A stretch of DNA of 63,665 bases, filler included, from Hausera hauseri (lineage: Eukaryota): assembly GCA_046269625.1 (NCBI GenBank). It is 10 parts of 10 records of this genome, joined end to end, with 100 filler letters (N's around TTAATTAATTAA, not from the genome) between each part and the next. Parts side by side here need not be neighbours in the genome. Positions count along the whole stretch, not along the records: positions 1 to 16,765 come from JBJURY010255513.1; 9 more parts are not named here. One strand, given 5' to 3'. Below are positions 1-63,665 of the stretch, piece by piece. The notes beneath the pieces were generated by a model. The model was not told the origin of the DNA. It worked only from the letters and a program-made list of their open reading frames with translations, and did no database searches. Both the position numbers and the translations under genes were made by a program. The number at the start of each line of letters is the position of its first letter. Within the stretch, counting starts at the first letter, position 1.

Positions 1-117
1 AAACAATATCATTTTACAAATCAAATCGACAAACATCGGAACACAAATATCAATTTACAAAGTTCAGCGTTCTAACATACGCCGGGGCAAAGATTGCGCC
101 TTACCACTGGCGCCAGA

Positions 118-1641
118 TCAGTCATCGTCATCAACATCCACTGAAGTGGGGAGAGGGGCAATGAAAGCTGAAGGTGGCGGGTGTGCACTGAGAGGGAGGT
201 CGAACCAATTAACTGGGGGCGGAATGAAATTTGCAAGGTGTGGGTGAATCTGGGCAGCCGCTGGTGTCCAGATAGTGTCCAATTTGTTAAGACGAGATAA
301 GTGACGGAATAAGTCAAAAACATCATTGAGCATATTGGTGTAATTCAAAGTTCCAATAGAACGAATACGATTTATGCGGCATGCATCACGATAAGAAACA
401 AAACCCCATGGGCCTCTTTGTAATTCGATACTTCCCAGTATATCGTCATAACTTTGAGCAAAGCAGGCTAAGAACTGAGCAACGTCAAAAGTAACTAAGA
501 CACGTCCATAAGTGCATCGAGCCACATGCAACATGACTAGGTTGAAATCTGGAGCCGAGTCGAGCATTTGGAGGGAAATGCCATGAATGTGAGATTCGAC
601 ATTAGACAAACGCACTCGTGGGTTAATGAGTGTGGTATAACGCTGTATTAAGGAGTCGTTCTGAATTTCCCCCAGGCTTACTCCGATACATATTTTAATA
701 GCTCCAGAAAGAGCGGTTGTAAATCCCACGAGGAGGAGATCAGAATCTACTGGTTGTCTAGCTAACCTCATGAAAGAAGAAGAGTTCAATTCAGGAGGTG
801 GCAAGGGTAGTAAAGAACAATCCATCGTACGAGTTGTACCATTAGAGGACTGGGACCAATAATCGAGCCAAGGTGACGGAATAGTGTGTTCAATTTCAAT
901 CATAATAGTTGTGGGTACCGTGACAATTTGTATTTTCGGACCCATGTTATTCCATACCGATCGGGAAAAACGGATTGAGGCATACTGAGGAATAGGAATA
1001 TCAAATTCATCTGTTTGACGTGACCACTGAAACTTGAGTTGACCTTCAGCCACAGACAAAAGAGTATCATGAAGGGTATATTGTAAGTCCGGTTGTTCAA
1101 TCAAATCCTCAACAAAGGTTCGAAGTGGTAGTGTACCTTTGTGTCGAAAGCGGTTGATTATAATTGATCTATTTTGGAGGCTATTACCCTTTAACCAATT
1201 AGGTAATGAGAACGGTGTTTTGTAGCACACGGTAGGGTGGACTAGAGAATTGGCCTTAATGGATTTATATGCATTGTTAGAGCGGGCTATTTCTTGAATT
1301 TCGGATGGAGATTGCATATTAGCGATTTGTATCGGCAACCCGGGAAGACTGCGTAGGTGAAGACTCTGGGCTGTATTATCCACAAAACGTAAGGAGAATT
1401 CATCTGGCTGCGATGTTTCAATGTTAGATGATTGTGCTGGTCTGCCATCGGCGGGTATCTCGTCACCCAGGCCGTATAAGAAATTCACGGCATTGGGTGT
1501 TGCTGTATTGCCCGATGAGGGGATGACTGTTTTTCGCCCACGTAACCAAGTTAAATAAGTTGGCTCGGCCACTGAAGGTAAGGAAGAATAAGAAAAATTC
1601 GCCACAGCCATGCAGCTCGCAGCTGTAGCCAAAAGTAACCG
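118..1641 (-). CDS. ORF4, accessory protein with a degenerate DnaQ/DEDDh exonuclease-like domain; in frame with pol after one TGA
   Basis: 504+ codon ORF. The segment RYTTLINP...IHGISLQMLDSAPDF...GRVLV resembles the DnaQ-family F.TLINP...IHGIT.EML..AP.F...VLVAHN motif. Confidence 0.65.
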   Translation of the reverse strand, partial: RLLLATAASCMAVANFSYSSLPSVAEPTYLTWLRGRKTVIPSSGNTATPNAVNFLYGLGDEIPADGRPAQSSNIETSQPDEFSLRFVDNTAQSLHLRSLPGLPIQIANMQSPSEIQEIARSNNAYKSIKANSLVHPTVCYKTPFSLPNWLKGNSLQNRSIIINRFRHKGTLPLRTFVEDLIEQPDLQYTLHDTLLSVAEGQLKFQWSRQTDEFDIPIPQYASIRFSRSVWNNMGPKIQIVTVPTTIMIEIEHTIPSPWLDYWSQSSNGTTRTMDCSLLPLPPPELNSSSFMRLARQPVDSDLLLVGFTTALSGAIKICIGVSLGEIQNDSLIQRYTTLINPRVRLSNVESHIHGISLQMLDSAPDFNLVMLHVARCTYGRVLVTFDVAQFLACFAQSYDDILGSIELQRGPWGFVSYRDACRINRIRSIGTLNYTNMLNDVFDLFRHLSRLNKLDTIWTPAAAQIHPHLANFIPPPVNWFDLPLSAHPPPSAFIAPLPTSVDVDDDD

Positions 1642-4600
1642 TCATAATATTACCTCATAGTTTAGGTCATAAGTTTGACATCTGGGGTTTCGCATATGAG
1701 TTTTAGTATTCTTACTGTTGATTGTAAGATTTTCATACATACTTCCAATTTCTCTATCTGTATTTGGGGGGTGTTTTTGGAGCCAAAGAATAAGGACAGA
1801 AACTAAGACGACCGATCCTATAACGACTAGAAGAGCAATAATCAAGGAGTATACAACAAAACTGTCAACAGACATTTCCGTTACGGTTTCAATTGAAGGG
1901 GCCATACTTATAACATGGCGAAAACCATGAAGGTTCATTGAATCAGTCAATGTCTTGCACGGTAAGGGAGTCGTTCGTTGAGAAACGGAAGGATACTGTT
2001 TTTGTTCACTTTTGAATACAGGCGTTGCGCGAATTTGAAAATATCGTTGGGTAGTCGACAGGGCAGAGGTTATGATGTTATCACGTAATGACATTAGCAC
2101 AGGAAATTGCAGGATGGCGTTAAGTAACAAAAAATTGTTAAAACCAGGTACAGTAAAGCTTAGTTTCACTTTATCCTTACTGATATTTGATACCATAGTA
2201 CTATAATTGGTTTTAATAAGGATGTTATTGGAGGTGAGGTGCTTTACGTTAATATTAGCTGGAGTAAGGCATAATATTTTCAATGCTCTGTGATGTGACC
2301 CTATTACTACTGTGGTCAGATCCAACTTCTGTCTTATAGCAATCCAAGGGATTGTATAAATTTCCTTTAATTTATTGTCGAATGTTGTTGCTACTCCTTC
2401 CCACAAGTACTCTCCGGATATTTTTAACGGCTTGGCTGGAGCTTGGATCCATTGGAAAGTCAAATATCGATGTGCATAACTTACGTGGCAATTTAGTTGC
2501 AACCATACAGCTTCACTGTAATTAAATTCTTGGTGATCTATTCTAAGGGGTTCAAGGGCCTCCCCAAGCCTACTAATTGAGAGTGGGCAAATTTGTCCTA
2601 TTGAAACAGCCCGTAATTGTAGCCCCCTATGTTTTTCACACCAGAATAGTAAAACTGGGATTTCCCTGTGATATATAAATGTCGGTGCCTTCAGCAATTC
2701 GGAGTTCCATCTACTGATTTGTGTACTATTAACCCATTCTTCAATTACTTGCTGTAAGGCTTCTTCGTCCGAATGTACATAGTAGCAGTGGCCTCCTGGT
2801 GACTTAAACATACAATGGAATCGTTGGTAGCGGTGACGGCCTTGTACCAAAAAGATATTGACCTTAATGTTGTGAAGGAAGTCCGACACAAAGGTATATA
2901 AACGTAATTCATTCCTTTGCTTTGTCCATCCCCATTGAATTTTTATTCCGTGTGATAAAGATAATAAGCATAGCAATAAACAAAACATGTACAATATAGA
3001 AAACTTCGGCACGCCTAGATTTGTTGGAGCTAACTCGTTCCTGGTCTGGTTAATGCCAACATCCTGAGGTATTACCGTAACTAATTGTGTAGGGGCCTTT
3101 TTGCACCGATCTGCTGCTACAGTTATGATTTCGTCTCGCTTCCCGATTTTTTTTCGTATAAAAATGTTCGTTTCTGTAACATTTTCCACTTTATAGGGAC
3201 CTTTCCACGGGCGAGCTAATTTTGGTGACTTACCTTTTTTTACTGCAGGTTCCAAAAGCATCACGAAATCGCCTTGTTTGATTGAGTGAGGACGTGCCTT
3301 TTTATCGTAATTTCCCTTATATGTTTTCTGATAATCAAGTGTTAACGATTGTGCTAAGGCCCATGCTTTCGTCAATCGTTCCTTCAAATAGTTTACATAG
3401 TTCGGTTCATGTTTTGCCAGGGTCTCATCTGGAATTATTTCTAAATCCTTCGGCAGAAGTGGGTCACGCCCATACATAAGGAAGAATGGTGGTTGCTGTG
3501 TTGCCGAGTGTGGCGCAGTTCGCAAGGCGAACATACAAGCTGGGATGAACAAATCCCAGTCATCTTGTCTATCGTCCGTTACCGTAGCCAACATTGATAA
3601 TAATGTGCCATTTAATTTCTCGACCATACCATCACAGCAAGGGTGATAAGCAGCTGTTTTAAGCTTATATATAGAGAACAATCGGCAAACCTCTTGGAAC
3701 ATTTTATTTATAAATTCCGTTCCTTGATCTGTTAATATTTTCCTGGGAGCACCGTACCTGAACACTATTTCCTCGACAAATAATGCTGCAACAGTAAAAG
3801 CTGATTTATCAGCCATTGGAAATGCCTCTGGGAATCTAGTCAAGTAATCTACAAACACCAATATGTATTGGTTCCCGCTCTGCGTCTTCGGTAACGGTCC
3901 GATTATATCCATCGCTGAAAATTCCATGGGACTCGCTGGTGGTGGTATCGGATGCAACGGAGGTTTACATCGGTATCCCCTATTTCGTCTGGTCGCACAG
4001 ATCTTACAGCTTGCACACCATTGTTCGACATCCTTTTGAATTGTGCGCCAGTAATATTTTCGTTTAATTCTACCCAATGTCTTCTTATATGCAGGATGCC
4101 CTGCTAATAATCCGTCATGTTCTTGTTGCATAATGTCGTGTCGCCTAGATTCTGGTATCACTACCAACTGCCGATCATTGTACCAATAGCGTAATAATTC
4201 AGATGCAATAAGGTATTTTGCACCTTGACTTACCAAGTGTTGTATTAGTTCTTTATGAGAGGTATTAATTTTTCGTGTTCGCACAAATTCTCTGATTACT
4301 CTCAATTCCGCATCTTGCTCTTGTTGGTTAATCAGCATCTGAATTTCATCATCTGGGATATGTGCCGTAGTTATCTGGAAGGTCATTAATTGTGATATGT
4401 GTTTTGATTCACATCCTTCCTCCAAGCATTCTAGCTCTCGTTTAGTAGCGGGTCTACGTGACAACCCGTCCGCATTTTTATTATTTCTACCAGGCCGATA
4501 AAACACAGTTAAATTGTATGCTTGCAATTTTAGTTGCCACCGTTTTAGTCTTGAGTACGGATCTTTTACTGTTGAAAACTCTAACGGTGCATGATCTGTG

Positions 4601-6909
4601 AAGACTTTCACTTCATGACCCCATACGTAATATCGGAATTTTTCAATTGCAAAGACAATAGCCAACATTTCCTTTTCTATTACAGCATATTTTTGTTCAG
4701 TTTCCGACAAGGTTCTGCTTGCATACGCAATTACGTATTCCCATTTTGAGTCTGGTGGCATTTGTGATAACACAGCTCCCAATCCAGTGTTACTTGCGTC
4801 TGTAAATATAATGAATGGCAAGGAAAAGTCTGGATATCTGAGTATTGGTGCTGAAGACAACAGTTTCTTTAGTGTGTCAAATGATTCCTGGGTTTCTATC
4901 GTCCATAGGAATTTAGTTCCTTCATGCGTTAACGCAAATAATGGAGCTGCTATTGTACTAAAGTTTGGAACATGTTTTCTATAATAACCACACGTACCCA
5001 AAAACGCGCGTAGCTCTGTTATATTCTTCGGTATAGGCCATGCTGTGATGGCGGACACTTTTTCTGGGTTTACTTCTATGCCCTCAGCTGAAACAATGTG
5101 TCCAAGAAAAACAACTTTCAACATTGCAAATACACATTTCTTAAGTTTCAATTTGAATCCCCAAATTTCTAGTAAATCAAGAATTCTTTCGATATCATCT
5201 AGATGTTCGTCCAAGGTTCGTGAAAATATCACGATATCATCAATATAAACCATTGCGTGCGTACAGTCTAGCAGCATTGCCTCTAAGGCTTCTTGAAACG
5301 TTGAAGGTGCGTTACATAATCCAAAGGGCATTACATTGAACTCATATTGGCCTTTACCGGCGGAAAATGCTGTCTTATATTTATCCTCCTCAGCCAGTGG
5401 TACTTGCCAATACCCACTTTGCATGTCCATCGTTGTAAAATATTTGGAGCCTCGTAGTTTATCAAATATATCTTCCTGTAGTGGGAGTGGATATGAGTTC
5501 TTTACTGTTTGACTATTTAACTGTTGGAAATCCACACAAATTCTGGCTCCCCCGTCCTTTTTTGCTGCTACTACAATTGGCGATAGCCATGAAGAATTAC
5601 TTTTTCTGATGACATCATTTTCTAACATTTGTTGTAATTGACGGTTAACTTCTTCTTGCAGTGCATGTGGGATGCGATATGGTCGTTGCTTAATTGGCCT
5701 TTCATTTAATAAAGGGATGTGATGGACTACGCGGTCGGTTTTACCCAGGTCTGCATCTGATTTAGCAAAGGCCCTTAGGTGCCTTTTAAGAACACACAAC
5801 AGACGTATTTTATCTTTTCCAATTAAATCGGTTTTTATACTGTCCGCCTCTTCGAACGTGCTGATGCATTCTTCGGGCTGAATGATGTGCGATATTGCAC
5901 ATAACTGTCCAATAGTTGTATTTTGTCTGAGTACAACCGCTTGTCTATCGGTATTTACTACTCGAACTGGCAAATAGCCATCTTTAATGGGACTAATACT
6001 GCACGCTGCTTTTATTCCAAGCCTCCTATTTGAGGTTACATCAGGTTCGAATAGCATAGTTCCATTTACCATGTTTGGTGCATAACCTTGTATAATGTGT
6101 TCACTTGTGGGTTCCAATATGATTCCTTCTGGTACAATAACTACTTCCTTCCGGAATTTTACCGCTGGTATCGCGAGCTGTCCTGTAGCTAGGTTCAGAT
6201 ATCGTCCTGTACATTTACGTTGTAAATCAAGTCCCACAATTACATCCTCAACTAACTTATCGAATACTTTGAATGTGTGCTTCAGGCGTTTATTATAAAG
6301 TATTATATAAGTCGTCCAATAACCTACTGGCATTAATTTGTCGCCCCATCCTGATACAGTTGCTCGGTCCTCTTTCTTGGGGGGGGGCAGTTCAGATCTG
6401 TATCTCTCTGGTATACTCGATAATAACACTATTGAATCGTCACAACCAGTATCCACTAGAGCCACAACGTCCCAATCTTCGTGAATGGTTACTAAAGTAT
6501 ATGGCCTTTTCGTGTCCATCTTACTTTTACTAGATCGAAATGCACAGAAGTTACTAAAACTTGGTACTCTTACGTTCATGTTTTCGATTTCTGTATCCGA
6601 ATTTTCCTCATCTTCTGGCTTTATTTCGGTGATAGGTAATCTACTTGGTGTGACGATTTTTATGCCTTTCAACTGTTGTCGTAACTCTCGGTATTTAATA
6701 TATTTAGCTTTGCTACCGCTATATAACGCATCTAATTGATCATCTTTTAACTTCTCCAGACCATCTTTATCTGTTACGGGTAACTTGGGCAACGGTCTTC
6801 CCTGATTCCTAGGTTTGATTTGGTGCAGTCGAGTACAACTATTAATTTTATTGTCTCGTTCCTCACTCCTAGAATTCTTTATCCACCCCCATACATTTTT
6901 TTGGGTATT
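1642..6909 (-). CDS. pol: Pol polyprotein (aspartic protease, RT, RNase H, integrase) with in-frame C-terminal type I membrane protein extension
   Basis: ALVDTG; YIDD; TDAS...EKEMLA...TDH; HHCC; MDIIGP/TDQG/VEKLN; WKGPY. Then the signal-like FSILYMFCLLLCLLSLSHG and TM FVVYSLIIALLVVIGSVVLVSVLILWL. The frame is open from 6909. Confidence 0.93.
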   Translation of the reverse strand, partial: NTQKNVWGWIKNSRSEERDNKINSCTRLHQIKPRNQGRPLPKLPVTDKDGLEKLKDDQLDALYSGSKAKYIKYRELRQQLKGIKIVTPSRLPITEIKPEDEENSDTEIENMNVRVPSFSNFCAFRSSKSKMDTKRPYTLVTIHEDWDVVALVDTGCDDSIVLLSSIPERYRSELPPPKKEDRATVSGWGDKLMPVGYWTTYIILYNKRLKHTFKVFDKLVEDVIVGLDLQRKCTGRYLNLATGQLAIPAVKFRKEVVIVPEGIILEPTSEHIIQGYAPNMVNGTMLFEPDVTSNRRLGIKAACSISPIKDGYLPVRVVNTDRQAVVLRQNTTIGQLCAISHIIQPEECISTFEEADSIKTDLIGKDKIRLLCVLKRHLRAFAKSDADLGKTDRVVHHIPLLNERPIKQRPYRIPHALQEEVNRQLQQMLENDVIRKSNSSWLSPIVVAAKKDGGARICVDFQQLNSQTVKNSYPLPLQEDIFDKLRGSKYFTTMDMQSGYWQVPLAEEDKYKTAFSAGKGQYEFNVMPFGLCNAPSTFQEALEAMLLDCTHAMVYIDDIVIFSRTLDEHLDDIERILDLLEIWGFKLKLKKCVFAMLKVVFLGHIVSAEGIEVNPEKVSAITAWPIPKNITELRAFLGTCGYYRKHVPNFSTIAAPLFALTHEGTKFLWTIETQESFDTLKKLLSSAPILRYPDFSLPFIIFTDASNTGLGAVLSQMPPDSKWEYVIAYASRTLSETEQKYAVIEKEMLAIVFAIEKFRYYVWGHEVKVFTDHAPLEFSTVKDPYSRLKRWQLKLQAYNLTVFYRPGRNNKNADGLSRRPATKRELECLEEGCESKHISQLMTFQITTAHIPDDEIQMLINQQEQDAELRVIREFVRTRKINTSHKELIQHLVSQGAKYLIASELLRYWYNDRQLVVIPESRRHDIMQQEHDGLLAGHPAYKKTLGRIKRKYYWRTIQKDVEQWCASCKICATRRNRGYRCKPPLHPIPPPASPMEFSAMDIIGPLPKTQSGNQYILVFVDYLTRFPEAFPMADKSAFTVAALFVEEIVFRYGAPRKILTDQGTEFINKMFQEVCRLFSIYKLKTAAYHPCCDGMVEKLNGTLLSMLATVTDDRQDDWDLFIPACMFALRTAPHSATQQPPFFLMYGRDPLLPKDLEIIPDETLAKHEPNYVNYLKERLTKAWALAQSLTLDYQKTYKGNYDKKARPHSIKQGDFVMLLEPAVKKGKSPKLARPWKGPYKVENVTETNIFIRKKIGKRDEIITVAADRCKKAPTQLVTVIPQDVGINQTRNELAPTNLGVPKFSILYMFCLLLCLLSLSHGIKIQWGWTKQRNELRLYTFVSDFLHNIKVNIFLVQGRHRYQRFHCMFKSPGGHCYYVHSDEEALQQVIEEWVNSTQISRWNSELLKAPTFIYHREIPVLLFWCEKHRGLQLRAVSIGQICPLSISRLGEALEPLRIDHQEFNYSEAVWLQLNCHVSYAHRYLTFQWIQAPAKPLKISGEYLWEGVATTFDNKLKEIYTIPWIAIRQKLDLTTVVIGSHHRALKILCLTPANINVKHLTSNNILIKTNYSTMVSNISKDKVKLSFTVPGFNNFLLLNAILQFPVLMSLRDNIITSALSTTQRYFQIRATPVFKSEQKQYPSVSQRTTPLPCKTLTDSMNLHGFRHVISMAPSIETVTEMSVDSFVVYSLIIALLVVIGSVVLVSVLILWLQKHPPNTDREIGSMYENLTINSKNTKTHMRNPRCQTYDLNYEVIL

Positions 6910-9530
6910 TTACTACTTTTTATTTTTCGTTGCTTTGACCATTTGGATCCATAAACGCTCACTCTATCTGCTCCTCCACCACCATAATCTTCGTCTCGCT
7001 TTTCTCTCTCCCTCATCCACTGGGCCATAAATGCATGTTGTAAGCATCTGGCTAACGGCGGACAAAGTGCTGTTAGTATTTTCTTGGAACAACCAAAAAG
7101 TTGGAAATTTATAAATCCATTAGTTATTTGTGCGATTATCGTTCGTAGAATTTGCACTATGAAGTAAATAGCTAGAAATCCAGATGACACTTGTCCAAAC
7201 GTCATCATTCCCCCCCATAACTTTTTGAATATCGTCTTAGCTGCCTTGGTAAAATGATCCGGGCTTAAGATGTTTTCCCAGTTTGTTTTTCCATTTCCTG
7301 TATCAGTAACTTTCTGTGTATATGACACTATAAGCCTTTGTAATTGTTTCGGAAACAATAAGTATCTTCTTAATTTTTCCATACTAGCCTCATCGTACAA
7401 ACCTCCTTGAAAAAAATTAACATTATTGTCGAACTTCAATTGTTGTTTTAATGCCAGCATTGTCAGTTTCTTGGGAGTTATTATTTTCGTTCTTGACGGC
7501 ATCGTAACCCAGTGATCATGTCCAATCTTAAACAGTGGTGCAACGTTTCTTATGCACTCCTTTAATACCGTTGGATCTTCGGTTGGTATCAACATTACTC
7601 TCGTTATTGGTGCTACGTATCTTATGTGCCCATTATATTTTACGGCTATTTCATTGGTACATATCGTAGTATCTACCACTGGTACGTCAACTTCCCGACA
7701 CTGAAAGGTTACTAACCCTTCTCCAGTAGTTCTACCGAATACTCCTCGTTGTTTTGTTGGTAGGATTGGGGTATCTATCGAAGGGTTATGGGCTGCTACT
7801 GTGACTCGTAATGCCAATAGATCCTGTGTTATCAAGCAGTCGTTTTGGAGCATTTCCTTGTATATTTTATACTGATTATTGAGCATATAGTGGAACAGAT
7901 AATCCATTTTACCGTTGTAATATACCATTGGTTTAATCTCAGTTGGGTGCACTTGTTTTTGCGCATCTACTACTTCTGTTGTCTTAAGGTATATATCTTC
8001 GACGTTAGTAGAATATACCTCTGTTTTACATTTGATCACTATTTGTTTTCTTATCAATCGTATTGCATCATCGACTGTTGACATTAGGACTGCCGGTGTC
8101 TCAATCTCTGTTAACCGTTGTACGTCCGTATCCTCAGTGTGCGTCGGTGTTGGCTTTGAAAATCTAACACCTTTTGTAATATTGAACGTTACAGCTTTAA
8201 TGAAGGCTAGATTACAGGTTATAACTTCCACGTTCCAGGTAATTATCGAATCTGTGGTAAAACAATACCCATTACCATATACACAGTCCATCCGAATCAT
8301 TAGTTTCAATGTGTCAGCGTCAAACGTAATTTCTTTATCGGTAACTGTCCATGCATACAGATTTTGTACCACTATCCGTGATACTTCATCCACAGTTTGT
8401 CCTGTACATGTCCCGTCTTTACCTACCATACCTCCTTCATTTATTGTTAGGTATTTAATACCATTAACTATTGTTGTTATTTCTACCTTGTCGTTTACCT
8501 TCAACTTACCCAGTCTCACAGCCTCTTTGCAATCGTCCGGCAGCACTCTCTGGGGCTCATCTGGTGACGCTATTAATAGGTTCGTTGAGTGAGTATGGGC
8601 TTTGCCACAATGCCATTTTTTTGTTTGTTTCGTCAATTTACATTCCAACGCTCTTACTCGAAAAAATTTATTTTCCTGATATATATAATATTTTGTTGAT
8701 GGTTCTGTTATCAGTTTGTCCGGTTCGGCATCAGGGCATTTCTCTAGATCAACTAAGGAGTACGTGGCTCCTACTTCTGGTTTATCGCAATCAAATGCCT
8801 TGATCCCCTGCCCTTGAGGTAGACGCCATAAAACTAACATAATTAACAAGACACTCATCATTCCTTCCAAATTCAATCGTGGCGCATTATCCAATATTTC
8901 CTCAAAACCTTTTATTATTTGTAGAAAACCCTTTTCCATGTTATAGGGATTTTTAACGGGCCGACCTTGCTTTTGCTGGTATCCTCGTTCTGCTGGTTGT
9001 GGGATATGATTAAGGTCCAACAATTTGTCCCACCCACCAAATCGCTGTGCTCCCCCGGATAAATTATTCTTTGCAATCTCCATCGCAATCTCGTTATTAT
9101 TTTCAAAGTCCTCTTGCTTTTCACTTGACATCTGTACTCTCATTGCTAAATATACGAGGATTGCGATCATACGGTCCTTCGACACTGCTCCATCCTGCAT
9201 CCATTTTTGAATTATCTCACTATCCTTTAACGGATCGATTGAACTTGGTAATTCTTCCTTCGTTATTGCTTTTTCCATTTGCTGCAATACTTGTTTAAGG
9301 TGCCCTTCAATACCATGATCACCTTCTTTTTCCTCCTCTTGTGACCAAGGTTTGTCATCATCCTTGTATAAGATTTTATAAATTTTATAAAAAGTTTGTT
9401 TAATTTGTCTACTCTCCGGATATAAATTATTCGTCTCGGTCGTACGCAAAGCTCGGGTTAGTGTGTCAACACTAATTTGTTCTATTAGATTTTTTTTGGT
9501 CTCCCTCTTGGTTTCTTTCTTATCTGGGCT
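6879..9530 (-). CDS. env: Envelope glycoprotein, chuvirus/gB-like (class III-type), preceded by a ~200 aa helical leader and internal signal sequence
   Basis: Hydrophobic MMSVLLIMLVLW is followed by GIKAFDC...TYSLVDLEKC, a Cys-rich ectodomain (DGTC, QNDC, FQC, TICTNEI), GGLY, and the TM region GQVSSGFLAIYFIVQILRTII. The frame is open from 9530. Confidence 0.8.
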   Translation of the reverse strand, partial: SPDKKETKRETKKNLIEQISVDTLTRALRTTETNNLYPESRQIKQTFYKIYKILYKDDDKPWSQEEEKEGDHGIEGHLKQVLQQMEKAITKEELPSSIDPLKDSEIIQKWMQDGAVSKDRMIAILVYLAMRVQMSSEKQEDFENNNEIAMEIAKNNLSGGAQRFGGWDKLLDLNHIPQPAERGYQQKQGRPVKNPYNMEKGFLQIIKGFEEILDNAPRLNLEGMMSVLLIMLVLWRLPQGQGIKAFDCDKPEVGATYSLVDLEKCPDAEPDKLITEPSTKYYIYQENKFFRVRALECKLTKQTKKWHCGKAHTHSTNLLIASPDEPQRVLPDDCKEAVRLGKLKVNDKVEITTIVNGIKYLTINEGGMVGKDGTCTGQTVDEVSRIVVQNLYAWTVTDKEITFDADTLKLMIRMDCVYGNGYCFTTDSIITWNVEVITCNLAFIKAVTFNITKGVRFSKPTPTHTEDTDVQRLTEIETPAVLMSTVDDAIRLIRKQIVIKCKTEVYSTNVEDIYLKTTEVVDAQKQVHPTEIKPMVYYNGKMDYLFHYMLNNQYKIYKEMLQNDCLITQDLLALRVTVAAHNPSIDTPILPTKQRGVFGRTTGEGLVTFQCREVDVPVVDTTICTNEIAVKYNGHIRYVAPITRVMLIPTEDPTVLKECIRNVAPLFKIGHDHWVTMPSRTKIITPKKLTMLALKQQLKFDNNVNFFQGGLYDEASMEKLRRYLLFPKQLQRLIVSYTQKVTDTGNGKTNWENILSPDHFTKAAKTIFKKLWGGMMTFGQVSSGFLAIYFIVQILRTIIAQITNGFINFQLFGCSKKILTALCPPLARCLQHAFMAQWMREREKRDEDYGGGGADRVSVYGSKWSKQRKIKSSKIPKKMYGGG

Positions 9531-11983
9531 TCAGTATTTCGTTGCATCGTTCCTTTGGGCAGTACTTCGTCACCTAGTTCTGGTACTTCTGCAAATACCC
9601 ATAACGGTTCCGGTATCTCCTTTAATTGATTAATCGAATTATCTGAACCTGACTTGAGGGGCCGGATGTATTCTGTTGCACCCAATACCTTATTTATTTG
9701 TCGTTCCAATTTGTGTTGATCATCGTCCCTTTTCCTTTGGGATTCCTCAAGATATATTTCAACAATTTCGTTAGGATCCATTCCAGACATAACTCCTAAT
9801 TCCGTCCATTTTATATCTAAGTCATTTACTTGACGCCCCATGAACCTAATAGTAATAACAATATCCTCGTCATTACAACGCCACTGATTTTCAGGTAACA
9901 ATATCTTTAATATCTTCTGTATCGGTGCCTCAGGGTCTATCATAGCTTGTGTTTCAGTGTATACCTTTCCGTCAATTATCCTAAATTGAAGCAAAATGTC
10001 ACCTTCCTCTTTTTGAGGCTTAAAGCCTTCCTTTTGAGCGAATATTTGCAATATCAACCGTGCCATATCTCTTCGCGGAGCTCCATCTGCCGCTTGGGCT
10101 ATGAGATATTTTCTAACTTTGATAATCCGTGTTTTATGCTCGGTTATCCACTCACGGAGTTCATACATTTGATCCATTATTGTTGGTGTTACATCATTGG
10201 TTGGGTCGTTCTCTATTTTCTCGAGTAATGCCCTGAACTGTTCTTCGTGGTAGTCGATTTCATTTGCATTATCTGGCTCTTCAGCAGTTGCTGGAGGCGT
10301 TGTTACTTCATAATCTTCTAGTATCATTATAGGTATATCTTTATCTTTTTCACCTTCCTCCCTTGTTTTGGTTAGTACGTCTGTATTGTTATCGTTTAGC
10401 GGTGCTATCTGATTAAGGTGTAGCGATTTCAATCTTTCAAACTGGGTTCGCATATCATCAAGTTCCAATTTGTGTTGTTTCATTTGAAAAATCATTTCTT
10501 CCCGTGTTAAAGACATATCTTCTGTCTCAGGGGATACAGAGATTATACCTTCCTCCCGGAGACCTTGTGAACTATTAGTATGTGCTATCTGATTAGTCGC
10601 ATCCATTTCTTCATGCATCTGATAGCAATTCGTGTCATCCATTGGATTAAATGATGCACTTGCATCATACACAGAGTGCATCAGTGCCATGCTAGTCGGA
10701 TTAATATTGCCATACCTTATCGGGCACTTCTTTGCCAGATGTCCTGCTTGGCCACAATTGAAACAGTTCTTAGGTTGCGATACACCAAAATTTTGTTGCG
10801 TTGCAGGCTGTATCAAGCCTTGTTGTTGCTGTATGGGACATGTTTTTGCTGTATGTCCCCTTTGGCCACAAGCGTAGCATTGCTTCGGAGATTGTGCATG
10901 TGGCGGAGTGGTAAACGGCATTTGTGCCATATATGGGCATGACTTCGCCAGGTGTCCAAAGTTTTTACAATTATGGCACTGTATAAGCCCTTTTGCATTG
11001 ATATTATCGTGTTCGAGTATGGTTGTTTGGTTTCTGTTACCTGTGGATCGTAATGAATACGGCATAGTTTTGGCAGAACTTCCCATTGGCGCGACCTGCA
11101 ATCGATTGACTGCAGCACCGGTTGACATAGCATTTGATCCTGTTGGTTGTCGTACATTGCCGCCGTCTGTTGGGGACGTTTGTCGTTGTATTGGTGGTTG
11201 ATGTGGACGCACTCCGAGTCCCATATTCCATTGAGGCCTAGTGTATACCATTGGATGCCTCGGTGGTCGCAACCATTGTTGTTGCGGCCATCCTTTTCCA
11301 AGGTCCACGTGTTTGTTCCATGTGTTACGACCTGTTGGTTGGTTAATATTAAATGTTGATGACTGAGTAATTTGCGCATGAGGTATAGACGGTGACGTAT
11401 CTTGATGTAATAAACCTCTCTGTAATATTTGTGACATTTTAACATCGACATTTTCATGAGCTATAGCCTTTTTAACTAATTCACTAAATGTCGTGGCCTC
11501 ACTCTCGATTAAATGTCGCTGTACTTTGGGGTTTCGTAAACCCGTTATGAAGCAATCCACAAGAATAGGCTCTGTTTCAAAAACCTTCTTGTCGTCGGCT
11601 TTTTTATCTCTATTCTCGTTTTCCAGCGCGACTTTATATCGTTTTGCTAAAGCTTGTAAGGCTAGAGCGAACATATTCACGGATTCTCCCGCATGCTGCA
11701 CGCGTGATCGTAAATGTCTTAATCGGGCATTGGACGAAGGGTCCGGATCGACACATTTTCTCAATCTTTCAACTATTTCCTTCCATGGTTTATCCGCCTT
11801 GTCTATCTGAAGGTATGCCTGCAGTGCCACACCTTCCAAGTACCCTACCAATTTCTTTACTTTCTCTTTATCATCCCAGTCGACGCTATCCGCCTGTGCT
11901 TCATACATAGTAATGAAGTCGTCAAAGGCGGCCGGCTCACCGGCATATCTATTAATATTTAAGCCTGCATATAATTGCGCCAT
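9485..11983 (-). CDS. gag: Gag with capsid-like N-terminus, 3 CCHC zinc knuckles, SUMO/ubiquitin-like domain and C-terminal AT-hook
   Basis: Retrotransposon-gag N-terminus (WDDKEKVKKLVGYLEGVAL; QHAGESVNMFALAL). Knuckles CHNCKNFGHLAKSC, CYACGQRGHTAKTC and CFNCGQAGHLAKKC. Ends RKKPRGRPKK. Confidence 0.9.
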   Translation of the reverse strand: MAQLYAGLNINRYAGEPAAFDDFITMYEAQADSVDWDDKEKVKKLVGYLEGVALQAYLQIDKADKPWKEIVERLRKCVDPDPSSNARLRHLRSRVQHAGESVNMFALALQALAKRYKVALENENRDKKADDKKVFETEPILVDCFITGLRNPKVQRHLIESEATTFSELVKKAIAHENVDVKMSQILQRGLLHQDTSPSIPHAQITQSSTFNINQPTGRNTWNKHVDLGKGWPQQQWLRPPRHPMVYTRPQWNMGLGVRPHQPPIQRQTSPTDGGNVRQPTGSNAMSTGAAVNRLQVAPMGSSAKTMPYSLRSTGNRNQTTILEHDNINAKGLIQCHNCKNFGHLAKSCPYMAQMPFTTPPHAQSPKQCYACGQRGHTAKTCPIQQQQGLIQPATQQNFGVSQPKNCFNCGQAGHLAKKCPIRYGNINPTSMALMHSVYDASASFNPMDDTNCYQMHEEMDATNQIAHTNSSQGLREEGIISVSPETEDMSLTREEMIFQMKQHKLELDDMRTQFERLKSLHLNQIAPLNDNNTDVLTKTREEGEKDKDIPIMILEDYEVTTPPATAEEPDNANEIDYHEEQFRALLEKIENDPTNDVTPTIMDQMYELREWITEHKTRIIKVRKYLIAQAADGAPRRDMARLILQIFAQKEGFKPQKEEGDILLQFRIIDGKVYTETQAMIDPEAPIQKILKILLPENQWRCNDEDIVITIRFMGRQVNDLDIKWTELGVMSGMDPNEIVEIYLEESQRKRDDDQHKLERQINKVLGATEYIRPLKSGSDNSINQLKEIPEPLWVFAEVPELGDEVLPKGTMQRNTEAQIRKKPRGRPKKI

Positions 11984-12108
11984 TTAATGTCTGCAATCTC
12001 GTGCTTCACGTCGTATTTCAAAAAGTCAAACAACAAGAATAGTTATATAAAGGGATAAAGATCAAAACAACTGATTTAACAAAAATAATTCAAAAGGAAC
12101 AGATTAGT

Positions 12109-12121
12109 GGCGTGGTCGCCA
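12109..12121 (-). promoter_or_regulatory. Primer binding site, probably tRNA-Arg
   Basis: Minus-strand TGGCGACCACGCC lies between the LTR end and gag. It is complementary to a ...CGUGGUCGCCA tRNA 3' end, as in animal tRNA-Arg(UCG) isodecoders. Confidence 0.7.
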
Positions 12122-12125
12122 GATT

Positions 12126-12680
12126 TGTTGTGGCCCCTTGCCTAATAAAAGCTCTCTGTATTTTACTTGATTATCTATTTATTTATTACTTTGGAGACTT
12201 CCCCAATTAAATGCCCGTCTACCCTACTGTTTATGGTGCCCTCAAGATCACTGGGCTTGTCCCAAAGATCGTGGTTACTTTTAACCCTAACCTCAGTCCC
12301 TCTTTAGTTTTACCTCAGTAGCCACTGAGCTAACTCTCAAAAGCTACACTCGTTAGTTAAAGTAATGGGTCGCAGTAATTATACTCAAATTAAAAAAAAT
12401 AGGTAGTATGGCGGCTACAAACAAACAAAAAAAACAAAAAGAACATACTTTATTACAAGCCAAACCGTTCAAATCATTTTGTCAATAAAGTTTTTTTTGT
12501 CAGTCCCCAGATGCAGTTTATATAATACTGACATCGTGGGATTAAATTACAAAAATCAGCCAATGATTCAACAAATAATGACAGAGTGTCACAAAAATTG
12601 TTACACAAAATCAATCATACACCCGTATTACTACGGCTAATTGTTACACCAGTTGCCGAAAAAGAATACAATTTGTTACA
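12126..12680 (-). repeat. Putative 5' LTR
   Basis: The minus strand ends ...CCACAACA 4 nt before the PBS. It contains TATATAAA (~12516-12523) upstream of AATAAA (~12448-12453). Candidate start TGTAACAA at 12680, with alternatives near 12605 and 12648. No second LTR is available to confirm the boundaries. Confidence 0.55.
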
Positions 12681-14762
12681 TCTGTGTAACCTGATCCTTT
12701 AGCGGCTCAACAATTTTATGCCAAATTTATCAAATTAATCATTATTATTAATTAATCATTACTATATTTAAGTATAAAAAATGTAAACATTCATTGTCTA
12801 ATTGGACACAAAAAGTGGCCCTACGTATTTATCATTTGCAATTTGTACAGCTATACGCGGAACAGTGCTTCAAACGTTAGGGGTTTGTATTTGAAAAATG
12901 AATTTCCAATCGGTTAAAACAGACTTTCAATTGTAAATTTCCGTCGCCATTTCTTTTTGGATTTGAAGTAAAATGTATCAGATGAATAAATAATTTTTGA
13001 ATGAACGAGTAATTATCAACAGTTCCTGTGAAAACCAGAATATATTAAATCCGTTTGGAAACGTAACAGATAATCAATTTAAAAAACTTGACATCCTTTG
13101 TTGTAAATATATAATTGCAAAACAATCCATTTGTAATTTTTAATACATTCGTTTGTTACTCCGTGTGTTTCAAAAAATTTGGAAAAATCTCTGATTGAAA
13201 ACTGTAAACTTTTTATGGCAAGTTCAACTCGTATAGAAAAGATGATTTGGTCGAGAATATGCTCAATGATTTATGTTTTTATGATTTACTAATTTTATGT
13301 TGATGATGAAGATTTTCCTTCTGATGAAGGTGAATATATTGTACAATTTATAGTGATTTGTTCCATTGCAATGGATTTGATTATCACAATTAAGTAAATA
13401 TTAGAAATGTTAAAATTTCGAAATAAATTTTCTGTTAATTATCTCGAGATTTTTGGTATACTTGTGGAATACTTACAGTTAATTTGATTAGTTATAGTTT
13501 TGGAGTATGTTTATATTAAGGAATTGTAAAAAATTGTACAACTTACTGATGTAAGGATATGTAATATTAATTATCTTTTGTATCTTACAAAGTATAGTAG
13601 AAATTTAACGTTAGAATAAATTTGATTTCTACCTTTGTCTTCAACAATTCCTGTGATGAAATTACATATTAAGATCAATATTAGAGAATCACATTTACTC
13701 TAAAATAGATGAAAAAATCATCATTATATTATAATTATAATTTTTTTTAAAATATAAACGCAAAATGAAAAATTTTAATATACAACGACATGGAATCATT
13801 AAAGTAGACTTAGAATTTCAGTGTTTTGTTGTTTCTTTGTAATATTAGTTCTGTTTTACAAAGAACAATCATAATTTGTGACAAACCATAAATGTTCATT
13901 GTGATTTATTAAAAATATAGCCATAATTTTAGCTGCAGTCATTCACTTAAGTTGGGGGGATGGGCTATGTCGGACAAATTCTACCCCACCCAATTAAAGT
14001 CACAATGTTAAGGTCATTTAAAGTCAGGATTAAGGTCATCTTTTTATATGAGCAAAAAGGTTATAAACAAATTCTGAAAATAAGAAAAAACATTCAAATA
14101 AATAAAACGGATGAAATAATCTCCGTCTTGTTCTACTTTATTATCTGGTGTTGAAATAAAGGTAATGCTTAAGGTTTATTTTTAATTAGCTTAGAATTGG
14201 TTTTTGTGCGTTTATTGGTTTCATTGTGCCGTGATTCCTTATTCTGTCGAAATTTTGTAACATACTCAGTGTAGTGTGACGCTCGTCATAAGGATTTTTG
14301 ATTACGGAAGGAAAAAAATATCCATAAGAAGTAGAACGTTTATTTGTTTTTCGTTCTTTGACGTTTCTATTGTGAAAGACGATGCCGAACGCCTTCTTTG
14401 AGCTCTTTGGCCTACCACCGATCTCTGAGATTGTCCTCCGAAGTATACTCGATGGTTGGAGATCCGTTGACTACCTGATGGCCTTAATGACTCAAAGAGT
14501 CAATTATGGCTGCCATCAACCTGATTAAAACAGCTATGAATCCTTATGAGTCAAATATACGCCTGTTTTTACCGCTTGAGTAAAACTCATAGAGACGCTG
14601 ACTGGGTAAGGCCTATGGTTTCTGTGTGGGTTATGTGTCATACAAAGCGGCTGTGCTGCAGATCTCTCGAGACATACTAAAGTCGGAATACAATCGTCCT
14701 GGGATGGTTCGTAGGAATGACATGTTGCGGCATCTTAGCTATTCAGAACTCTGAAGATTGGG

Positions 14763-15263
14763 CTAAGCGGTGTTTAACAGGACCATGTACTCATGGAGGT
14801 TGTCGACCAAGCAATTCGCTCTCGAATGAATCATTGGTCGTCGTGGTGTTCGCGGACGTTGGTGTCCCAGTAACAGAGCCGTGGCTCTCACTACAAGAGG
14901 ACCGTCGTGTGTGACGATTTGGGACTTTGTGTTACGATAGCTTTGTCTCTTGGTTTCCTCTTCAGACATTGAGGACTCCCTGGGAGACCCCATTTTGTTG
15001 GAAGGTAGAGTCCTGTATTGGAATGTACTTTCCTCCTCATCGGAGTCAATTCGATATCCCGGTTTTTCATGCAACATGTAAGGGCACTCTCCTCCGATAA
15101 GCTTACAAGATGAACAACCAATTTTGGATCGTTTGCTGCCTCCGACGGGTTGCTCTTTTCGTTGATTCGTTATCTCGATTCCCAATACCTCTAGCTCCTC
15201 AAGATCAATCCCGTCTTTACGGCTTGTTTCTTTTAGGTTATTGCATGCGCAGTAATGAGCCAA
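14763..15263 (-). CDS. Hypothetical Cys-containing ORF in a GC-richer island (14.33-15.4 kb), probably element-derived
   Basis: 166 aa ORF with HYCAC and CSSC...C...H. Local GC is higher than the flanks. No recognisable family. Confidence 0.2.
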   Translation of the reverse strand: MAHYCACNNLKETSRKDGIDLEELEVLGIEITNQRKEQPVGGSKRSKIGCSSCKLIGGECPYMLHEKPGYRIDSDEEESTFQYRTLPSNKMGSPRESSMSEEETKRQSYRNTKSQIVTHDGPLVVRATALLLGHQRPRTPRRPMIHSRANCLVDNLHEYMVLLNTA

Positions 15264-16339
15264 GTAAATCCTACCAATAGTCCTCGCATTGGAGTGAATT
15301 TCGTTTTTTCAACCTTGGTGATCCTGGTTTTCTCTTTCTGTGGCCATTGCCTCGTTTCTAGGTAGTCACAGTAGTTAAAAAAGGAGGCTTGTAGACCGGC
15401 CCCTCAAATTAAAAAAATTTTCATTCGCTTGCCTCACCACCACTCGCTCATAATAATTTTTTTAAAAAATTTCAAAAACATACATATAATACTCCTTTTA
15501 TAACTACTCCCAATATTCAATTATAAAAATATACAAAAAAATGATTTCAAATAATTCTGATTGTAAATTCTGTGAAACAGGTCGTATAATAATATAAATA
15601 ACTTGACTGTACTGATAAATTTAGAATTTTAGTCAGAGATTGTAAATAAATTTAAAATTTTTCTTACTAATTATTGGAATAACTCCAGTTGTTTATAAAA
15701 CCCATGGCTGACAAATGATTATAAAATAGTTATAATGCGAATGATTAAAGAAGAATGTGAAATAAATTTAGAATTTCTGTAAATCAACTAACAAGTTACG
15801 GATCTGCTACTATATAATCAGACTATGGACAAATCAAAACTGAACAAGATGTGAACAAGTATTAGTTGTTGACTTTAGAGTCTAAAGTTAAAGCATCAAA
15901 TCTATTAACTGACGATATTTCTTTTGCACTTGATTTCTGTGAAGTGCTGTTTTCCTTGGTTGATTAATAAAGGTGATTTTTTATTATTTGCGTTGTTAAT
16001 ACCCCTCATATAGTTTCTCATAGTCTCTTAAAGACGATTAGACTGCAGTAGGGGTAAAATTAATACTAAAATATATAGCTAAGACAAGAGATTAAGTAAA
16101 GTGATACATTCACTTCTCGCAGTCAGTACAAGCATCACTGTATAATATATATTAAAATCTTAAGGTACAAGCAGACTATTCGAGAACGAATAGTCCTAAC
16201 CTGCTTATAGAAGGAATAAATTCAAGTGAAAATATTGTTATAGAGGGAGACGATAAGGGCCACCCCAACTGTAACACTAGTTACTGTGTTTAAATGCACT
16301 TCATTTGAATATGCTTTGTTTTCAATTTTAGAAATAATG

Positions 16340-16765
16340 ACATTAAACCAAAGTATTAGAAAGTTGATTAGTTCTTGGTTTGAGCAAGGTTTTGATGCAC
16401 CGAAAATCTGCAGCATATTGAAACCGCAGGCATCAAAGGCTGCAATTTATAGGTGAATCAATCGCATTGGAAAATCTGGAATATCAGCTAATACTAGCCC
16501 CAAACGGCCGAGAAGCGTGCGAACAAAGGCATTCATAGCCAAAGTCAAACGAAACGTCCTTTCCAACAAGAAGCGCAAGTCGGCCCGGAAAATCGCTAGT
16601 GAAGCATGTTGTTCAGCTTGGACCGTTCAAAATACAATTCGTATGGACTTATATTTAAAAGCATATAAAAATTCGTATTTCCGCTTTAACCAGTGCCCAT
16701 GACGCACGAAGAAAGTAATTCTCTCACTGGATCACTTGTTCTGTCAGAAACTTTGATTTCTGCCG
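16340..16765 (+). pseudogene. Tc1/mariner-superfamily transposase remnant (HTH region)
   Basis: RPRSVRT...VKRNV...RKSARKIA...TVQNTIRMDLYLKAYK, flanked by stops and frameshifts. Confidence 0.65.
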
Positions 16766-18146
16766 NNNNNNNNNNNNNNNNNNNNNNNNNNNNNNNNNNN
16801 NNNNNNNNNTTAATTAATTAANNNNNNNNNNNNNNNNNNNNNNNNNNNNNNNNNNNNNNNNNNNNAATTTCATCGAAAAACCAAATACGTTTCTCGTTTA
16901 TATGTTTGTTTGTTGTTTTGTGATAATTATTATATTATTTTATACCATGTGCATTACAATGGACATTTCGAAAAGTTGTTCAAAATCTTTTAAAATTTAC
17001 ACCTTAAGTGTATTTTAAGACTGCACATAACCATTATTGACAGAAAAAAATTTTTGGTTACCTAAAAAAACTCAGGCCTGACCGGGTTAATGATTAAAAA
17101 TTCTATATTAAGACTGCAAACGTTGTAATAAGTGTATGAATGTCGATAGTGTGATTGTAGTAACGGTTTTACAAACAAAAGGCTTGTTCAACATTCACGT
17201 TTTGAAATATGAGACACAAATGTGCTAGAAAAATGAAAGAATTAAATAATCATCAAAATTTACCAATTTTCGTCGAAACTCAAACCGGCTTAGTAGAAAT
17301 TCCGAACTAGTTTCATGTTCGTTAAATGAGAATAATAAGTATGATAGTTTAGGTATGTAGATAGTTATAAGTGATTAGAAGACATTTAGTAAATTGATAC
17401 ATCACATCATTATTGCATACTATTCATAATTTTTAAGGGGGTGTTATATTCGATGAATTGAATACCAACCTGACTGACAGCAAAGGTTGTCAGCATTTTG
17501 TGAATAAAAAGGTTCATTCTGAAATGAATCAGTCTTACAAATAATTGCACCAAAAACGCTTCTGGTAAATTCGAAGGGTTATTGCACGGCTCATCTGTTC
17601 CTTACGAAAATAAAACCTATTTACCAGATTTTCATTTACTTGTGCACGTTGAAAAACAGTTCCCTGAATAAACAGGGAACAGAGAGAAAAAGAACATCTC
17701 ATGGGTGCAAATCTTCACATTAAATCTGAATATACTTCCCTTAGTATCAATCACGTCATTTCACTTAATAAATAAGGGTCTCTTCTATAAAATGTTTTAA
17801 GTGCTTCAGTTTGTCAGTTGAAAAGACAGATTGGACAGCGTGTTGTTGGTCAGCATCACACACGTTGTGCTCAGGATGGACGCTTGCATCTGAGGAGAGA
17901 AATATAAAAAAACATTTGATTTACATATAGAAAAGATATTTACATTATTTCTTTCATCATACCTGGCCATTTTTATCGGAGTGCCCCTCTCCAGAGGAAT
18001 ATATCCACATTTAAAATCTAAGCTCCATTCATGCACACTGATTTTATCAATCATTCTAACAACCACGCCCAGTCTGACATTCAGTAACTCAGAAAAACAA
18101 AAACGAGAACTAATAATAATATTTACATAACACTGAGATACCTTCT

Positions 18147-18931
18147 TCAGAGATGTCTATAATTTATAAATTGCTTTCTGATATTCACGGCACCAGAATG
18201 AGAATCATTTTTGGGAAAAATGAAACTTCGGTGCTGTTTGCAGTCTATGCGCTCACTACCCGTGTCAATGACTAAAGCTGTGACCTCTTTTAATCGCGTT
18301 CCATTAAGAATATCTGTCAACGAACTAACAAATTGTGTGAGACGACCTGTCAGAGGTAAAACATTTACTTCACAGTTTTCAGACGTTAAACTTGTGGATT
18401 CAGGAAGCTGTTCAACGATATTAACTGCAAGTGGTTCTTCAAGCAGTACAACATTTTCCTTTTGCTTTGGTTTAATTACATTAATAAAATCACTGAATTT
18501 CTTAAAACGCGGCAGTTTATAGTTAAAATCAATTGAGGTATCTTCGCAGATCAATTGCTGATTTCCACTCAGTAATTGTAACCTTTCTTTCTTGTATGAA
18601 TCTTTCTTTTTCCTTGTTTCTTCTTTGGGAAGTTTAACAGTCTCATTAACAATCTCACTTGGTTTATTATTAATTTCATCTGTTTCTTGTTTAATGTCCG
18701 AAACCTTCATAAACGAAAAATTTCTTAATTCTTCTTGATACTCAACACTTATTTGCGGATCACCGTTTGAATTTTGACTATATTCATACGTACAAAACTT
18801 ATTCTGTTGGTAATGATTTGAATCCGCATTATCCTGATTTTCTAAATTGTCATTCAATTTATCATGTGATATTGCGTCAAAAGAATAGGTACTTGACATA
18901 TCTTCAAAGCTCAATATTGGATCATCAGACA
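18147..18931 (-). CDS. Hypothetical host protein (large exon; possible further exons down to ~17.5 kb)
   Basis: 273 aa ORF with protein-like composition. No recognised motif. Confidence 0.4.
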
Positions 18932-19299
18932 TTTGAAAATTTGTATTTGTAATTTCAAAGCAAATCAATCACAATTTATTTTGTGTTGCTATATTCCTTT
19001 TCATATAAAAATTTATATATATATATATCAATATATAAATTTATATCTTTATATAATTCTCAGTGATTCTGATAAAATATCCTTAAGATTGTTGGTCGAT
19101 GCACATCTGACACATCCGATCTGAAAATTGGGATTAACCTTTGTAAACAACTTAACATTTTGCATTTTTAGATTTTGTGTCGATAGAATTAAAATTGAAA
19201 TTATAAAATGCTACAAAGAATATATGACAGTCTGAGATCTGTATATATGTTGTAATATTTTTCAAAGTGATTGATTCAAGGTGATCTCTAATTTAATAC

Positions 19300-22200
19300 A
19301 TTCTGATCATCTTGCGTACAATTGTAGTTTGCTGTTCTTTCTCACATTTTTTGTCTTTTTAAATACAATTGGGTTTGCTGTTCTTTTTGCTTCAATACTT
19401 CCGAAATTTTGTAATTATTTAACTCGGAGTGAGTGACATCTTTTTCAAGTTTTCTGATTGTTGAATTCAATTGCTCAATCTCAACGGTACTGCTTTCTTT
19501 AGAATAACGAACTTCATTTTTAAGTCTTCTTATTTTCAGCCTGGTAATTATTTTTATATTGTTCTTTCTCTTCTCTCTCTTTGCTAATTGCTAATTTTAA
19601 TTGAGCTTTCTCGTCGACAAACTGATTTTCTTACTATGTGAAACCTTTTTCAAACGATCTATTTCTATTTCCAAACGGGTATGAGAAGATTTATTGTGTT
19701 TACGAATTTCTCGGTTGTCCGTTCTTTAAACCTTAAATCCCGAAACACTGCTCTTAAGCTTGTTGTAGTTCAAGAATCTTAGCATTCAATGTTGTTTCGA
19801 TCTTTTGAATCTGTTCGTCGAATTTTTTTCAATTCGATGAATTTTATTATTAAGCTCGAAGATAACATCTTCGTAATGTGAAACCCGTGTATTGTGTTGT
19901 TTAAGTAATTTTTCGTATTTTTCCCGATTCTCATCGAATTCTTCTTTAGCAATTTTATAATCTTCGCAAAATCTTCATAATTTTCAATTCCCTTTCGAAG
20001 GTTAAGTTCTAGATTTTCTATTTTCTCACTGACGATAGATAAGGGTGTTTTAATGTTTGCTAATTCAACATCTTTCAGATTCTTTTCACACTCAATCTGA
20101 TAGATTCGGTTCTGAAGAATAAGAATATTGTCTTTGTATTCATTCCTAGATTGATCGTACGACAAAGATGAATTATCCAAATTCTTTTGAAGATCGGAAA
20201 TAATATCGGATTTTAATACGATATTTTTTTCATGATCCTTAATTTGTTTCCTTAAATCTGCAATTTCCTTTTGATGATTCTGTAATGCTACTTCAATCTG
20301 CGATATTCGATTGGTTTTACAACGGATTTCTTCATCCTTTCTCTCCATTGTCACACAATTGGTTTCCGACAAATTTGTTAATGATTCAACTTGTTTTTCA
20401 TAGCATTCAACGGTCTTTTGAAATTCTGAAATTTTATTCTCCAAGTTTTCATTAAGCTTCTTAGAGTTTTGCAATTCCGTCGATTTGATTCGAAGTAAGT
20501 CGAGCTCTTCGTTCAATATTTTCTCTTTCAATTGCAAAGTGTCTATATCATTATCTTTTTCTGAAATTAGTTTTTGATAATTTTCTTCCAACTTTGAAAC
20601 TTTATCTGTCGAATCCGAATATTTCAAAAAGCAAATATCGTATTTGCATTCCAAAATTCGTATTTTGTCTATTAGATCATCGTTCGCCTTTCTGATCAAA
20701 TCCAATTCATGAGTTTTTAACACAATCTCCTCAGTTTTCTTCGATTCTGCAATTTTATACGTTTCAAAATCTTTTCCCAATGAACTATTCCTTGAAATCA
20801 AATTACGAATTGTAGTAACAATGTCTAATGTAGTACTTTGAGTACGCGGATTATCTTTAATTTCAGAATCGGTCACTGTACCCAATACTTCGCAAACGCT
20901 ATCTAGTTTATTTTGTAAATTAAAAATGAAGCTTTCTTTCTCTTCCATTGATATTTCATTCATTTCCTCTAACTCTGAAATTTTGGCCACGCTGCAATTG
21001 TACTCCTCGAGGCAAGTATTGTATTTTTCTTCAACAAGTAAGATATTGTTTAACATACGTTCGTTATCTTCCAATAATTTTTTATTCGTTTCCTCTAACT
21101 CAGAAATTTTCGTCTTGCATCCATTGTACTCCTCAAGGCACGTATTGTATTTTTCTTCAACAATTAAGATATTATTTAAAACACTTTCATTATCTTCCAA
21201 TAATTTTTGATTCGTTTCCTCTAACTCGGAAATTTTTGTCATGCAACCATTGTTTAAAACGCCATTCATATCTCGTTTAATTGACTCGATCTCTATCTCC
21301 TTTGACAAAATAAGCTCTGATATTCTACAATTTTCAGCTTGAAGCCTATTGATGTCGTCCTCATAAGTATGGATATTCTTTAAAAGATTTTCAATTAAGT
21401 CTAAAACACTGATTGAGACATTTTCATAACTTCCAGCACAGTCTGATGTTAAATTTTCGGCTTCTTTATTAACTGAACCTACCAAACATCGAATCTTCTC
21501 AATGAAAGAAAGATTATCCTTCATAATCCATTCATTTTCTTGTAATTCCAAAGAAGCCTCTTCTAATTTGGTCAAACAATCTTGATATTCGTACACGATC
21601 CTTTCTAAATCTGTTTTCATTTCCAACATCTCATCCGAATGTTTACATTCTAAATTAATTTTACAATTTTTTAATTCACTTTCGAAATACTCTTTATATT
21701 CACAGATTCGAAGATTACAGTCATCGGTCAGTTTTTGAATAGCTGTTTCATATGATTTAACGGTGTTCTCTATTTCTACAGTTTTCTCCTGATTACTGAC
21801 TTTCAAACCCGTGACCCGAATCTGAATATCTTTGTGATTAGCAACCAAATTGTTATTAATGCTGATTAAATTGAAAATGTTTTCGGTAATTTGAGTTATT
21901 TCTTCAGCAATTCCAGAAAACATTGAATTTTGTGCTTTCAACTGAATCATTTCAATTTTGCAGAGTGATTTTTTAACTTTTAATAAATCGAAGCATTTAC
22001 CTGATTTCTAACCAAATTTAATTTTGCATTTTTTTTCTTCATACTCGGTTATTGAACCTTACCAAGAATCAAAATTTTCTTTTATCACGTGTATAAAATC
22101 GTTCAAGTCAATACTCACTTCCTTGTCCATTTACTGGCATACAAATGACAAGTTAGTTTGACAGCTATCTAGATCATTCTTCCACGATTTAATTTCTGAT

Positions 22201-22480
22201 AAATACGCAGACAATTTGTTTCTCTCGTAAACCTGTGATAAGAGACTGTTAATTTCAGAATGCAACAAGATAATTCACTCTATCACCCAGCGAAAGCAAA
22301 TTTTCCCGAATATTATTAATGGTATTGAAAATTGGAACGTGATTGTTGGAATCAATCTTCAACGAAAATTGATTTTCCGAAAAAGAAAAGTGTTGGTTCA
22401 GAATGGCTTCAATTGCTTCACACGATGAAAAAATTTCAGATTGTTTTTTAAAGTTTTCGCTATTTTTTCTAGGATACATT
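19300..22480 (-). CDS. Large coiled-coil protein, frameshifted or pseudogenised (core ORF 19779-21950)
   Basis: 723 aa E/K/L/N-rich heptad-like ORF. Similar composition continues in other frames on both sides. Confidence 0.6.
20950..21250 (-). repeat. 126-bp (42 aa) intragenic tandem repeat, about 2.3 copies
   Basis: KISELEETNxKLLEDNExxLNNILxVEEKYNTCLEEYN occurs twice, followed by a third KISELEE. Confidence 0.85.
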
Positions 22481-24829
22481 CAGATATATATATTGTTCGA
22501 TAAACGAATGGTAAAGGGTTCCGAACATTCATATTTGTCTGCCAATTATAGCTTTAATCCTTTCGAGATATACCTTTGATCGTTTTCCTTGAAGGGTGAC
22601 CAGTCGATCGTCCACAACACGGTAATTGGTATGCAGAGACCGGAGAGAGTAGCACAATGGTCTAATGGCACCAAACAATAAATCGGCTGCACCACAGTTT
22701 TTAGAATGCCGTACCTGTCATTTTTGACCGTTTTCTGTGTTTGTGTATCTATCCTTGCGTATACTCATATTGGGTAAACTACTGTGTAAATTAATGTTTT
22801 AATTCGTTTTATGACGTTCATAATTATATCCATTATGACGTGTTAGACTGCAATAAGCAAGGCTTATACCTAGAATGCCGGATCGGTCATTTTTGACCGG
22901 TGTATAAATTACATAATACGGGTTGAATTTATATTTAGTAAAGCAAGGATATAGTAATTGAAAAGGTTAATAGTAATCATAAATGCATATTCTTATTTAT
23001 TAATCGTGCATGGTGATTGCGTTAGTCGATAATTACTCAGATTTGTGTTAACTGTAATCATTTTATTTTATCAGTTCTTATGAATACTACTGTTGGAACC
23101 TGACTGACTAGTTGGGAATCCGGAAGACTTGAGGTATAGATAAGAAAGGTGTATATAGTATATATAGAGGTATGTATGTGAGCATGCGTGTGTATATGTA
23201 CAGAACGGGGTGAGTGAATGGTGACGTTGTATATAGATATATTGTACATATATTTTTATGTTTATCATGTGAATTTTGTGTGGAATTGAGATTGTTTGGA
23301 AGAGATCTGCGTGCTTGAAAATGTAAAGTAGGCGTGGAAATATAAAAAAGAATGTGTTGTGACTGCTATAAATAAACGGCCGGGGTCGACATTCAGGGGA
23401 GCCGGAAGACGAGAGTGGCCGAAATATTGATTCCAATTGTTAACTGAACTCAACTATTTATAGTCTCTCATCGTGTCAAAAGTACGCCGAGAAAAATCAA
23501 AAACCGTCATAACAAATATTCGAATTCATAACGATGGAACGACAATTTTGAAATCATTAGGAGTTGGAAAGGAGGGAAATCAAGAAATAAATACAGTAGC
23601 GAAAAACCAGTAAATAGTTGCATGCGTACTCAGATTCGGATGTTATCAGTTGAACTCAAAAGAAAATTATTTCAAATATAACAGCAACTACAAATAGAAT
23701 CAGAATTTGGCAAAAAATACTTGGGCATCGAGTGTACCTTGTAATAGTACTTCAATGCATTCGAAATAATTTTTTCTGATGCATATCCTCTTGTCATTTT
23801 ATGAGATATTTATAGACACGTGGAATATCGAATTTTCATCATTTATAAAACCATCGAAAATATCCACACAGAAGTTTTAGGTTAATTGGACAAAATTTCA
23901 TCATAGGCCAATTCTTAAATTATATGAATCAAGAATAAAACTAATATACAGTGACAACAATCAGAGACCCAATACAGTTTTTATAAAAGTCTCGTCGTTG
24001 TTTCTGAGTATTGAAGGCTACAACAGAAACATATTTGATAATCGTACGAAAATGAAACGACAAATGATAAATACTTAGACACCACTTCAAATATATTGGG
24101 TTATATATAATATATAAAATTATATAAGAGAATATGAAATTGATGGAAAATGGATTGATTGATAAAATGATGAATACAAAATTTAAATATTCTGATCTAG
24201 AAGTCCTGTTATGGACAACTTCAAAAAGATCAAATTTTATGGAAAATATCAAGAAATTTAGTGAAAACTATACATCAGTTGATGCAGAAAAGCTTGGGGA
24301 CCACGTCTATGGATCCTTTCCAAGAAAGGTAAAAAATCCGAGTCAAGAAGGACGAAAAAACAGAGATGCTTTCGTTGTCCCAAATGATTAATTGCAGTTT
24401 ACAATTATGTAATTATGAATTGCAGGAAATTAATCGTGTGATGATAATTAACCACAAATTAAGTCATGGAGAAAAGTTATTGAACGAAGAAAGTAAGAAA
24501 AATTTCTCGAAGAACGAGGATACTATTCAAAGAAGATTGAGGATACGTATTGTTGCAGGACATTCATATATACGACATCTAAAATTTGCACTTATTCTCA
24601 GTGATGAAATTAAGAAAATAAACATTGGTAATAATTTCATAAATAATGAACTATGCTTCCACATATACTTGATTGTGTTTATTAAGAAAGAAATGGGTAG
24701 AAATGAGGCCGAAAAGAAGCATACATGTCTCGTCTACGAAGAGAACAGTAGAAGCGATGAAGAAACGACAGATCGCGACAAATTAAGGACTGAGATGGTT
24801 ACTAAACTTGACAGCTTATCATATGAGGG

Positions 24830-25580
24830 AAAAGGTGACATTGCTCCGGCTCTTAGTGAGTCAATTGTGATTGGCTTGTGGTTGGAACGGTTGAAAAGTA
24901 GTTTGAATTATATAGTTAGTTATTACGTTTGTTTTCCTGGTTTCATGGTTGTCGGCTCGGGCCGTATAAATGTACGCATGGTTGTAAAAATCGACGTGTA
25001 TGTTTGGAAGCTCGTATTCAAAGGTGGAAAAATTCCCCCGCGGAGGAGCACCGCGTTAACAATGGCTAAGTGTGGTTGCAAAATTAAATTAGACGTTTTT
25101 CTATATTATTATATAATGGTAAACACTTTTGGGGAATTCAATCGACTTTATGGACCGTATTTTATGGGATCAAAGTCAAGAATAAAAGGGGTAATAAAAG
25201 AGAAACAGACCTGGAAATTGGGCCTTATGGGATTTGAGATGGGTTTAGAAGTACATGGGTTCGGGGAAATCATAAATAAAACTTTCGGATTCGATAGAAA
25301 CAGTAGCTTGAGGAAAAGAAAAATTTATTTAATAGAAGATATGCTTGGTTTTGGGATGGATACACTATGCAACATCTATAAAAAATCTCCAAAAGGAATC
25401 TCGTTAATTTGCGTAGCCGGTTTAATAAGACAAAAAAGCAAGTATCAAAATGATTCACGAAACATATGCAGATTATTTGGTATATTTTTGTAAAGAAAGA
25501 AGGTATAACTTTATATAATTTTGTGAAAAAAAACGCTGAGCTATGGGGTAGCAGGAAAATAAAGCGTCGCAATTAATTAT
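24830..25580 (-). pseudogene. Possible decayed non-LTR retrotransposon AP-endonuclease region
   Basis: Minus-strand fragments TFIRP and RSNHKPITI resemble APE motifs (T(F/Y) and SDHxPI). Weak. Confidence 0.25.
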
Positions 25581-25976
25581 GAANNNNNNNNNNNNNNNNN
25601 NNNNNNNNNNNNNNNNNNNNNNNNNNNTTAATTAATTAANNNNNNNNNNNNNNNNNNNNNNNNNNNNNNNNNNNNNNNNNNNNGTGCAGATTTCCGATTT
25701 CATATCACTGGTGTGATCGCCAGTAAGAGAACTAGAAGATTCCATATCAATTTATATTTCTATATATAATTGATATTATTCAAACAAATTATCACATTTT
25801 CTAACTAATTTAATTATCAAAATAGAAATTTAAACATGGAAATGTTCAGCCAATTTAAAACACGGATTCATTTAACAAATATATATAATAACATTGTTTA
25901 TTATTGTGCTGTAAAATATTTGTTTAAATATTTGTTTGAAAAGTATCTTTTTCAAAATTATTTTTATAAATTTGGT

Positions 25977-26961
25977 ATGGCCAACCGAACTGTTCGAGAT
26001 GCTCATACAATTCATGGAAAAAATCCCCAAAATTTAATTGAAAAGGTTATTAGAACTCGGATATATGATTCTAGATATTGGAAAGAAGAATGTTTAGCAC
26101 TTACATGTAAGTTGTAAGTTTTTTGTTATTTTTTATTTAAATTTTGCTTTAGCTGAACTCTTAGTTGATAAAGCTTGTGAATTAAAATATATTGGCGGTG
26201 TTTTTGGTGGAACCAATACTCCAACTCCATTCTTGTGTTTATTGCAAAAGCTACTTCAGATCCAACCAGATAAAGATATTGCAATCGAATTTATCAAACG
26301 GAATGAGTTTAAATATTGTCGAGCATTAGGAGTCATGTATTTGCGTATCACCGGAAATGCTGTAGTAATTTACAAATATTTGGAAACGTTATATAATGAC
26401 TATTCCAAGTTGAAGAGGCAAGATCAAGACGAAAAGTTCACGATTACCCACATGGATGAATTTATCGACGAATTGTTGAGAGAAGATCGAGTCTGCAGTA
26501 TTGTTTTGCCGAGATTACCAAAACGAGATGTTCTCGAAGGGTCTAATGAACTCGAGCCAAGAGTTTCAATACTCGACGAAGATTTGCAAGATCTAATGTT
26601 ACAAGTCGTTGAAGAAGAAGAAGAAAAAGAGGAAATGAGAAAACGATCAGACAAAATTACGGCTAAGGAAGAAGTCAGTCGACGAAAACGAAGCCGTTCA
26701 AGAAGTCGGGATAGACGAAAATCAAGAAGTCGTTCACGAAGCCGAGGGAGATCTCGTTCACGTGGTAGATCACGATAGAGATCGAAAGACCGTGCTCGTA
26801 GACGTTCGCCGAGACGTGATCATAAAGATCGTAAACATGATAAACGGGAGCGTTCTCGCGATAGATCAAGAGAACGAAGATACGACAGAGAATCGTCACA
26901 AGATCGCAATAAAAGAAAAAGTGATCGAAAAGACTATGATAAACATAAGGACAGATATTAA
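25977..26961 (+). CDS. PRP38: Pre-mRNA splicing factor PRP38 (PRPF38A-like); exons 25977-26106 and 26153-26778, or to 26961 if the TAG is bypassed
   Basis: MANRTVRDAHTIHGKNPQNLIEKVIRTRIYDSRYWKEEC; PTPFLCLLQKLLQIQP; HMDEFIDELL; RS tail; 46-nt GT-AG intron. Confidence 0.93.
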
Positions 26962-28484
26962 TCTCGTTTTGTGGATTCTTTTTATAAATATGTTCGCTTA
27001 ACTTTATTGTTATTTTATGTAATATTATTATTAAGAGATATGTATAATTTTCTCGATGTTAGAGGCGCGTTGAAGCTCCGTGTATTTTTACTCTTAATGG
27101 ATCAGTAAAACGAAGACCAAATATTAACTTTAATATAAAATGTAATTTACTTTCTTCGTAAGCCGTTGCGTAATCTTAGCCCCATTATTATCAAAATACT
27201 TTGAATCAAATGACATCACATTAATCGACGCCCACTAAATTTACAAAAATAAAAGTTTTATCAAAAACAATAACTTTTTTATACATTGAAAATGAAAATT
27301 TTGAAACGGTCGCAATTATTTTTGTGAAATGATTGTTATAAAAGGGTAAAATTTATTTCTCTTTAATTTATTTTCTGTCAGGTTGCAGATTAATTTAAGT
27401 TTTCATTTATCCCAAATATTATTCAAACTTAACAAACCAAAATGAAAATGAAGCCATTGTGACGGATTAGTTTGATTGATAGTCTCTTTTGGTATAAATG
27501 CAATTAAAGAAAATATTCTGTTTTCATTCGAACATTCATATGGTAAATTAACAAGTGTAAACTTTATTGTAGTTCATATGTTTCGAAAATTCCGTGAAAA
27601 TGAGACATTCGTGGAACACAGTGTTGTATACGGTGGGTGATTCTCACGTGTTTACCGAGTAAATAATTCTAAATTCAAATAATTTCTGATGGCTATCGCA
27701 TAGGAATTGAAGAGGGAACCAAACGTTCGGCAAATTAAAGTAATCAGACTGAATGGTGCGACAAGTAAATCTCAAAACGAAATGCCACCATATAGTTCCA
27801 AAAATGTAAAAATTATGTATTTGTGGTGATAAAAGTTGATATAAAAATAAATATCCTTGTACAGAATCAAACAATGCTTCATAACCAAAAAAGCTAATCA
27901 AAACATTTGAATTCGAATTTATTGAATATGATACAACACATTATTAAGGTCAAGTCACATGCCACAGTTTGACGCATCATTTACAATACTGCATCACAAA
28001 ATATTTAAATTCAAAAGATTTTTGATTAGATTTTTGGGCATGAAGCACTTTTTGTTTCTATTTATATTTTTAATATCGATGGGAAAATAATTATTGAATG
28101 GATTGGTACTTTTAATCATTTAGAATAATAATCACTTTTACTGCCTTTCAAAGTTTGTTATTTTAATTTATATGTATAAAACTGCAAATTTTTAATGGTT
28201 GAAACATATTTCTTACAAGTAAAATTGACCATTCTTTTCACCCTCTGACATCATAATTTTCATTATAAGAATTATTTCCATGTATAAACAATTGTTGACA
28301 CGCAATACTCGATATTATGAAAATTCGTTGTTAATGTAAATGAACTATATTGAAAGCATAACGACAAACATAATTTCAACATCATGTAAAATTTGTTTTA
28401 AAATAATGTAAAATTTCCAATTTCATTAATTTTTCCATTATTTTTCAAACATTCTAGATAAATTATTAGTAACCTAAATTTTCA

Positions 28485-29006
28485 ATGTCTTGTGATGTTA
28501 GAGACATTCTATCCATCGAGGATTCTTCGTCTAAAAAGCAGAATTTATTAGATAAGGATGTTCTTTTAAGCAGTACAGAAAAAGTACGAATGCCAAATTT
28601 ATGGTAAAAATAATATATGTTTAGAAACCCGTTAAGAAACAAGAAAACCAAAAGAGGCCTCGAAACATTCCAAGGGAATTATGGGGATTAAAAGATACAT
28701 TCGGAGGGTCAGTTGATACATTTTTAAAAATTTCTTTTAGTAACAAAATTTTTATTTGGTATAGTGATTTTCCATCTATATTACCTGCTCCAGAGGTTCA
28801 GATTTACAAACAACCAAAGGCCCAAATTGCTGGAAAAGTTCGATCATGGGTTTGGACAAGTTTTAAGAATTCGGCAAGAACTGTATGGGATCTTGTTATA
28901 AAATTTTTTGTTATTGATATCTTAGGACAATTTAATGCTTCATCATTGGAAACGATTTGATCTTATTGATAAAGAGAAGGATTATTATTTTGCTCAGTTT
29001 AATAAA
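28485..29006 (+). CDS. DMAP1: DMAP1/SWC4 5' exons: 28485-28583, 28625-28707, 28765-28882, 28926-29006; rest not found
   Basis: Spliced translation MSCDVRDIL...KRPRNIPRELWGL...KVRSWVWTSFKNSARTDNLMLHHWKR...DYYFAQFNK. Introns of 41, 57 and 43 nt, all GT-AG. Confidence 0.85.
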
Positions 29007-31744
29007 GTAAATATGATTCATGGTCTGTCAAATATTTGTAGTGGTAAATTACGGATTTATTTCTGTTTGTGATAAACTAAGAATAGTTTCATAAAATAGT
29101 TTTTCACATTAATTTTTATAAAATAGTTTTGTGTAATTATTGTATTAGAGTTAATAGAGTAATTCGCATACAATTTCGACAAATGTTCTAGTAATTGTTC
29201 CATTTCAATTGAGAGGTTATTGTGTTGTTAAATAAGAATATTTGGCACACAATGTCTTTATCCATGAATTTAGGGAATTGCATATTTGTAGACTTCTATA
29301 TGATTACGAGGTAATTTGCATATTTTATTTCCGAATAATTCCAGAAATGAAATATATGTAAAACTAAGCTAAATTTAATGTAACCGAGGAAACCATATTT
29401 TCTAATAATACTAGATGAACAGAAAAAAATCAAAGCACGATTAATTGTTACAGATTGAATTTTCGAATCTAATATCAAATTTTGTATGCACCAGATGTCA
29501 TAATTTGTGTTCAATTTCCACTACATTTGTCGTTAGTTTGCTATTATTAATGTCTTCATTTGCGCGATATTAGAACATTGAACAGATTCTGCAACATAAT
29601 TGTCCACAAAAACTGACATTTTTATGAAATAAATTGCCTTTTGGTACTTTGATTCTCAGTAATCGTTACTGATAAAATTAAAGNNNNNNNNNNNNNNNNN
29701 NNNNNNNNNNNNNNNNNNNNNNNNNNNTTAATTAATTAANNNNNNNNNNNNNNNNNNNNNNNNNNNNNNNNNNNNNNNNNNNNGTTCAAGTAACTAGGGA
29801 ACCTCCGTGACCTAGATTATGACAAGATGCACAAAAGTGGCCAGGAGTTGTTGCGCGAAATGTGAAATTTTGTCATCTGCTACCGAGACCATCCACAACT
29901 TATAATGAGAATGGCCATAGACCAGTGAGTCGCTGTCATGTTTCATAGCAAATTATCGCAGCATGCCAAGGTACATGTAAAACCTGTTAATATTCGAAAT
30001 CGTTATTCATTTCTACATGCGCCTGATAATTTTTAAACTCCACACTTAATTAAAAGTAACCCAACAACGCACTGATTCAAACCCACTACTGCCGGCGTAC
30101 AAGTCAATGGTCAGCCACATTGGTTTGCTAACGGCATTCTAATGTGACATTTGAGGAGATTCCATAACATTACGTGAGCACGCACGCAATACAGACACCC
30201 ACACTCATCAGTATTATACACTTTTTCATTAGCCTGAGAAATTTGGGCGGCGTGCCTTCTCACGTAAACTTGTTATCGGGTATGGAAACGTACAGCATAC
30301 TGCGGATACATAATGTGATCATCCATGATGGTCTGTATAGACAGTGTTTCTGACACCGAATGTGGCATTTGCAGAGATGCCAGAACATTACGAGAAAACG
30401 CTCGCAGAATTTATAGTAATGAAATTGTGTATTAATCTGAAAAATTAACAGGTAAGGGGCACTTCTCGTAATGGTTTTGTCGACAACGGAATGGCAAATA
30501 TCTATGAAGTCGGATCAATAACACTGCGTTATCAAGAGTTGGAACAGGGAGCGCCCAGGAGTCGGAGCCAACAGTTTTGTGTCCAACTCGGCAGCCCTAC
30601 TACAGGCATGATTTTTTTTTACCTGTAACTGCGAGGCAGACTAATCCACTCAAATAGCATGATCATGTCCTAGGATAAAGACCCGACAAAGTAGATATCA
30701 CACAGCAATTTATTGGGCATTAAGAAATGCCTCTCTATTCCTCTCGGTCTTTTGTTAGCTTGTAGTTCCCGCCTGTTTTTCATACCTTTTCAATCAGCCT
30801 TCCCCTGTTTTTCGCAAGTCACAGCAGTCGTTTACAAATCTCATACTACATACTGCTGAGCCAAGGCCGTGCAAGGGAGGGGTGACTGAGTTGGTAGGAC
30901 ATGTCGACACTGACCTCCAACTATTGTGTGGGGTCCCATTTATCTTGTAAAAAATCGGTAATGAAAATACTCAATGCGCTGTCTGAAACTGAGCCTACAT
31001 TTTATTATGTTAATTATTAAAATTATCTGTTCATAACCCACAAGAGATATGTTTCGCATTTATTAAAAAACTTGTAATCCATTGGAAACAGACAGCAGAA
31101 CAGCAAAAAGCATTGGCGACAGACGAGTATCCCTAGATAGTCAAGATGGTTGTGGGTTGCTATACCAGCGGGCTGGCGCTACAAATGGGAGGGGAAGGGG
31201 TGGGATTTAGAAAGGATATATCCGGAGATTATGTCGATAAATAAAACCTGTGGGCGAAACTGACAGCGATGGACGAGTGTAAAATACAACCATGCTGCCA
31301 GGGAAGATACGAATATCATAAACTGCTCATTGTCCTAATCTCATTTTGTCTTGCTCGTTGTATGTCAGCTTTTGCTCGTTCATGTTAGATTTTCGTTTGC
31401 GGTCACAATTTCCAAAACATTAACTGCATTTATGTATGACCCCCTTATTATTCTAAAGCTTTTCATGATCAAGAACATTGGTCGTTTTTTTTTTTCCATA
31501 CATTCTTAATGAACACATATCACTGATAATGGTATATTAGAAGAATGTGATTTTGTTAAATCCATGATAACTTACAACGAAATTTTACACACAAAAAACG
31601 ATTACACCCCAGTGTAAATGCAAACATCAATTGGAGTCATAGAGTGTAGTGCTTGCGTGTTATATTGTGACAGTTTTGATTTATGTATACTGAATAATAA
31701 TTTCTTGAATAAATGTTCACTTTATAGATGATCGGCTGATCAAT

Positions 31745-34489
31745 ATGGCGTGTACGAAGACAGTTGCAGACCTAAAGTCTTACCTTCAATCATATCCTGC
31801 AGAATACCCGATCAAGCAAGGGTACATTGCGAGATTACTTTGTGAGGGTAGAAGCAATGAAGAAATTATGCAGCAGTTAAAATATATTGCCGTCGGCAAA
31901 GAGATAGATAAATGTATAAACGATAAATTGGTACGGGCATTTCTGATTCGTTTTGATAGAAAATTGAAACAAAAGAAAGCAAACATCACTTTTAACTGGT
32001 TACAGCTTACAAATTTATTTACTAAAAACTATGATGTACCATTTAAAAAATGTACTGGTTTTCTTTCTTCACAGCTGTTATTAAATCGCACAAAACAAAT
32101 TAAATCCACAACAACTGTATATAAATTGAAAAGGCATTGTTTAAGTTGTATATCAAAAATAAGAACACAGATAAACTTAGCAAAAGATAATGCATATTTA
32201 CGTAAAAAAATAAAAGAAATGAAGAGAAACACCAGTGCATGTAGTAATGAATGCAGATGTGAGAAAGAAATTCTTAAAAAAACAACTAAAAGTGTAGATA
32301 TATTGAAACGCAAATACGTAAATGAAAAAGTAAACAGGACACAATTGATAATATACAAGCATTTGTGGTGTAACGAGAAAGAAGCGAATCGGCTTAAAGA
32401 ACAGTTAGAGAAGTGTAAAACAGACATTTGCGTTACGCAAAAGGAACTACAGGAAGTCAGACAGTTTAATGAGAAAATAAAAATTAATATTAAAGAATTA
32501 AGGCTGAAAGCGAAAAAAAGAAGTTGATGAAATGAAAAAGCAAAATGCGAAAGATATCGCAGCAGCTGTGAAAGAAACAGATTCACAGATAAGTTTTTTA
32601 GAAAATGAAACACAACAAATACGAGAGAAGCTTGATGAAATGACTGAATGTAGTGAAGCAGTGAAAGAAGATTGCAAGACGTATGGATGCGACGTCAGGA
32701 AATGTGTGTACAAATGTCTTGTAAGTCAAGTCAGTGTGGATAAATGCTCCGAAATTATTAAATACGTAGGTGAGTGTTTGTTTCATAGGAAAGTTTCTTG
32801 CTTACCCGTAAAATCTGTCGTTGCGAATATGTCCTACGAGCTGGGTGTTTTGTCAGATATGCTGGTGGGCTACCAGCTGCACAAGATGCAGGGTGTTGCA
32901 ACGTTAGCATGGGACGCTACAAACTTTCAAGGCTCCCATGTTAATGAAGTGCATATAGAAACAGGCTCTGGCAGATTTGTAGTAAACATTGCAGTACTTC
33001 CTGGCGGTACTACTGCCGACTACTTCCACCAGATATGTGAAGCTCTCCTGGCTGTAATCCGCACTTACAGTGATGCATTTAATCAGGCGGAAACAGATGT
33101 CCGAAACATAGTTTTCGGCAAAATAAGAAGCTGCATGACTGACAGAGCAAGAGTTAATCACTCTGTAGTGCAGTTACTCCAGGAAGAGTTTGACGTGAAT
33201 GTGGTGGAGCTAAACTGCCTAGTACACCCGTTAGATGGTCTGGCTTGTGCTGCTAGGAGTATACTCATGACACTTGACACCAAGTGGAGAGTCCAATGCC
33301 AAAAAATACCTGGTACCGAATGTGTTGCAGCTACCCTTATTTACTGCATTTCCAAGCTGAGATACAAGAAAGGAGCGGGCGATCCTGCTGGGTTTAGGAT
33401 ATTTTTAAGACAAAAAAATCTCAGACCAGGCCTAATCCTCAGATATGTTGGAAACAGGATTAATGTCCTGTTTCGCATGGGGGACATCGTATTCCTTCAC
33501 CGAGATCAGAGAATTTGATGTGAATCGACGCCAAAACATATATGGCACTGAACCGAATGTGTTGCAGCTACCCTTATTTACTTTTTTACTTTCATTTCCA
33601 AGCTGAGGTACAAGAAAGGAACAGGTGACCCTACTGGGTTTACTGCATTTTAAGAGAAAAAATCTTAGACCCGGTTGGAAACAGGATTAATGTCCTGTTT
33701 CGCATGGGGGCCATCGTGTTCCTTCACCGAGACAAGTTGCTAGAATATATGAAAACATGTATTCGCACGCAACTGAAGGAGCTCATAATAGAACAGTTGC
33801 AGAACGATCTGGTTATGATCCAGCTCCGAGCTCTTGGGCTTTTTGCAAAAGTTCTGACAGAGCCATGGATGGGTGTGTTCTATGGAAATGCAGCGAAAAG
33901 ATTCACTCTTCAGCTGAACACATACATCCAGACAGGCGTTGACAATCTGAGGAAACTCAGCCACGAGCCAGACCACATATTACACTGCACGGAGGATGTA
34001 TTTGGGCAGCCTTTAAAACAATCGGATGATGTTGCGCGACTGCAAAATGTGCAGCGGAAATATAAGCAACATTTCACATACGCTGTTGCCGAGTTAGCAT
34101 CTTCATTTGAAGATGTGCTTAACAGACAACTGGCGCGTCATCTCAGTGGTGATCTGGCTGTTCCATCCGATGATATGCTGGCGAACACTGCATCAGCTCC
34201 CGCCAACAACATGTATGCGGAGAGGGTGTTAGGCATGACAGATGCTCTTTGGCGACGAGCTCCAAACGCCACCTGTGGCTTCATTAACGGCAAGGTCAAA
34301 GGTAACCTAAATAAGGTAATCGACTGGTTGGAGACATTTTCTGACAATGAGCAAAGAAAACTGGTTGCCTTTGCCACTAAACGCGCGCGTGAAGTGCGCA
34401 AAGCTAATGAAGCCAAAACTCATCTACTCCATAATGAGATGGCTAGGCATCAGAAACAGCATGTGCAGAAGATGGAAAAAACCAGAAAG
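31745..34489 (+). mobile_element. DDE transposase with CxxH motif (hAT/P/MULE/Kolobok-type clade), disrupted by a frameshift and an internal duplication
   Basis: LAWDAT (D1), MTDRA (D2), NCLVHPLD (CxxH), NNMYAERVLG (E). N-terminal coiled coil. Frameshift at the A-run near 32513-32519. Confidence 0.7.
33315..33731 (+). repeat. Diverged tandem duplication (~190 bp) within the transposase
   Basis: 33315-33504 and 33552-33731 share accgaatgtgttgcagctacccttatttac...gttggaaacaggattaatgtcctgtttcgcatgggg. Confidence 0.85.
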
Positions 34490-34589
34490 NNNNNNNNNNN
34501 NNNNNNNNNNNNNNNNNNNNNNNNNNNNNNNNNTTAATTAATTAANNNNNNNNNNNNNNNNNNNNNNNNNNNNNNNNNNNNNNNNNNNN

Positions 34590-37500
34590 CCCTCTCATGG
34601 GAATTATTGGAGAAACCAGTTCTGGGTTGGCATATATAAAGGACAATTTTGTCCTCATGATTTCGGTATCTAATTTACAGTCATTCATTATCATTTTGTG
34701 ATATAATTCCATTATTCCAACTTGTCCTTTGTAGTAGAATTAATTGTCTTTGTTTTTCAAATAATCCTCAATCCGGACATCCTGCGTTTCTAGCTGGTAA
34801 GTCTTCACATTTATTTCCGTTTCTGCGACGAAAAATGCCTCATAATTAGTGGCGAACATCACTACATCGCAACGAAAGATCATTTCTTTTTTAATAAATT
34901 TCAGTCCATGCTGATCCAAGATTAATATAGTAGATATAAGGTGTTCCGATACGTCCTCGCGTGTGCTTGAGTTGGTATCGGATTTATCTACATATCGCTT
35001 TCCGGTAGTTTCATTAAACCTTAATTCCTTGATTTTGATAAAATTACAAAAAAACTTCTTCCGGAAGGCGGTTCCCAGATTATAACCGAACTTCTAAAAG
35101 CACAGGTTCCGTCTTCTAAATAATATTTTTGATTTTCAGTGTAACTTAGTGACGCTATGGAACATTACTCTTGTGATCGCATCTCCAATTCATAGAAATC
35201 CACCACTACCACATTTGCTTGTAATCCTTTTCCGGTATCATATTCTGCGCCGTAACAATGTACACTGTACATATCTAACCTTCCGGCTACTACCTTGTAC
35301 GCCCTGATTATCTTTCCCGGTTGTATTTCTAATTCCATACTATCCCATTGTACTCTTCCGGTCTCCTTAGCCTGTTTGCAGTGCTGGCGTTCTAAGTTCA
35401 TAGGGATAATCGGAGTTGTCGGTTTAATTATTGAGGAATGCCCGCGTACTAATATACAATGGAAAATACTATGAGATCGTCTCAACATACATTCCATTCC
35501 ATCTAACTATATCAGTTCTTGTTGTTGGTACAGGAAATAATTTTTTTCTATTGTTTCCAACTTGTGCGGTCTAGCATTTTCGCACACGTCTAGATCCATT
35601 GGGGAATATCTCTGTTCTAGTTTAAACTTATCGCAGTCGTAGACGGTAACAGCGCTTATATATTTTATTAGCATCATCAAAGTGAGTAGGCTGATTAACC
35701 AATTTGATTCATTTTTCCGATAACCAACATCCTCTGTTGTTAAAATACGTAACATATCATCGAGTTTATTGCTGATCCGTCTGTCGTCTTCCTTGTCAAA
35801 CAGTTTTGACCAATTTACTTCGCAGGGCAATATTTCTGCTGCTTTTCGTGCTAATCTTATAACTCTATTGATTTCATTCTCTAGATTAGGGTTTATTTTG
35901 ACAGCTAAGTATAGTAATACTTTTCTCAATTCCTAGTTGGTGTTTTCTACCATGACCTTTTCGATTACCGATTCATCGGCTAAGTTACTTTTCGATAACT
36001 TAAAACGTGAACTTCGCATCATTCTGGCTTCATCGAATATTATCTTTTCTTTATCATATAATACATCACCTCGAAGGTTCGAATAATTTACAATTCGTAT
36101 TAAATTCTTTATTAACTCATTTAATTCCTCATTGTTTGTACTGAGAGTCGGAATCGACAACGGCCTCAGTTCTCTAATCAATTCTCCATTATAGGCCACC
36201 TCTTCTCGCGTTTTCTTGGGCCTACCAATTGGGCGTTTCGGCCTTGGGCCCTTAGCGGTTAGGTCACTCAGTAGTACTAAATTTATATCGTATTGTTCCT
36301 TGTTTTCACCAGTTTGTAAATATTCGAAATACATTGCAGCATCTCGGACTCCCATAATCTGTCCCACGCATTGCTATGACCTTGCATTACGTGTGGCTTC
36401 CTCTTTTGTCTGCTTATTAGCTATGGTTGCTACTATTCGACTTGTTTCGTCGGGAATAATCCCGACATCTATTAATTGTTCTAGGTCGTCGAGTATTCTA
36501 CCTCTAAAGTAAAATCTATAATTTAACTCGTTTCTTCCGCCGTTATTTAATAACCAGTCTCTTACGTCCCTCAGATAGGAATATGTAGTTAATTCACATT
36601 CTTTGTCATCCATCCACTCGTACGATATCATTACTTTCATTGTTACCTGAGGTTTAGCCCTCAAGATTTTAGCGTATTCTCTTATCAAAAGTTTCTGCAC
36701 CATGCTATAAATCGTATTCTTACTAGATAATTTAGTTAATGTCGGAATAAGTTGTCTTAACTTATTTTCGGTAATGTTTCCGTTAATTAGTTCGATTAAA
36801 TCCCTTTCATTTAGCGCTGAATCCAGGAACATCTCCACGTTGAATCTCCCACTCTGCGGACGTGTCTCTACTTCATTTAGTTGTACCGGAGTCGTGGGTT
36901 TTTCGGCAATCATCGCATCTAAATAAGCATCCCATTCCGGTTTGTTTTCAACGTCTAGAACTCTATAGTCCGCTAAGGCTATATTTGTTCTATGTACATT
37001 TCCTCGGATTTCTTCCTATCTTGGTTGTATTTCCTTCATCTGTGTAGTTCGGAATCCTACTGCGTTTCCACAAGCATACTGAATCATTTTCAGTAATTTG
37101 CCTAATTCATTAGAATTGATAAGTCCTTTTTGGTGATAATCTGTTAGTTCAACAATTACATCTCTTTGCCATATTTGTACGAATTCTCGCTTGTTTTTGA
37201 TTTCTGATTCGGTAAAAGCATATTTGTTCCGGTAGATTCCGAGCTCTTTTACTAATTTATCTAACCTTGTTGCTTATTGTTGGGTTTTAATACAGGTTTC
37301 TTCAACCTGTCTTATTTTAGGCATCAATTGTTTCATCTTATCATCATTAATCTTTGCCATTTCTACTAGTAGGAAGGCAAATTCATACATCTCATTTATA
37401 ATTTTTGAGTCAGGATCTATTGCGTCAAGCAATTTCTTTACAAACTTAGATTCCTGAAAACTAAGATGTTGGTCATCTTTTATCTTTTTTAACTCGGAAT

Positions 37501-38621
37501 GAAAATTCTGATCTGATCCGGCCTTTTATTCTTGTGGTTTGTGCAAGAATTTTATTGCGTCCGTTAAAGTGACTCGATATTCCGGACAAATGTCTCGGGT
37601 TTCAATATCTTGCACAGAGATCTTATCGATAGGTCTATCTGCTAAATGCTGAATTCCTTCTAGTCTGACATTTCTTAATGTTGGGTAAAAATTACAAGTC
37701 ATATTTCGCTTTTCTGTAAAATTCCTCTCTTCGACCATTTTATAGGTCTCTTCCAGTATCGTCGCTTCTTGTTTCTTATTCATAAAATTTAGCCGTCGTA
37801 ATGCTTTAAATTGAATTCGGACATTTATTTCTGCCTTTATTGTGTCCAAATTACGTGCGCTTTCTTCAAACTGTTTCTTTATAGAAGGCTTGCTCTCTGA
37901 AAATTTTTTCTTACGGTTTTCCACTAATTTACTTAGTCGCGTTACTAATTTGGACCATTGCGACAATTGATTGGCGATTATTGGCTTTGCCATTATAGCC
38001 TTATCTAGCATCTTATATGCATATTTTAACTCATCATCTGGACCTTTTACGAAGTTTATAATCAGACTGACATAACTAAATTCGTCCTTATATTCGTCGA
38101 ATTCTATGATGCAAGCTTTTATTATATATTTGGTTTCTTCATTATTCATGAACATGATTCAATTTTGTAAACTACTAATCTGCTATCTTTTTTCATTCTC
38201 CATTTTAATGCGACTCTAAGTCCGCGCATCGTCTAGGTTCGGCAAAGGCAATTTTTATCATTTCCATTAATGGAGCAATATATACTGAGTCTATACCCAA
38301 TATTTCTATATCGACATCACTTCGACTACTAAAAGGTTTTTCTCTAAGTCGATTAATTATTGCAAAACGAATTTCATCCATCATACGTTCTAAATTTCGG
38401 ACAACTCTCTTTAGTTTTGGATTTGCTTCTATGGTAGACAATAGCTTCTGAACCTTAGCGACTTTTACGTCGACATTATCTTCATTTTTGCTTCATCCTT
38501 CCGAAAATTCGACTCCACTTTTAATCCATGATTCTAACTCATGTTTCCATTTTAACAATGTTTCAGGTGATACCTCTTCAGGTTGTCCTAAGTCGATTGC
38601 TTCATCAAGCTTTCCTTCACT
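34590..38621 (-). pseudogene. Decayed relative of the gag-env element: helical region, UBL, AT-hook, leader, chuvirus/gB-like glycoprotein
   Basis: YRFYFRGRILDDLEQLIDVGI (UBL); RPIGRPKK; LRKVLLYLAVKI and WSKLFD (leader); signal followed by VTVYDCDK...YSPMDLDVC; MIMNDC...ANPELVSPIIP. Multiple in-frame stops. Confidence 0.8.
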
Positions 38622-38721
38622 NNNNNNNNNNNNNNNNNNNNNNNNNNNNNNNNNNNNNNNNNNNNTTAATTAATTAANNNNNNNNNNNNNNNNNNNNNNN
38701 NNNNNNNNNNNNNNNNNNNNN

Positions 38722-41700
38722 GCAGTGGTTGAAGCCTCTGTAGTAAGGATGAGTTCCGCATCAGGCTTGGGGAATGCAAGAATGTCGACAGTCTTAATTC
38801 CTTCGCATAGCTTATCAGACTTATCAAACAGGTCAGGAGTCCACTGGATTGGATGAGGTTTTTTGCCGCCGCTTAAGTGAGAAAATGGTGCGGTAAGTCC
38901 AGAGCAGTACGGCACATACTTGTGAACGAAGTGAAAGTTCCCAAAAAGCTCCTCATTTCTGTTGTTGTTCGAGGTAGTTGTATACGTTTGAGAGCTTCAA
39001 CACGTTCTGGCTGAGGATAATGACATTTGCTGAAATGATGTGTCCGAGAAAGTTAATACGCTTTTGGACGAAGTGACATTTCGTAAAATTAATTTGTAAA
39101 TTATGGTGGTTACGTCGTTGAAAAATAGAACGAAGATGTTCCTCATGCTGTTTGGTTGAAGACAAAGCAATCAAAATATCGTCGATATATAGGTGCGCGA
39201 AAGTAAAATCCGAGAGGATGGAATCGATGTGATGTTGGAAAGTCTGCGTAGCGTTGATTAAACCAAAAGGCATATAAATGTATTCGTACATGCCGAAAGG
39301 TGTCGTAACGGCAGTTTTCTCGATGTCCTGGGGTGCTACAGGAATTTGATGATATGCCGTGGCTAAGTCTATGGTTGAATATACTGTAGTGGAATTGAGC
39401 CGTTGCAGGATATCCTTAATTAATGGTAAAGGATATGCATCCATAAGAGTTAAAGTGTTTAGTTGACGGTAATCGCAGCATGATCGGAAGGATCCATCTT
39501 TTTTGGACAAAGTGTAAAGGCGAAGATAACGGCGATTTAGATCTTCGTACAATGCCGGAGCGTTTAAGGTCTAGAAATTCGGTTTCCACAGCTTGCCTAC
39601 GACGAAGTGACAATGGACGTACCTTTTGACAAATAGGTCTTTGGTGTTGCATTATGATGTGATGAGAAGTGCTGTTTGTAGGTTTGAAGATTCGGTCCTT
39701 CTGAACTAAGAGGAGGCATAAAGTGTGTATGTATTGCCGTAGACTTGCAGGTAATTGCGAGAGATTTGGTGATGGTGACGGTATTGAGTCAATATGTGCA
39801 GTGACGTGTGATGTTTGCGAGTTATTGAAATCAATGGGAATTTGATGTGGTATAGTAGTATTAAAAATAGTGTTTGAAGAGGTAATTTTGTCTACTGAAT
39901 GTGGTGAACCAACGCAATCGTAGTTGTCAAAACCAAATCTCGACTGAATATCGATTTTATCATTAAAAAATTTACGAAATAAAAAATGCATGTTGAAGAA
40001 GTTTGGATTACTTACAAGATTTTTGAGTATAGGCTTCCGCAGGAAGATTGTTTGCGCCTTGGCGGATATACTACTTATTCGCTCGGTAAGATATCCATTA
40101 GTGTTACGTTTCAGATATTGTTCTTTGTAATCAACTAAAAGATTATAGTGCAACAAGAAATCCGAACCTAGGATTGCTGTGCGGACGTTAGCGACGGTAA
40201 ACGTCCAATGAAAAGTGGAATGAAATTTTGGTAAGATGTACGACAATTTAGATGTACCTAAAATGTCAAGCGGTTGTCCTGAAGCCGTAAATAAAGATTT
40301 AGCTTTGAATGGTGAATTTTGTACAGAGAAAGTGAGTGGTATCAAAGAAACCGCAGCGCTTGTGTCGATAAGGAAGTCTATGGATTGCGTTGTTGGTGTG
40401 GTTATCGAAGCGTTTAGTGTAAAGACTGCAAAAGAAGTGTGTCGGCAGGTAGTATTAGAGAAGTTGCCTTTGCCAGATTCTGTCGTGAGTACTGGCGGCG
40501 AAATTAGTTTTTTTGGATTAGAGAGATCGACTGACTATTACTAGGGACAATAGAACGTCTGTCGGTAGAATGGTTAGGGTTGTTATTATAGTTGCAGCCT
40601 GAAAGACATTTCTGAGCATGGAATTTAAATTTCGCATGGTAAATGGAAACGATCTTGTCTGAATGTAAATTTGGAGAGTAATACCTACACCATAAACAGC
40701 ATTTATTAGCTTTCTTATAAAATTTGCTATGATAATAGCACACAAAAGATCGTGCAGGCAATGGTGACCTGTTTCTGAAAACAGAACGAATATAATTATA
40801 AATAGGAACACTTCGTTGTGGTAATGAAAGATCGTACAACCTATTATTAATGTTATTTATTGTGTGTTGTAATGCTAAGTTTTCAGCGCGTAATTGGCTC
40901 AACTGTTGCTATATTGTTGTATGGAGTTGACTGTCGCTTGTTGTGACCGCTGCTCATACAATTGGTTGAGAATTCAATTGTAGCACTTTAGGTGCTTTAT
41001 CAGCCAATTCCGCCAATTTATTCAACACCCTAGATTCCTAGACAACGGTAAGAAGTGCCCTAATTTGTACAGGAAACGCGTTTAAGAAATATCTCCGCAG
41101 AAGGTCTGAATTACGCTGCCTAGTTACACCCAGCATTTGTAGGTGAGTCAACGACGTACGCAAGAACTCAGAAGGTTTTGTGTTCCAATGGCGTTGCCGT
41201 TGAAAAACCGATGAATTATGGAGTCCATAGATGGTTTGGTAAGCTTTACAACGGAATTGTATAGATGGGTGTATGAATCAGGTTGTTAAAGTATGTCTAG
41301 CAAGTCATGAATGCACGTGTCTACTGTAGTCGGTAAAAGACAAAGTAGGTTATGGGCTTTGGCTAGAGAATAAGTAATACCATTAGACTGCATCCAAAAT
41401 TTATGAAAGCTAAGCCAGGTTTTGCTGGTGGGACGGAAGGTGTATATGTGGTGAAAGTAAATGGTGTGGTGACGGTCGAATTGTGGTGAAAAACAAAATG
41501 TGATGGTTTAGAGGTAGTTTTGTCAGTGGCATCAATGGTGGGTGAAGAGTCCATGCCACGACGTATGCGCAAATGTACATGGATAACAAGATGTGGGGTT
41601 GAAGGAGAGAAAAATTGTGGATATTGGCATTAACGAGTGGTAGATTATTAAGTTAAATAAGTCTGAAACAGCAGTAAAACGTTGTACATATTTGTGTAAG

Positions 41701-42635
41701 TACAGTGAGTCTATATGGTATGTTATATTGTGCGTCAGTATTTGAGAATTATTTAATAAAAAGTAAAACAAAAGGGTGTCACAGGCCCTATTGGGTGGTG
41801 TGGCGATTGAATGGATTATGGTTTGGGACCCACTGACGAAGGACGGGCGGCCGGGAAGTCGGTCACACTGCCATGCACCAGAAAATATGGGTTGACCGAA
41901 GCTTCACTGGGGGTCCAGTCAGAAAAGTATGTTAATTCGATTGTTCAATCGTGTTTCCATGGCGATCGATACTCAACTGGATATCATCAGTAGGGACGGT
42001 ATTACCGCTGTCCAAAGTAATAGTACGTAAATGGAGGTTAGACATAACAAGGGGTATATCAATATATACTCCGTAAATCATGGTTTCAAAGGAATTCAGA
42101 GGACGTCTATGGAAAATCAGTGTCAAACATAAAACTCTCAGATGAAGATTTAAGTTAAGGGCTGATGAAAATGTTAGTGGATCATGTGAACAATTATAGG
42201 GAATCTCTAAGTAAAGGGACATCAAGTTACAACTACAACTGGAGGCTAAACCTAAAAGGGGTGATGTTGTTATTCCAACGGCGGACATATGAAAAGCAAA
42301 AACATAAGAAAAACAGGGAAGAGAAATCGTTAATAAGTAAATGAAGAAGATTGTTGCCAGATGAATAGTACGCAATAACAAATCTCACCTCATCATGCGC
42401 TGGTTTCTCCGCGGTTGGCAGTATCGTTTTGCATGGTTGGCACTGCAGATCGACTTTCTCACGTCGTGTCGTCCTACGAGCGATCTGCATACTCAAGGAC
42501 TCTGAACAAACCCACCAGTTCTTTCTTGTCTGCTTTGTGCCTTTTGACAAACGTCTGTAATCGATCATCTTACTCGCTCCACTCTGCAGTCTAATACTGA
42601 TAATCTCACTGGTTTACAGCAGTTTTGTTGATGTT
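38722..42635 (-). mobile_element. Decayed Ty3/Gypsy LTR retrotransposon (gag, protease, RT fragments; probable LTR ~41930-42635)
   Basis: FLIDTSA protease; DYRQLN; YPLP; MPFGL; YIDD; gag-like KPSEFLR. Many frameshifts. LTR boundaries uncertain. Confidence 0.8.
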
Positions 42636-42639
42636 GCAG

Positions 42640-43290
42640 CAGCTGCATGCACGGCGGAAAAGAAGTTTTACTCAATGTTGGTATATTATTAGCGGTAATA
42701 TTTTTATTTTTTTCCGTCTGGGAATAATCTTTACCAATGTACTTCTTGTCAGTAGTGGACAAAAAATTCAAACGACTGTCTTCTTCTGCTAGTGACCAAT
42801 TCAGCCGCAAAATGGAGACATTGTGAGACATGTGTTTGCGGAATTCCGTTGCTACAAAACGGACGAGTTCTTTTTCGGTAATATATGCAAATCCTTTATT
42901 CGAATAGACTTTGCGTGATTTAATCGAATCGGTAACCGCTTGAAATTTAACTATGTGTAACACATTGGTTATATTTGAATGTTTAGCTTTGACAACATGA
43001 TCGTTGACAATTTCCATGTCAATTTTGTTATCTCTGAGGAACTATTTAAAGACATCTTTTTTGTGTGTAGAAAAGCAATATTTAAACAAATCAACTTTTT
43101 TGTTAATGAACCAACGACTTAATTCGTCGGTACGAGAATAGGATAGTAACAAAATAATATGGGATTAATGTCATTATGAACATTATGGTGTCCGTTTCAT
43201 TTGCTCCATAAAAACATGGCTGGGAAAATGAATTGAAATTCTTAAATTCATCGTCCCGAACATCGATATGTATAGTTTGTTCATTGAGAA
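42640..43290 (-). pseudogene. PRIM2: DNA primase large subunit fragment, frameshifted and truncated
   Basis: DLFKYCF...FLRDN; RKVYSNKGFAYI; EEDSRL; IGKDYS; LSKTSFPPCMQLL, after which similarity stops. Confidence 0.75.
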
Positions 43291-43668
43291 ATTCCAAAAT
43301 TGTGAACATTTCACCAGGTTTCATGTATGACGAGTCCAAAAGGTATTCAATCATACATCCTGGTAGATCATCAGATACCGCACTACTTTTGCCTGATCTT
43401 CTGAGTATATATGGACTATGTTGTTCAGTTAGCAATCTGATCATCAGATAATCCTATTTGCATGGCTTTCCAAAGATTCAATATTTGATTTAGATTTTGA
43501 GGTGGCTGACCCATTAAAGTTGGCGGCCTTGAAAGCATAACCGACATATATCTAGGAATTTGTGTCATGTGGACATGTTGTTGTGCGAGATACTGCTGAA
43601 ATAATCTTATTAGTGCATCTTGTATGTCGGCTTCTTGGGCATCTTTAGATGAAGGATACTTTTCTTTA

Positions 43669-44190
43669 CTATCTTTGAGTCCGGGTGTGTGTTGGAGTAG
43701 AAGTGGATCGTGTTTTTGCTGTTTCAGACAGTTTTACAGTTGATTTGGAAGTAACATCATTAGCACTACTTTGAGTGACATTAGAAATTGCAGTGAGCCG
43801 TTCTTTGTATTCGAAGATCGTTTCTCTAAATACTGCTGACACCCACATTATAGTATCTGCTTTTACCGACAGCTCGGCATTCTCATGTGATATTTTGTCT
43901 GCGTTTTTTGTTTTGTACACAAAAAAGTGTTCAGGTGCATTAAAAGCACCTCCGACAAGTTTAAATTCTAAGCGGATTCCGCCTTTTAATGTCTCAGATG
44001 ATAAATTATAAGTGAATGATTCATAGGCTGCATAGCGAATTTGACATGTCTGTTGGTAAGAACGTGTCGTTCCATATTGCTGCTTTATTGTTGGATCAGA
44101 TATAGTTTCAGTAATTACATATCCCAATATAAAAATCAAAGCTAAACACGAATGGTCAGGAAGTTTAATCTCAAAGACATTCTTGGCCAA
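43669..44190 (-). CDS. Hypothetical secreted or membrane protein fragment
   Basis: Hydrophobic LALIFILGYVI near the N-terminus and a S/T-rich C-terminus. Confidence 0.3.
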   Translation of the reverse strand: MAKNVFEIKLPDHSCLALIFILGYVITETISDPTIKQQYGTTRSYQQTCQIRYAAYESFTYNLSSETLKGGIRLEFKLVGGAFNAPEHFFVYKTKNADKISHENAELSVKADTIMWVSAVFRETIFEYKERLTAISNVTQSSANDVTSKSTVKLSETAKTRSTSTPTHTRTQR

Positions 44191-45044
44191 CAGAGTGCTG
44201 TTTTCGTCAGTATTTTTACTTGAANNNNNNNNNNNNNNNNNNNNNNNNNNNNNNNNNNNNNNNNNNNNTTAATTAATTAANNNNNNNNNNNNNNNNNNNN
44301 NNNNNNNNNNNNNNNNNNNNNNNNTAATACAACTTAATAAATCATTCCAATTCTGCTTAATACTAAAATATATTAATATGATACAACAAATACTTTGATG
44401 CAGTAAACACAAATTTCCTAAACTAAATCTAATGTGAGTTTTGTTTCAAATTGATTTAAATCACCTTGCGCCCATTGGAAAATTTAATTTTCAGAAAATT
44501 TAAAATTACGAACTTCCCAATTTGTTACAAGGCAAATTTACAACACCATAATAATTCTAAAATTAAAATCCGTTTTTAATTTTATTTTTCAGGCGGGGAG
44601 CATTGTAAGGTTCCACCTTACAACAAAATTGAATCATTTAAAAATTTCTAACAACAAAATATTAAAATTCATAAAAATAAATTTCTTAAACTTAAAAATC
44701 GCAAATTTAAATAATAATTCAAAAAATTAAATTTCCCGACACATAACAAAATCCCCAACAAGATCACATCGACTTAATATACAAATTTTAAAAAAAGCAC
44801 AATACAAAATCACGGGTTCGCCCAACATAAAAAACTAACACCAACAAAAACACATACAAATATATCAAAATAAAATCTCAAAATTTAAAATTCCTAAAAC
44901 ATAAAATCGGGATTACAAGTGCTGAAGTGACCAGCACTTGTAACAACCTCAAAATTAATCAACAATCAAGATCTGTGGATTTAATCTTTTGTTTAAATCC
45001 ACAGTTCAAAGATTGACAGTTATATTTCAAAAACAAAAAATCGA

Positions 45045-46019
45045 ATGACAAACAAGATGCCAGAAAGCCAAAAAAGAAATCCACAGATCAAGGATCGCAA
45101 AGAGGAAACATCAAAACCAATCAACAGGCCAGTACAAACAAATATCCCAAAAACGTCCAAACCGGGCGAACCGATCGCCAGAAACGATGCCAGGACCATC
45201 CCGACCGACACATCAAAACGGTCAAACACAACCCTCGATGACAAACAAACCGTACCGACTTCGGGGTATCGTATCCCAAAGATACCCCGACAAATACATG
45301 CCAAGGCGGACAATAGTGCCGACAGTCGCACCACCCAACAGGGCCATGATCGACCGGATGAACAACGACACCCCACCGAACGGTACGCCGCCTCCAGCGG
45401 AAAACGCCGTCGCGACACACACCGACGAGCCCCGTACCGGTCCTATTCGGATTTTCTGACGGTACGGGAACTCCTGCAAAGGAGTCGCTTCGTCAGACAT
45501 TTGGTCGGGCTGGAGAGAGACGACCCATACTCTCTCCCAGCGAGCTCGCTCCATCAGTTCTACCAGGAGGGGAACGACCGTCGTCTTTTTGATTCAGCGG
45601 TGTTCCTTCCGGTATTCCTACGACTGATGGCAGCTGCCGACCAACTCTACGAGTCGCTGGTGCCCTCGGAGAGTCGACTGATCCCAGACCGTCGAGATAC
45701 TCACGGACGGAAACCCATGGCCAGGACTCACTGTCCACGCGATGGTCCCACGTCACCCCGTCGTCGTCGGTTGGAGCCGGAAAGATCGGAACCGGCATCA
45801 ACGGACTCAGGTTCAGGTGACATTACAATATGTCCGCGCCGGAATACGAGGGTTAACGTGACCCTTTCCTCAACCGAGGATTCATACGCCTCGGCGGACA
45901 ACTCACGAGAATGTTCTTGTATGCCGATTATACTTCGTCGATGTTGTGTCTTCATACTCTCAATATCTGACTTCTTCGACATACTGAACATTTTTATGGG
46001 AATTTCTATAGTAATCTGA
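45045..46019 (+). CDS. Hypothetical basic, low-complexity protein in a GC-rich island, probably element-derived
   Basis: 324 aa ORF with a disordered R/P/T-rich N-half and an amphipathic helical core (FLTVRELLQRSRFVRHL...FLPVFLRLMAAADQLYESL). Confidence 0.35.
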   Translation: MTNKMPESQKRNPQIKDRKEETSKPINRPVQTNIPKTSKPGEPIARNDARTIPTDTSKRSNTTLDDKQTVPTSGYRIPKIPRQIHAKADNSADSRTTQQGHDRPDEQRHPTERYAASSGKRRRDTHRRAPYRSYSDFLTVRELLQRSRFVRHLVGLERDDPYSLPASSLHQFYQEGNDRRLFDSAVFLPVFLRLMAAADQLYESLVPSESRLIPDRRDTHGRKPMARTHCPRDGPTSPRRRRLEPERSEPASTDSGSGDITICPRRNTRVNVTLSSTEDSYASADNSRECSCMPIILRRCCVFILSISDFFDILNIFMGISIVI

Positions 46020-49000
46020 GGAGTGAGTCCATTTGGCGGTTTGGTAAGGTTACCCAGCGCCTATTCAGTTTATTTGATATTCTTATTATGTTTCTTGTTA
46101 GGGTTTTTAGGAGTAGTTTCCATCTCTATATCTTCTATGATACCTATTTTTTTTTTTTAGAGAATATGAGTAATTACAAAGAATATACAGGTAAAGAATA
46201 TAAAGGTATTTTCTATCTTAGCCAAAGTAATATGGAATTTGTAAAATATCTGCGTTAGTCAAATTTTTCTTTCCATTGCTTATAGGATTTTTCTTATTTC
46301 ACTCTCCTAGGTTACACTGTCTAAGTATAAACTATATTTTAATAATGGTGATGGTCATTGGGTCACTAATACAAACATTCATTCCCGATCCTTCGTTCTG
46401 TTTATGATTATCAAGGGAATACTTATCCATAAATAATTCTACGATTTGTTTTCTTTTATCCTAGTTATTTCATCAATATTCATTTATTGTTCTTTTATCA
46501 TCCTTCCGTGCAGTAGTGTAGTAAACATCATTATTGAAAAATGATACAATAAGTACAGTCATTCTTCTAACATATGAAAAGGGAACGTCAGATAGTCAAG
46601 GGGGAGCTCAGTGACCATAATAATTAGAACAATTACACTCGCTATATCAGAATATTCAAACATAACTCTACTGTATATCTAAATATTATTATTTCCTCAA
46701 ATATTAAATGGCCAAGGATGAGTTCAGTAATAGTGCAACTACGGATTAGGTTAAAACCACTGTTTCTGGACCAAGGACTCAAGTATATGGAAAATAATTT
46801 ATTTCTCTTGCTTCACTTTAGCTCATTTCCTTTCATTATGACACATATAACGACTTTAGACGTTACCGTCGTTGGTCTTGTTCTTCTGGCCTTTTAGGGA
46901 GCGATTAGTTTTATATTCATTCAATTCTTCTTCGCAGGGATCCACTCAAGGTTATGGTTGAATGTTGGTAAGATTGTCAAAGATTCAGGGAAGTGAACGA
47001 GTAATAATCATTAGTCAAGTCACATTCGTGTGATTATACTTCGTTTACCACTATTATTCTTATTGGTGTCAGATTGGCATATACACGTACACAATTATTC
47101 CAACCCCCGCAATCCTGTAAAATTTAAACATAATAATTTGATAATCTTTACTACTCATACTACCATTGTCGTTCTATTATACTCTATACTATACAGTGAC
47201 ATAATATTATTGAAGTACAACCAAATTGTATGACCAGGACCCGTAATCGCTTTTTTCCGAAATCGAAGATGTCCTGTACGAGAGACAGAACCAGGTCTCG
47301 ATAAGGGATCTATCTCTATATAAATATTACTCCGGAATTCCATATCAGTGTCGCACTGCCGTCCATCTTGAGAGAATTACACTATTTCAAATCCATTATC
47401 ATACGACCATCTTATTCAGATTTTAATTATTAAGATGAAAATTTATACTCCGGATCAATTTTATAATATCGTAATTACCGTACTAGTAGTGGTTCGAAAT
47501 TTTTCTCACATACGATAAAACATTGTTGTACTATGTAGAGAATTATAATTTCACTTTCGATATTACTAACCCAACCTGCCAATACAAGGATGAAATCCAA
47601 GGGTTTATTTAACACATGTATATTTAGGAAATAAAACAAAAGACAATCATATATAATCAACGTATCGTTGTTCCAATAATCCTTTCTTTAGATGTTGTAA
47701 TTTAGTATTTACACAATAAATCCTCTTAACCATCGTATATAAATACACCGAGCCTACCGTGTATTATATTCGTAGAACGGTCTGTCAATTAGCCTTCTGT
47801 AAGGAGAAAACCTCTACATTATTACATCTCGTTAATAATCGCTTCATAACCGTAACTTTCAAGTAATGTTGAAATCCTATTTATAATCAATTAAAATCAT
47901 CATATTATATTTATCTATTCAACACGGCTATCAGGGACGACTAAAGTAGATCCGGGATCATTTCTATTGGCAATCAAGATAAGTACATAACTTTAAAAGA
48001 ATATGTTTTATAAACAAAAGGACATTCTTATATATGTAATTTATGTTAGAGATTATTATCACACATACACCCCGAATCATCAAGCCATATCCCTCAATCG
48101 ACATTACCCATCCTGCATACCTGTACAAACCGTGATAGAAAGGATGCCACCGATTATATCATCTCCCAATTTCGTACGGTAAATAAAACATATATGAATA
48201 GTCAATACGCTTTGTAGTATGGTCAATGCAGTAGATTAATAATTATTTGGGGTTTATTCTACAATTATTAAATTCGTTTCAGAATATAATGTAGATTTGT
48301 TCATTTCAAACCCTACCAGATCACAGCAACAACTATCGCTATCAATCAAAATCTCAGATTACCGTTCTTGTGTATTATCAGCGACAGTCGTGGTCGAATC
48401 TGACAGAGTTAATCTTATTTAGATAGGTTTCAGCCAATTCTCGGTTACTGGGCCTGTACTTCCGATTTAATACGATTTTTGACGGGACTTTTCTGTCATT
48501 CATCGGAGACTCGTTTTTATCTAAATATGATCGCTCAGTGAAGGCAATTAACTGAAATTTTGACCCACGCCTGTGAAGACAACGCATTGCCATTTACATG
48601 GATTGTTTTAATTTCATTTATCAAAATTTTATTTTCTACAAACTACACAATTCATTAATAAGCGACTATTTGCGGTTAACACTCAAACGTAATAAACAAT
48701 TACCATTTTCTGAATTATTGGTCATAGATCGTTCATTATTTCTGTTCATGTCAGACATAATTTTTGAATAGGAATAACTTTCAGCCAAGATTAAATTATT
48801 GAATTCCTTCAAGAGATTGTTTTCTACGAGAATCTAACTGTCGATTTTCTATTGTAAAAAATAAATCAAGATAATATTTGAAAATCACCTCTCCACTTAC
48901 TTTTAAATTATAGGTGATTAAGTTTCAGTCGAATATCTTCTATGTTATTTCTTATTAAATTTATTGTTGTTGTGTTTTGTTTTACGGCTAGTTTATATAC

Positions 49001-50589
49001 TAGTCGCTATGTGTTTGTTGATTTTGAATTTCCATTTTCATAATTAACTAATTTGTCAATATTCTAAATGTTATATGGCCATTTATTCAAATTCTTAATT
49101 GACTATTTATCAACAAAATTATATGGCATCAATTAGTTTATATGTGCTATTGAATTTAGTAATTAAATTTTGAAAATGCTAATTAGTATGATCTTCTGAA
49201 GTTTATTTTACATGGCCAGTTGTAGGTAGCTACAAGTAATTTCATTAACTGCAATTGTCTAATCTAATTATTTGTCACATTTGTGGTTAATAACCGTAAT
49301 TGTCTAATCACTATCGCGTGCCAACCGCAAACAATGCCGCCGCAACTGGCTAACAACAGTAGTACAATGGCAGAACATAAAAATACCCAAATCAGGGGTT
49401 TCACAATGAGTACAAGAGAGATGGAAGGATTAATGTTTATTTGCAAANNNNNNNNNNNNNNNNNNNNNNNNNNNNNNNNNNNNNNNNNNNNTTAATTAAT
49501 TAANNNNNNNNNNNNNNNNNNNNNNNNNNNNNNNNNNNNNNNNNNNNTAATTCCATCTAGGTGTTATTATTACTAATCATTGAAATCTGTAAATACAGTA
49601 TAATTTCCTGACAATATTATTTTACAACAAATCACACACACACACACATTAATTTTCCATAGGATGCATGCCCATTGACAATTGTTATTTGTTTGTGACT
49701 TTGATTGTTAATATATATATATAGATTATCAATTAAAACTAAATAGAATTTAATTAAAAAAACAATTATTATTTTAACAACAGGACCATTCTACTTCAAG
49801 TGGACAATATCGATAAAATGTTATAAGATTTTATTCATACCTTTTTATTAACTCAATAAGATGGTATCATATACATATAATATGAATTGCTATCACAAGT
49901 ATCGACAAGAATTTTTTTATGATCATTTTACACGTTAGCGACATAAGACTTTCTGTATACTGACAGAATGATAAAAAATCATAATCATCTATATTGATCC
50001 GATTTCAAGAAATACGTTTAATCAACAATGAAAATAGGAAATTGTCAGAAATATTTATTGGAATCTGTGTCAATACAAATTTCGCTTCATTTTGGATGTA
50101 TATAGTTAAAATATAGTATGCACACATACGCGGCAAATACATCACTAAAATATCAACACCACATTCAATTGGTGGAAAAAAAATTTTTTTTCACAAAATG
50201 TCTAATAAAATATCCATGGAAATGACATTTATTATTCCAATATAAATACTTGTGCTTCTTTCTCATACGATTATACAATGTCTCACTTGACGACACAACT
50301 CATTAGTTTATACCACTCATTCGACGGTCTTCGGAAACACCTGTACAATCTCGATCGGCCTTTGGACAATGCTCAGCATTTGCCTCCTGAAGAGCTACTC
50401 CTAATTGCTGAGCGGAATTGGAGGGCATGAGAACCCTACTTACGCCATATGAAGCCGGTTGCTGGTGATATGGAATTTTTATACGGTAAGATTTTGCACA
50501 TATGGAAAAATGGCTGATTGCTATGCGTTGGACGATAATCCTCGTCAAGTACAATTTAAGACCGCTTTTGTCAAACGTGGTGGTGGTGG

Positions 50590-51077
50590 TAGTCAGACGG
50601 ATTAGATTCCAACGTGGCAGTCAGCAGATGAAATTTGCTTGAAGCAATATTGCAATATGATTAATTCCGATGGTCTCGATCATTCTTCTGCTTCGGAATT
50701 GGCTAATCCCTGTGGTTTGTGTAATCCGGTTTAGTAGCAGTAGTAATAATTTACAATACAACTGTACAATTACTTAGAACGATCATTATAGAGAGGTATG
50801 TGGGAAAAGTGTTGTCCAAAAACTAGGTCAAACAAAAAATATTTGTTATAGTCAGATAGGTGGGGAATGGAAACGTCGTTCCGAAACCCAACGCAAGCGA
50901 TGTGCCGTGTTTGAAGAAATCGAACGAATTATTGAAAAAGAGCTGGTAGTTTAATTTGATAAGGGGGTTTGTTGTCAACGGTATCTACAGACTCATACTA
51001 TCGGTTTATCAGAAGATGAATTAACCGCCATAAAACGCAATCTGCAATTGAAAAAGATAGATGTTGATACGGAATTT
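50590..51077 (+). pseudogene. Possible OPA1-like (dynamin GTPase C-terminal) fragment
   Basis: GLSEDELTAIKRNLQLKKIDVDTEF resembles OPA1 [21 protein letters not shown]. Upstream fragments are frameshifted. Confidence 0.35.
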
Positions 51078-53873
51078 GTAAGTTTCATTTTCAACACAAA
51101 CGCGCTTGATGATCCAAAACTTCGTACTCTCACCCTTTGAAAAATGTACAAAATTCAAATCACTCTTCTGTACTCTCTTTTATTCCCAAATCTTCCTTGA
51201 GAATCCAAAATAGTCAATGGCTTTCCCGATTCTCAATATTGCAGTCAGAGTCCAAATACAAAATTGAAAATGAATGTTTGTATTTTAAAATTGTACTCCA
51301 TTGAAATGTTACCACTCCTATTCGATTTTGAAGCCAAAACAATGCAGTTAAAATCCATGACAACAAGATCATGATATATTATTTAAACAAACGAATATCC
51401 GATTTTTGTTGATCACCTTGTATGACGTCATTTTGCAAATTTTACTTTCAATTTTCTACAAAACTTATAAATATCCGTCTTAGTATTCGTTCATATAAAG
51501 TTAATATTTATATAGAAATAAGAAATATTAGTGATGTAACTGATAATTAGACGAATACATTGATAACTGTGCAGCGAAATCCATATTTACGCAATGCGTG
51601 GCTATTAAATTCCATGGATGACAAACCAAAGGTTTTGACTGTGGAGCATCATGGACATTTGAGTCTTGAGAAAAACCCATCAATTGCGACATTAATTCAT
51701 CCAATCCTGGAAAAGAGTCTGCATATTATGTGTCAATAACGCTCATGTGGAGCATAATGAATATTAACCTAATTGCGGAAGTGTTATCAATGTGGATAAC
51801 TGAGTCAAATGTAGACGAATTTCGGCAGGGTTCGTTAGTCTTAATAAGAGCCTTAAAATATGTTTTTACAAATAAGCATGATCGTTTTGTTTTCCTTCAT
51901 GAATTTCACAATTCTATGTTGATATATATATGCAAATTTTGATTTTTTTACCATATTTTTGTTCCGGTTCCACTTTTAATAATGCTTTTCCAAAGCTTTT
52001 AGTTTCTTAACACGCTCGATTTCTGAGATTTTTAAATCAATTTCTGATGAGATATTTCACGATGGTTATTTTGTGATCAACATGAAATTTCAATTTTCAT
52101 TGGCAGTCAAATTGGACTGAATGTAGAAATATCTCCTACATTTTCATTCATATTGTTCAGCATCAAACATGTTTCTGAATGCAAAAATTCGGTGACTGCA
52201 TGTAAGTGTACGTTTCTATAATAAGGTATCTTTATAAATGCCCTTAAGATGATTTTAGATTGTTATGTGTGTATTTTATACATTGTGTAGCCTATATAGA
52301 TCTCAGTTAAAAGTTATTTACAACATATCACTTATAATATATGTAAATATTGATTTAATTGATTAATCATTACACTTATTGTAAATTATTGTACTATTGT
52401 GTCTTTTAACCATTTATAGTTCATCATTTACGTGTTATGCACATGTTATTTATTCATTTCATGCATTCAGATAAGTGCATATTAAAACAAGGGGAGACAA
52501 TATAAATATATCAATATATCTGATATTAACAAACAAACTCATATTTCCATAATGTCGCTCATTTTATCCATAACTAATAACAAAGTATTATTAACTAAAG
52601 TTCATCGCAGTGCTACCATTTCACAACGTACTAAAACTATAATTCCATTCACAATTTCCCCCAATAGAATTTAAAACAAAAGTAAAGAACCTAATCGTTT
52701 CTGTACAATTTTTCCTCTTAACAATCGACTCATTTACTGTAGCTCCCACCCCAGTGATCATATTTCTGAGTTTGTCGTACAAGGCACAAGAAGAAGAAAA
52801 TAACAAAAAACGCCTTGTGACTTACCACGTTACAGTAAATTGATACTTTTCACCGTGAATATTTCTATCGACACAATGTATCTCGTTTACAAGGCTCATT
52901 AAACATTATGCTCCTTATTCTTCACATTAATTAACCATCATGATAGGCGATATTTTCGCACGGATATTCTCATCATACAATACTCAGTCATTGGATCATA
53001 GAGGGATCAGTTACTTTCCGCGTTTGTGTTCATGCAGCAACAAAAAGCAGGTGTTCTGATAATAAGTATAAATAAAATTTTCTCGTACTATTTTTATGCA
53101 AGGAATATTTTAAAATAATTTTCTTTGTTTCTAGATCTTCAAATGTTGATGATATTATTAGAGCCCGACAGTTAAGTTGGGTAATCCGGTGTTGTATATA
53201 TATAGTAGGGAATTGCGGTTCTGGAACACCCCTACCCTCTACCCAATACTTCTGGTCATGTGACAGATTGCGTAACTTCCGGTCGAATTTTGCATATTTC
53301 CGGTATGTTTTGCTCAATTTTGAGCCAAAGGCACGCGGTATTACGCACTTTGAGTGGTAAAAATTGCACAGTCCATGATGTGCTCAAGTGACAATTTTTA
53401 AAAATTGCAAAAATCATGTCAGGGACTAAGAAATTGACCTTAAAGAAAAAATGGTTTTTCTGGAATTGCGTCGGAACCTAGGCGTGTCAACGCGGTTCTA
53501 ACGGTATGTGGCATGTTTGGATAATCATAGAGACGGGCCGACAAAAGAGTATAACGATTTTGGCACAGTTTCGGTTTTTCAGTTAAATTTTCCGCATGTG
53601 TGATATCTCAGCTCTCAAGAGTCCGATGGAATTGGCTGAGATGTCATTCAATTAGTATCATTAACGGTTAAACTCTGTTAGGGGTACTCAGATACCCCAG
53701 GCAATGTAAACTTTAACACTGTTTTTAAGTGTGATGTGCATAAGATCTGGAACTTTGTGCTTACATATTTATTNNNNNNNNNNNNNNNNNNNNNNNNNNN
53801 NNNNNNNNNNNNNNNNNTTAATTAATTAANNNNNNNNNNNNNNNNNNNNNNNNNNNNNNNNNNNNNNNNNNNN

Positions 53874-56800
53874 CTGTGCAGCGATCAATATGTGAAAAGT
53901 GCAAAAGTGCCCTTAGCAACGGTGCCTAGCGGCACCGTTGCTAGGCACTTCATGGATCGATAGTGCACAGTATGCACTATCAATCGGCACATGTGCAAAA
54001 TCGCTTTATCGATCCCCCCCGGGGGTCGGACCGAATCACATTTTCTCACTACTATAGCCACCAACGAGTTGTATATGGTTTTGTATTATCAATAAATTTA
54101 TTTAACATTAATCTTTAGTTTGGTATTAGATCACATTTCGTCAGAAAAATTGCAGGAGTACCTTAATATTGGCTCAGAATGTGATTTAGTATTAGCAATA
54201 ATTTTATTTAAAAATAATCTTCAGTCTGATATTAAATCACGTTTCTTGAGAAAATTTGCAGGGGTACCTTAAAATTAACTCAGAATGTTTGCAGGAAATC
54301 GCGTTGCTTATGAACCTGAGATGACGTTATGTATGCCCAAATTAATAATATTTCCTCAAGGATTGATCTATAACAGTATAAGACAAATCAACACATCCTC
54401 TTGTGTACATTGCAAAGACGGGAATCAAGTGCAGCCAATTCAAAGTAATATTTACTAGTAGATAGGTAAGAGAAGTCGTACCGATCACCCAAACTGCGCT
54501 ATTGCAATCAGAAATGTAACTAATGAAAGGGGCTATTGCAGATGAATACGGGCATACTGTCAAGTCGAAATGAAGGGATCAGTATTATAAATTACAGACT
54601 GGTACGACTGGACATAGATAATTAGTTGAATATATGAGTTGAAATCTCGATGGTGCAAAAAATGGAATTCCTAGTAGTTAATTCATCGTACAATTTATAC
54701 GACCGCTTGATTATCGGTTTTGACTTGCGGGCTAAAATCCAAATGATAATGGGATATAAGGACCGCAGTTTGTAGATAAAAAATAGTAGAGTGAATTATG
54801 ATGATCGTCAAGAATGTTGAGCCTCTCTACTTTCAGTATCATATGCAGGAGTTAACCACTCCAACGCGATATTTTTTCTTGAGGACACTGGAATACAGGG
54901 TACAGGAAGTATACATTAGATACAATTACCAAAGAGGCAAAGCACCACATATAACTTTTAAAATTTTACAAACGAATAATCCATCGACGTGTGAGTCCTG
55001 ATTACCTAGATATGAGAATCAACTCGTACCTGCAATGTAAAAGACTCCTTGTATACGAACCGACTTATCTGTGCTTTACTTAAATCCACAAGGTAAATAT
55101 TTATAAACAACCTTCATACTAACCAAAGCCATAAACCAATCCGCAAAGGTCTAATGACCACCAAGGCCACAAATCATTCTGCAGGGGTATGATGGCCAGA
55201 CCATCTGATTATTAGAATTCAAATATAAAGGTGCAGGTCGCTGCAGCTGCCGAACCGTCGTCGAACTCATAAACCTCAGGCCATATATTATACAAGTTTG
55301 TATGTTGGAGGTATAATCCTGGTTGAGATTGAAGGGTGAGCAAAAAATGATACCCCTCTTGTCAAAAAAGGTGATCAACATTGTTTTGGTTTTTGATTTG
55401 GAAACGCAAACTCAGATTGGCGGGTCCTTTTCCGGACTTGGACACTCAGCACCTTGGCGTTTTGTCTCCAAATAATATTCGAAACACCACTACGCATTTC
55501 TGGTGGAAATGTTTCGCAAAAAATTTGGACCTTCATCGGACATGGCAATCACATCTTTTGAGGAGGAAATTCTGTGTTCTTTTTGCTCGGGAGTAACAGA
55601 GTGCGGCATAAAGCGTTCAAAGAGCTTCCTTTTTTCAAATCTTCCATCATGATCGTAAAAACTGATTCCAAACTGAAATTTAACGACTCGGCAATCATTC
55701 CTATCGTCATTCGGCGGTATGACATTACCAATGCTTGCACACGGTCAACATTCTCCTGATTTCGACTAGAACCCTGACGACCCCATCTCTCATCATTTTC
55801 AGTCGATTTTCTTCCAGCTTTAATCCTCGAAAACCACTCAAACAGTCACGAACGACTCATAGTATCATTACCATATGCAGATTTAATCATTTCGTACGTC
55901 TTTGTAGCCGATTTGCCTAATTTAAAACAAAATTTAATGTTCATTCTTTGCTCCCTTTTTTCCGATGACAAGAACACAAATGAACGCAGACAAGTTTAAA
56001 CTTGTCAGAAATGACTGAAACTTTGTATACGCATTGCTAAAGGTTGTTTCTACGTGATACCGTTTGTCGAACAGAGCTATCACCATTGTACCGCTTTACG
56101 AGCGGCAGTTCTGGCACTTTTTGAACACACTGTATATTCTATTGTGCACGATTTCTGAACAAGACTACGGATCTCAATTCTCGCATTCCCAATATGACCC
56201 AAGAAAACATAACAGATAATATTGGTAAAAAAAATGTTAATTAATACTAATTTAAAAAGCTAAAAAATTGTAAAATTCTATATTTGAATAAATGCATATG
56301 ACAGGAATTGATGATTACTCAATTTGTTTCAATAATAAATAATCGTTCGTTAACTATTGGAACTTATAAATATTTGTAATAGAATTATCATTTATTGATT
56401 TTTTCGTTTTAATAAAAAATATCGTAAATTGTTAAAATTTTATAAATAAAACCGATATTCATTTAAGTTCATTAAAGTCGTTCCTAAACCGATTGAATTT
56501 TGTAGATATTTTCAATATGAATTATTATTCATTGGATATGTTGTTTCGATAAAACTGATTGTGAATTATTAAATTTTCATAAAATCTACATTCGTTTGAT
56601 TTAATAAAAGTTTTTCATATATGAATGAAATTTTTTAAATGTTTGCAAAAGATTTATCGTTATTATTTTAATAGTTTTCTATAGTAGGGAGAAAGTGGGG
56701 CGTCTCTGCAAGGTTAACTTGTGGCATGGTGACCTCCGAAGTGCAACAAACAAAATAGACTGAATAGGGGATATTGCATATGTAATGCAACCCTTTACTC

Positions 56801-57020
56801 TTCTAGTGAACTAATCTATCGAAAGTTGTGAGAAAATGGGGAGTCAGTCTCACTCCCTCCCACCGAGGGGGGCGGGGATAATCAATAAATCTATTTTACT
56901 CATGTGCCAATCAATAGTGCACATGGTGCAATATCGATTTGTAGTGTGTTAGGTAACCGTGCCGTTAAGCACCGTTGCTAAGCACATTTTTGCACATTTC
57001 ATAAATCGATCGCTGCATAG
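53874..57020. repeat. Long imperfect inverted repeats (53874-~54025 and ~56868-57020) bracketing about 2.8 kb
   Basis: ctgtgcagcgatc...cttagcaacggtgc is the reverse complement of gcaccgttgctaag...gatcgctgcatag. Confidence 0.6.
55335..56134 (-). mobile_element. Mariner-type element remnant with one TIR
   Basis: EQRMNIKFCFKLGKSATKTYEMIKSAYG...RRMTIGMIAESL...KTMLITFFDKRGII. The minus strand starts with TIR-like TACAGTGTGTTCAAAAAG. Confidence 0.8.
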
Positions 57021-57640
57021 TGCACAGTACAGGTGCGCTGCACATATGCAAGCGTGCAAAAATCAATAATATCGGATTTCCGATATTTCCAATATTGATG
57101 GTTGGCACCCGGCACCGGGTGCAATCGAGTACAAAATCGATTCTCTATTTGAATGAGCAATTAGAATTTAAATCGATCAATTGGTTTTCGAATAAATGGC
57201 AACTGAGACCGACTCTCCACAGGCCTTTGCGACAAAATAAAAATCGATAAAATCTTCATGTCACATGTACTAGTCGGTAGTGCATCCGGTGCACTACCGA
57301 TCGGAAAATGCTCATTGCGGAGGGGCCATTAGGCACTGTTGCCATAAAACTTTTGCACTTTTCACACTTCTGTAGCTGTACGTCCTAGGATTGATGGAAT
57401 TGATCGGGACCAAGTGCTAATGGATAGAGCATGTCGAGATTTATCTTTATATGCACTGTGCAGATGCACAGCACATGTGCAAGTGTGCAAAAATCAATAA
57501 TATCGGATTTCCGATATTTCCAATATTGATGATTAGGACATGTAACCAGGTGCATTCAAACACTAACATGGTGTAGTATATGAATGTGCAGTTAGATTTT
57601 AAATTTATCGATTAGTTTGCGAGTAATATCGATCTGCGAC
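57020..57640. repeat. Diverged direct repeats with internal palindromes (57040-57200 vs 57470-57630)
   Basis: gtgcaaaaatcaataatatcggatttccgatatttccaatattgatg is present twice. Many GTGCAC palindromes. Confidence 0.75.
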
Positions 57641-58509
57641 AGACGTCCCATAGGTTTCTTAGGTCCTAAGGAGTCAAAATTCGATATTATAATTAGCGGG
57701 GACAGATAAGAAATCGAATATGGTGATCACGAATCTCGAGTCAGATATTCGGAATTCGAAAATTTTTGACCAGAATATTGAATGTCGAACTTTTCGAAAA
57801 ATCTGACAACGGCAGTCGATTTTCCCATGTTCGAATACCCCCTCATACGTAAAAATTATTCCATGAAAATGTACTATAGAAATACAAAATCAATATTTCG
57901 AATTAAGCAAAATGTGCATTTAAAGCCCAGTGAAGTGGAAATCGATAAATCTATAAGCGGGCCGGGATAGGAAGTCATGTATGCTGAACTGGAATGTGGC
58001 ATCAGATATTAGAATTCAAGCTTACAAGTCAAATAAATAGCGATTCGAACTCGAATATTCGGTCAAGCATGCATTATTCGAAGAATCTACTGACGCCATT
58101 CAAATCCCCATTGGCGAAAACCTGCAGGACAATCAATACTGGTGCGATGCAGTACACCACTGTATATTAAAATACGGTTTTTCCAATATGGTAAAGTACA
58201 TAAAAATACTAATTAAAGGGTGCTTATTTTGATTGCACAATTGACGGTGAATTTGAAGGTGACGCACACTAAAATCGATAAATCTTTAAGCACATATAGA
58301 TAGGAAAGCATATATGTAGAATCCGAATATGATGTTAGATATTTGAATACATTATTCGAAATTGATAAATTAGCTATTCTTACTCGAAAAATCGATCGAG
58401 TGTACATTATTCGAAAAATCAGATGACGGCATTCGACTTCACATATGCGAAAACTTTTAAGGAAATCAAAATTAGCGCCGTTCAGTGCATCACTGTGTAT
58501 TGAATCATA

Positions 58510-59552
58510 GGACATATATTACCTATAATTAACCTAAATTAGCAATATTACCAGAATATTACAAATATAGTACCTGAAGATTACCCATATATGCTGCCTG
58601 CATTTCATACCCAATACATTCTATAATTCCTATATCACATACATACTCCCCGCATATTACCTGAATATTACTCATGTTAGCTAAATATTACTTGTATTTT
58701 ACACACATGCACACATGCACACACAGACATATATCTGTGCTACACCTTTTCTCAGGTTACCTACATTTTAGAGGCACAGACATGCACATGCACAAGCATA
58801 CAGACATATGTCTGAGCTATACCTTTTCCCAGGTTACTTACATGCACAGCTATACATTTTCCTAAGTTATTTACATTTTACATGAGTTATAGCTCAGGTA
58901 CACACATACACAGAGACAAACACATGCACACATACATTTATCTAAGCTATACATTTCCCTTATTGCATTTTACGCATACAGACAAACACACAGCACATAT
59001 AATCCCTAATTATCCTGATATATTCCCTGTCTATTCCTCATATATTTCTTCAGTATTCATTATTATCATCATATATACCATCTCTTAATTCCTTATTATC
59101 ATGACATATTCCGTATTGATTCCTTATCATCCTTGTATATTCTTTCCTTAATCCCTATACTCCTTATATATTCTCTTCTTATAATTCTCCATAATACTGA
59201 TATATTCCTTCATGATTCCTTATTATCCTGATATATTCCTTCCTTCTTCCATCCTCATATATTGCCCATATATTCTGCCTATATTACTTATTATCCACAA
59301 TATCCTACAATATTCTTTCTTCAGTCCATATAATCCTTCATAATCCTGCTATATTCCCTTCGTATTCCCTATGATCCTTATATATTCCCGTCCTATTCCC
59401 TATAATCCTCATATATTCACTATAATCCCAACATATTCCTTCTATTTCCTATAATCCTCACATATTCCCCATACTGCTCATATATTTTCATTCATATTCC
59501 CCCATAATCTTGCTATGTTCCCTTTTGTTTCCTATTATCCTGCTATATTCCC
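58510..59552. repeat. Low-complexity, G-poor degenerate minisatellite (CACATG and TATATTCC/TAATCCT units)
   Basis: Strong strand bias and recurring short units. Confidence 0.75.
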
Positions 59553-60012
59553 NNNNNNNNNNNNNNNNNNNNNNNNNNNNNNNNNNNNNNNNNNNNTTAA
59601 TTAATTAANNNNNNNNNNNNNNNNNNNNNNNNNNNNNNNNNNNNNNNNNNNNGGTTCATTCAAATTGAACAAATCTGATTGGTCGGCACAAGACAGTGCG
59701 CGTTGACATGGTTATATTTTTCATTATTTAAAAAATCTTTTCGGAGAATGGTTAGGTTTTTCTGCTCCTCTCCTGTCTTTATTTATTTCTAGAATTGTAA
59801 CATTGAAAATACTGATGTGTTACTTAGTCGAGCGATAGATGAGGTGCTGAGCTTTCCAAAATGTAAGAGTAAAAACGAATATCTGATCGATTGTATGAGA
59901 AAGCTGAGATAGCAATTGGATATTACATATACTTATGGAGATAATGAGATCAAAATGTTAGGTTTGAAGCCCATGATATCACGCCAATTGTTCAAAAGCC
60001 AACAGTTGAAGA

Positions 60013-60936
60013 TTGCTGTTTTGTGAATATCTGACTAATATAAAGTCAGAAATAAAAATGCCTCAGATATTCAGGTGTGGGTTCTACGAAACACTTAATC
60101 AAACAACGGCGATGACGAGTACATTTCGACCTCTTTTTATTTACCTTCATTCAAATGAATCAAAAGATTCTGAGGTATTCTTTACCAATGTTTTCAGTGA
60201 AATAATTTGTGACTACTTAACAAATGAGAATTGGCCTTTGTTGCCTCTCGATGTTAGCGATGTAAGCCACCTTAATGAATTGAAAACGATTTTAAGAAGG
60301 TTGGTAGTAAATACAAATAATGTTTATCAAATCAAACCACCAATGATAATGGTCCTTTCTAAACAAGGATTGGATACTCATATAATTTCAAAGCTCAGTG
60401 ATCCAAATTTGATGAATTTAGTTGATGGAGTATTCCAAGCAGGAAAACTAGCAAAAAGGTATATCATACTGCATGAACAGATCAGAATAAGTAAAAAAAC
60501 ACAAATTGAAATTGAAAATAAGGCAAAAGAACGAAAATTGGAAAAATTCAAAAAAGAAGAAGCTTTGAAGAAAAAGACAAAAGAAGGAAAAGATCGAATT
60601 GAAAAGGAAGAAAAAGAAAAGTCATTAAAACAATCATTGAAAGAAACGAAAATGGAATTTGCATTGTCACAAGTAAAAGAAATTCCGTCGTGTCAATCAA
60701 ATTATACATTGGCATTTAAATTTCCAGATGGTCAGACAATTGTTTGGCAATTTTTAGAAACGGCAAAAATCATCGATGTGATTTACTTTGTGGAATCAAA
60801 AGGATTTCTATCGGATGAATCAAAGATATTGTTTTCATATTCCATGCAAGATTTATATGAATCGGAAAACATTACAAATGATTTAAAAAGCACCGGAATC
60901 TCTAAAAGAGAAAGAGTTACTGTGCAAATAAAATAA
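60013..60936 (+). CDS. UAS-coiled coil-UBX protein (FAF1/FAF2-like); 5' exons unresolved
   Basis: RPLFIYLHS...FFTNVF (UAS), E/K coiled coil, LAFKFPDG...F...VIYFVESKGF...LKSTGI (UBX). Confidence 0.75.
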   Translation: MLFCEYLTNIKSEIKMPQIFRCGFYETLNQTTAMTSTFRPLFIYLHSNESKDSEVFFTNVFSEIICDYLTNENWPLLPLDVSDVSHLNELKTILRRLVVNTNNVYQIKPPMIMVLSKQGLDTHIISKLSDPNLMNLVDGVFQAGKLAKRYIILHEQIRISKKTQIEIENKAKERKLEKFKKEEALKKKTKEGKDRIEKEEKEKSLKQSLKETKMEFALSQVKEIPSCQSNYTLAFKFPDGQTIVWQFLETAKIIDVIYFVESKGFLSDESKILFSYSMQDLYESENITNDLKSTGISKRERVTVQIK

Positions 60937-61522
60937 AACAAAATAGTTTTGAAATTTTCTCAAATGTGTCAAACAAAACCTAAACTGTTAACGTGTTTCT
61001 TGTGTAATAAATGTTATCTTAATCAGAAATGTTTCATGTAATATTCTAGACACTGTACTCGTTACTTTTTAATTCAATAAATATCTAATTATGAGTACAA
61101 AACGTAAAAAAATTTCACCATTTTCCGTTAATATGATTCAACTTTATAATTTACAACAATCGAACAAATATATCATTTATAAATTAGACTACAACTAAGC
61201 TTGACCTAAATTGATTGACCCATAATTTTCTCATTGATAAATTTATTAAACTATTTTTTGAGGACTAGTTTTATTTTGTTATCAATTTAGTCAAAGTCAT
61301 TTTTTTAATAATTAAATATTTTTTAACATTTATAATCAAAATATAAATGACCAGGAATAAAGTACTCTGACGAAGATCTTAATAAGATCGAAATATCAGG
61401 TTCAAAAATTCGCAACATTGACCTCAAAAAGACATCATTTTACCATGAATAATTATTTAATAAATAAAAGTAATTAAATTATAAATGACCTTTACTTTTA
61501 ATACTTTTATTTTGAATTTAAC

Positions 61523-62105
61523 ATACTGCGTCAAAAAAGTCGTGAACACCATCAAAAGAATTTAATTGTTTTCACATAAACATGTATTTAGTCACATATC
61601 CACGAAAAATGAACACATATCAGGTTGGTTATTGATAAATTGCACAGATTTAAATTGTTACTATTTTGTAACACGCTTATGCAAGTTTCGTGGAAAGAGG
61701 AGTTACTAATTATATTAAGTTGGCAGTTGTATTTTTAGTTAAGGATGCTTGGTAGTGATGTTATTGATTTAAGAATGCATCAAGTGATAATGCAGAGGGT
61801 AAGAAGTGTTAATAGTTTTCGACAGATTAGTAATAACTTAAATATTTCAATTGGTGTGATATCGAAAATAGTAAAATTGTTTAAGGAAACTGGTAAAATA
61901 ACAAATTCATATGAAAATGGTGATAGACGTTGCATTCTTTCAGCAAGGATGATGAGATTCAGCCGCTTCGATAATGAGATTGGTTAGGAAAGAATTTGGG
62001 ATTTCTGTGACAAAACGAACAATTTGTAATTTCATGCATAAAATGGGTATAAGGTCAAATTTCCCACGACCCAAACCGTTACTTTCAACCAGACACAAGG
62101 AAATA
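61523..62105 (+). mobile_element. Tc1-like element remnant (TIR plus N-terminal transposase)
   Basis: TIR-like atactgcgtcaaaaaagtcgtgaacacc; SFRQIS...ISKIVKLFKETG; SVTKRTI...RPKPLL. Confidence 0.7.
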
Positions 62106-62411
62106 GTGAATTCATAAATTCATTAGCATCGACTTAATCTGGATATTGAACTGATCAGCATAATTATCTTATCTTTTTGAATGTACTTGGAAGTTATGAT
62201 TAATTTTTTTCTTTGCTTAATTAGTATATATATACTAGTTTTATTTTAATTACAACATAATTCTGTACCAACCAATTTTTATGACCTATGACACTCGGTA
62301 CAGTGGATTCGTGTAATAACCTTTTTCCTTCGTATGATTAATTTTGCGGTTTTCTATTAATAATACCTTTAATACATTTAATTCACTCAATTCTCTTTTA
62401 TTTATTCCGAC

Positions 62412-62694
62412 TGTTGTGTGGCTGCCATGTGGTGATTACTCTAATATCAACCAAGTGATTTAATTAAAGAGATATAAAATACATACTCACTTTTGTATTA
62501 CGGTGTTAATATACCGTTTGTTCTAAAGTTATTCAAAGAAGCGAAACAGTTGACTAGTGTGCCTCCTGGTGTCGAACTCGTACATTAAGATCGAGTAAGT
62601 CACAGCAACCCACAAGTTGCCGTATAATTAAATAAAGATTCGAAAGACTCAATTCTTTTAACCGTAAAACTTAACACTGGTGCCCTGAGTGAGG
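62412..62694 (+). mobile_element. LTR fragment with elongator tRNA-Met-like PBS (62678-62694)
   Basis: TG...TATAAAA...AATAAA...TTAACA, then TGGTGCCCTGAGTGAGG, close to the complement of the tRNA-Met(e) 3' end. Start uncertain (62412 or 62504). Confidence 0.5.
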
Positions 62695-63665
62695 AGGCAC
62701 GCTGACGTCGTCGACTTGCGCATTATGGGGCTTTGTTACTAAGGAAATTCAAATCCACTATCAGCAGCAAGGACGAGGTAAACGAATTGACAGATATAAC
62801 ACTTTAGTATTACATGTTGAATAAGACCAGTGAAACTAATTTGATATATATTGCACAATACTAATGAAATTCACAGGCTATAATGCAACCTTAGTTCCGT
62901 ATTTTAAATATCCAGATGATCTTCAAGTTGAACTCTTAAAAGGACACTGTCTCATTCCAGCACTGAGTCTACTTTTCTTATTTTATTTTTTAATAAATAA
63001 ATATCTTTATATTTTATTTATCAAAGGTGTTCAAATTGTGCCGAATAACGTTTTCAACTAACAGTTACAATTCCTACAATAGCTTTGTTTAATGAAACAT
63101 CTCAGAAAGTTTTACTTTAATTTTGATATGATAACATTGAATGTTACATGTCAAATTTCTAATTTCGCCTTCAACATTACTTGACGCACATTTGTACCAA
63201 ATGCATTAAATCAAATAAAATCAACTAAATAGAACACAAAATAGCCGAATCAAATGAAATATAAGAAATAAGACAAAATTGTTTTCCATTGGTAAATAAC
63301 GACGTATTTTGTACATTTGGTGTGCTGATAAAATTTAAATTAATGATAGATCTGCAGTTCCCAATGTTAGTTTAATGGAAAACCATTTATCTAAATGGAT
63401 AAATATGAATAAAGACTGCTTGCTGTAACTTGTTATTATCAAACTGTAGAGGTCCAGAAGTGTGTTGAGGCAACACCTCAAACACACTGCTTCATTGGGT
63501 AACGCCATGGAAAAATCTCAAATTGGCAGAGATATCGAGAATTTGGACTTCTTCCACAAGTTTTTGTCATCCTTGGGGACTATTTCCAGATGCCTAAAGC
63601 TGCCATGTTAATCAATCACAGGCAAGTATAAAAGAAGTAAAATGCATCTAAGTGGTCTGAAATTC

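Follow-up and report, generated by a model that had tools for sequence, protein, structure and literature searches.

The envelope gene lies between gag and pol in the planarian retroelement Burro/GYPSM1 (PMC6431247), and GAG-ENV-POL errantiviruses with gB-type envelopes have been published from flatworms, bryozoans, and nematodes (PMC13524379). Such elements are abundant and PIWI-controlled in planarians (PMC8532177). As described, Burro/GYPSM1 encodes three CCHC knuckles, a ubiquitin-like domain, a BCL2-like domain, a mononegavirus-like envelope, and protease, reverse transcriptase, RNase H, and integrase (PR-RT-RH-IN), together with accessory ORFs (PMC6431247).

We analyzed a 63,665-nt stretch of DNA (the window) that consists of contigs joined by N spacers. 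Its first contig (positions 1-16765) holds an element of ~12.5 kb with an internal region of ~12 kb. An ORF scan found four minus-strand ORFs, all free of internal stops as the initial annotation had stated: gag, env, pol, and ORF4 (Table 1). Gag, env, and pol are uninterrupted and stand in the gag-env-pol order by which PMC13524379 recognizes errantiviruses, and PR-RT-RH-IN follow in gypsy order with their catalytic motifs present, as judged by Pfam and motif reading. We assign a probability of about 0.8 to the reading that this is a Ty3/gypsy LTR retrotransposon with a gB/chuvirus-type envelope and the published GAG-ENV-POL layout, and that it is a compact relative of Burro.

The Burro/GYPSM1 order of gag knuckles, ubiquitin-like domain, BCL2-like domain, env, and PR is matched in the window, with weak support for the BCL2-like member. 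In contrast, Burro/GYPSM1 exceeds 30 kb and is encoded in one 4,873-aa ORF (PMC6431247), whereas the window element uses three frames and lacks a single polyprotein of ~5,000 aa; four of its relatives (P0021, P0122, L001, and L003) encode gag-env-pol-signal-TM as single ORFs of 2,694 to 3,735 aa. No Pfam match to MATH, BIR, ankyrin, or dUTPase domains was obtained in the window, and two relatives (P0030 and P0048) carry ankyrins. The portion of PMC6431247 consulted makes no mention of an exonuclease, of readthrough, or of a membrane protein after integrase. The initial annotation had regarded the architecture as undescribed; the order is already in the two papers above, and with its headline layout known the element does not represent a new class among endogenous retroviruses.

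Boundaries and encoded proteins

Upstream of gag, the LTR had been drawn to position 12680, but the termini in the sequence make 12126-12533 more likely. At the 3′ side the contig ends 117 nt past ORF4, before any 3′ LTR or TSD. No tRNA gene was found in the window. When contigs of a sequencing run (X1) were compared with the window, one of depth 107 connected position 1 with 12540, as expected if a second LTR followed, and depth was ~18 at 12638, beyond the proposed LTR edge. Run X1 may come from the source sample itself. Over the element, X1 contig depth was 85-102 versus 18-19 in the flank, where contig depth is not to be equated with copy number, and the contigs carried 0-1 substitutions per 0.9-2.9 kb. 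These near-identical contigs agree with the recent activity suggested initially, and the element is likely young and multi-copy. Contigs from X2 and X3 were of low depth and uninformative, with 14 substitutions in the env ORF (6 synonymous and 8 not). The host is probably a flatworm.

Table 1. Features of the element, in positions of the window
Feature	Position	Strand	Description
Probable 5′ LTR	12126..12533	-	TGT...ACA termini, ~408 nt; upstream edge tentative
Primer-binding-site-like sequence	12105..12121	-	starts TGG, 4 nt after LTR
gag ORF, 832 aa	9485..11983	-	capsid (~aa 8-177), 3 CCHC knuckles, long spacer, ubiquitin-like domain, terminal RGRP basic motif
Ubiquitin-like domain, gag tail	9740..10006	-	four-sequence profile A5 matches ubiquitin, ISG15, NEDD8; best single-domain E 0.0016
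A8 run in 45-nt gag/env overlap	9490..9497	-	-1 frame relation; fits A_AAA_AAA slippery heptamer
env ORF, 883 aa between stops	6879..9530	-	Bcl-2-like block, internal signal/anchor, gB/chuvirus-type fusion ectodomain, TM, tail
Bcl-2-like helical domain	9009..9482	-	BH1-/BH2-like motifs; weak but consistent support
Predicted internal signal/anchor before glycoprotein	8805..8876	-	hydropathy
Class III-type (HSV gB/chuvirus G-like) fusion glycoprotein	7125..8804	-	PF24664; C-terminal TM 7125-7190
A7 run in 30-nt env/pol overlap	6896..6902	-	-1 frame relation; env frame lacks a canonical heptamer
pol ORF, 1755 aa	1642..6909	-	open reading frame
pol core	3670..6510	-	PR (DTG), RT (YIDD), RNase H, integrase with zinc finger and D-D-E core motifs
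Predicted type I membrane protein 3′ of integrase	1645..3018	-	signal 2950-3018, ~370-aa luminal part, TM 1774-1845, tail
Candidate readthrough signal	1598..1647	-	TTA-TGA-CGG-TTA, hairpin from +13
Splice-acceptor-like polypyrimidine tract and CAG	1572..1594	-	18/20 pyrimidines; rival route to ORF4
ORF4, 507 aa, in frame with pol	118..1641	-	N-terminal domain and degenerate ISG20/REX4-like DEDDh exonuclease domain (~277-780)

The three CCHC knuckles of Gag were called by Pfam. The first ~220 residues of the env ORF are not glycoprotein and hold a block that resembles Bcl-2. Profile A2 found Bcl-xL as its best match in the PDB (E 0.04), and Foldseek with the AF2 model of the block (pLDDT 61) returned Bcl-2 family members in all rows shown (best E 0.11, none ≤0.001). 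The block received no Pfam call and no usable ESM Atlas match, and a single-sequence search of the PDB did not recover Bcl-2. Its boundaries were picked with Bcl-2 in mind, significance was never reached, and a Bcl-2-like domain before env is a weakly supported prediction. Neither this domain nor the ubiquitin-like one appeared in the initial annotation.

The chuvirus/gB-like identity first proposed for Env was confirmed by Pfam, where PF24664 (Monjiviricetes fusion glycoprotein) matched env aa 227-843 with E 5e-68; hydropathy placed hydrophobic segments at aa 219-237 and 781-802, flanking the ectodomain. The glycoprotein ORF does sit between gag and pol as annotated, but it is 883 rather than 856 aa long, and the range 6879-8810 given for it corresponds to the mature glycoprotein and not to the whole ORF. 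Env profile A4 had no sequence match in the PDB, and an env search for longer proteins was blank despite existing relatives, a failure of sensitivity.

A second membrane protein, also noticed at the outset, is predicted after integrase from a signal and a TM (hydrophobic segments at pol aa 1298-1316 and 1689-1707), and a signal-plus-TM protein stands at this place across the clade. Its luminal domain had no Pfam call and no Atlas match at 0.9 or above, and could not be aligned with the repeats of the relatives; RAG1-like Atlas matches, at 0.81 or below, were set aside as noise. A search of 1.84 billion representatives gave one weak homologue of the protein, P0121 (E 9e-4). The tail contains tyrosine and ends Y-E-V-I-L, which is PDZ-ligand-like, and from its sequence it is predicted to bind host PDZ scaffolds. 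Tails ending in V, L, or I were found in 10/11 clade members versus 10/112 other pol proteins, and tails ending [ST]x[VLI] in 6/11 versus 0/112, although the clade tails form groups of relatives, and the window tail ends in a motif that is only class II-like. This count leaves out P0125, which ends at the TM, and the cluster duplicates P0029 and P0043, and includes P0048, which is absent from the tree. ITIM-like YxxL motifs, a lead only, occur in the tails of the window element and of five other tail-bearing relatives.

The four hydrophobic segments alternate such that Pol would fall on the cytosolic side, and a membrane-threaded polyprotein is likely made. Gag and the ubiquitin-like and Bcl-2-like domains would be cytosolic, the internal signal would place the fusion ectodomain on the lumenal side of the ER, and from there the env TM would bring the chain back to the cytosol for PR-RT-RH-IN. 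The second signal and TM would then yield, upon cleavage, a separate surface protein with its putative PDZ-binding tail, and the element may be infectious.

Frame changes at two A-runs

In this copy, Env and Pol would be reachable from Gag only via -1 shifts at the A-runs, which may be programmed or may be lesions of some copies. One possibility, to which we give slightly less than an even chance, is that the two shifts are unprogrammed, being homopolymer slippage lesions or assembly errors, which would make this copy defective and a single Burro-like ORF the active form. The frame is continuous in 4/4 clade relatives at gag/env and in 6/6 at env/pol, although the protein database favors fused forms. 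Both breaks fall on runs, and there are only 8 runs of ≥7 nt in 12 kb. The length of the A7 run is variable among X1 contigs: three of them, with a summed depth of 60.5 versus 62.8 for the window form, differ in length at this position, and at least one of the three has a linked substitution. No stimulatory RNA structure was found after either A-run (z -0.25 and -0.87 for stable structure 3′ of the gag/env run).

On the other hand, an X1 contig of depth 85 is identical to the window at the gag/env A8 run, with no variant listed, and a slippery heptamer fits the gag frame there. Every downstream frame is intact. X1 also deviates from the window at two other runs where homology favors the window, so X1 run lengths are unreliable; length differences among these contigs also occur at G/C runs within open frames.

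Readthrough and splicing as possible routes to ORF4

Profile A3 matched ISG20L2 (E 4e-20) and ISG20 (6e-15) in the PDB. The link of the window ORF4 itself to the exonuclease family is weak, with E 0.003 to the L001 ORF and only 0.027 to RNase_T in Pfam. No homologues of ORF4 were found among 7,995 candidates, and a single-sequence AF2 model was unusable (pLDDT 31). On alignment, the four DEDDh acidic residues and the histidine are intact in the L001 and L002 ORFs and absent in those of the window, where the acidic ExoI and ExoII residues are missing, and of L003. The pseudo-exonuclease of the initial annotation holds as an ISG20-like domain without catalytic residues in the window and L003, and the ORF4 exonuclease is likely dead, to judge from these residues.

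The 12-mer around the pol stop is identical at the pol stop of L003, and these were its only two occurrences in the sequences searched. Both degenerate exonucleases lie in frame behind a UGA-CGG-UUA stop context with a downstream hairpin. The fold z of the hairpin depends on the length folded: -2.3 and -2.2 at 60 and 100 nt and +0.05 at 150 nt in the window, and +0.9, -3.0, and -3.3 (60, 100, and 150 nt) in L003. UGA-CGG with an in-frame ORF occurs in 2/4 clade loci with DNA, for which chance would be ~1.5e-4 if the loci are independent. The type II readthrough signature consists of UGACGG and a stem at ~+9 to +16 (PMC13517186). Its components (UGA-CGG, in-frame ORF, and downstream structure) are all present here, with moderate support for the structure. 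Readthrough at UGA-CGG probably appends ORF4 to pol at a low rate, and a spliced RNA may be a further source of ORF4.

Another possibility, somewhat short of even odds in our estimate, is that ORF4 works as an accessory gene of its own, with expression through re-initiation or a spliced subgenomic RNA, and that UGA-CGG is inherited or a chance occurrence without function. A strong acceptor-like tract lies 70 nt past the stop, and L001, L002, and L003 likewise have acceptor-like sites ahead of their 3′ ORFs, so that all four loci do; a TAA stop sets the ORF apart in L001 and L002, and in the window a Met occurs 10 codons past the stop. However, the 12-mer is identical in two elements that share ~39% pol identity, are not sisters in the tree, and have unalignable tails, and both are open from the stop into the exonuclease, with a hairpin whose start lies at +11 to +13. 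An overlapping AUGA frame is open for ~60 codons in the window and 49 in L003; a mini-intron linking it to ORF4 was rejected on reading the sequence, as the phases do not fit.

Origin of the envelope and comparison with known systems

In a FastTree phylogeny of 115 sequences, built from database matches alone, the window element is the first branch of a 13-sequence RT-RH-IN clade (support 0.992). No relatives were found among viral contigs or in prokaryote genomes. The initial annotation saw a lineage that had captured env independently and whose architecture was undescribed, a view that we now consider very unlikely. The early branching of the element would suit such a history, as would the description of GAG-ENV-POL elements as not monophyletic (PMC13524379) and an env that, by eye, is identical to none of the six Schmidtea rows (Smed_errantivirus_1-6) in the supplement of that paper. 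However, homologous envelopes, with 28-32% identity to that of the window, occupy the same place in six clade proteins or loci (P0043 and P0125 forming one cluster), and the Ubl-Bcl2-env-PR order is that of Burro (PMC6431247). By eye, moreover, the window env resembles the six Schmidtea rows, its eight cysteines in domains I-II correspond to theirs, and a TP-x-LMS-like motif is common to the window env and the Platyhelminthes C1a rows (PMC13524379).

X1 contigs matched the window with 0 differences across the gag/env junction (8660-9550) and with 1 difference across the pol tail, stop, and ORF4 (892-3758); at env/pol the contig that matches extends just 23 nt past the run on one side and is no formal bridge, and overlapping contigs tile across. 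A nested glycoprotein insertion or a misassembled contig is barely credible: the frame shifts coincide with both env boundaries and none of the run contigs covers the element in full, but env has no flanking repeats, X1 depth stays at 85-102 through env and its neighbors, the junctions are tiled or bridged, and the relatives have the identical order within one ORF.

The open-licence PMC and bioRxiv texts searched gave no description of a post-integrase signal-plus-TM protein, an ISG20-like ORF, or UGA-CGG readthrough in such elements, and this accessory layer of second surface protein, exonuclease ORF, and readthrough context is apparently the undescribed part. We propose, as a model that we judge unlikely but worth stating, that Burro-like errantiviruses make an alphavirus/flavivirus-style threaded polyprotein with a second, fast-evolving surface protein bearing a PDZ motif. 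In some lineages, type II UGA-CGG readthrough would swap this motif for a dead ISG20-like nuclease that would bind RNA while tethered to the membrane and act as a decoy against host RNA defence, and here two successive -1 frameshifts would also set the Gag:Env:Pol ratios. If true, the PDZ-like tails across the clade, together with a nuclease that is intact where it stands apart but degenerate behind a readthrough signal, would mean that invertebrate retrotransposons use the recoding and host manipulation of complex viruses.

The nematode endogenous retroviruses of Sacco et al. 2022 reportedly have a continuous ORF and accessory cargo unlike that of the window. As cited in PMC13524379, they resemble our element in placing env before pol in a gypsy element, although by eye the nematode env rows in its supplement are unlike the window env. 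The Platyhelminthes C1a errantiviruses of the same paper share the gene order, a gB-type env between two hydrophobic segments, and signs of multiple copies; the main text does not contain the words “exonuclease” or “accessory”, and its ORF files or figures may contain such tails (PMC13524379). The bdelloid elements Juno and Vesta are likewise LTR elements with a captured 3′ exonuclease ORF, but their ORF3 is DEDDy and RNase D-like with intact residues, and they are described as lacking a bona fide env (PMC5408684); the exonuclease of the window is, in contrast, a degenerate DEDDh of the ISG20/REX4 type. Finally, VEEV and Colorado tick fever virus also combine UGA-CGG with a stem-loop, from ~+12 (PMC13517186), whereas here the candidate signal would join the tail of a membrane protein to a pseudo-nuclease in a retroelement.

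Element anatomy and genomic setting

The initial annotation had described four uninterrupted ORFs, and all four were present on the minus strand without an internal stop (see the table). Pfam called three CCHC knuckles in gag, the Monjiviricetes fusion glycoprotein PF24664 in env (E 5e-68) and PR-RT-RH-IN in pol; its RNase_T match in ORF4 was weak (E 0.027).

Features of the element and of its surroundings in the window
Feature	Position	Strand	Remarks
gag ORF	11983-9485	minus	832 aa, open
env ORF	9530-6879	minus	883 aa stop to stop, open
pol ORF	6909-1642	minus	1755 aa, open
ORF4	1641-118	minus	507 aa, open
Probable 5' LTR	12126-12533	minus	TGT...ACA segment, then PBS-like site
GC-richer island, probably a decayed mobile element	14300-15400		short broken frames, one of them 181 aa long on the minus strand and without Pfam match
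Broken Tc1/mariner-like transposase N-terminus	16300-16765	plus	HTH-like start, internal stop, cut by contig end; family by eye
PRP38	26098-26775	plus	eukaryotic host-type gene, another contig
Pieces of a second degraded gypsy-like element	36377-40534	minus	another contig; RT match 38956-39570, E 1e-31
Primase large subunit	42568-43041	minus	eukaryotic host-type gene, another contig
Inverted repeat pair, possibly a DNA transposon remnant	53874-54021 / 56873-57020		148 nt, 75% complementary, 2.85 kb apart, contig start
FAF1/UBX	60010-60933	plus	eukaryotic host-type gene, another contig

The window consists of contigs linked by N spacers, and the element's contig stops 117 nt beyond ORF4. The stretch occurs in three sequencing runs, of which X1 may be the source sample. 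One X1 contig connects position 1 with 12540, the path expected of a 3' LTR. The high-depth X1 LTR path differs from the window LTR by four substitutions and three indels, and the window copy is therefore older or mosaic in its LTR. X1 contig depth was 85-102 over the element and 18-19 in the flank, with 0-1 substitutions per 0.9-2.9 kb relative to the window element. Depth and near-identity fit a handful of near-identical copies, contig depth not being copy number. The window repeat search found no repeats flanking env, and misassembly or a nested glycoprotein insertion is unlikely.

Relatives, accessory domains and the predicted second surface protein

Close relatives from a pol search and a metagenome scan (six loci, three inside the window's clade) showed about 43-47% identity. 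The window element branched first within a clade of 13 members (support 0.992) in a tree built from 115 RT-RH-IN sequences. In four of these relatives, the database proteins P0021 and P0122 and the loci L001 and L003, a single ORF of 2,694-3,735 aa covers gag, env and pol and ends in a signal-plus-TM protein. Env is therefore a trait of the clade, and the independent env capture proposed earlier is not supported.

The cargo of the relatives is modular. P0037 has a duplicated signal-luminal-TM cassette ahead of its protease (aa 45-232), integrase is followed in P0030 and P0048 by ankyrin repeats and additional protease-like domains, tandem protease-like domains stand ahead of RT in P0031 (aa 159-246) and L001 (5974-6595), and the P0125 tail carries an Ig domain. 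Outside the clade, P0095 encodes gag-dUTPase-env-pol in one ORF of 2,707 aa and is a separate GAG-ENV-POL lineage.

The gag tail contains a ubiquitin-like domain whose four-sequence profile matched ubiquitin, ISG15 and NEDD8 (best single-domain E 0.0016). A Bcl-2-like block of roughly 160 residues precedes the env signal; Pfam made no call for it. Its profile best matched Bcl-xL in the PDB (E 0.04, BH1 and BH2 aligned), and all Foldseek rows shown for its model (pLDDT 61) were Bcl-2 family, none significant.

Four hydrophobic segments alternate along gag-env-pol. Cytosolic Gag-Ubl-Bcl2 would be followed by a signal, a luminal fusion ectodomain, a TM and cytosolic Pol, and then by a signal, a luminal domain, a TM and a cytosolic tail. 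This inferred alternation would account for an env within a gag-pol polyprotein. Once the signal is cleaved, the Bcl-2-like domain would retain a membrane anchor; cellular Bcl-2 proteins possess one.

A terminal TM was found in all 11 complete clade tails examined and a clear signal-like segment in ten; P0038 has a weaker one (1.28). The luminal parts divide into unrelated groups; that of the window has one weak homologue, and neither Pfam nor ESM Atlas assigned it a fold. Tails ended in V/L/I in 10 of 11 clade members versus 10 of 112 control pol proteins, and in [ST]x[VLI] in 6 of 11 versus 0 of 112, where clade tails are partly related and controls include partial gene models. These endings resemble PDZ-ligand motif classes; the window tail, Y-E-V-I-L, is only class II-like.

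Frame junctions and possible access to ORF4

Homologous 3' ORFs occur in L001, L002 and L003 (E 1e-25 to 1e-6 among themselves, 0.003 to the window), and the four-sequence profile matched ISG20L2 (E 4e-20). In L001 and L002 the ORF is separate, beyond a TAA stop, and its DEDDh residues are intact. The ORFs of the window and of L003 are without these residues and lie in frame after the pol stop, behind TTA-TGA-CGG-TTA. Among the sequences searched, this 12-mer occurred only at those two pol stops; a type II readthrough context in two of four loci has a chance of about 1.5e-4 if independent, and the window and L003 are not sisters in the tree. Hairpins start at +13 in the window (z -2.3, -2.2 and +0.05 at 60, 100 and 150 nt) and at +11 in L003 (z +0.9, -3.0 and -3.3). 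In both, stop context and hairpin match the VEEV/CTFV pattern described in PMC13517186. We give predicted UGA-CGG readthrough into ORF4 a probability of roughly 55-60%. The rival to set against this stop context is that ORF4 would be reached by splicing or another separate route: at each of the four loci an acceptor-like site lies ahead of the 3' ORF. An overlapping AUGA frame, open for about 60 codons in the window and 49 in L003, also counts against readthrough.

L001 carries an additional 222-aa coiled-coil-like ORF (11375-12040, plus) between polyprotein and exonuclease, with an acceptor-like site ahead and no family assigned.

Upstream, both junctions are in a -1 relation, gag/env with a 45-nt overlap containing an A8 run and env/pol with a 30-nt overlap containing an A7 run, two of only eight runs of at least 7 nt in 12 kb. 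The A8 run fits a slippery heptamer, and an X1 contig matches the window there. The A7 run has no canonical heptamer; in X1 the window's form had depth 62.8 and three contigs of another run length summed to 60.5. No downstream RNA structure was found at either run (z -1.1 to +0.9). X1 contigs deviate also at two G/C runs within homologous open frames, so X1 run lengths are noisy. Programmed -1 frameshifting and copy-specific slippage are about equally likely.

Comparison with known elements

Exonuclease capture by LTR elements is known in rotifers, according to PMC5408684, although that exonuclease belongs to a different subfamily from ORF4. Neither readthrough into a dead nuclease nor PDZ-like tails were found described for such elements in searches covering open-licence PMC and bioRxiv papers. 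The accessory features predicted from sequence appear new relative to that literature.

The gag-env-pol order, initially proposed as a candidate new architecture, is not new: PMC6431247 and PMC13524379 already contain it, which refutes the initial claim by the test that it had set itself. The former describes the planarian Burro/GYPSM1, with three CCHC knuckles in Gag, Ubi/SUMO-like and BCL-2 domains, a mononegavirus-like env and PR-RT-RH-IN. It presents this element as the first example of an env in frame between gag and pol. The latter catalogues GAG-ENV-POL gB-type errantiviruses from Nematoda, Bryozoa and Platyhelminthes. By eye, the window env has a cysteine pattern and motifs in common with six Schmidtea rows of that catalogue, unlike the nematode rows compared. 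The host is presumably a flatworm. Because it differs from Burro in size and in single-ORF structure, the element is no Burro member; we file it as a GAG-ENV-POL gB-type errantivirus working like Burro.

Follow-up and report, generated by a model that had tools for sequence, protein, structure and literature searches.

A candidate type II readthrough signal downstream of pol in an envelope-carrying gypsy element of Hausera hauseri

In an envelope-carrying Ty3/gypsy element of Hausera hauseri, the reading frame that holds pol closes at a UGA codon followed by CGG and a hairpin, and the same frame then runs on, open, through a gene for a DEDDh-like protein. We consider a programmed type II readthrough signal, formed by TGA-CGG and the hairpin, to be the best single reading of this sequence and a rather probable one. 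RNA viruses and some cellular genes are known to use type II readthrough; in retroelements, readthrough is known at the gag-pol junction and, in SIRE1, at pol-env. If our reading is true, its occurrence downstream of pol in a gypsy element of an animal would be a new use of the signal, which would fix how much of an envelope-side protein carries each of two tail lengths.

The element lies in a window of 63,665 nt, by which we mean the whole stretch of DNA analysed (assembly GCA_046269625.1; positions 1 to 16,765 are JBJURY010255513.1). Judged from its sequence, it is an envelope-carrying Ty3/gypsy retrotransposon of the order gag-env(gB-type)-pol on the minus strand, with the following parts:

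12122..12680, minus strand: candidate 5′ LTR, with TG at 12680 and CA at 12127-12126 directly before the primer site; limits uncertain
12111..12121, minus strand: candidate TGG-led tRNA primer-binding site by sequence, presumably resembling the tRNA-Arg 3′ end
9485..11983, minus strand: ORF1, Gag, 832 aa, with three CCHC zinc knuckles
9490..9497, minus strand: candidate −1 frameshift site by sequence, an A8 run (A_AAA_AAA) in the ORF1/ORF2 overlap
6879..9530, minus strand: ORF2, 883 codons, with a 220-aa linker, signal peptide, gB/chuvirus-type fusion glycoprotein (PF24664, E 4.9e-68) and transmembrane segment (hydropathy)
6896..6902, minus strand: candidate −1 frameshift site by sequence, an A7 run (C_AAA_AAA, non-canonical) in the ORF2/ORF3 overlap
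3007..6909, minus strand: ORF3 core with protease, reverse transcriptase, RNase H and integrase in Ty3/gypsy order (domain profiles)
1645..3006, minus strand: ORF3 extension, predicted second type I membrane protein (hydropathy, sequons)
118..1641, minus strand: ORF4, 507 codons; aa 55-186 with one distant homologue, aa ~300-455 DEDDh-like
277..744, minus strand: DEDDh (DnaQ-like) exonuclease-fold domain of ORF4, with ExoI Asp, ExoI Glu and His replaced and two Asp kept (profiles, alignment)

The window holds no second LTR copy, and the 3′ LTR falls beyond the contig end, 117 nt past ORF4. Folding revealed no strong structure downstream of the A8 run. The nearest Pol matches in a metagenome contig scan were five distant pol fragments of 37-47% identity, each without downstream sequence; a separate metagenome scan found no copy of the stop motif, and the viral contigs scanned yielded no relative. 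The Pol domain order (PR-RT-RH-IN) and the position of env between gag and pol are those of the GAG-ENV-POL errantiviruses of nematodes, bryozoans and flatworms, which carry a Ty3/gypsy pol and an HSV gB-type Env (PMC13524379; papers are cited here by PMC number, each from part of its text). In contrast to them, the present element continues past integrase into a second membrane protein, and a fourth ORF follows beyond an in-frame stop.

The ORF3 extension has a predicted signal peptide (aa 1302-1321), an ectodomain with four N-glycosylation sequons, a predicted transmembrane segment (aa 1684-1710) and a 45-aa tail with Tyr-x-x-hydrophobic motifs. Profile searches matched it to no family, and its Atlas leads, all below 0.9, are membrane and Ig-like proteins. 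A word-based protein search with ORF3 aa 1150-1755 found no relative among proteins of 965-3072 aa, and hence no fused protein; the extension and ORF4 likewise found none among short proteins.

The stop itself, TGA at 1644-1642 on the minus strand, ends the 1755 codons of ORF3, which comprise pol and the predicted second membrane protein. The original prediction that about 507 in-frame codons follow it was correct: the frame is open from 1641 to 118, while the other frames across this region contain 19-39 stops each, and the chance of such openness is about 1e-11. The stop context is TTA-TGA-CGG:

1639..1644, minus strand: TGA-CGG, type II readthrough hexamer by sequence, unchanged in sequencing runs X1 (main contig), X2 and X3

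CGG is a rare codon in the element (17/3977 codons, and two of the 51 Arg codons in the 3′ ORFs), and the type II hexamer occurs at 4/613 stop triplets counted in any frame. There is no in-frame TGA in the 3977 codons, against 60 TGG, so that UGA does not serve as a sense codon in general; the same count rules out a host-wide reassignment of UGA.

ORF4 is a real gene. A full HMMER search of 1.84 billion proteins returned a single match, P0001 (E 3.8e-11), a 181-aa fragment without context, and a word-based protein search returned no relative. DnaQ-like profiles match the domain with E-values of 1.4e-7 (NF004719), 2.9e-5 (TIGR00573) and 0.003 (PF00929), all under the curated cut-offs, and the Atlas leads to a DnaQ-like fold score 0.80. 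No profile matched an AlkB/2-oxoglutarate oxygenase fold in the N-terminal half, and the two single-sequence structure models have a pLDDT of 30, too low for use. In an alignment of four sequences (ORF4 and three phage DnaQ-type proteins) at ~20% identity, the ExoI Asp is replaced by Gly306, the Glu by Thr308 and the His by Thr435, whereas Asp386 and Asp440 are kept. An active DEDDh 3′-5′ exonuclease has four acidic residues and the His; with three of these five replaced, the nuclease domain is predicted to be inactive.

Twelve nucleotides separate the stop from the hairpin (spacer 1641-1630):

1601..1629, minus strand: stem-loop by folding, 12 nt past the stop, with a weaker acceptor-like AG (1624-1623) in the 5′ arm and ATG 1611 on the 3′ side

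The original prediction of this spacer and of an 8-bp stem behind TGA-CGG is borne out, as all eight pairs of 1629-1622 with 1601-1608 are Watson-Crick or G-U and have pair probabilities of 0.88-1.0 in 6/6 folding contexts. Of the inner UGC/GCA stem, the two G-C pairs stand (0.93) and U1621-G1609 reaches only 0.49. A stem after a short spacer is thus present, with a modest statistical excess. Against dinucleotide shuffles its strength is modest (z about −2; 8/200), it falls in the top 0.2% of 45-nt windows as the fourth-best folding peak of the element, and 233/2000 synonymous-codon shuffles fold equally well, so that the strength is not significant by that comparison. Rfam gave no credible match. 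Four natural changes are listed near the stem; applied singly, two weaken it (1629, 1630), one is neutral and one stabilises it. Since 60 of all 90 possible single changes in 1630-1601 also weaken it (16 are neutral and 14 stabilise), two non-weakening changes out of four are no significant excess. The change at 1603 in two diverged contigs turns a G-U into an A-U pair and is silent, and that at 1621 in X2 keeps pairing, while the change at 1629 breaks its pair unless the partner, which is not listed, changed as well. No two-sided, compensatory change appears among those listed.

These features agree with known type II sites, at which spacers measure 7-9 nt (PMC3159437) and structures start at +9 to +16 (PMC13517186); in VEEV and Colorado tick fever virus, UGA CGG is followed by structure from +12 (PMC13517186). 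The proposed likeness to the leaky stops of alphaviruses and plant viruses therefore holds for both the hexamer and the stem spacing. Alphavirus nsP3-nsP4 (VEEV), segment 9 of Colorado tick fever virus, and tobra-, peclu-, furo- and pomoviruses share with the element UGA-CGG, an A at −1, a stem-loop after a short spacer and raised nucleotide conservation 3′ of the stop (PMC3159437, PMC13517186). Unlike these viral cases, the candidate signal here sits in an LTR retrotransposon and has a compact 29-nt hairpin rather than an extended stem of 78-177 nt; readthrough would add an accessory protein to the tail of a membrane protein, not a polymerase.

The stop is common to two other sequencing runs, with no difference between X3 and the window over 1540-1714 and none listed at the stop in X2, and is therefore not an assembly error. 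Both runs are 98-100% identical to the window, a shallow comparison that carries little evolutionary information. The diverged relatives in X1, which is probably the source run, share a further feature:

1559..1665, minus strand: island of nucleotide conservation common to diverged relatives (X1 diverged contig alignments)

Conservation in homologous elements, which the original prediction proposed as a check, is seen in all five diverged X1 contigs over 1450-1760, which align at an identity of at least 80% only within 1559-1665. The four long ones align there over 107 of 562, 72 of 760, 70 of 303 and 41 of 208 nt. By eye, the 562-nt contig matches 98/107 letters inside the island against 15/30 and 20/30 in the flanks, and its 3′ differences fall on third, first and second ORF4 codon positions five, four and one times. 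One diverged contig has a 3-nt offset that keeps the frame; in a low-depth contig, by eye, a 1-nt offset between hairpin and acceptor would, if uncompensated, disrupt the frame needed for readthrough. One contig of 48 nt (depth 30) agrees with 1631-1665 and not with the 5′ stem arm, possibly by chance. Outside the island, diverged contigs align at further places, for instance over 2636-3100 and 311-448. Differences less than ~30 nt from aligned ends are unlisted, which places the stop codon of the diverged X1 contigs outside view.

The island spans the stop and the hairpin, and the raised conservation 3′ of the stop, a qualitative observation without a synonymous-site statistic, is a type II trait. 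We take the island to mark a conserved RNA-level signal, as far as these alignments indicate. Conservation 5′ of the stop may be due to the Tyr motif of the tail. The overlapping 60-codon ORF from ATG 1645 was judged unlikely as the cause of the island; by eye it is closed early in one diverged contig. Comparative support for readthrough thus comes from the conserved island around stop and hairpin and from the stop kept in X2 and X3.

Local nucleotide conservation is also not expected around a chance nonsense change. That the TGA arose as a nonsense mutation in a formerly continuous ORF3-ORF4 and spread with the element family is very improbable: the two ORFs do share one frame and the codon in diverged relatives is out of view, but ORF4 is intact, the stop is common to three runs, and no fused protein appeared among proteins of 965-3072 aa, although that search found no relative at all.

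The main rival, overlooked by the original prediction, is splicing. ORF4 would then be made solely from a spliced subgenomic mRNA joining gag codon 15 (donor 11940) to an acceptor at 1573-1572:

11935..11943, minus strand: splice-donor-like site after gag codon 14 plus 1 nt (phase 1), rank 2/623 GT sites
1570..1595, minus strand: pyrimidine tract and acceptor-like AG (1573-1572), phase 1 of ORF4, rank 2/784 AG sites

The product would be a soluble protein of 14 Gag residues and ORF4 from codon 24, the stop would be an ordinary terminator, and the hairpin would regulate splicing by hiding the weaker AG at 1624. Both sites rank second in 12.6 kb and their matching phases would give an in-frame join, which would release ORF4 from the need for upstream frameshifts. 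In two diverged contigs, judged by eye, the acceptor AG is retained after a tract rich in pyrimidines, in one of them with an upstream 1-nt offset; folding also predicts that 1641-1634 could pair with 1573-1566 over 8 bp and mask the acceptor (probability ~0.5 in 2/5 contexts, near 0 in the other three). The env of Drosophila gypsy, made from a spliced transcript, offers a precedent (PMC8096092). However, the scores, from generic matrices, are not significant against synonymous shuffles (443/5000 score as high for the donor, 400/5000 for the acceptor), about half of the top-ranked sites are in phase 1 regardless, and nine of the top 20 acceptors lie within the pyrimidine-rich ORF4. The island ends before the 1573 acceptor in three of the four long contigs. 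Splicing as the only route also makes coincidences of the CGG context, the common frame (the chance of the same frame being open as far as the acceptor is ~0.1) and the stop-centred conservation, and we regard it as rather unlikely; splicing and readthrough may both operate. The element's best-scoring donor, 3233, is in frame to 1571 and would remove the membrane cassette. We set it aside as a coding by-product: it lies in a Lys-Gly-Lys-Ser motif at the integrase C-terminus, and splicing there would delete what we take to be the GPY/F region.

An independent start of ORF4 at ATG 1611, by a short internal transcript, an mRNA spliced to AG 1624 or reinitiation, is quite improbable. This ATG is in frame, giving 497 aa, and acceptor 1624 ranks 9/784; the context of the ATG is weak, lacking a purine at −3, it is buried in the hairpin, and CGG is left unexplained. 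The ATG at 1645 that overlaps the stop is in another frame and opens just the 60 codons described above. That UGA encodes selenocysteine, with the hairpin redefining the codon, is extremely improbable; the stem near the UGA of SEPN1 is a precedent (PMC3159437). Rfam found no SECIS match in 1-13000, though the window has only 117 nt of 3′ end, and the UGA falls in a linker rather than in an active site.

Programmed readthrough accordingly remains the best of these readings. On this reading, ORF3 would be threaded through the ER membrane at the second signal peptide, after integrase. The majority of ribosomes would terminate, leaving the 45-aa cytosolic tail, and a minority would read through. 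The original estimate of a product of about 3,950 aa agrees with the 3,954 codons counted through all junctions, but it presumes both candidate −1 frameshifts, and the product would likely be cut at two signal peptides, to a processed membrane protein of ~940 aa carrying ORF4. The cytosolic placement of ORF4 follows solely from the predicted topology, which would put it on the cytosolic or particle-interior side. There it could hold nucleic acid but leave it uncut, so as to anchor genome RNA or the capsid at the membrane or keep RNA out of reach of host defence, and a spliced mRNA may add a soluble form. As a tentative possibility, the animal gypsy element would act like a complex RNA virus. 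A single mRNA, decoded with two −1 frameshifts plus readthrough of the alphavirus type, would give rise to Gag, a fusogen of gB type, Pol and two forms of a second envelope protein, one short-tailed and one long-tailed. The long tail would be a catalytically dead DEDDh nuclease holding on to RNA at the membrane, and a splice would provide the same domain in soluble form.

A literature search, mostly of open-access papers, found no description of readthrough after pol in animal gypsy elements. The main text of PMC13524379 has no occurrence of read-through, frameshift or accessory; its supplements, covered in part, may list the element or extra ORFs. Retroelements that pass an in-frame stop include gammaretroviruses and Candida Tca2 (gag-UGA-pol), where the stop lies between gag and pol instead of after pol and a membrane protein (PMC5009743, PMC2194720). 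SIRE1 of soybean has readthrough at pol-env, but is a plant Ty1/copia element whose downstream ORF is env-like (via PMC2829016). The bdelloid rotifer elements Juno and Vesta are likewise LTR retrotransposons whose additional 3′ ORF belongs to the DEDD exonuclease superfamily; their ORF3 is DEDDy with intact catalytic residues and replaces env, whereas ORF4 is DnaQ/DEDDh-like, has lost 3/5 catalytic residues, coexists with env and stands behind a readthrough-type stop (PMC5408684). Herpesviruses need partner glycoproteins for entry, and how gB-type errantiviruses manage without them has been raised as a question (PMC13524379), on which the second membrane protein bears. Surveys that require three uninterrupted ORFs would miss such accessory genes.

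The window comprises ten contigs with N spacers between them, and its first contig (1-16765) carries a 12.6-kb element with four long ORFs.

Long ORFs of the element
ORF1, minus strand: Gag, with three zinc knuckles
ORF2, minus strand: gB/chuvirus-type fusion protein (PF24664, E 4.9e-68)
ORF3, minus strand: protease, reverse transcriptase, RNase H and integrase, from domain matches
ORF4, minus strand: fourth long ORF of the element

Gag-env-pol order combined with a gB-type env is known from Ty3/gypsy elements in nematodes, bryozoans and flatworms (PMC13524379), which makes an invertebrate animal the probable host. Here, ORF1/ORF2 and ORF2/ORF3 overlap in the -1 frame by 46 and 31 nt, and the A-run in each overlap suggests candidate tandem frameshifts. 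The A-runs lie at 9490-9497 and 6896-6902, one per overlap, and the structures downstream of them are weak. A decayed relative on the fifth contig (34590-38621, minus strand), whose env is of the gB type (tblastn E 1e-11), has the gag-end motif, linker and env in a single reading frame with scattered stops; a -1 shift between gag and ORF2 is therefore not universal. Past the integrase, ORF3 continues without a stop into a signal-peptide-like stretch, followed by about 360 residues that include four N-glycosylation sequons, and beyond a 27-residue hydrophobic segment it ends in a 45-residue tail. This portion (1645-3006) is predicted to be a second type I membrane glycoprotein of no known family, fused in frame after the integrase and with its own Met (ATG 2988) within the signal peptide. 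It is a candidate attachment partner for the gB-type fusogen.

ORF3 ends at TGA-CGG (1644-1639), after which the frame stays open for the 507 codons of ORF4; following a 12-nt spacer, 1629-1622 can pair with 1608-1601. The original prediction had proposed UGA-CGG readthrough at this site, and its coordinates all proved correct when the sequence was re-checked. The core stem has a pair probability of 0.88-1.0 in all six folding contexts and ranks within the strongest 0.2% of the element's 45-nt windows (z about -2), although its strength is ordinary relative to synonymous shuffles (233 of 2000 as good). CGG is rare in the element (17 of 3977 codons). No other in-frame TGA occurs anywhere in the element's codons, and a host code reading UGA as sense was therefore rejected. 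Decoding of the TGA as selenocysteine is extremely improbable. Judged by its testable sequence features, which are present, the stop and hairpin would work like a type II viral site, the UGA-CGG/CUA class with a 3' stem-loop. We regard the recoding signal as real and probably functional, in an unusually complex element. Among retroelements, the closest precedent is the pol-stop-env arrangement of SIRE1, known through a citing paper (PMC2829016). For animal gypsy elements, our literature search found no readthrough site of this kind; the main survey of gB-type elements (PMC13524379) is silent in its main text on readthrough, frameshifts and accessory ORFs.

The element is present in three public sequencing runs, none on record as RNA, and the stop was found in all three. 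X1 (share 0.98) may be the source run; X2 and X3, labelled with two other organisms, hold near-identical copies at depth 2-6, with three differences over 1560-1724 in X2 (none listed at the stop) and none over 1540-1714 in X3. These copies, 98-100% identical, rule out an assembly error but are hardly informative about selection; they may represent carry-over, a parasite or prey in the samples, or recent transfer. That the TGA is a nonsense change is highly improbable. Six X1 records fall on 1450-1760, one of the main family and five diverged. Among these records, all five diverged contigs align, at 80% or more, only within 1559-1665, with 107 of 562, 41 of 208, 72 of 760, 70 of 303 and 35 of 48 nt aligned; the 208-nt contig has an apparent second alignment near 1469. 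In the 562-nt contig, counted by eye, the island matches at 98 of 107 positions against 15 of 30 and 20 of 30 in the flanks, a contrast biased by the alignment ends. Among the 8 of 49 X1 records listed, diverged contigs show further alignments, for instance at 2636-3100. The same pattern of local conservation led to the discovery of alphavirus 3' readthrough elements (PMC3159437). The diverged contigs' stop codon lies outside the listed span, differences being tabulated, as the tables were read, only more than about 30 nt inside the aligned ends. Conservation and covariation had been proposed as a check on the signal: the local island appears in five of five diverged contigs, whereas the four listed changes near the stem are mixed, those at 1603 (two contigs) and 1621 keeping the pairing and those at 1629 and 1630 weakening it, each applied alone.

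Alternatively, ORF4 could be expressed by splicing only, from a gag donor to an acceptor at 1573-1572. Scored with a generic splice matrix, the second-best of 623 donors follows gag codon 14 and the second-best of 784 acceptors is 1573-1572, 70 nt beyond the stop; the two would join in frame, and a spliced transcript is the usual route to the last ORF of gypsy (PMC8096092). By eye, the acceptor AG is retained in two diverged contigs, one with a 3-nt offset upstream that keeps the frame, the other (depth 4) with a 1-nt offset that loses the readthrough frame unless compensated and may mark a dead copy. However, neither site is clearly better than in synonymous shuffles (443 of 5000 for the donor, 400 of 5000 for the acceptor), top-ranked sites are most often in phase 1, and acceptor-like sites abound in ORF4. 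Splicing alone would also leave three coincidences, namely the shared open frame (chance about 0.1), the CGG context (1-2%) and the conserved island, which has the stop and hairpin at its centre, and we consider it rather unlikely. Readthrough alone, in turn, would leave the favourable placement of the two splice sites to chance. Both routes are compatible with each other, and we favour readthrough, with or without splicing, with moderate confidence. Within the integrase tail, 3228-3236 matches the splice-donor consensus perfectly and is in phase with the 1573 acceptor; this site is probably a coding by-product.

In the proposed mechanism, the second signal peptide would direct a type I membrane protein, of which termination at the TGA would yield a short-tail form. 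By analogy with alphaviruses, a few to twenty percent of products would likely be extended, to about 940 residues, placing ORF4 inside the cell or particle. The product of about 3,950 aa envisaged in the original prediction holds as arithmetic (3,954 codons) but presupposes the two candidate frameshifts. Independent initiation of ORF4 at 1611 is improbable. Many DnaQ/DEDDh models hit ORF4 at approximately residues 300-455, the best at E 1.4e-7 and none reaching its curated cut-off. In an alignment with three phage DnaQ-type proteins, two Asp are retained and the ExoI Asp, ExoI Glu and His are replaced, so that the DEDDh-like domain is likely catalytically inactive; rotifer elements, in contrast, carry intact DEDDy ORFs (PMC5408684). 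ORF4 may bind nucleic acid without cutting it. For its residues 55-186, a search of 1.84 billion proteins gave a single homologue, 32% identical.

Elsewhere in the window, 38936-40534 contains part of a disrupted pol from another gypsy-like element (RVT_1 E 1e-31), and other contigs carry divergent eukaryotic genes (PRP38, UBX/FAF1 and the primase large subunit); the ten contigs need not all derive from one source organism. Three consecutive plus-strand ORFs at 31709-34537, with a 59-70-nt duplication and no Pfam match, resemble a broken DNA transposase-like gene.

Follow-up and report, generated by a model that had tools for sequence, protein, structure and literature searches.

A catalytically degenerate DEDDh-fold protein encoded behind pol in an env-bearing Ty3/gypsy lineage, with a candidate readthrough junction

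Complex retroviruses carry accessory genes directed against host defences, and the Ty3/gypsy elements of invertebrates are usually drawn with gag, pol and env only. The window analysed here, a stretch of 63,665 nucleotides of Hausera hauseri DNA (filler included), contains in its first 12 kb a single retroelement on the minus strand, in which a further open reading frame, ORF4, follows the pol stop codon directly and in the same frame. This locus raises the question of what ORF4 encodes, whether related elements carry it, how it is expressed, and what such a protein would do.

The element and the ORF behind pol

The features of the element are listed in Table 1. A Ty3/gypsy pol together with a gB-type env between gag and pol is the arrangement that defines the GAG-ENV-POL errantiviruses. 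The same gene order and a gB/class III env are described for elements of nematodes, bryozoans and flatworms in the available text of Chary and Hayashi (PMC13524379); however, that text describes neither a membrane protein behind the integrase nor a fourth ORF, and its main text has no word starting with 'nuclease' or 'exonuclease'; relatives may be listed in its supplements. In the window, about 460 residues of Pol beyond the integrase form a membrane-protein extension (hydropathy scan), with a signal-like segment (3018-2962), an ectodomain, a transmembrane helix (1845-1789) and a 45-residue tail, with three tyrosines. A Pfam search with this extension gave no match, and a similar layout was found in the related proteins P0032, P0039 and P0049. 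The 5' LTR presumably ends just upstream of the primer-site-like sequence, and a second LTR copy was not found within the window, which ends 117 nt past ORF4.

A frame of 507 codons would stay open by chance with a probability of about 1e-11. Its first ATG lies at 1611 (M11) and its second at 1317 (M109), and its C-terminal tail is probably disordered. Simple bacterial contamination was rejected, as the GC3 of ORF4 (0.37-0.39) is close to that of gag and pol (0.35-0.36) and one contig joins ORF4 to pol.

Table 1. Features of the retroelement and of the pol/ORF4 junction (positions along the window)
Feature	Position	Strand	Evidence
Primer-binding-site-like sequence, starts TGG, upstream of gag	12111..12121	-	Sequence
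gag with CCHC zinc knuckles	9485..11983	-	Pfam
env, gB/class III type, between gag and pol	6879..9530	-	PF24664, E=4.6e-68
pol frame: protease, RT, RNase H, integrase, then membrane-protein extension	1642..6909	-	Pfam
Pol C-terminal extension	1645..3018	-	Hydropathy scan
Junction island, 9 differences in 107 nt, both flanks unalignable	1559..1665	.	Diverged contig of run X1
pol stop UGA then CGG UUA, type II readthrough context	1636..1644	-	Sequence; PMC3159437 (available text)
ORF4, 507 codons, directly behind pol stop, in frame with pol	118..1641	-	Open frame 1641-121, stop 120-118
Predicted hairpin, begins about 12 nt past UGA	1601..1629	-	z -1.98, 8/200 shuffles as good
ORF4 N-terminal domain, aa 122-252	886..1278	-	Relatives-only profile
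ORF4 DEDDh pseudo-exonuclease domain, aa 296-452	286..756	-	Profile and family alignment
ORF4 C-terminal tail, Pro-rich, acidic	121..285	-	Sequence

The DEDDh domain and its lost active site

The initial annotation had placed a catalytically dead DnaQ/DEDDh exonuclease fold at 295-741. This was borne out by our results: the motifs were found on the minus strand, the span is close to that of the domain delimited here, and homology was returned by NCBIfam, by the PDB, by Pfam below its threshold and by profile comparison with shuffled sequences. The leading NCBIfam matches were NF004719 (E=1.7e-7) and TIGR00573 (E=3.6e-5), both far below the whole-protein cut-offs (for TIGR00573, 23.3 bits against a curated 71.5), and 18 of the 19 families listed for the domain in this search are of the DEDDh/DnaQ type. 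Pfam RNase_T matched at E=0.027, below its cut-off. Searched alone against the PDB, ORF4 matched the PolC exonuclease 2p1j at E=0.011, and no ISG20-family protein appeared at E up to 10. The sole match among 1.84 billion representatives was a DEDDh protein (E=5e-4), while a word-based search of 7994 candidates with full-length ORF4 gave nothing at E up to 0.01. When ORF4 was compared with a profile drawn from 120 DEDDh proteins of bacteria, it scored 30.4 bits and none of 2000 shuffles exceeded 4.9; as the best match had seeded that set, the score is biased upward. A chance resemblance of motifs was rejected. The strong sequence match is confined to the N-terminal half of the domain (aa 306-404), and the assignment of the C-terminal half, which is shorter than in the relatives, rests on the family alignment. 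A single-sequence AlphaFold model of ORF4 reached a pLDDT of 30.5; an MSA-guided model reached 78.1 and matched DEDDh structures in Foldseek, and is circular, being built on 54 bacterial DEDDh rows.

With residues counted from 1641, the ExoI Asp position is occupied by G306 (726-724), the ExoI Glu position by T308 (720-718) and the position of the general-base His by T435 (339-337), while the ExoIII Asp is retained as D440 (324-322). The ExoII position depends on the register: it falls on F390 in the gap-free alignment with the related elements, and is filled by D386 against the bacterial sequences, given a 4-residue gap. The proposed replacement of the ExoI acids and of the His was confirmed, and that of the ExoII Asp is only probable. 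ORF4 thus lacks at least three, and probably four, of the five catalytic residues. The two-metal site of DEDD enzymes cannot form without both ExoI acids. One contig of sequencing run X1 (depth 3.4) has a His at residue 434, adjoining the general-base position.

A two-domain family in related elements and its origin

A metagenome scan with pol was used to collect related elements, and the best 80 of 394 relatives were kept. In an RT tree of 80 sequences, the window grouped with L001-L005, L007, P0032, P0039, P0042, P0049 and P0054 (support 0.995), the window branching first and L007 second. A gB env ahead of pol was also present in L003, L005, L007 and four of the five clade proteins. Among the best 80 of 394 relatives, six loci of this clade extend beyond the pol stop, and all six have one or two further ORFs of 443-607 aa there, each with an N-domain and a DEDDh domain; L006 and L008, which both end inside pol, were left out of this count, as was L081, which also ends too early and, at 44% pol identity, was not placed in the tree. 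ORF4 is distant from these proteins (best BLASTP match 28% over 67 aa). Profiles of the eight relatives alone, built without ORF4, gave its N-domain 25.5 bits against a shuffle maximum of 8.0 (1000 shuffles), and its nuclease domain 19.0 bits against 3.1. The 104 loci and the window were scanned as 8259 frames. Apart from the relatives themselves, just two matches to the family fell below E=0.3, ORF4 and a DnaQ-like phage gene (L104), and no other retroelement locus among the 104 had a match below that value. None of the 23 loci from a scan of genome contigs had an accessory ORF, and scans of viral contigs with ORF4, env and pol gave no relative, the family scan returning L104 only. Thus, ORF4 is not a one-off capture, and a two-domain family runs through the lineage. 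The N-domain of ORF4 had no match in Pfam, the PDB or the Atlas. A profile comparison gave no similarity to AlkB/2OG-Fe(II) oxygenases (hhalign probability 0.08% against 27 bacterial AlkB-family proteins, the same as in 40 column shuffles), and a likeness to AlkB at the level of the fold is possible.

The family belongs to the His-type PF00929, and three of the five intact relatives pass the Pfam RNase_T cut-off. The active site is kept in five of the eight DEDDh domains of the relatives, as DEDD+H in L001:8592-9920, L002:9043-10371, L004 and L005 and as DEED+H in L003, and is lost in L001:6861-8246, L002:7268-8740 and L007. L001 and L002 each carry a tandem pair in which the dead copy comes first and the intact copy second. 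The two dead copies share 44% identity over 483 aa and their frames are open, so selection keeps dead versions in place. An intact DEDDh copy of the window's own element was not present within the window.

ORF4 itself might instead be in decay, carried along by the element after a neutral loss of its enzyme activity. Near-identical pieces of ORF4 were found in four runs of four studies, with no RNA dataset among those listed; the run that matches best may be the source of the window itself. The listed differences in contigs from these runs include no indel and no stop. In run X1, four diverged contigs overlap the nuclease domain at about 80-86% identity. Among their 21 listed differences (those away from contig ends, 21 of 62), 11 fall on third codon positions (p 0.056) and 2 on second positions (p 0.013); counted as codons, 7 are synonymous and 9 non-synonymous, a modest signal from low-depth contigs. 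This modest synonymous excess and the long branch of ORF4 in the domain tree (below) would suit decay, but the 507 open codons, the contigs free of stops and indels in four runs, and the conservation of the dead paralogues between L001 and L002 speak against it, and we consider neutral decay very unlikely.

The intact L002 protein matched SDN1 (8.5e-14), ISG20L2 (2.2e-13) and ISG20 (2.6e-11) in the PDB far better than PolC (3.5e-5). The family profile ranked the matches likewise, with ISG20L2 ahead of SDN1 and E values of 3e-23 to 2e-14 for the best proteins of the ISG20/ISG20L2/REX4/SDN1 type. These results suggest that the family most likely derives from a eukaryotic REX4/ISG20-type gene. 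ISG20, ISG20L2, REX4 and SDN1 are host enzymes with intact sites, and they are the best solved matches of the family, not of ORF4 alone. The initial annotation had described a captured, DnaQ/Pol III epsilon-like accessory factor. An accessory ORF of a retroelement is what we find, whereas the DnaQ origin is doubtful, though possible for ORF4 itself, given the second, N-terminal domain and intact kin that resemble ISG20, REX4 and SDN1. Nor does ORF4 fall within Pol III epsilon/PolC, as it misses the TIGR00573 cut-off and lies outside the bacterial clade of the domain tree (support 93). That tree holds 9 element domains, 12 of the 120 bacterial proteins and L104, and with no eukaryotic REX4/ISG20 sequence it cannot name the donor. 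In it, ORF4 is not nested among the bacterial sequences; its branch, which is long (2.5 substitutions per site), lies between the element and bacterial groups.

A separate origin for the nuclease domain of ORF4, acquired by a swap from the DnaQ/PolC gene of a bacterium or phage and independent of the ISG20-like domain of the relatives, would account for its PDB match to PolC and not to ISG20, for its collinearity with DnaQ where the relatives show a 3-residue gap, for its 32.6 bits on the bacterial profile against the 19.0 on that of the relatives, and for its attachment closer to the bacterial clade. However, the bacterial set was selected for similarity to ORF4, the C-terminal motifs follow the relatives, the N-domain, gene position and junction are the same as in L007, and the basal placement of ORF4 agrees with the basal position of the window in the RT tree. 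We regard a swap as rather unlikely.

The pol/ORF4 junction and possible roles of the protein

The initial annotation overlooked the in-frame UGA junction with pol. Type II readthrough sites consist of UGA-CGG or UGA-CUA and a stem after a spacer of 7-12 nt, as set out in the available text of Firth et al. (2011; PMC3159437). An in-frame UGA followed by CGG was found at the end of pol in both the window and L007. The pol stop of L007 has the identical nine bases with its accessory ORF in frame, for which the chance probability is about 1e-4; TGACGGTTA is present in 2 of the 104 loci, and its copy at L003:57-65 is not at an in-frame stop, so only the L007 position counts. A stem is predicted 3' of the stop in each of the two elements (z of -1.98 over 50 nt in the window and -3.04 over 93 nt in L007), and the surrounding sequences are unrelated. 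The hairpin of the window is not outstanding, with a z of -1.35 over 126 nt and rank 6 of 107 windows. Within codons 4-13, none of the three listed variants alters the protein, and two of them would turn predicted G-U pairs into Watson-Crick pairs, the changes being one-sided. The island of Table 1, conserved in a diverged contig of run X1, spans the junction. Taken from the sequence context, expression of ORF4 by readthrough of the UGA is somewhat probable.

Alternatively, ORF4 might be a separate protein made from a spliced or subgenomic mRNA with its start at ATG 1611 or 1317, the UGA-CGG-UUA being a leftover or a splice signal. In L001-L005, the family is encoded by separate ORFs behind spacers of 110-354 nt, and most of the eight spacers end in an AG-ATG-like manner. 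The window likewise has acceptor-like sites, CAG 1625-1623 ahead of ATG 1611, which the predicted hairpin overlaps, and a pyrimidine-rich acceptor at 1574. The TGAC lies about 19 nt before CAG 1625-1623, a branch-point-like distance, and just 10 codons precede the first ATG, a stretch open by chance with a probability of 0.61. L007, however, has the same nine bases with a strong stem and has neither a pyrimidine tract nor an acceptor before its first ATG, and ahead of the first ATG of ORF4 the variants, which fall in codons 4 and 7, are synonymous. A separate mRNA is a plausible but less probable route than readthrough.

With the evidence on both domain and junction, we tentatively favour, at a little short of an even chance, a reading of ORF4 as an RNA-binding pseudo-nuclease, an accessory protein of an env-bearing gag-env-pol Ty3/gypsy lineage made by stop-codon readthrough from pol. 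A fraction of ribosomes would pass the UGA, so that ORF4 would be appended to the cytosolic tail of the Pol-linked membrane protein and thereby anchored at the site of particle assembly. At that site it would bind the 3' ends of RNA, most simply of the element's own RNA, and leave them untrimmed, shielding or escorting them. The relatives that keep the active site would be genuine 3'-5' exoribonucleases like ISG20, REX4 and SDN. Two observations weigh against parts of this proposal. L007 has a hydrophobic segment past the UGA (hydropathy 2.5) that might place the domain on the non-cytosolic side of the membrane, which complicates the cytosolic-tail topology, and the DEDDh domain of ORF4 is neutral in charge (13 K+R and 14 D+E, against 21-34 K+R in the domains of the relatives), which counts against strong RNA binding. 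In favour of the proposal, several host proteins with a catalytically dead DEDD fold bind nucleic acid. Exuperantia is one such pseudo-nuclease. The same dead fold is present in Maelstrom and EXD1, which bind RNA according to the available text of PMC5408684, and in the PML PXL, for which the available text of PMC13659232 also describes RNA binding; profile and structure searches gave no sequence link between ORF4 and any of these four.

A role for the dead domain away from nucleic acid, as a protein scaffold that, for instance, partners or regulates an enzyme of the host or of the element, would agree with the neutral charge, the shortened C-terminal half and the tandem dead and intact pairs of L001 and L002. 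Yet the element of the window has no intact copy there, and dead DEDD folds usually retain RNA binding, as far as the available texts of PMC5408684 and PMC13659232 go. A scaffold is improbable in our view.

The family might also suppress silencing, with intact members destroying host small RNAs and dead members acting as decoys for small-RNA 3' ends or silencing factors. The best PDB match of the intact L002 protein, SDN1, is Small RNA degrading nuclease 1, but ISG20L2 matches equally well, and it comes out ahead when the family profile is used. The rapid divergence of the family, its duplication and the repeated loss of its active site would suit a conflict with the host. The DEDDh domain of the arenavirus nucleoprotein has a role in immune evasion. 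An Atlas feature match of 0.91 to this C-terminal domain is a lead only; the domain is likewise virus-borne, but it is active and lies within a nucleocapsid protein, and no alignment-based link ties it to ORF4. In the available text of Rodriguez et al. (PMC5408684), the DEDDy ORF3 of rotifer elements had no clear link to copy number. In addition, parasitic flatworms are described in the available text of PMC8191739 as having no Piwi pathway, which would hold for a parasitic-flatworm host of this element; were the host such a flatworm, piRNAs would be ruled out as a target of ORF4 and siRNAs would not. Silencing suppression by the family is doubtful on this balance. A broader form of the idea, which we give a low probability, is a lineage-wide, viral-style cassette that combines a Pol-fused second membrane protein with a captured ISG20/SDN-like exoribonuclease, the latter duplicated and repeatedly disabled into RNA-binding decoys, the decoy being made by alphavirus-type UGA readthrough and tethered to the membrane in the two deepest branches, and enzyme and decoy acting together against small-RNA silencing.

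The closest known arrangement is that of the Juno/Vesta LTR retrotransposons and Terminons of bdelloid rotifers, which also carry an ORF with a DEDD fold after pol in Ty3/gypsy elements (available texts of PMC5408684 and PMC6431247). As described in the former, however, rotifer ORF3 is an RNase D-like DEDDy protein with its invariant residues intact, in elements without env. The present family is of the DEDDh ISG20/REX4 type, is fused to an N-domain, includes intact and dead members, and is found in env-bearing elements with a readthrough-type junction; ORF4 thus falls outside the rotifer DEDDy group, being of His-type PF00929 with its site lost. The predicted junction shares UGA-CGG and, as a prediction, a downstream stem with the type II readthrough sites of alphaviruses, tobraviruses and furoviruses, but lies downstream of pol in a Ty3/gypsy element. 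In the literature searched, to which subscription journals and Sacco et al. (2022) did not belong, no paper was found on env-bearing gypsy elements with a DEDDh/ISG20-like ORF in either intact or dead form, or on readthrough at a pol/ORF4-type junction in gypsy elements. In the available text of PMC8278194, the term DEDD is used for RNase H alone. DEDDy ORF3s of rotifer LTR elements are known; with respect to the literature searched, the UGA-CGG-UUA readthrough-type junction behind pol is new.

Our results indicate that this lineage offers, in its natural intact and dead versions of one DEDDh family, matched pairs for studying the role of such domains, a question that the 2017 work on rotifer DEDDy ORFs did not answer. 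The junction is a candidate case of type II readthrough in a retroelement, and the protein family is a candidate for suppressing silencing in hosts possibly devoid of piRNAs.

Gene junctions and the Pol C-terminus

In the window, the junctions between gag and env and between env and pol are both -1 overlaps at A-rich runs, and these are candidates for either programmed frameshifts or assembly slips. The related metagenome loci L003, L005, and L007 and the related proteins P0032 and P0042 show a single continuous polyprotein. A second aspartyl-protease-like domain is fused in the Pol polyprotein of the relatives P0042, P0051, and P0054, and ankyrin repeats are likewise fused in that of P0051.

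The Pol end of this lineage carries, in order, a signal-like segment, an ectodomain, a transmembrane helix, and a tyrosine-containing tail. This second type I membrane protein was found in the window, P0032, P0039, P0049, and L007, among others. Its ectodomains diverge widely from element to element, and a Pfam search with the protein gave no match. A hydrophobic motif with Val or Leu closes most of the tails and is reminiscent of PDZ-binding ends.

Records labelled as prokaryotic

Bacterial and archaeal MAG records were also observed to contain eukaryotic Ty3/gypsy elements (P0049, labelled as Flavobacteriaceae, and L081-L103), which likely reflects bin contamination.

Other contents of the window

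The window also contains a fragmented second retroelement, in which the accessory-family search returned no match, and three host-like gene pieces. A 723-aa repeat ORF received no confident family assignment. Nine assembly gaps (N runs) lie within 16766-59652; the ORFs called there are artefacts, as is repeat family D1 at the gaps.

Accessory ORFs in relatives

Two related loci, L001 and L002, each carry two copies of the accessory exonuclease in tandem within one element, one with the DEDDh catalytic residues lost (dead) and one with them kept (intact). Further accessory ORFs occur in L002 and L005. The tandem copies in L001 and L002 may represent an enzyme-plus-pseudo-enzyme pair.

Features in the window and in related loci
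Feature	Source	Position	Strand	Remarks
gag/env overlap	window	9530-9485		-1 frame, A-rich run
env/pol overlap	window	6909-6879		-1 frame, A-rich run
Second type I membrane protein	window	3018-1645	minus	C-terminal end of Pol
Repeat ORF	window	19779-21950	minus	723 aa; 126-nt (42-aa) tandem repeats, coiled-coil-like
PRP38	window	26233-26778		host-like
Second element	window	35165-40345	minus	spans assembly gap
gB-type env piece	window	35497-35165	minus	second element
RT piece	window	39552-38953	minus	second element
DNA primase large subunit	window	42565-43017		host-like
UBX/FAF1	window	60013-60936		host-like
Tandem exonuclease copies	L001	6861-9920		dead + intact
Tandem exonuclease copies	L002	7268-10371		dead + intact
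Further accessory ORF	L002	10906-11517		weakly ubiquitin-like in Pfam (E=0.041); truncated where the contig stops
Further accessory ORF	L005	11375-12040		222 aa; no family given

Follow-up and report, generated by a model that had tools for sequence, protein, structure and literature searches.

An in-frame membrane-protein cassette after integrase in a clade of errantivirus-like retroelements, a candidate host-cell-side surface accessory

The window, i.e. the whole stretch of 63,665 nucleotides (filler included) analysed from assembly GCA_046269625.1 of Hausera hauseri, consists of ten short contigs placed end to end with N spacers between them. Its first contig carries a retroelement on the minus strand. 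The gag gene with three CCHC knuckles was located by ORF scan and Pfam at 9485..11983, and an env ORF of 883 codons at 6879..9530, between gag and pol, encodes a gB/chuvirus-type class III fusion glycoprotein (PF24664, E 4.9e-68) that includes an internal signal-like segment as judged by hydropathy. The ORF scan further revealed a Pol ORF of 1755 aa stop to stop (1642-6909), in which the Pfam domains for protease, RT, RNase H and integrase with its GPY module occupy 3004..6909. An accessory ORF of 507 codons (118..1641, minus strand) encodes a beta-rich N-half and a DEDD-exonuclease-like C-half (RNase_T, E 0.007) in which the acidic first motif is missing. A likely 5' LTR at about 12125-12540, of approximate boundaries, and a primer-binding-site-like TGG stretch at 12109-12121, both on the minus strand, were read by eye. 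For the LTR pair, a joint from 12540 to 1 was seen in a read contig, and the 3' LTR falls outside the window, past its first position. Given the PR-RT-RH-IN order, the GPY module and an Env of gB/chuvirus type encoded between gag and pol, the element is a GAG-ENV-POL errantivirus-like Ty3/gypsy retrotransposon. The element family is probably of flatworm origin, and a flatworm host is likely.

The gag, env and pol ORFs overlap in differing frames at A-rich runs (6879-6909 and 9485-9530), which may represent either programmed frameshifting or a lesion of this copy. Unlike in the window, Env and Pol form one ORF in the related elements P0002, P0003, P0008 and L003. Deep contigs of run X1 have homopolymer lengths unlike those of the window in the protease, env and LTR regions (6000-7300 and 12000-12500), and these differences may be due to sequencing error or to broken copies. 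The rest of the window (16766-59652) includes pieces of PRP38, primase large subunit and FAF1/UBX in long intron-free ORFs, as well as decayed retroelements.

The Pol frame runs on beyond integrase. The GPY module is found at aa 1237 (nt 3201) of the Pol ORF, and about 30 aa past it begins an internal signal-peptide-like segment, FSILYMFCLLLCLLSLSHG, at aa 1303-1321 (2947..3003, minus strand), with a predicted cleavage site that was placed by eye. Next come a predicted ectodomain of 362 aa (aa 1322-1683; 1861..2946, minus strand), a TM helix of 27 aa with a peak hydropathy of 3.26 (1780..1860, minus strand) and a cytoplasmic tail of 45 aa (1642..1779, minus strand). The ectodomain has seven Cys residues, a stalk rich in Ser, Thr and Pro, and four sequons that are candidate N-glycosylation sites (NST 1394, NYS 1463, NYS 1568 and NIS 1575, Pol numbering). 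By motif scan, the tail carries two YxxL/I motifs and closes with VIL, a PDZ-type pattern of class II, which is followed by the UGA stop codon of Pol at 1642-1644. These features are those of a type I membrane glycoprotein, the signal peptide and TM being assigned by hydropathy alone. In the cassette frame, 1645-3012 is free of stops, as compared with 20-37 stops in each of the other five frames. Thus, the sequence-only reading of this region as a type I membrane glycoprotein fused in frame after integrase was confirmed for the signal-like segment, ectodomain, TM helix and tail.

A chance ORF was ruled out by the stop-free frame and by a distant homologue of the ectodomain (see below). A single contig of run X1, which may be the source of the window DNA, covers integrase, cassette and the next ORF (892-3758, one difference). 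Hence, the fusion of integrase and cassette is not an assembly join.

The accessory ORF lies in the frame of Pol directly past its stop (window 1542-1644), in the context UGA-CGG. This context is described as a Type II readthrough motif in the available text of PMC3159437. The predicted RNA fold 3' of the Pol stop is weak (z -1.9). Readthrough, if it occurs, would tether the pseudo-exonuclease to the cassette tail. As a family trait it was rejected: none of the four related loci has this stop context, and in each the following ORF begins only 160-510 bases further on. Homologous DEDD-exonuclease-like ORFs follow the cassette in L001 (7268-8743 and 9043-10374), L002 (5011-6528) and L003 (10617-12107); one of the two in L001 apparently lacks the acidic first motif and the other keeps it.

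Relatives of the integrase were examined among the best 120 of 213 matches. Seven are set apart at 382-403 bits versus 298 bits for the next, and together with the window they form one clade in a 33-row tree (support 100/99). In six of the seven, the frame continues into a signal segment, ectodomain, TM and tail. In P0002, Env is present and the ORF ends after a second protease-like domain with no cassette in it, though a cassette past a break is possible. Two hydrophobic segments after integrase were found in none of the remaining 113 Pols of the best 120, and one such segment in three. A metagenome scan, in which 80 of 429 loci were kept, gave 50 ORFs matching integrase. Four of them fall within the clade (support 99), each with the cassette. 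Two of these four are duplicates (L001 of P0004 and L002 of P0008), and L003 and L047 are new. Among the other 46 ORFs, a TM-bearing tail of different layout occurs in L031 alone. L031 (2157-9338) is an unrelated gypsy element with an envelope-like tail of 727 residues in frame after integrase.

The cassette is therefore a clade trait, present in nine of ten distinct members (window included), and in all nine no stop separates it from integrase. In P0003 and P0008, Gag, Env, Pol and cassette are encoded in a single ORF, and their Env also has an internal signal segment; L003, by reading, has Env and cassette in one ORF. Co-occurrence of Env and cassette refers to the members whose available sequence covers the Env region, which P0004-P0007 and L047 are not among. 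Absence of the extension from close relatives, or a lack of purifying selection there, had been named as grounds for abandoning the sequence-only reading; what was found is the cassette in nine of the ten clade members and a distant homologue of the ectodomain.

The region after integrase holds other domains in some members. An aspartic-protease-like domain, additional to that of Pol, is found there in P0002, P0004, P0005 and P0008, and in the last three it lies between integrase and cassette. P0004 includes ankyrin repeats in this region. In L003, an extra signal-ectodomain-TM cassette is located between Env and Pol (about 4750-5330), and the 3426-aa ORF that houses it also holds three protease-like motifs.

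The ectodomains of the clade span 104-390 aa and fall into at least three types that cannot be aligned with one another. A short Cys-rich type of 104-121 aa is present in P0003, P0007 and P0008, and a type built of repeated two-Cys (beta) units in P0004, P0005, P0006, L003 and L047. When lineages of the second type were left out one at a time, 0, 0, 4 and 76 of 200 shuffles scored as well. Its units presumably resemble FN3 by motif, the match to PF00041 being at E 0.13 only. The window has a third type that aligns with neither of the others: against a profile of 12 two-Cys units, 153 of 230 scored shuffles were as good, and the hhalign probability was under 1%. A global alignment of the window ectodomain with those of P0004 and P0005 gave z 3.2-3.6 with the TM included, and remote homology to them may exist. 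As the window is just 46-50% identical in integrase, such homology may have been lost from view, and hence the term swapped holds between types rather than for every pair.

The cassettes also diverge far faster than Env. At 77-82% integrase identity, cassettes are 27-41% identical, and in P0003 and P0008, the sole pair with both proteins, identity is 34% for the cassette versus 65% for Env. The co-conservation with the fusogen that an obligate gH/gL- or Gn-like partner should display was thus not found, there being at least three ectodomain types beside this difference in identity. The ectodomain is read, from these sequence comparisons, as an exchangeable and fast-evolving surface module.

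Homology searches returned one relative of the window ectodomain. HMMER against 1.84 billion representative proteins gave P0142 as the single match (E 8.6e-4), with 33% identity over 110 aa, corresponding to 2062..2370 of the window (minus strand). P0142 is encoded on a 2.5-kb contig. By this match, a portion of the ectodomain is conserved as a coding domain. No matches were obtained in word-index searches of proteins that used the cassette by itself or as a region of Pol (5096 and 3997 candidates), in scans of viral contigs with the cassette, the Env alignment, the Pol alignment and the accessory ORF, in the metagenome scan with the Env alignment, or in PDB sequence searches with the domain of the window and the repeat units of the relatives. 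In Pfam, the cassette had no match above noise, and no homology to fusogens of class I, II or III was found, in agreement with the earlier remark that it shares no obvious motif with the first glycoprotein. The structure prediction that had been proposed as a check was informative for the TM helix alone: AF2 models of the ectodomain have pLDDT 36-37, only the helix being confident, and Foldseek with the second model gave no match at E 0.001, which is uninformative at such model confidence. Neighbours by ESM features include Ig-like receptors and KSHV K1 at 0.82-0.84, which is below threshold and provides leads only.

Selection was assessed from diverged X1 contigs over part of the ectodomain, with 40 of 136 differences listed. 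One such contig (2636-3192) crosses the junction of integrase and signal, with 71 differences and four gaps in two offsetting pairs. The 19 listed differences in the ectodomain comprise eight synonymous, 11 non-synonymous and no stop (omega about 0.5, p 0.13), and 20 of 26 listed in integrase are synonymous. Near-identical, mostly low-depth X2 and X3 contigs have six non-synonymous differences and one stop (n=7). Hence, the dN/dS comparison that had been put forward as a check at most suggests purifying selection on the window ectodomain, and the data also fit relaxed or mixed selection.

The tails have a more constant end. A PDZ-type C-terminal pattern is present in all nine cassettes versus 22 of 113 other Pols of the best 120 of 213, a background of 19% that marks the pattern as loose. 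Since clade members are related, the fairer figure for this excess is the one that counts 4-5 lineages, about 0.001. The final residue is V or L in every case, and the ends comprise five of class I, two of class II and two of class III; that of the window is of class II and those of most relatives are of class I or III. Some true viral envelope proteins likewise have PDZ ends, and for this reason the motif is compatible with a location on the particle. The Tyr motifs of the window tail are SMYENL and LNYEVI. Tyr is present in nine of nine tails, and YxxPhi is missing from three of them. A diverged X1 contig (1560-1665, depth 36.5) matches the window only over the final seven cassette codons and the beginning of the ORF that follows, and is unlike it thereafter; selection may act here on the C-terminus or else on a signal in the RNA.

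The leading, still tentative, reading of these sequence features is that the cassette encodes a surface accessory acting on the side of the host cell, with a tail that docks scaffolds and likely places particle exit at cell contacts. The Gag-Env-Pol-cassette chain would enter the ER at the internal signal of Env, return at the TM of Env, and re-enter the ER at the second signal, that of the cassette. Host signal peptidase would then free the end of the ectodomain, and trimming on the integrase side could fall to a viral protease, in keeping with the second protease domain found before the cassette in three relatives. The freed type I protein would likely be displayed at the surface of the infected cell, where its Tyr motifs and PDZ-type end would likely anchor it to scaffolds of the host membrane, in polarised regions or at junctions. 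Such docking would concentrate particle exit at cell contacts, and the ectodomain would serve as an adhesion or decoy module rather than as a required partner for the class III fusogen. The combination of a constant PDZ-type tail end with a changing outside suggests that the protein works on the cytoplasmic face of producer cells.

Processing from within the polyprotein fits the family well, given the single ORFs and internal Env signals of P0003 and P0008 and the lack, in P0007 and P0008, of any Met 60 residues or less from the predicted cleavage site. In the window, unlike in those two relatives, a Met lies 14 residues upstream of the predicted signal cleavage, and a spliced message may therefore add to the fusion; in two other relatives a Met is located 16-23 residues before the site. 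These Met positions and the weak selection signal would also suit an ORF that is expressed separately, from its own Met or a spliced leader, and for which the shared frame with Pol is a mere formality, or a captured piece of a gene that evolves neutrally. Either is very improbable, considering the stop-free frame from integrase to cassette in nine of nine elements, the two relatives with no nearby Met, the lack of a strong pyrimidine tract ahead of ten candidate AG sites and, against a neutral piece, the conserved C-terminal pattern and the distant homologue.

A somewhat unlikely alternative is two-glycoprotein entry, in which the protein is carried on the particle, attaches it to a receptor and cooperates with the gB-type fusogen. 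Receptor-binding proteins evolve fast, as the cassettes do, and the repeated beta units of the relatives may be FN3-like by motif. The polyprotein and topology shared with Env in P0003, P0008 and L003 would agree with a pairing, and an Atlas polyprotein ending in an attachment and fusion pair is described in the accessible part of PMC9094657. Against it stand ectodomains of at least three types that resist alignment, alongside a single conserved family of Env, the P0002 ORF with Env and no cassette (one past a break being possible), and the further cassette between Env and Pol in L003. In addition, fusogens of the rhabdovirus/chuvirus kind, to which that of the family belongs, are thought to attach and fuse alone. 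Of the two-glycoprotein entry system proposed from sequence alone, the second, unrelated membrane protein thus stands; the fixed second entry protein is unsupported, because the ectodomains cannot be aligned and change faster than Env. A related possibility, rather doubtful, is that the clade keeps an exchangeable display slot, in which receptor-like ectodomains with no kinship to one another are exchanged on a tail that docks scaffolds, as an attachment module that sets the target cells of the fusogen.

The tail could instead belong to a receptor mimic that, like herpesvirus K1, damps or redirects host signalling or blocks superinfection via phosphotyrosine motifs. The window tail has two ITIM-like motifs (matched by 26 of 20000 shuffles, a post hoc comparison), and the Tyr in every tail and the feature neighbours of the ectodomain would agree with such a role; it is nevertheless unlikely, as ITIM-like motifs are present in only three of six protein relatives and YxxPhi is not constant. 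The attachment or immune-modulating function suggested earlier is therefore retained in part: conserved topology, Tyr-bearing tails and the PDZ-type end favour the host-cell-side accessory, and fixed partnering with the fusogen is disfavoured.

The GAG-ENV-POL order with HSV/gB-type Env is known from Platyhelminthes, Nematoda and Bryozoa, according to the available text of Chary and Hayashi (PMC13524379). Like the errantiviruses described there, the window has a Ty3/gypsy Pol and a gB-type Env between gag and pol, and its Env shares motifs by eye with Schmidtea rows in supplement 2 of that paper as available. In the accessible portion of the same paper, a chromodomain is the sole post-integrase domain discussed, and neither a second membrane protein nor the word 'attachment' appears. 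Related Burro elements are said to collect host-modulating domains. For Burro and GYPSM1, giant gypsy-like elements of planarians, the accessible part of PMC6431247 reports that Env is in frame with Gag before it and Pol after it, that the polyprotein contains accessory domains and that accessory ORFs are present, as in the window clade, with ankyrin shared with P0004. These elements are much larger than that of the window, and a post-integrase membrane protein is not described in that part of the paper. Atlas and related nematode belpaoviruses also have a single polyprotein with membrane glycoproteins after Pol; Atlas is, however, a BEL/Pao element with a virus-derived Gn-Gc pair and a class II fusogen (PMC9094657, in the portion available). 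In the window clade, unlike in Atlas, the fusogen is upstream, and the post-integrase protein is variable in type and has no known relative.

In LTR elements of bdelloid rotifers, too, the cargo slot at the 3' end is variable and houses TM proteins as well as DEDD exonucleases, and the accessible text of PMC5408684 cautions that a TM plus sequons does not suffice for calling an env. The bdelloid ORF3 proteins are encoded by separate ORFs that replace env, as stated in that text, whereas the window cassette adds to env. sORF2 of MDG1-group retrotransposons is, as far as the available part of PMC11952523 describes it, also a non-Env membrane protein located at cell contacts and aiding spread; it is a short FAST-like protein of env-less elements with no large ectodomain. 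In openly accessible full texts, no publication on a post-integrase receptor-like protein was found, and figures or supplements of PMC13524379 may show the extension. Thus, gene order, the gB-type fusogen, variable 3' cargo ORFs and belpaovirus polyproteins ending in a glycoprotein pair are already known. New here are the clade count, the evidence that the ectodomain exists in several types, the difference in rate from Env and the ectodomain type of the window.

Annotation of Pol that ends at integrase misses a gene in these elements. The cassette may bear on how non-insect env-bearing retrotransposons exit cells and choose their targets. If the display-slot possibility is true, the clade would have a modular two-protein tropism system for retroelements. 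A clade-wide second surface protein, variable outside and with a constant scaffold-type end, provides a testable handle on exit and targeting.

Follow-up and report, generated by a model that had tools for sequence, protein, structure and literature searches.

The first contig (positions 1–16765, JBJURY010255513.1) of a 63,665-nt stretch of Hausera hauseri DNA carries, on its minus strand, a Burro-like retroelement that our analysis assigns to Ty3/gypsy and to the GAG-ENV-POL type; its Env is of class III and gB-like. This whole stretch, here called the window, consists of ten short eukaryotic contigs with runs of N between them. The evidence gives good support to the view that Pol is made as a cytosolic continuation of Env within one membrane-threaded Gag-Env-Pol polyprotein. 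The pol frame lies at −1 relative to env over a run of seven A residues. With a probability of roughly 0.55, we attribute this offset to a slip in the length of the run, either in this copy or in a collapsed assembly, and not to conserved, programmed frameshifting. Pol is still produced behind Env whether the offset reflects a slip, a programmed shift or polymerase slippage.

Organization of the element

Four consecutive long frames, gag, env, pol and ORF4, were found on the minus strand (Table 1). The order of the first three matches the layout of GAG-ENV-POL errantiviruses with HSV/gB-type Env, and Pfam gave the Pol domain order PR-RT-RH-IN, as in Ty3/gypsy (Metaviridae). The coding sequence is about 12 kb long, and no lesion besides the two −1 offsets was present in 11.9 kb. 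None of the exact window proteins (6 of 6 tried) was in the protein collection searched.

Table 1. Features of the H. hauseri element, with positions given along the window.
Feature	Position	Strand	Basis
5′ LTR candidate	12126..12680	(−)	Sequence; probable ends TGTAACA ... CAACA
Primer-binding-site-like TGGCGACCAC (TGGCG site)	12110..12121	(−)	Sequence
gag ORF, 832 aa: capsid-like start, three CCHC knuckles, C-terminal GRPKK	9485..11983	(−)	ORF and Pfam
A8 run at the gag/env −1 offset, canonical A_AAA_AAA in the gag frame	9490..9497	(−)	Sequence
env frame, 883 codons; class III gB-like fusion glycoprotein PF24664 at aa 227–843	6879..9530	(−)	Pfam, E=4.9e-68
Predicted internal signal sequence before the Env ectodomain, aa 219–237	8820..8876	(−)	Hydropathy
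Predicted Env transmembrane segment, aa 781–799	7134..7190	(−)	Hydropathy, AF2
env/pol overlap, pol at −1; A7 run at 6896–6902	6879..6909	(−)	Sequence; run-length variant in three X1 contigs
pol frame, 1755 codons: 150-codon linker, protease (DTG 6453–6445), RT, RNase H, integrase, 470-aa membrane extension	1642..6909	(−)	ORF, Pfam
Predicted second internal signal after integrase, pol aa 1304–1322	2944..3000	(−)	Hydropathy
Predicted second transmembrane segment, pol aa 1689–1707	1789..1845	(−)	Hydropathy
pol stop TTA TGA CGG TTA, candidate type II readthrough, then candidate stem-loop	1636..1647	(−)	12 nt shared with L007; UGACGG motif
ORF4, 507 codons, in the frame of pol; exonuclease-family accessory ORF	118..1641	(−)	Profile of relatives' downstream ORFs (four sequences), E=2e-11; Pfam RNase_T only E=0.027

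The position of the 3′ LTR falls past the contig end. One contig from X1, the best-matching run, connects window position 1 to position 12540, as expected of a collapsed 3′ LTR. Depth in X1 was about 100 across the element and about 20 on its flank. Several collapsed copies may account for this, although contig depth is no measure of copy number. No tRNA gene was found within the window.

Env and its membrane segments

The Pfam family matched by Env is Monjiviricetes_fusion. An AF2 model built from 101 sequences reached a pLDDT of 88.5 and matched herpesvirus gB by Foldseek (E=9e-14), while a model from three sequences (pLDDT 34) was unusable. Pfam, hydropathy, and AF2 with Foldseek place the gB-like class III ectodomain between an internal signal and a transmembrane (TM) segment, both called by crude hydropathy scales. 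The internal signal has an equivalent position in the relatives L007, L010, P0121 and P0024. Hydropathy and AF2 agree on one hydrophobic segment after the ectodomain; L010 and P0121 each show a marginal second stretch past the Env TM, which the window element lacks at an equal cut-off. In the env frame the tail extends 58 aa past the CPP motif, against a median of 62 among 91 hits of 600–760 aa, this median being measured from a profile position near CPP rather than from CPP itself. Word-based protein searches with Env gave no matches, and two scans of viral contigs were likewise empty.

Relatives carry Gag, Env and Pol in one frame

A BLAST search with pol returned, among the 120 hits listed, P0024 as the best match (42%), in which Env and Pol share one frame. 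Among these 120, two proteins (P0024 and P0077) also include the Env family; in P0077, whose Env is more distant, Gag, dUTPase, Env and Pol form a single ORF of 2707 aa. A single Gag-Env-Pol ORF was also found in P0121 (3735 aa). Our motif scan of metagenome contigs led to 14 fetched loci, eight of them with pol hits and two with env, and both env-holding loci, L007 (3184 aa) and L010 (3703 aa), are again single Gag-Env-Pol ORFs. The single-ORF layout with env in frame, present in L007, L010 and P0121, is absent from the window element because of its two offsets.

We searched 1.84 billion proteins with an Env HMM and obtained 2382 hits. Of the best 19, 14 extend as far as the TM, and in 11 of them the frame runs on into a protease-like domain. 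A further relative, P0135, is a fragment of Env at 91% identity. The other three (P0122, P0130 and P0139) stop near the TM, and P0028 begins mid-linker; these are protein sequences only, and a split frame is possible in all four. In 18 relatives chosen for being fused, and no more than 80% alike in the C-terminal half of Env, 78–347 residues separate the end of the Env match from the next protease-like motif. Counted from CPP, the protease lies 204 residues away in the window element and 190 in L007.

The Env-protease linker holds a YPx(1-3)L/I/V, PT/SAP or PPxY motif in 13 of the 18 fused relatives, including L007, L010, P0024 and P0121, a count made without a chance control; no such motif occurs in the linker of the window element. 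We take these motifs to resemble budding late domains.

The GRPKK motif that ends gag in the H. hauseri element, presumably AT-hook-like, shares the env frame in P0126. Window positions 34590–38158 (−) hold a second element of this group, now decayed, where a single frame is interrupted by stops and Env is broken; there too GRPKK is in frame with the Env signal. The single-ORF relatives and the in-frame GRPKK together indicate that the polyprotein is the normal state of this family. The sum through both junctions of the window element is about 3,447 aa, in agreement with the Gag-Env-Pol polyprotein of about 3,450 aa that had been predicted, for which these single-ORF relatives are natural counterparts.

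In an RT tree of the relatives found here, built from 33 of the 119 qualifying rows, the window element sits on a long branch that is placed with weak support beside a starred clade. Its RT shares no more than 53% identity with that of any relative. This adjoining clade holds the single-ORF relatives, with P0077 outside it. With so long a branch and so low an identity, the single frame of the relatives need not hold for the window element.

The −1 offsets at the A-runs

The original prediction had the pol frame open from 6909, at −1 to env, with an overlap at CCC AAA AAA ATG that contains A7 and the non-canonical C_AAA_AAA, and all of this was confirmed in the sequence. In the 31-nt overlap the env frame reads ATA CCC AAA AAA ATG TAT GGG GGT GGA TAA, and the in-phase heptamer C_AAA_AAA is not of the form X_XXY_YYZ in the 0 frame, so that it is non-canonical. 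The prediction that pol has no ATG for about 110 codons also held, since its first Met is codon 111. Such a Met-free stretch was free of stops in 4 of 20,000 shuffles, and the other two frames carry 7 and 14 stops. A linker profile of the relatives failed to recognise this start of pol, with 285 of 500 shuffles scoring as high.

Pol could also be made from a message of its own in the manner of foamy viruses, by a gag-pol splice that skips env or by a start at Met111 or Met131, each of which precedes the active site of the protease (codon ~153). This is very improbable, as 110 open codons precede Met111, Env is fused to Pol in the relatives, and no pyrimidine-rich acceptor is present where the pol frame opens, the YAG beside it falling in the poorest pyrimidine tract class of 331.

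A run of at least seven A residues occurs in 1.0% of 31-nt segments of the element and in 1.7% of 46-nt segments, 46 nt being the length of the gag-env overlap. The frame changes therefore coincide with A-runs beyond chance, as both a designed signal and a homopolymer slip predict. The element has eight runs of at least seven bases, and the two offsets sit on the only two within inter-domain linkers. This placement has a chance of 1 in 28 if runs are struck randomly and would be less remarkable if slips favoured longer runs. Both offsets are −1, with equal phase and similar context.

These observations allow a programmed double −1 ribosomal frameshift, in which the single ORF of the family would be split at two A-rich sites to give Gag > Gag-Env > Gag-Env-Pol. 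The canonical heptamer at the gag/env site, the ordinary length of the Env tail, the absence of any other lesion and the long RT branch of the window element agree with it, as does a review in which pol is given as −1 to gag in 28 of 51 animal retroelements (PMC5009743). However, the env/pol heptamer is non-canonical, and none of six folds at the two junctions was significant (z −0.57 to −1.64, pseudoknots being outside the model), while the gag/env hairpin begins about 15 nt from its heptamer. Neither −1 offset was found in any relative compared, all of them distant (RT at most 53% identical), and the overlap was thus not recovered as the conserved frameshift signal that had been proposed. 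Run-length variants at the env/pol site also speak against a double frameshift, which we regard as possible but doubtful.

In X1, three contigs, with 60.5 of a summed depth of 225.4, have a variant length at the env/pol A-run. Contigs of X1 vary as well at runs inside domains, in the protease (6378), env (7209) and integrase (3160), so the run lengths in X1 are unreliable and cannot decide between signal and slip. The mixed lengths at the junction would also fit polymerase slippage put to use, where RNA polymerase II or RT slips at the A-runs and a mixture of Gag-only, Gag-Env and full-length products sets the stoichiometry. RT has been shown to slip at short runs in vitro, and such slippage has been proposed for retrotransposon gag-pol (PMC5737552). 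Since the in-domain runs show length variants too, we judge this explanation improbable.

We thus prefer the reading of the −1 offset as a run-length slip, based on the non-canonical heptamer, the lack of a significant fold, the run-length variants in X1 and the single-frame relatives. Against a slip stand the striking of linker runs only, the shared direction, phase and context, the ordinary Env tail and the lack of any other break.

A second membrane domain and a candidate readthrough stop behind Pol

A predicted signal/TM pair follows integrase in the same frame as pol (Table 1), and the same was found in L001, L004, L006, L007, L010, P0027, P0028 and P0041. P0121 has the post-integrase pair too. 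The original prediction had included neither this pair nor the ORF that follows the pol stop in frame. Signal, ectodomain and TM behind integrase (window 1789–3000 (−)) recur across the clade. In the ESM Atlas, the post-integrase domain had only matches below 0.9 to viral envelope clusters (0.85), which are a lead rather than an assignment.

The 12 nt around the pol stop are identical at the stop of the main ORF of L007 (1976–1987 (−)), although the two Pol proteins are only 39% identical. After TGA CGG the frame continues for 507 codons in the window element and for 607 in L007. A candidate stem-loop 3′ of the stop has a z of −2.9 at 120–150 nt and +1.2 at 60 nt in L007, and of −0.8 to −1.6 in the window. 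The stops could be read in six elements, of which two have TGA CGG; the other four end in TAA and carry their downstream ORFs separately. UGACGG is known as a motif of type II readthrough, for instance from VEEV and Colorado tick fever virus (PMC13517186).

Some downstream ORFs of relatives match RNase_T, at up to 1.5e-11. One or two exonuclease-family ORFs lie behind pol in L001 (1148–4251), L006 (183–3242), L010 (12085–13470) and L004 (1113–2627). Several relatives also have extra protease-like repeats, with ankyrin repeats in P0041 and C2H2 fingers in P0024. A DEDDy exonuclease ORF3 occurs in rotifer LTR elements (PMC5408684).

As judged from sequence, the pol/ORF4 stop is a better recoding candidate than the A-run junctions, with putative readthrough into an exonuclease-family ORF. 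A stop-start at the pol stop, by an AUG overlapping the UGA, was also considered and rejected. It would yield just 60 and 49 codons in the two elements, with likeness limited to the first three residues, and readthrough is preferred for this reason. Our literature search returned no paper that combines LTR retrotransposon, stop codon readthrough and DEDD exonuclease.

It is conceivable that recoding occurs three times on one mRNA, through −1 shifts behind Gag and behind the Env tail and through UGA-CGG readthrough behind the second membrane domain. In place of the single giant polyprotein of the family, this would give the graded series Gag > Gag-Env > Gag-Env-Pol-TM2 > exonuclease fusion, and Pol would enter particles as the Env tail. 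We consider this combination unlikely.

Proposed topology and comparison with known systems

The prediction that Pol lies on the cytoplasmic side of Env gains support from the single-ORF relatives, hydrophobicity and the AF2 model. In the polyprotein proposed here, Gag would stay cytosolic, and the internal signal would direct Env into the ER lumen and be cut by signal peptidase, with the single TM halting transfer. The linker, protease, RT, RNase H and integrase would then lie on the cytosolic side. The second signal would send the post-integrase domain into the lumen and the second TM would bring the chain back, so that Pol might be tethered to the membrane at both ends until the protease of the element releases it. 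The tether at Env or at the second signal could carry Pol to the budding membrane and possibly load particles; it is reasonable to suppose that Pol might be packaged by way of Env. Run length may vary between copies through reverse-transcriptase or replication slippage.

The Gag-Env-Pol polyprotein layout is already known from published elements, including Burro in 2019, and it belongs to a published Ty3/gypsy type. The suggestion that the element resembles an RNA virus more than a retroelement was therefore not upheld. Nematode endogenous retroviruses reportedly have a continuous gag-env-pro-pol ORF. In the planarian Burro/GYPSM1 giant gypsy-like elements, env is in frame between gag and protease (Arkhipova and Yushenova 2019, PMC6431247). 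Burro and the window element both have a Gag with CCHC knuckles, an env related to mononegavirus fusion proteins before the protease, and accessory domains or ORFs. However, Burro is one ORF of 4,873 aa in an element of more than 30 kb, whereas the window element has about 12 kb of coding sequence and two −1 offsets. The part of that paper seen mentions no post-integrase membrane domain or readthrough exonuclease in Burro, both of which are predicted in the window element.

GAG-ENV-POL errantiviruses with HSV/gB-type ENV have been described from Platyhelminthes, Bryozoa and Nematoda (Chary and Hayashi 2026, PMC13524379). They share with the window element the gene order, the Ty3/gypsy Pol and the gB-type Env. 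The Env of Smed_errantivirus_1 in the supplement of that paper resembles the window Env by eye, the two being unaligned. The same paper cites nematode endogenous retroviruses with Env before Pol (Sacco et al. 2022). In its main text, the terms frameshift, splic-, readthrough, polyprotein and exonuclease occur 0 times, and Pol expression is unaddressed there.

VEEV and Colorado tick fever virus (PMC13517186) have UGACGG in common with the window element, as well as a downstream stem-loop, for which the window element has a candidate. Unlike in those viruses, the candidate readthrough of the window element would attach a domain of the exonuclease family to the cytosolic tail that follows the second TM. 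An exonuclease-family accessory ORF behind pol is common to the window element and the rotifer LTR elements (PMC5408684).

Single-ORF Gag-Env-Pol elements need far more capsid than enzyme, with Pol threaded through a membrane protein. The window element offers three short and directly testable cassettes, namely the two linker A-run offsets and the candidate readthrough stop that a distant relative shares. If the offsets are slips, it is one further member of the published group.

Other features of the window

An unrelated, broken Gypsy pol fragment lies at 38909–40534 (−), with protease and RT in different frames. At 31709–34537 (+) there are three ORFs in succession with a short internal duplication, which give the impression of a possible DNA-transposon remnant. 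We take three further regions to be host-like genes, one Prp38-like (26098–26778 (+)), one primase large subunit-like (42565–43041 (−)) and one UBX-domain-like (60010–60936 (+)).

Follow-up and report, generated by a model that had tools for sequence, protein, structure and literature searches.

A probable Gag–Env fusion across an A8 frame break in a gag-env-pol Ty3/gypsy element

In the window analysed here—63,665 nucleotides of contigs strung together by N44-TTAATTAATTAA-N44 spacers, so that neighbours across a spacer carry no physical linkage—we find a Ty3/gypsy (Metaviridae) LTR retrotransposon of approximately 12.5 kb, in gag-env-pol order on the minus strand, which very probably makes its Env as a fusion to Gag by one route or another. 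At roughly even chances that route is a single polyprotein initiated at Gag, the frame break at a run of eight adenines (‘A8’) being a run length that either slipped, in what would then be a defective copy, or was mis-called in sequencing or assembly, and not a programmed switch. Our estimate for the fusion is high because of the way in which the competing readings share the probability: about as much falls to a lesion or mis-call of run length as to all the others together, a good part of the remainder to a -1 ribosomal shift, little to an Env made independently of Gag, and least to polymerase slippage.

Read in its coding direction, the element presents Gag, a ubiquitin-like region (a weak match), an AT-hook, the first frame break, a Bcl-2-like domain, a class III Env, the second frame break and Pol. 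Its termini and reading frames are as follows:

12125..12540, minus strand: probable 5' LTR, with limits as we infer them from a run X1 joint of 12540 to 1 at depth 107
12121-12110, minus strand: primer-binding site, tRNA-Arg class (1 mismatch in 12 against the class listed in supplementary file 1 of PMC13524379)
11983-9485, minus strand: Gag ORF, 832 aa, with a capsid-like N-terminus, three CCHC knuckles (zf-CCHC, E 4.9e-14), a ubiquitin-like region and an AT-hook end
6879..9530, minus strand: Env-frame ORF, 883 codons, -1 to gag, first ATG at 9278 (ORF scan)
1642..6909, minus strand: Pol ORF, 1755 codons, with protease, reverse transcriptase (RT), RNase H and integrase (Pfam) and a C-terminal membrane-protein module (hydropathy)
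118..1641, minus strand: ORF4, 507 codons, in the Pol frame behind one TGA (ORF scan)

The three CCHC knuckles of the Gag nucleocapsid, beginning at 10978, 10879 and 10765, and the protease–RT–RNase H–integrase order of the third ORF place the element within Ty3/gypsy; a class III fusogen set between two hydrophobic segments, in gag-env-pol order, is the arrangement of the GAG-ENV-POL errantiviruses with a gB-type Env. Besides the two breaks, neither a stop nor a shift interrupts the coding sequence from gag to the end of pol. In run X1, depth passes from about 100 inside the element to about 20 beyond 12587, and the joint of 12540 to 1 is consistent with a repeated LTR, the element's 3' end lying at the window edge. 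A depth some five times that of the flank (contig depth not being equivalent to copy number), taken with the one substitution in about 6.6 kb among the four long main contigs listed for run X1, suggests that the family is likely young. Copies of 80-95% identity are present in run X1 as well. One run X1 contig, at depth 9.6, skips 8416-10117 (1.7 kb, gag/env junction included) and probably represents an internally deleted copy. Elsewhere in the window, an ORF at 26098-26778 is what we take to be a PRP38-like gene, one of the host-like genes that indicate an AT-rich animal.

The end of Gag and the junction with the env frame comprise five features:

9737..9994, minus strand: ubiquitin/SUMO-like region, approximate limits, a weak match (profile of five relatives, Gag aa 704-749, iE 0.004)
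9488..9514, minus strand: AT-hook-like motif, its last codons formed by the A run (PF02178, E 0.82, below cut-off)
9490..9497, minus strand: A8 run with the in-register heptamer A_AAA_AAA (9497-9491), at the gag/env frame break
9485..9487, minus strand: gag stop codon, TAA
9475-9458, minus strand: perfect 7-bp hairpin, -5.4 kcal/mol (folding)

An earlier note on this DNA had described this run and its heptamer, a gag 3' end reading CCA AAA AAA ATC TAA, an env frame at -1 to gag, open from 9530 and lacking an early ATG, and a perfect hairpin 15 nt past the heptamer; all are present on the minus strand, the first ATG of the env frame being codon 85 (Met85). A Pfam search of the window sequence alone gave no ubiquitin match, and the relative P0016 matches Pfam ubiquitin (E 0.03) at the position equivalent to the ubiquitin-like region. 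The GRP(K/R) motif of the AT-hook-like end is common to P0005, P0006, P0008, P0016, the related locus L002 and a relic at 36 kb.

Were the A8 run real, a low-rate -1 shift on A_AAA_AAA, with help from the basic AT-hook peptide, the neighbouring stop codon or a hairpin bound by protein, would yield an excess of Gag and little Gag-Bcl2-Env(-Pol); a derived state in an otherwise single-frame family, and one that we regard as a real possibility, if somewhat less likely than a lesion or mis-call of run length. The heptamer conforms to X_XXY_YYZ and lies in register with the gag frame, exactly at the end of Gag; of three such heptamers in gag, that at the junction alone has a long -1 frame. A perfect 7-bp stem 5-20 nt downstream is encountered at 0.8% of positions, the element is young, multi-copy and otherwise lesion-free, and the stop between Pol and ORF4 likewise stands in a readthrough-like context—all points that speak for such a shift. 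Compensatory frameshifting at runs is known, and spacers of 11-14 nt are described at cardiovirus and arterivirus sites, where infection or a viral protein is required (PMC5009743). The same source, however, gives 5-9 nt as the usual spacer from heptamer to stimulator, and A_AAA_AAA lies outside its list of the heptamers most shifty on mammalian ribosomes (PMC5009743); furthermore, ribosomes as a rule decode a pair of successive AAA codons without sliding (PMC4363877), which we count against a programmed shift. At the junction no stable stem-loop or pseudoknot is located 5-9 nt downstream of the heptamer, the folding analysis giving no simple pseudoknot downstream of it, and the hairpin, weak and at a distance, is no better than background: 17.5% of 35-nt windows fold at least as stably, and folding at 50-70 nt around the junction reveals no excess stability. 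A run of 7 or more is present in 2.7% of 46-nt windows of the element; no A run of 9 occurs in the window element, and none of 8 in the ORFs of L001 or L002, the two related loci considered below, a scarcity of longer runs that speaks against a lesion or mis-call. The tandem TAA TAG after gag, or the short distance to the stop, was dropped as a signal, a shifted-frame stop falling within one codon at 15% of codons by chance.

The fusion appears likely because relatives are unshifted at the junction: six of the 14 long proteins, L002, the 36-kb relic, and L001 from its ubiquitin-like (‘Ubl’) region onward. An exhaustive protein search returned 870 matches at E up to 0.001, with the best 150 of the 870 listed; the 14 long retroelement-type relatives comprise 13 among these 150 matches and P0151. 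In six of the 14 a CCHC knuckle precedes Env within one protein, and in 11 a protease or RT is found downstream of it; five (P0003, P0004, P0005, P0008 and P0151) start roughly 130-200 aa before Env, without Gag. Env identity to the relatives is 23-34%, with the exception of one 91% fragment (P0001). An alignment-based scan of metagenome contigs identified at least two related loci, L001 and L002, among 593 candidates; the equivalent scan of viral contigs found none, as did single-protein scans of viral, metagenome and genome contigs. The Gag ORF is absent from a collection of 15 billion proteins, as is the Env ORF taken from Met85; word-based protein searches gave no matches (weak negatives), and a search of the ESM Atlas gave no usable match.

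Across these relatives the two window ORFs correspond to a single chain. In L002 a single ORF of 999 codons runs through Gag, Ubl, AT-hook and Bcl-2-like domain, matching the window Gag as well as the leader of the window Env, and one continuous ORF of P0016 matches both window ORFs; from the AT-hook to the BH2 motif there are 156 codons in the window, as against 160 for P0016 and 161 for L002. The window Env also falls inside a clade of retroelement-borne proteins (support 98), in a quick tree with a long branch meeting P0011 that was used solely for this placement. The continuous relatives, the spacing and the Env clade lead us to believe that the two ORFs are likely halves of one ancestral polypeptide. 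L001, which starts after Gag, runs without a shift as one 5'-open ORF of 3426 codons from Ubl via Env to beyond integrase. In P0012, residues ~110-300, located where others have the Bcl-2-like domain, presumably form an RNase H-fold exonuclease-like domain, judging by motif; the same residues have no Pfam match. L002 has an in-frame TGA (3058-3060) between its Bcl-2-like domain and the Env signal segment, with the frame unchanged and a context that is not readthrough-like, and this is probably a nonsense lesion.

The earlier note had also pointed to a relative at 36.2 kb in which the equivalent GRPKK runs in frame into the leader. This is correct, the copy being a dead relic, with stops, on another contig:

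34593..37015, minus strand: dead relative (the 36-kb relic) with Ubl-like, AT-hook, Bcl-2-like and Env-start parts in one frame with stops (translation)

The 617 codons examined contain three internal stops and are closed by a fourth; the relic is unshifted and keeps to one frame. At the DNA level the gag/env heptamer site is absent from both L002 and the relic, distant relatives as they are, and this tells against a -1 shift at the junction.

Below the break, the env frame opens into a leader followed by Env with its predicted membrane segments:

9015..9338, minus strand: Bcl-2-like domain, the ‘env leader’, approximate limits (profiles, fold match)
8876-8805, minus strand: predicted internal signal/anchor ahead of the Env ectodomain (hydropathy; relatives have a corresponding segment)
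7002..8852, minus strand: class III-type viral fusion glycoprotein (PF24664, Monjiviricetes-type; Pfam E 4.9e-68)
7181-7125, minus strand: predicted transmembrane (TM) segment of Env (hydropathy)

By profile and by predicted fold, this leader is Bcl-2-like. When the window ORF is combined with four or with six relatives, the resulting profiles match Bcl-xL and Bcl-2 at E of about 1e-4, and the best fold match of the leader model (a moderate model) is MCL-1, with a probability of 0.89 and an E of 0.37. Folded from seven sequences, the core of the leader reaches a pLDDT of 70-90 in 68 residues, the single sequence giving a pLDDT of 39; the window leader sequence alone has no Bcl-2 match in Pfam.

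The position of this domain bears on the question of where translation of Env begins. Met85 lies inside the Bcl-2-like match, and the 71 codons before it stay open in no more than 9 of 2000 shuffles; together these favour entry from Gag. An Env (with or without its Bcl-2-like part) produced independently of Gag, from a spliced RNA or from a start of its own at Met85 or at Met224/225 by the signal segment, is accordingly hard to place, the relatives being continuous from Gag as well, though a BLASTP comparison of the stretch before Met85 with L002 gave no alignment. Subgenomic splicing of env is the rule in Drosophila errantiviruses, and this, the plausible signal peptide that Met224/225 opens, the calling of the P0001 fragment from that same point, and four weak acceptor-like AG sites between 9700 and 8780 lend the idea some substance; on balance we think an independent Env unlikely.

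The earlier note's description contained nothing of a second break, between env and pol, which has the same -1 sign and likewise falls on an A run:

6902-6896, minus strand: A7 run at the env/pol frame break (-1), without a canonical in-register heptamer (sequence; length variants in run X1)

No X_XXY_YYZ is in register here, so that a break with the same signature as that between gag and env exists without the heptamer, which counts against a -1 ribosomal shift at A8. The env/pol run has another length in three run X1 contigs (depth 60.5 of 225.4), and the main run X1 contig terminates at it; the main contigs of run X1 also disagree on how long the coding runs C9 and G7 are. With lengths differing at env/pol, C9 and G7, three of the eight coding runs that reach 7 or more are unstable in these data. 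Both breaks are situated at domain boundaries, and the six other runs, inside Env or Pol, are unbroken, which speaks against a lesion or mis-call. A separate ORF overlap on an A7 run, offset by +1, is present at 32513-32519 (plus strand), within a transposase-like region that contains a local duplication.

At 9490-9497, by comparison, no length variant appears among the run X1 rows listed, down to depth 11—a point in favour of the -1 shift—and run X1 agrees with the window at three A runs lying in frame (3147-54, 3235-41 and 8616-22; records 1 and 5, 0 gaps). From these two observations A8 may be the true majority state across some five near-identical copies. That said, the agreement is not independent, since the assembly may itself derive from run X1, and assembled contigs such as those of run X1 lose rare variants.

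The mixed run lengths at env/pol would also be expected if the A runs caused slippage of RNA polymerase II or of the reverse transcriptase that the element encodes, a mixed pool of transcripts or copies then giving both Gag alone and the fusion. Such slippage needs no heptamer and would therefore cover both junctions, and an 8-A run in human APC is subject to replicational and transcriptional slippage (PMC5009743). It would, however, also strike the four A or U runs of 7-8 that lie in frame within Env and Pol, and of all the explanations considered we hold it to be the least probable.

The earlier note had proposed that Env is made as a Gag–Env fusion, through a -1 ribosomal frameshift or because the A8 run is in truth an A9. 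The fusion gains from the continuous ORFs of L002 and P0016, their matching spacing, the 71 open codons and the precedent of the planarian Burro elements; the programmed shift loses ground to the weak and distant stem, the missing site in distant DNA relatives and the env/pol break that lacks a canonical heptamer.

On our preferred reading, that of one Gag-initiated polyprotein, translation would begin at the gag ATG, and the Gag, Ubl, AT-hook and Bcl-2-like parts would remain cytoplasmic, as Burro-type relatives and hydropathy suggest. The hydrophobic segment at the start of Env would act as an internal signal/anchor, with the fusion ectodomain threaded into the ER, and the TM segment would bring the chain back to the cytoplasm, where Pol would follow; signal peptidase and the element's own protease may then release the parts by putative cleavages. 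More tentatively, one may picture a recoded lineage that arose from an ancestral single polyprotein, in which a -1 shift where Gag ends, possibly on a protein-assisted long-spacer hairpin, sets the ratio of Gag to Env, accompanied by recoding at env/pol and readthrough at pol/ORF4.

Two observations concern the 3' part of the element. Pol ends at a TGA followed by CGG and a stem of -28.9 kcal/mol (1644-1540, minus strand; z -2.44, 2 of 200 shuffles), behind which the 507 codons of ORF4 continue in the same frame, with an ATG of their own 10 codons in; we take this context to resemble the readthrough type of alphaviruses. The stop is covered by a run X3 piece and the main run X1 contig, with no difference among the rows listed. 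After integrase, at ~3020-1790 (minus strand; Pol aa 1298-1707), there is a second signal-like segment, then ~370 aa and a TM segment—a module that could possibly be a second surface protein. P0002 shares its hydropathy pattern and L001 appears to; the module has no family match.

The closest precedent for the layout is found in the planarian Burro elements (GYPSM1), where env sits in frame between a Bcl-2-like domain and the protease, after Gag and Ubl, in a single ORF (PMC6431247). Our element shares with these, as described in that source, the same order of a three-CCHC Gag, a Ubl/SUMO-like region (putative in our element), a Bcl-2-like domain, a mononegavirus-like Env and protease–RT–RNase H–integrase, the Bcl-2-like domain again standing directly before Env. 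It differs in its length (~12.5 kb, against the 25-30 kb given for Burro), in having no Pfam match to BIR, ankyrin, MATH or dUTPase domains, and in a frame that is broken twice (-1) in this assembly, whereas that of Burro is described as one ORF. It would work much as a compact Burro does, but because size, cargo and single-ORF organisation all depart from Burro, we file the element as a GAG-ENV-POL errantivirus type instead.

GAG-ENV-POL errantiviruses with an HSV/gB-type Env are described from Nematoda, Bryozoa and Platyhelminthes by Chary and Hayashi (PMC13524379), and the likeness extends, as far as that account goes, to gene order, a class III-type Env between two hydrophobic segments, a tRNA-Arg-type primer-binding site and, probably, several near-identical copies. 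The words ‘frameshift’, ‘fused’ and ‘splic’ are absent from its main text, which thus does not treat the decoding of the junction; its sequence files and figure supplements may show the junction frames, and in the literature searched we found no frameshift-controlled Gag–Env fusion in such elements. With the classical -1 cassettes of retroviruses and gypsy elements, as set out in PMC5009743, the window element has in common an X_XXY_YYZ in register just before the gag stop, but the downstream frame here is that of Bcl-2-like domain and Env in place of Pol. The stimulator, too, is 15 nt off and about half as stable as a local example whose heptamer lies at 40514-40508. That example is itself a separate, decayed gypsy element (40514-40450, minus strand) with a gag/pol A_AAA_AAC, an immediate stop and a stem of -11.4 kcal/mol ~7 nt downstream. 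Placing Env before Pol in a metavirus is a likeness to nematode endogenous retroviruses, which Sacco et al. reportedly described in 2022 as having one continuous gag-env-pro-pol ORF.

By these comparisons the element has a known architecture, the putative chain of capsid, Bcl-2-like domain and class III fusogen, followed by Pol, being a layout already described in such systems, and the Gag–Env fusion is well supported by the sequences of its relatives. If the A8 break is merely a lesion or mis-call of run length, this would be a further compact element of the Burro kind; should the shift be real, a single-polyprotein enveloped retrotransposon would have gained, through gag/env frameshifting, control over its ratio of Gag to Env.

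Follow-up and report, generated by a model that had tools for sequence, protein, structure and literature searches.

A likely worn-down SUMO/ubiquitin-shaped domain and an AT-hook motif at the end of Gag in a gag-env-pol gypsy element of Hausera hauseri

The Gag protein of a gag-env-pol Ty3/gypsy element of Hausera hauseri likely ends in a worn-down domain of SUMO/ubiquitin shape (residues 663–745), and its last residues carry an AT-hook motif. The element lies in the window, i.e. the whole stretch of 63,665 nucleotides analysed (GCA_046269625.1; ten parts joined end to end); coordinates are collected in Table 1. The tail as a whole is best explained as a non-conjugated docking domain combined with an AT-hook/NLS that would act as a chromatin tether (probability roughly 0.55). 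A SUMO-like domain is already known from planarian Burro elements; the present one would be another member, found in an 832-aa Gag with an AT-hook end.

Table 1: Features of the element; positions are those of the window.
Feature	Position	Strand	Remarks
PBS-like TGGCGACC	12114..12121	minus	upstream of gag; spotted by eye
gag ORF	9485..11983	minus	832 aa/832 codons; capsid-like N-terminus, three CCHC knuckles (about residues 335–421), long C-terminal extension
Divergent ubiquitin-like (SUMO-leaning) domain	9749..9997	minus	Gag 663–745; no di-Gly
AT-hook motif KPRGRPKK	9491..9514	minus	Gag 824–831; also candidate nuclear localisation signal
A_AAA_AAA heptamer	9491..9497	minus	gag frame, two codons before stop; env frame is −1; encodes PKK of the AT-hook
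env ORF	6879..9530	minus	883 codons from stop to stop; located between gag and pol
Two short BH1/BH2-like (Bcl-2) motifs	9021..9194	minus	N-terminal extension of env frame; by eye
C_AAA_AAA	6897..6903	minus	at −1 env/pol overlap, again PKK; putative non-canonical slippery site
pol ORF	1642..6909	minus	protease, RT, RNase H, integrase (PR-RT-RH-IN), followed by ~460 extra residues that contain two hydrophobic segments
ORF4	118..1641	minus	in frame with pol, behind TGA-CGG

Element layout: The order is gag-env-pol-ORF4, the env is of gB type and the coding region spans 11.9 kb. The gag ORF was assigned by its three CCHC knuckles (Pfam scan, E 4.9e-14); a PNMA match in the same ORF was weak (E 0.027). 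All peptides quoted in the initial annotation were located in this single ORF. Residues 227–843 of the env product matched the Monjiviricetes fusion glycoprotein (PF24664, E 4.9e-68); a signal-like hydrophobic stretch is found at 8826–8861 (minus strand, env codon 224), and the first 84 codons of the frame are devoid of Met (none before codon 85). The second half of ORF4 gave a weak DnaQ/RNase T-like match. No LTR pair was present among the repeats of the window; the element runs off the left edge, beyond which the 3' LTR would be expected. GC outside the element is mostly 25–40%, which favours a role of the AT-hook in tethering. The sequence is genuine: contigs of run X1, possibly the source of the window itself, were identical (0 differences) over 9300–9550 and 9552–10700; a contig of run X2 matched 9553–10002 with 1 difference and has Arg at G716, a position otherwise invariant; contigs of runs X3 and X4 gave no match over the domain.

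Sequence comparison of the domain: The segment runs from ILLQFRII (Gag residues 663–670; 9974–9997) to IVEIYL (residues 740–745; 9749–9766) and has 14–21% identity to SUMO/ubiquitin with ~13 inserted residues. The C-terminal di-Gly of SUMO and ubiquitin is absent from it, as the initial annotation had stated; Gag has a single Gly-Gly, at residues 274–275. Global alignment with 2 full-length SUMOs gave z 5.3 (0 of 1000 shuffles as high), domain boundaries and scoring scheme having been picked after a local profile test had failed; with 9 ubiquitins z was 0.8, i.e. not above shuffles; controls under the same scheme: real ubiquitin z 6.8, the UBX domain of the window itself z 3.4. By this measure the domain is closer to SUMO than to ubiquitin. 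In a scan against two real SUMOs (87-aa windows in every register of all ORFs of at least 100 aa; null mean −16.7, sd 9.0) it ranked first among 8,686 windows, scoring 28.25 versus 13.0 for the runner-up. Local methods were blank: 1149 of 5000 shuffles scored at least as high as the domain with a 3-sequence SUMO HMM, and HMMs built from 3 SUMOs, from 104 or 9 ubiquitins, or from both ranked it no better than shuffles, the true UBX control failing as well. Pfam returned no family at E ≤ 10, Rad60-SLD/ubiquitin included (real SUMOs and ubiquitins: 49–113 bits); the PDB sequence search matched no SUMO or ubiquitin chain, and no local alignment to the UBX protein of the window was obtained.

Structure evidence: ESM Atlas returned 30 look-alikes (recognition 3020, scores 0.90–0.93), sharing 148–158 features (typical same-family value 170); four of them were named, all as Rad60-SLD/ubiquitin sets, and 26 were unnamed, the top three being 74–86 aa long. 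The AlphaFold model seeded with SUMO/ubiquitin (pLDDT 82) had its five strands and two helices arranged as in a beta-grasp, a result that is partly circular and stands without a control; its nearest folds were Nip45 SLD2 (top Foldseek match), Get5 UBL and SUMO, and fold matches at Z 9.7–8.2 were all beta-grasp, with SUMO and other UBLs within 1 Z and not separated. The unseeded single-sequence model had pLDDT 46, and the good model therefore depends on the seeded alignment. Searched with the unseeded model, Foldseek had 0 hits at E ≤ 0.001 and VIA reached at best Z 4.5, with one UBL in 48th place; neither gave a notable beta-grasp match, and this model is to be regarded as uninformative and not as a refutation of the beta-grasp. 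The integral ubiquitin-like domain suggested earlier is upheld by global alignment, by the scan and by ESM Atlas; no unbiased structure prediction gave the fold. Residues 663–745 very probably adopt a beta-grasp.

Copies and homologues: Constraint is suggested by a divergent copy that is ungapped across 9797–9930 and in which F714 and G716 are kept through silent changes; 6 of the 13 differences listed are silent (0.25 expected, P 0.08), and the residue is altered in 6 of 12 changed codons. The survey of homologues that had been proposed found none: whole Gag (7,997 candidates), Gag 600–832 (447 candidates) and Gag 640–770 among shorter proteins (48 candidates) were all negative, and exact look-up recovered neither of 2 proteins. 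The Gag tail had a single match among 1.84 billion representatives, an LRR protein aligned over 24 residues outside the domain, which was rejected as chance. A metagenome search for related loci yielded 1 distant gypsy element without env; viral contigs had no match for env, pol or PRP38, and the phage search was negative.

AT-hook and frameshift junctions: The AT-hook consensus of HMGA type is an R-G-R-P core with basic flanks, and KPRGRPKK has both; unlike the HMGA-type motif, it is single-copy, sits at the extreme C-terminus and is dual-coded with a slippery heptamer. From composition, 4e-5 occurrences of PRGRPK are expected in Gag; five other GRP sites occur in the ORFs of the window, one of them IGRPKK. 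Pfam listed no AT-hook, but its filters can miss a single short motif. The motif had been described as following the domain; it is present, but 78 residues lie between the two. The initial annotation missed that its last three codons (PKK) are likely also the gag-env frameshift site: judged from sequence, the A_AAA_AAA heptamer is likely a site of programmed ribosomal frameshifting. The gag/env and env/pol junctions are both −1 overlaps and both encode PKK. RNA folding behind the gag/env heptamer gave no significant structure (z −0.9 to −1.1), and no stimulatory structure was found behind the two junctions (z −0.7 to −1.1). In favour of frameshifting are the reading frames, the heptamer and the lack of Met before env codon 85, well ahead of the signal-like stretch at codon 224. 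With good probability, ribosomes would slip at A_AAA_AAA to give Gag ending in ...RGRPKKI as the majority product and Gag-Env(-Pol) as the minority one, RGRPKK being retained in both.

Known systems: Planarian Burro/GYPSM1 giant gypsy-like LTR elements are described, in the available part of the review, as carrying a Ubi2/SUMO-like PF11976 domain between the three CCHC knuckles of Gag and a mononegaviral-type env (Arkhipova and Yushenova 2019, PMC6431247), a precedent that removes the novelty in Gag implied by the initial annotation. The order there is three-knuckle Gag, SUMO-like domain, then env before pol, the same as here if the fold call holds. Burro is given there as a 30 kb element whose one in-frame ORF of ~4,900–5,100 aa includes MATH, BIR and ankyrin domains, whereas here three frames with −1 overlaps are used; none of these three domains was found in the four ORFs (Pfam scan, E ≤ 1). 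Gag here ends in an AT-hook, a term absent from PMC6431247. A Bcl-2-like neighbour, expected from Burro, gave nothing in Pfam, PDB or ESM Atlas; the by-eye resemblance in the env frame is to the BH1 and BH2 motifs of Bcl-2. GAG-ENV-POL errantiviruses with HSV/gB-type env are known from Nematoda, Bryozoa and Platyhelminthes (Chary and Hayashi, PMC13524379) and share gene order and env class with the present element, whose env, judged by eye, resembles the six Schmidtea C1a rows most closely and differs from the ten bryozoan rows shown; 'ubiquitin', 'SUMO' and 'AT-hook' do not occur in that paper or its 7 supplements, nor 'frameshift' or 'exonuclease' in the main text. Troyka (PMC12440569) was rejected, no env appearing in the available part of its description. 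The SLDs of Rad60/Esc2/Nip45 (NFATC2IP) are likewise integral SUMO-shaped domains without di-Gly in proteins with a DNA-binding element; compared with them, the Gag domain lacks the acidic residue of the Ubc9 backside contact and a Pfam Rad60-SLD match, is single and has insertions.

Proposed function: The domain is likely a beta-grasp that derives from SUMO, is not conjugated and belongs to the type described for Burro; it is predicted to dock a partner via a surface that is no longer that of SUMO or ubiquitin; the tail probably acts as a nuclear tether, the AT-hook being predicted to grip AT-rich DNA. By analogy, the tail, on Gag or released by the protease of the element, might travel with the pre-integration complex and hold it on chromatin, a tentative proposal at somewhat less than even odds. 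Chromatin tethering of this sort is known from MLV p12 and from the Gag tail of foamy viruses.

A captured stable fold may instead serve as a structural spacer without a specific host partner, keeping the long Gag extension soluble or presenting the Gag/Env boundary to the protease, with RGRPKK mainly an NLS or a basic RNA-binding tail whose sequence the slippery site has shaped. In favour of this, positions of the core are retained but known binding surfaces are not, half of the changed codons of the divergent copy alter the residue, and the heptamer accounts for PKK, which appears a second time at the env/pol junction; slippage does not, however, need RGR before PKK, and a SUMO-like domain recurs in the same slot of Burro, which suggests long retention. 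This reading is regarded as unlikely.

The initial annotation had favoured a SUMO mimic or decoy: the domain, held on chromatin by the AT-hook, would bind Ubc9 or SIM-bearing silencing factors and blunt SUMO-dependent transposon silencing. Such a role accords with the global alignment and with Nip45 SLD2 as top match of the seeded model, although fold matches fail to separate SUMO from other UBLs. Smt3 F37, K38, K40 and R55 have a role in the SIM groove; by eye they align to A, M, D and E, the register of strand 2 being uncertain because this strand aligns with gaps. For binding to the backside of Ubc9, Asp68 is a key residue of Smt3, and Rad60 and NFATC2IP require the equivalent acid; the Gag residue aligned with it, which precedes the invariant Gly, is Met715 (replaced by Ile in the divergent copy). 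According to the available parts of the sources, Esc2-type proteins join a DNA-binding region to SUMO-like domains without conjugation features (PMC7849368) and ERVs are silenced by SUMO2 and TRIM28 (PMC10144533). Both SUMO mimicry and ESCRT recruitment, the second role proposed earlier, are weakened because alignment shows loss of the Ubc9-binding acid, of the Phe and the basic rim of the SIM groove, and of the Ile44 patch; the domain is probably no SUMO decoy, a role that we consider to have a low probability.

Also improbable is a reading of the element as a compact, frameshift-regulated Burro cousin with a chromatin-anchored SUMO-pathway antagonist as Gag tail: dual coding of AT-hook and frameshift site would let every product keep the AT-hook, which would park the SUMO-shaped domain on DNA of the element itself. 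This antagonist would belong to a counter-defence kit together with a Bcl-2-like domain, another membrane protein encoded downstream of integrase, and a DnaQ-type nuclease that is catalytically dead and produced by readthrough of a stop codon. That the segment is no beta-grasp but a chance alpha/beta stretch resembling SUMO to the eye is improbable: Pfam, PDB, the unseeded model and the local profiles were blank or uninformative and the boundaries and global scoring were late choices, but the all-register scan still put the domain first by a wide margin, the ESM Atlas result is independent of the boundaries chosen and names only ubiquitin-fold families, and Burro offers a published precedent in the same slot (PMC6431247, available part).

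Retroviral release is driven by late domains and Gag ubiquitination, and a ubiquitin fusion is able to replace a late domain. A built-in ubiquitin recruiting ESCRT for budding would suit an enveloped element whose Gag has no PTAP/PSAP, PPxY or YPxL motif, but it is very improbable, as the domain is not ubiquitin-like above shuffles and, in alignment, Ile44, whose patch is the binding surface of ubiquitin, becomes Arg713 (Glu in the divergent copy), His68 becomes Glu and Val70 becomes Tyr.

Significance: In the literature searched, the Burro domain occupies one sentence of one review, the available part of which reports no test, and with ~5,000 residues the Burro polyprotein is difficult to work with; here a domain of this kind lies at the end of a Gag of ordinary size and so offers an easy 88-residue target for structure and binding tests. 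Were it to antagonise SUMO-dependent silencing, against which the sequence evidence leans, it would stand as a rare case of a transposon encoding its own counter to piRNA-type repression. If the domain proves common to flatworm-type gag-env-pol elements, it would be an old part of the lineage and not a by-product of gigantism.

The layout of the Ty3/gypsy-type element (gag-env-pol-ORF4), its frames and its motifs were read directly (table below). The gag ORF was assigned by three CCHC knuckles (Pfam, E 4.9e-14), with PNMA as a further, weak match; the peptides that the initial annotation had called SUMO/ubiquitin-like span Gag residues 663–745 (window 9749–9997, minus strand), hereafter the domain. 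KPRGRPKK, described there as following it, is present at residues 824–831 and does not adjoin it, 78 residues lying between; the domain is free of di-Gly, as had been claimed, the sole Gly-Gly of Gag being at residues 274–275. Contigs from two of four sequencing runs (X1–X4) cover the domain: those of X1, possibly the window's own source, are identical to the window over 9300–9550 and 9552–10700; the X2 contig has one difference over 9553–10002.

Features of the element and of the rest of the window
Feature	Position	Strand	Remarks
gag ORF, 832 codons	9485–11983	minus	domain and AT-hook at its 3' end
env-frame N-terminal extension, helical	9020–9490	minus	BH1-/BH2-like motifs by eye; slot of the BCL2-like domain of the planarian element Burro
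env ORF	3' of gag	minus	PF24664, Monjiviricetes fusion glycoprotein, E 4.9e-68
pol ORF	3' of gag, same strand	minus	protease, RT, RNase H, integrase; gypsy order
pol extension past integrase, ~460 residues	1645–3018	minus	signal-like 1298–1322, transmembrane-like 1678–1712 (Pol residues)
ORF4	118–1641	minus	fourth ORF, in frame with pol behind TGA-CGG
Second, broken retroelement	35507–39570	minus	RT 38953–39570, E 1.2e-31; frames in pieces
742-codon ORF	19779–22007	minus	internal 126-nt tandem duplication; no Pfam family
PRP38, host-type gene	26098–26778		
DNA primase large subunit, host-type gene	42565–43041		
FAF1/UBX protein, host-type gene	60010–60936		

The domain is real and probably correctly called; a beta-grasp fold, predicted from the model and alignments below, is given a probability of about 0.85. 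The domain gave no Pfam family at E ≤ 10 and no match among PDB sequences; the survey of homologues that had been proposed came back blank for the Gag tail, for whole Gag and, among shorter proteins, for residues 640–770. Among 1.84 billion representatives the tail matched a single LRR protein, outside the domain, and this match was dismissed as chance. SUMO references: five loci, minus one of 43 aa and one duplicate, leaving three (two full length); ubiquitin references: 121 loci, 104 distinct, nine under 80% identity; Pfam check of five SUMO/ubiquitin references: 5/5 passed. A His-tagged yeast SUMO fusion construct was seen in two bacterial assemblies on 6,623-base contigs (149–859 of reference locus L004; L007), probably vector contamination.

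With local profiles the domain did not rise above shuffles (SUMO profile, 1149 of 5000 as high), and the window's true UBX domain, the positive control, was missed too. Global alignment, tried afterwards, gave for the domain z 5.3 to SUMO (0/1000 shuffles as high) and z 0.8 to ubiquitin; controls against SUMO: UBX z 3.4, ubiquitin z 6.8. When SUMO was scanned in every register over all ORFs of at least 100 aa, the domain ranked 1st of 8,686 scan windows (28.25; next 13.0). AlphaFold on the single sequence gave pLDDT 46 (strands 8–13 and 54–59, helix 33–40), and fold searches with this model were uninformative; ESM Atlas returned 30 matches (scores 0.90–0.93; 26 unnamed), all four with a family belonging to Rad60-SLD/ubiquitin sets, at 148–158 shared features, a level at which distant relatives and chance hits both fall. 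Seeded with 12 SUMO/ubiquitin rows (14–21% identity), AlphaFold gave a beta-grasp of pLDDT 82, low only in the insertion loop, a result partly circular by its choice of rows and obtained without a control. Structural neighbours of the seeded model: Nip45 SLD2, Get5, SUMO and Ddi2; VIA: Z 9.7–8.2, rmsd 1.9–2.8, SUMO not being separated from other UBLs. The domain resembles SLD2, yet falls outside that class. That it is not a beta-grasp, for which the blank Pfam, PDB and local-profile results would speak, is improbable given its rank in the scan, the families named by the Atlas and the Burro precedent.

PRGRPK is expected 4e-5 times in Gag. The last gag codons, CCA AAA AAA ATC TAA, include, read in that frame, the heptamer A_AAA_AAA, and env is open in −1; the junction of env and pol shows the same −1 shift and again encodes PKK, at a non-canonical C_AAA_AAA. 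The word CC(A/C)AAAAAAAT occurs at both gene junctions (9499 and 6905, minus strand) and nowhere else in the element. Because the PKK codons form the slippery heptamer, PKK is explained by recoding; RGR is not. Frameshifting at the gag end is likely on this codon pattern, and Gag-Env made by a −1 slip would carry RGRPKK just as Gag does; no stimulatory RNA structure stood out behind the junctions. Codons 1–84 of env contain no Met, and its signal-like stretch lies at 224, which fits translation by frameshift, a spliced env message being the alternative. Weaker QGRP motifs occur on the minus strand at 8975 (end of the env-frame extension) and 6810 (pol start), and an AT-hook-like RPIGRPKK at 36235 in the broken retroelement. 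By title or abstract start, no report of an AT-hook in an LTR-retrotransposon Gag was found, subscription journals being mostly outside the search.

Comparison of copies gave weak evidence of selection on the domain. A divergent X1 copy has 23 differences and no gap over 9797–9930; among the 13 listed, six are silent versus 0.25 expected (P 0.08). This copy retains F714 and G716; its core changes I712V, M715I and V719I are conservative, unlike I710T, R713E and Q700L. Residue 716 is changed in the X2 contig (G716R), and a base change common to five X1 contigs would, read alone, give E742K. An inert spacer is an unlikely description of the domain.

In the proposed mechanism the AT-hook/NLS would hold the Gag tail on AT-rich host DNA, and the domain would dock a partner through a non-canonical surface. 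This tether role is tentative and drawn by analogy; MLV p12 and the foamy-virus Gag tail are its analogues. The SUMO mimic or decoy of the initial annotation is unlikely: in the available parts of PMC7849368 and PMC11065178, Asp68 of Smt3 is a key residue for binding the backside of Ubc9, and an acid at the corresponding position is required in SLD2 domains, whereas in the alignment Met715 precedes the invariant Gly where Smt3 (L004; numbering counted by hand) has Asp68. By eye, with strand 2 gapped, the SUMO Phe and basic residues that we take to line the SIM groove align to Ala, Met, Asp and Glu. An ESCRT budding aid, likewise suggested, is very improbable: ubiquitin Ile44, presumably part of the binding patch, aligns to Arg713, and the lack of a classical late motif in Gag keeps the idea alive but weak. 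The late motifs sought were taken from the available part of PMC10144533.

By eye, the first 190 residues of the env frame carry motifs resembling what we take to be BH1 and BH2 patterns; a Bcl-2-like domain there was not supported by Pfam, the PDB or the Atlas. TGA-CGG between pol and ORF4 is presumably a stop-codon readthrough context. ORF4 residues ~300–450 show weak similarity to exonucleases of the DnaQ/RNase T type (PF00929, E 0.0067; PolC exonuclease 2p1j, E 0.045); since the first-motif Asp and Glu are replaced in the alignment by Gly and a gap, ORF4 may encode a catalytically dead nuclease. In the available part of PMC5408684, LTR elements of rotifers have DEDDy ORFs with catalytic residues intact. 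The pol extension, possibly a second membrane protein by its predicted segments, gave no convincing Pfam family.

Elements of nematodes, bryozoans and flatworms that combine the gag-env-pol order with an env of herpes gB type are described in the available part of PMC13524379; by eye, the present env follows its six Schmidtea C1a rows and is unlike the ten bryozoan rows shown. In the available part of PMC6431247, the planarian giant elements Burro/GYPSM1 have three knuckles in Gag; a PF11976 domain of Ubi2/SUMO-like type is flanked by MATH and BCL-2 domains, and an env of mononegaviral type separates gag from pol. The element resembles Burro, yet falls outside Burro proper. The domain, not recognised in the initial annotation as standard for Gag, is of a type already reported, as far as that source goes, within the broad group to which this element belongs; no report beyond it, judged by title or abstract start, combines a SUMO-like domain, Gag and env. 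The present element adds a compact version split between frames, and an AT-hook whose codons double as the slippery site.
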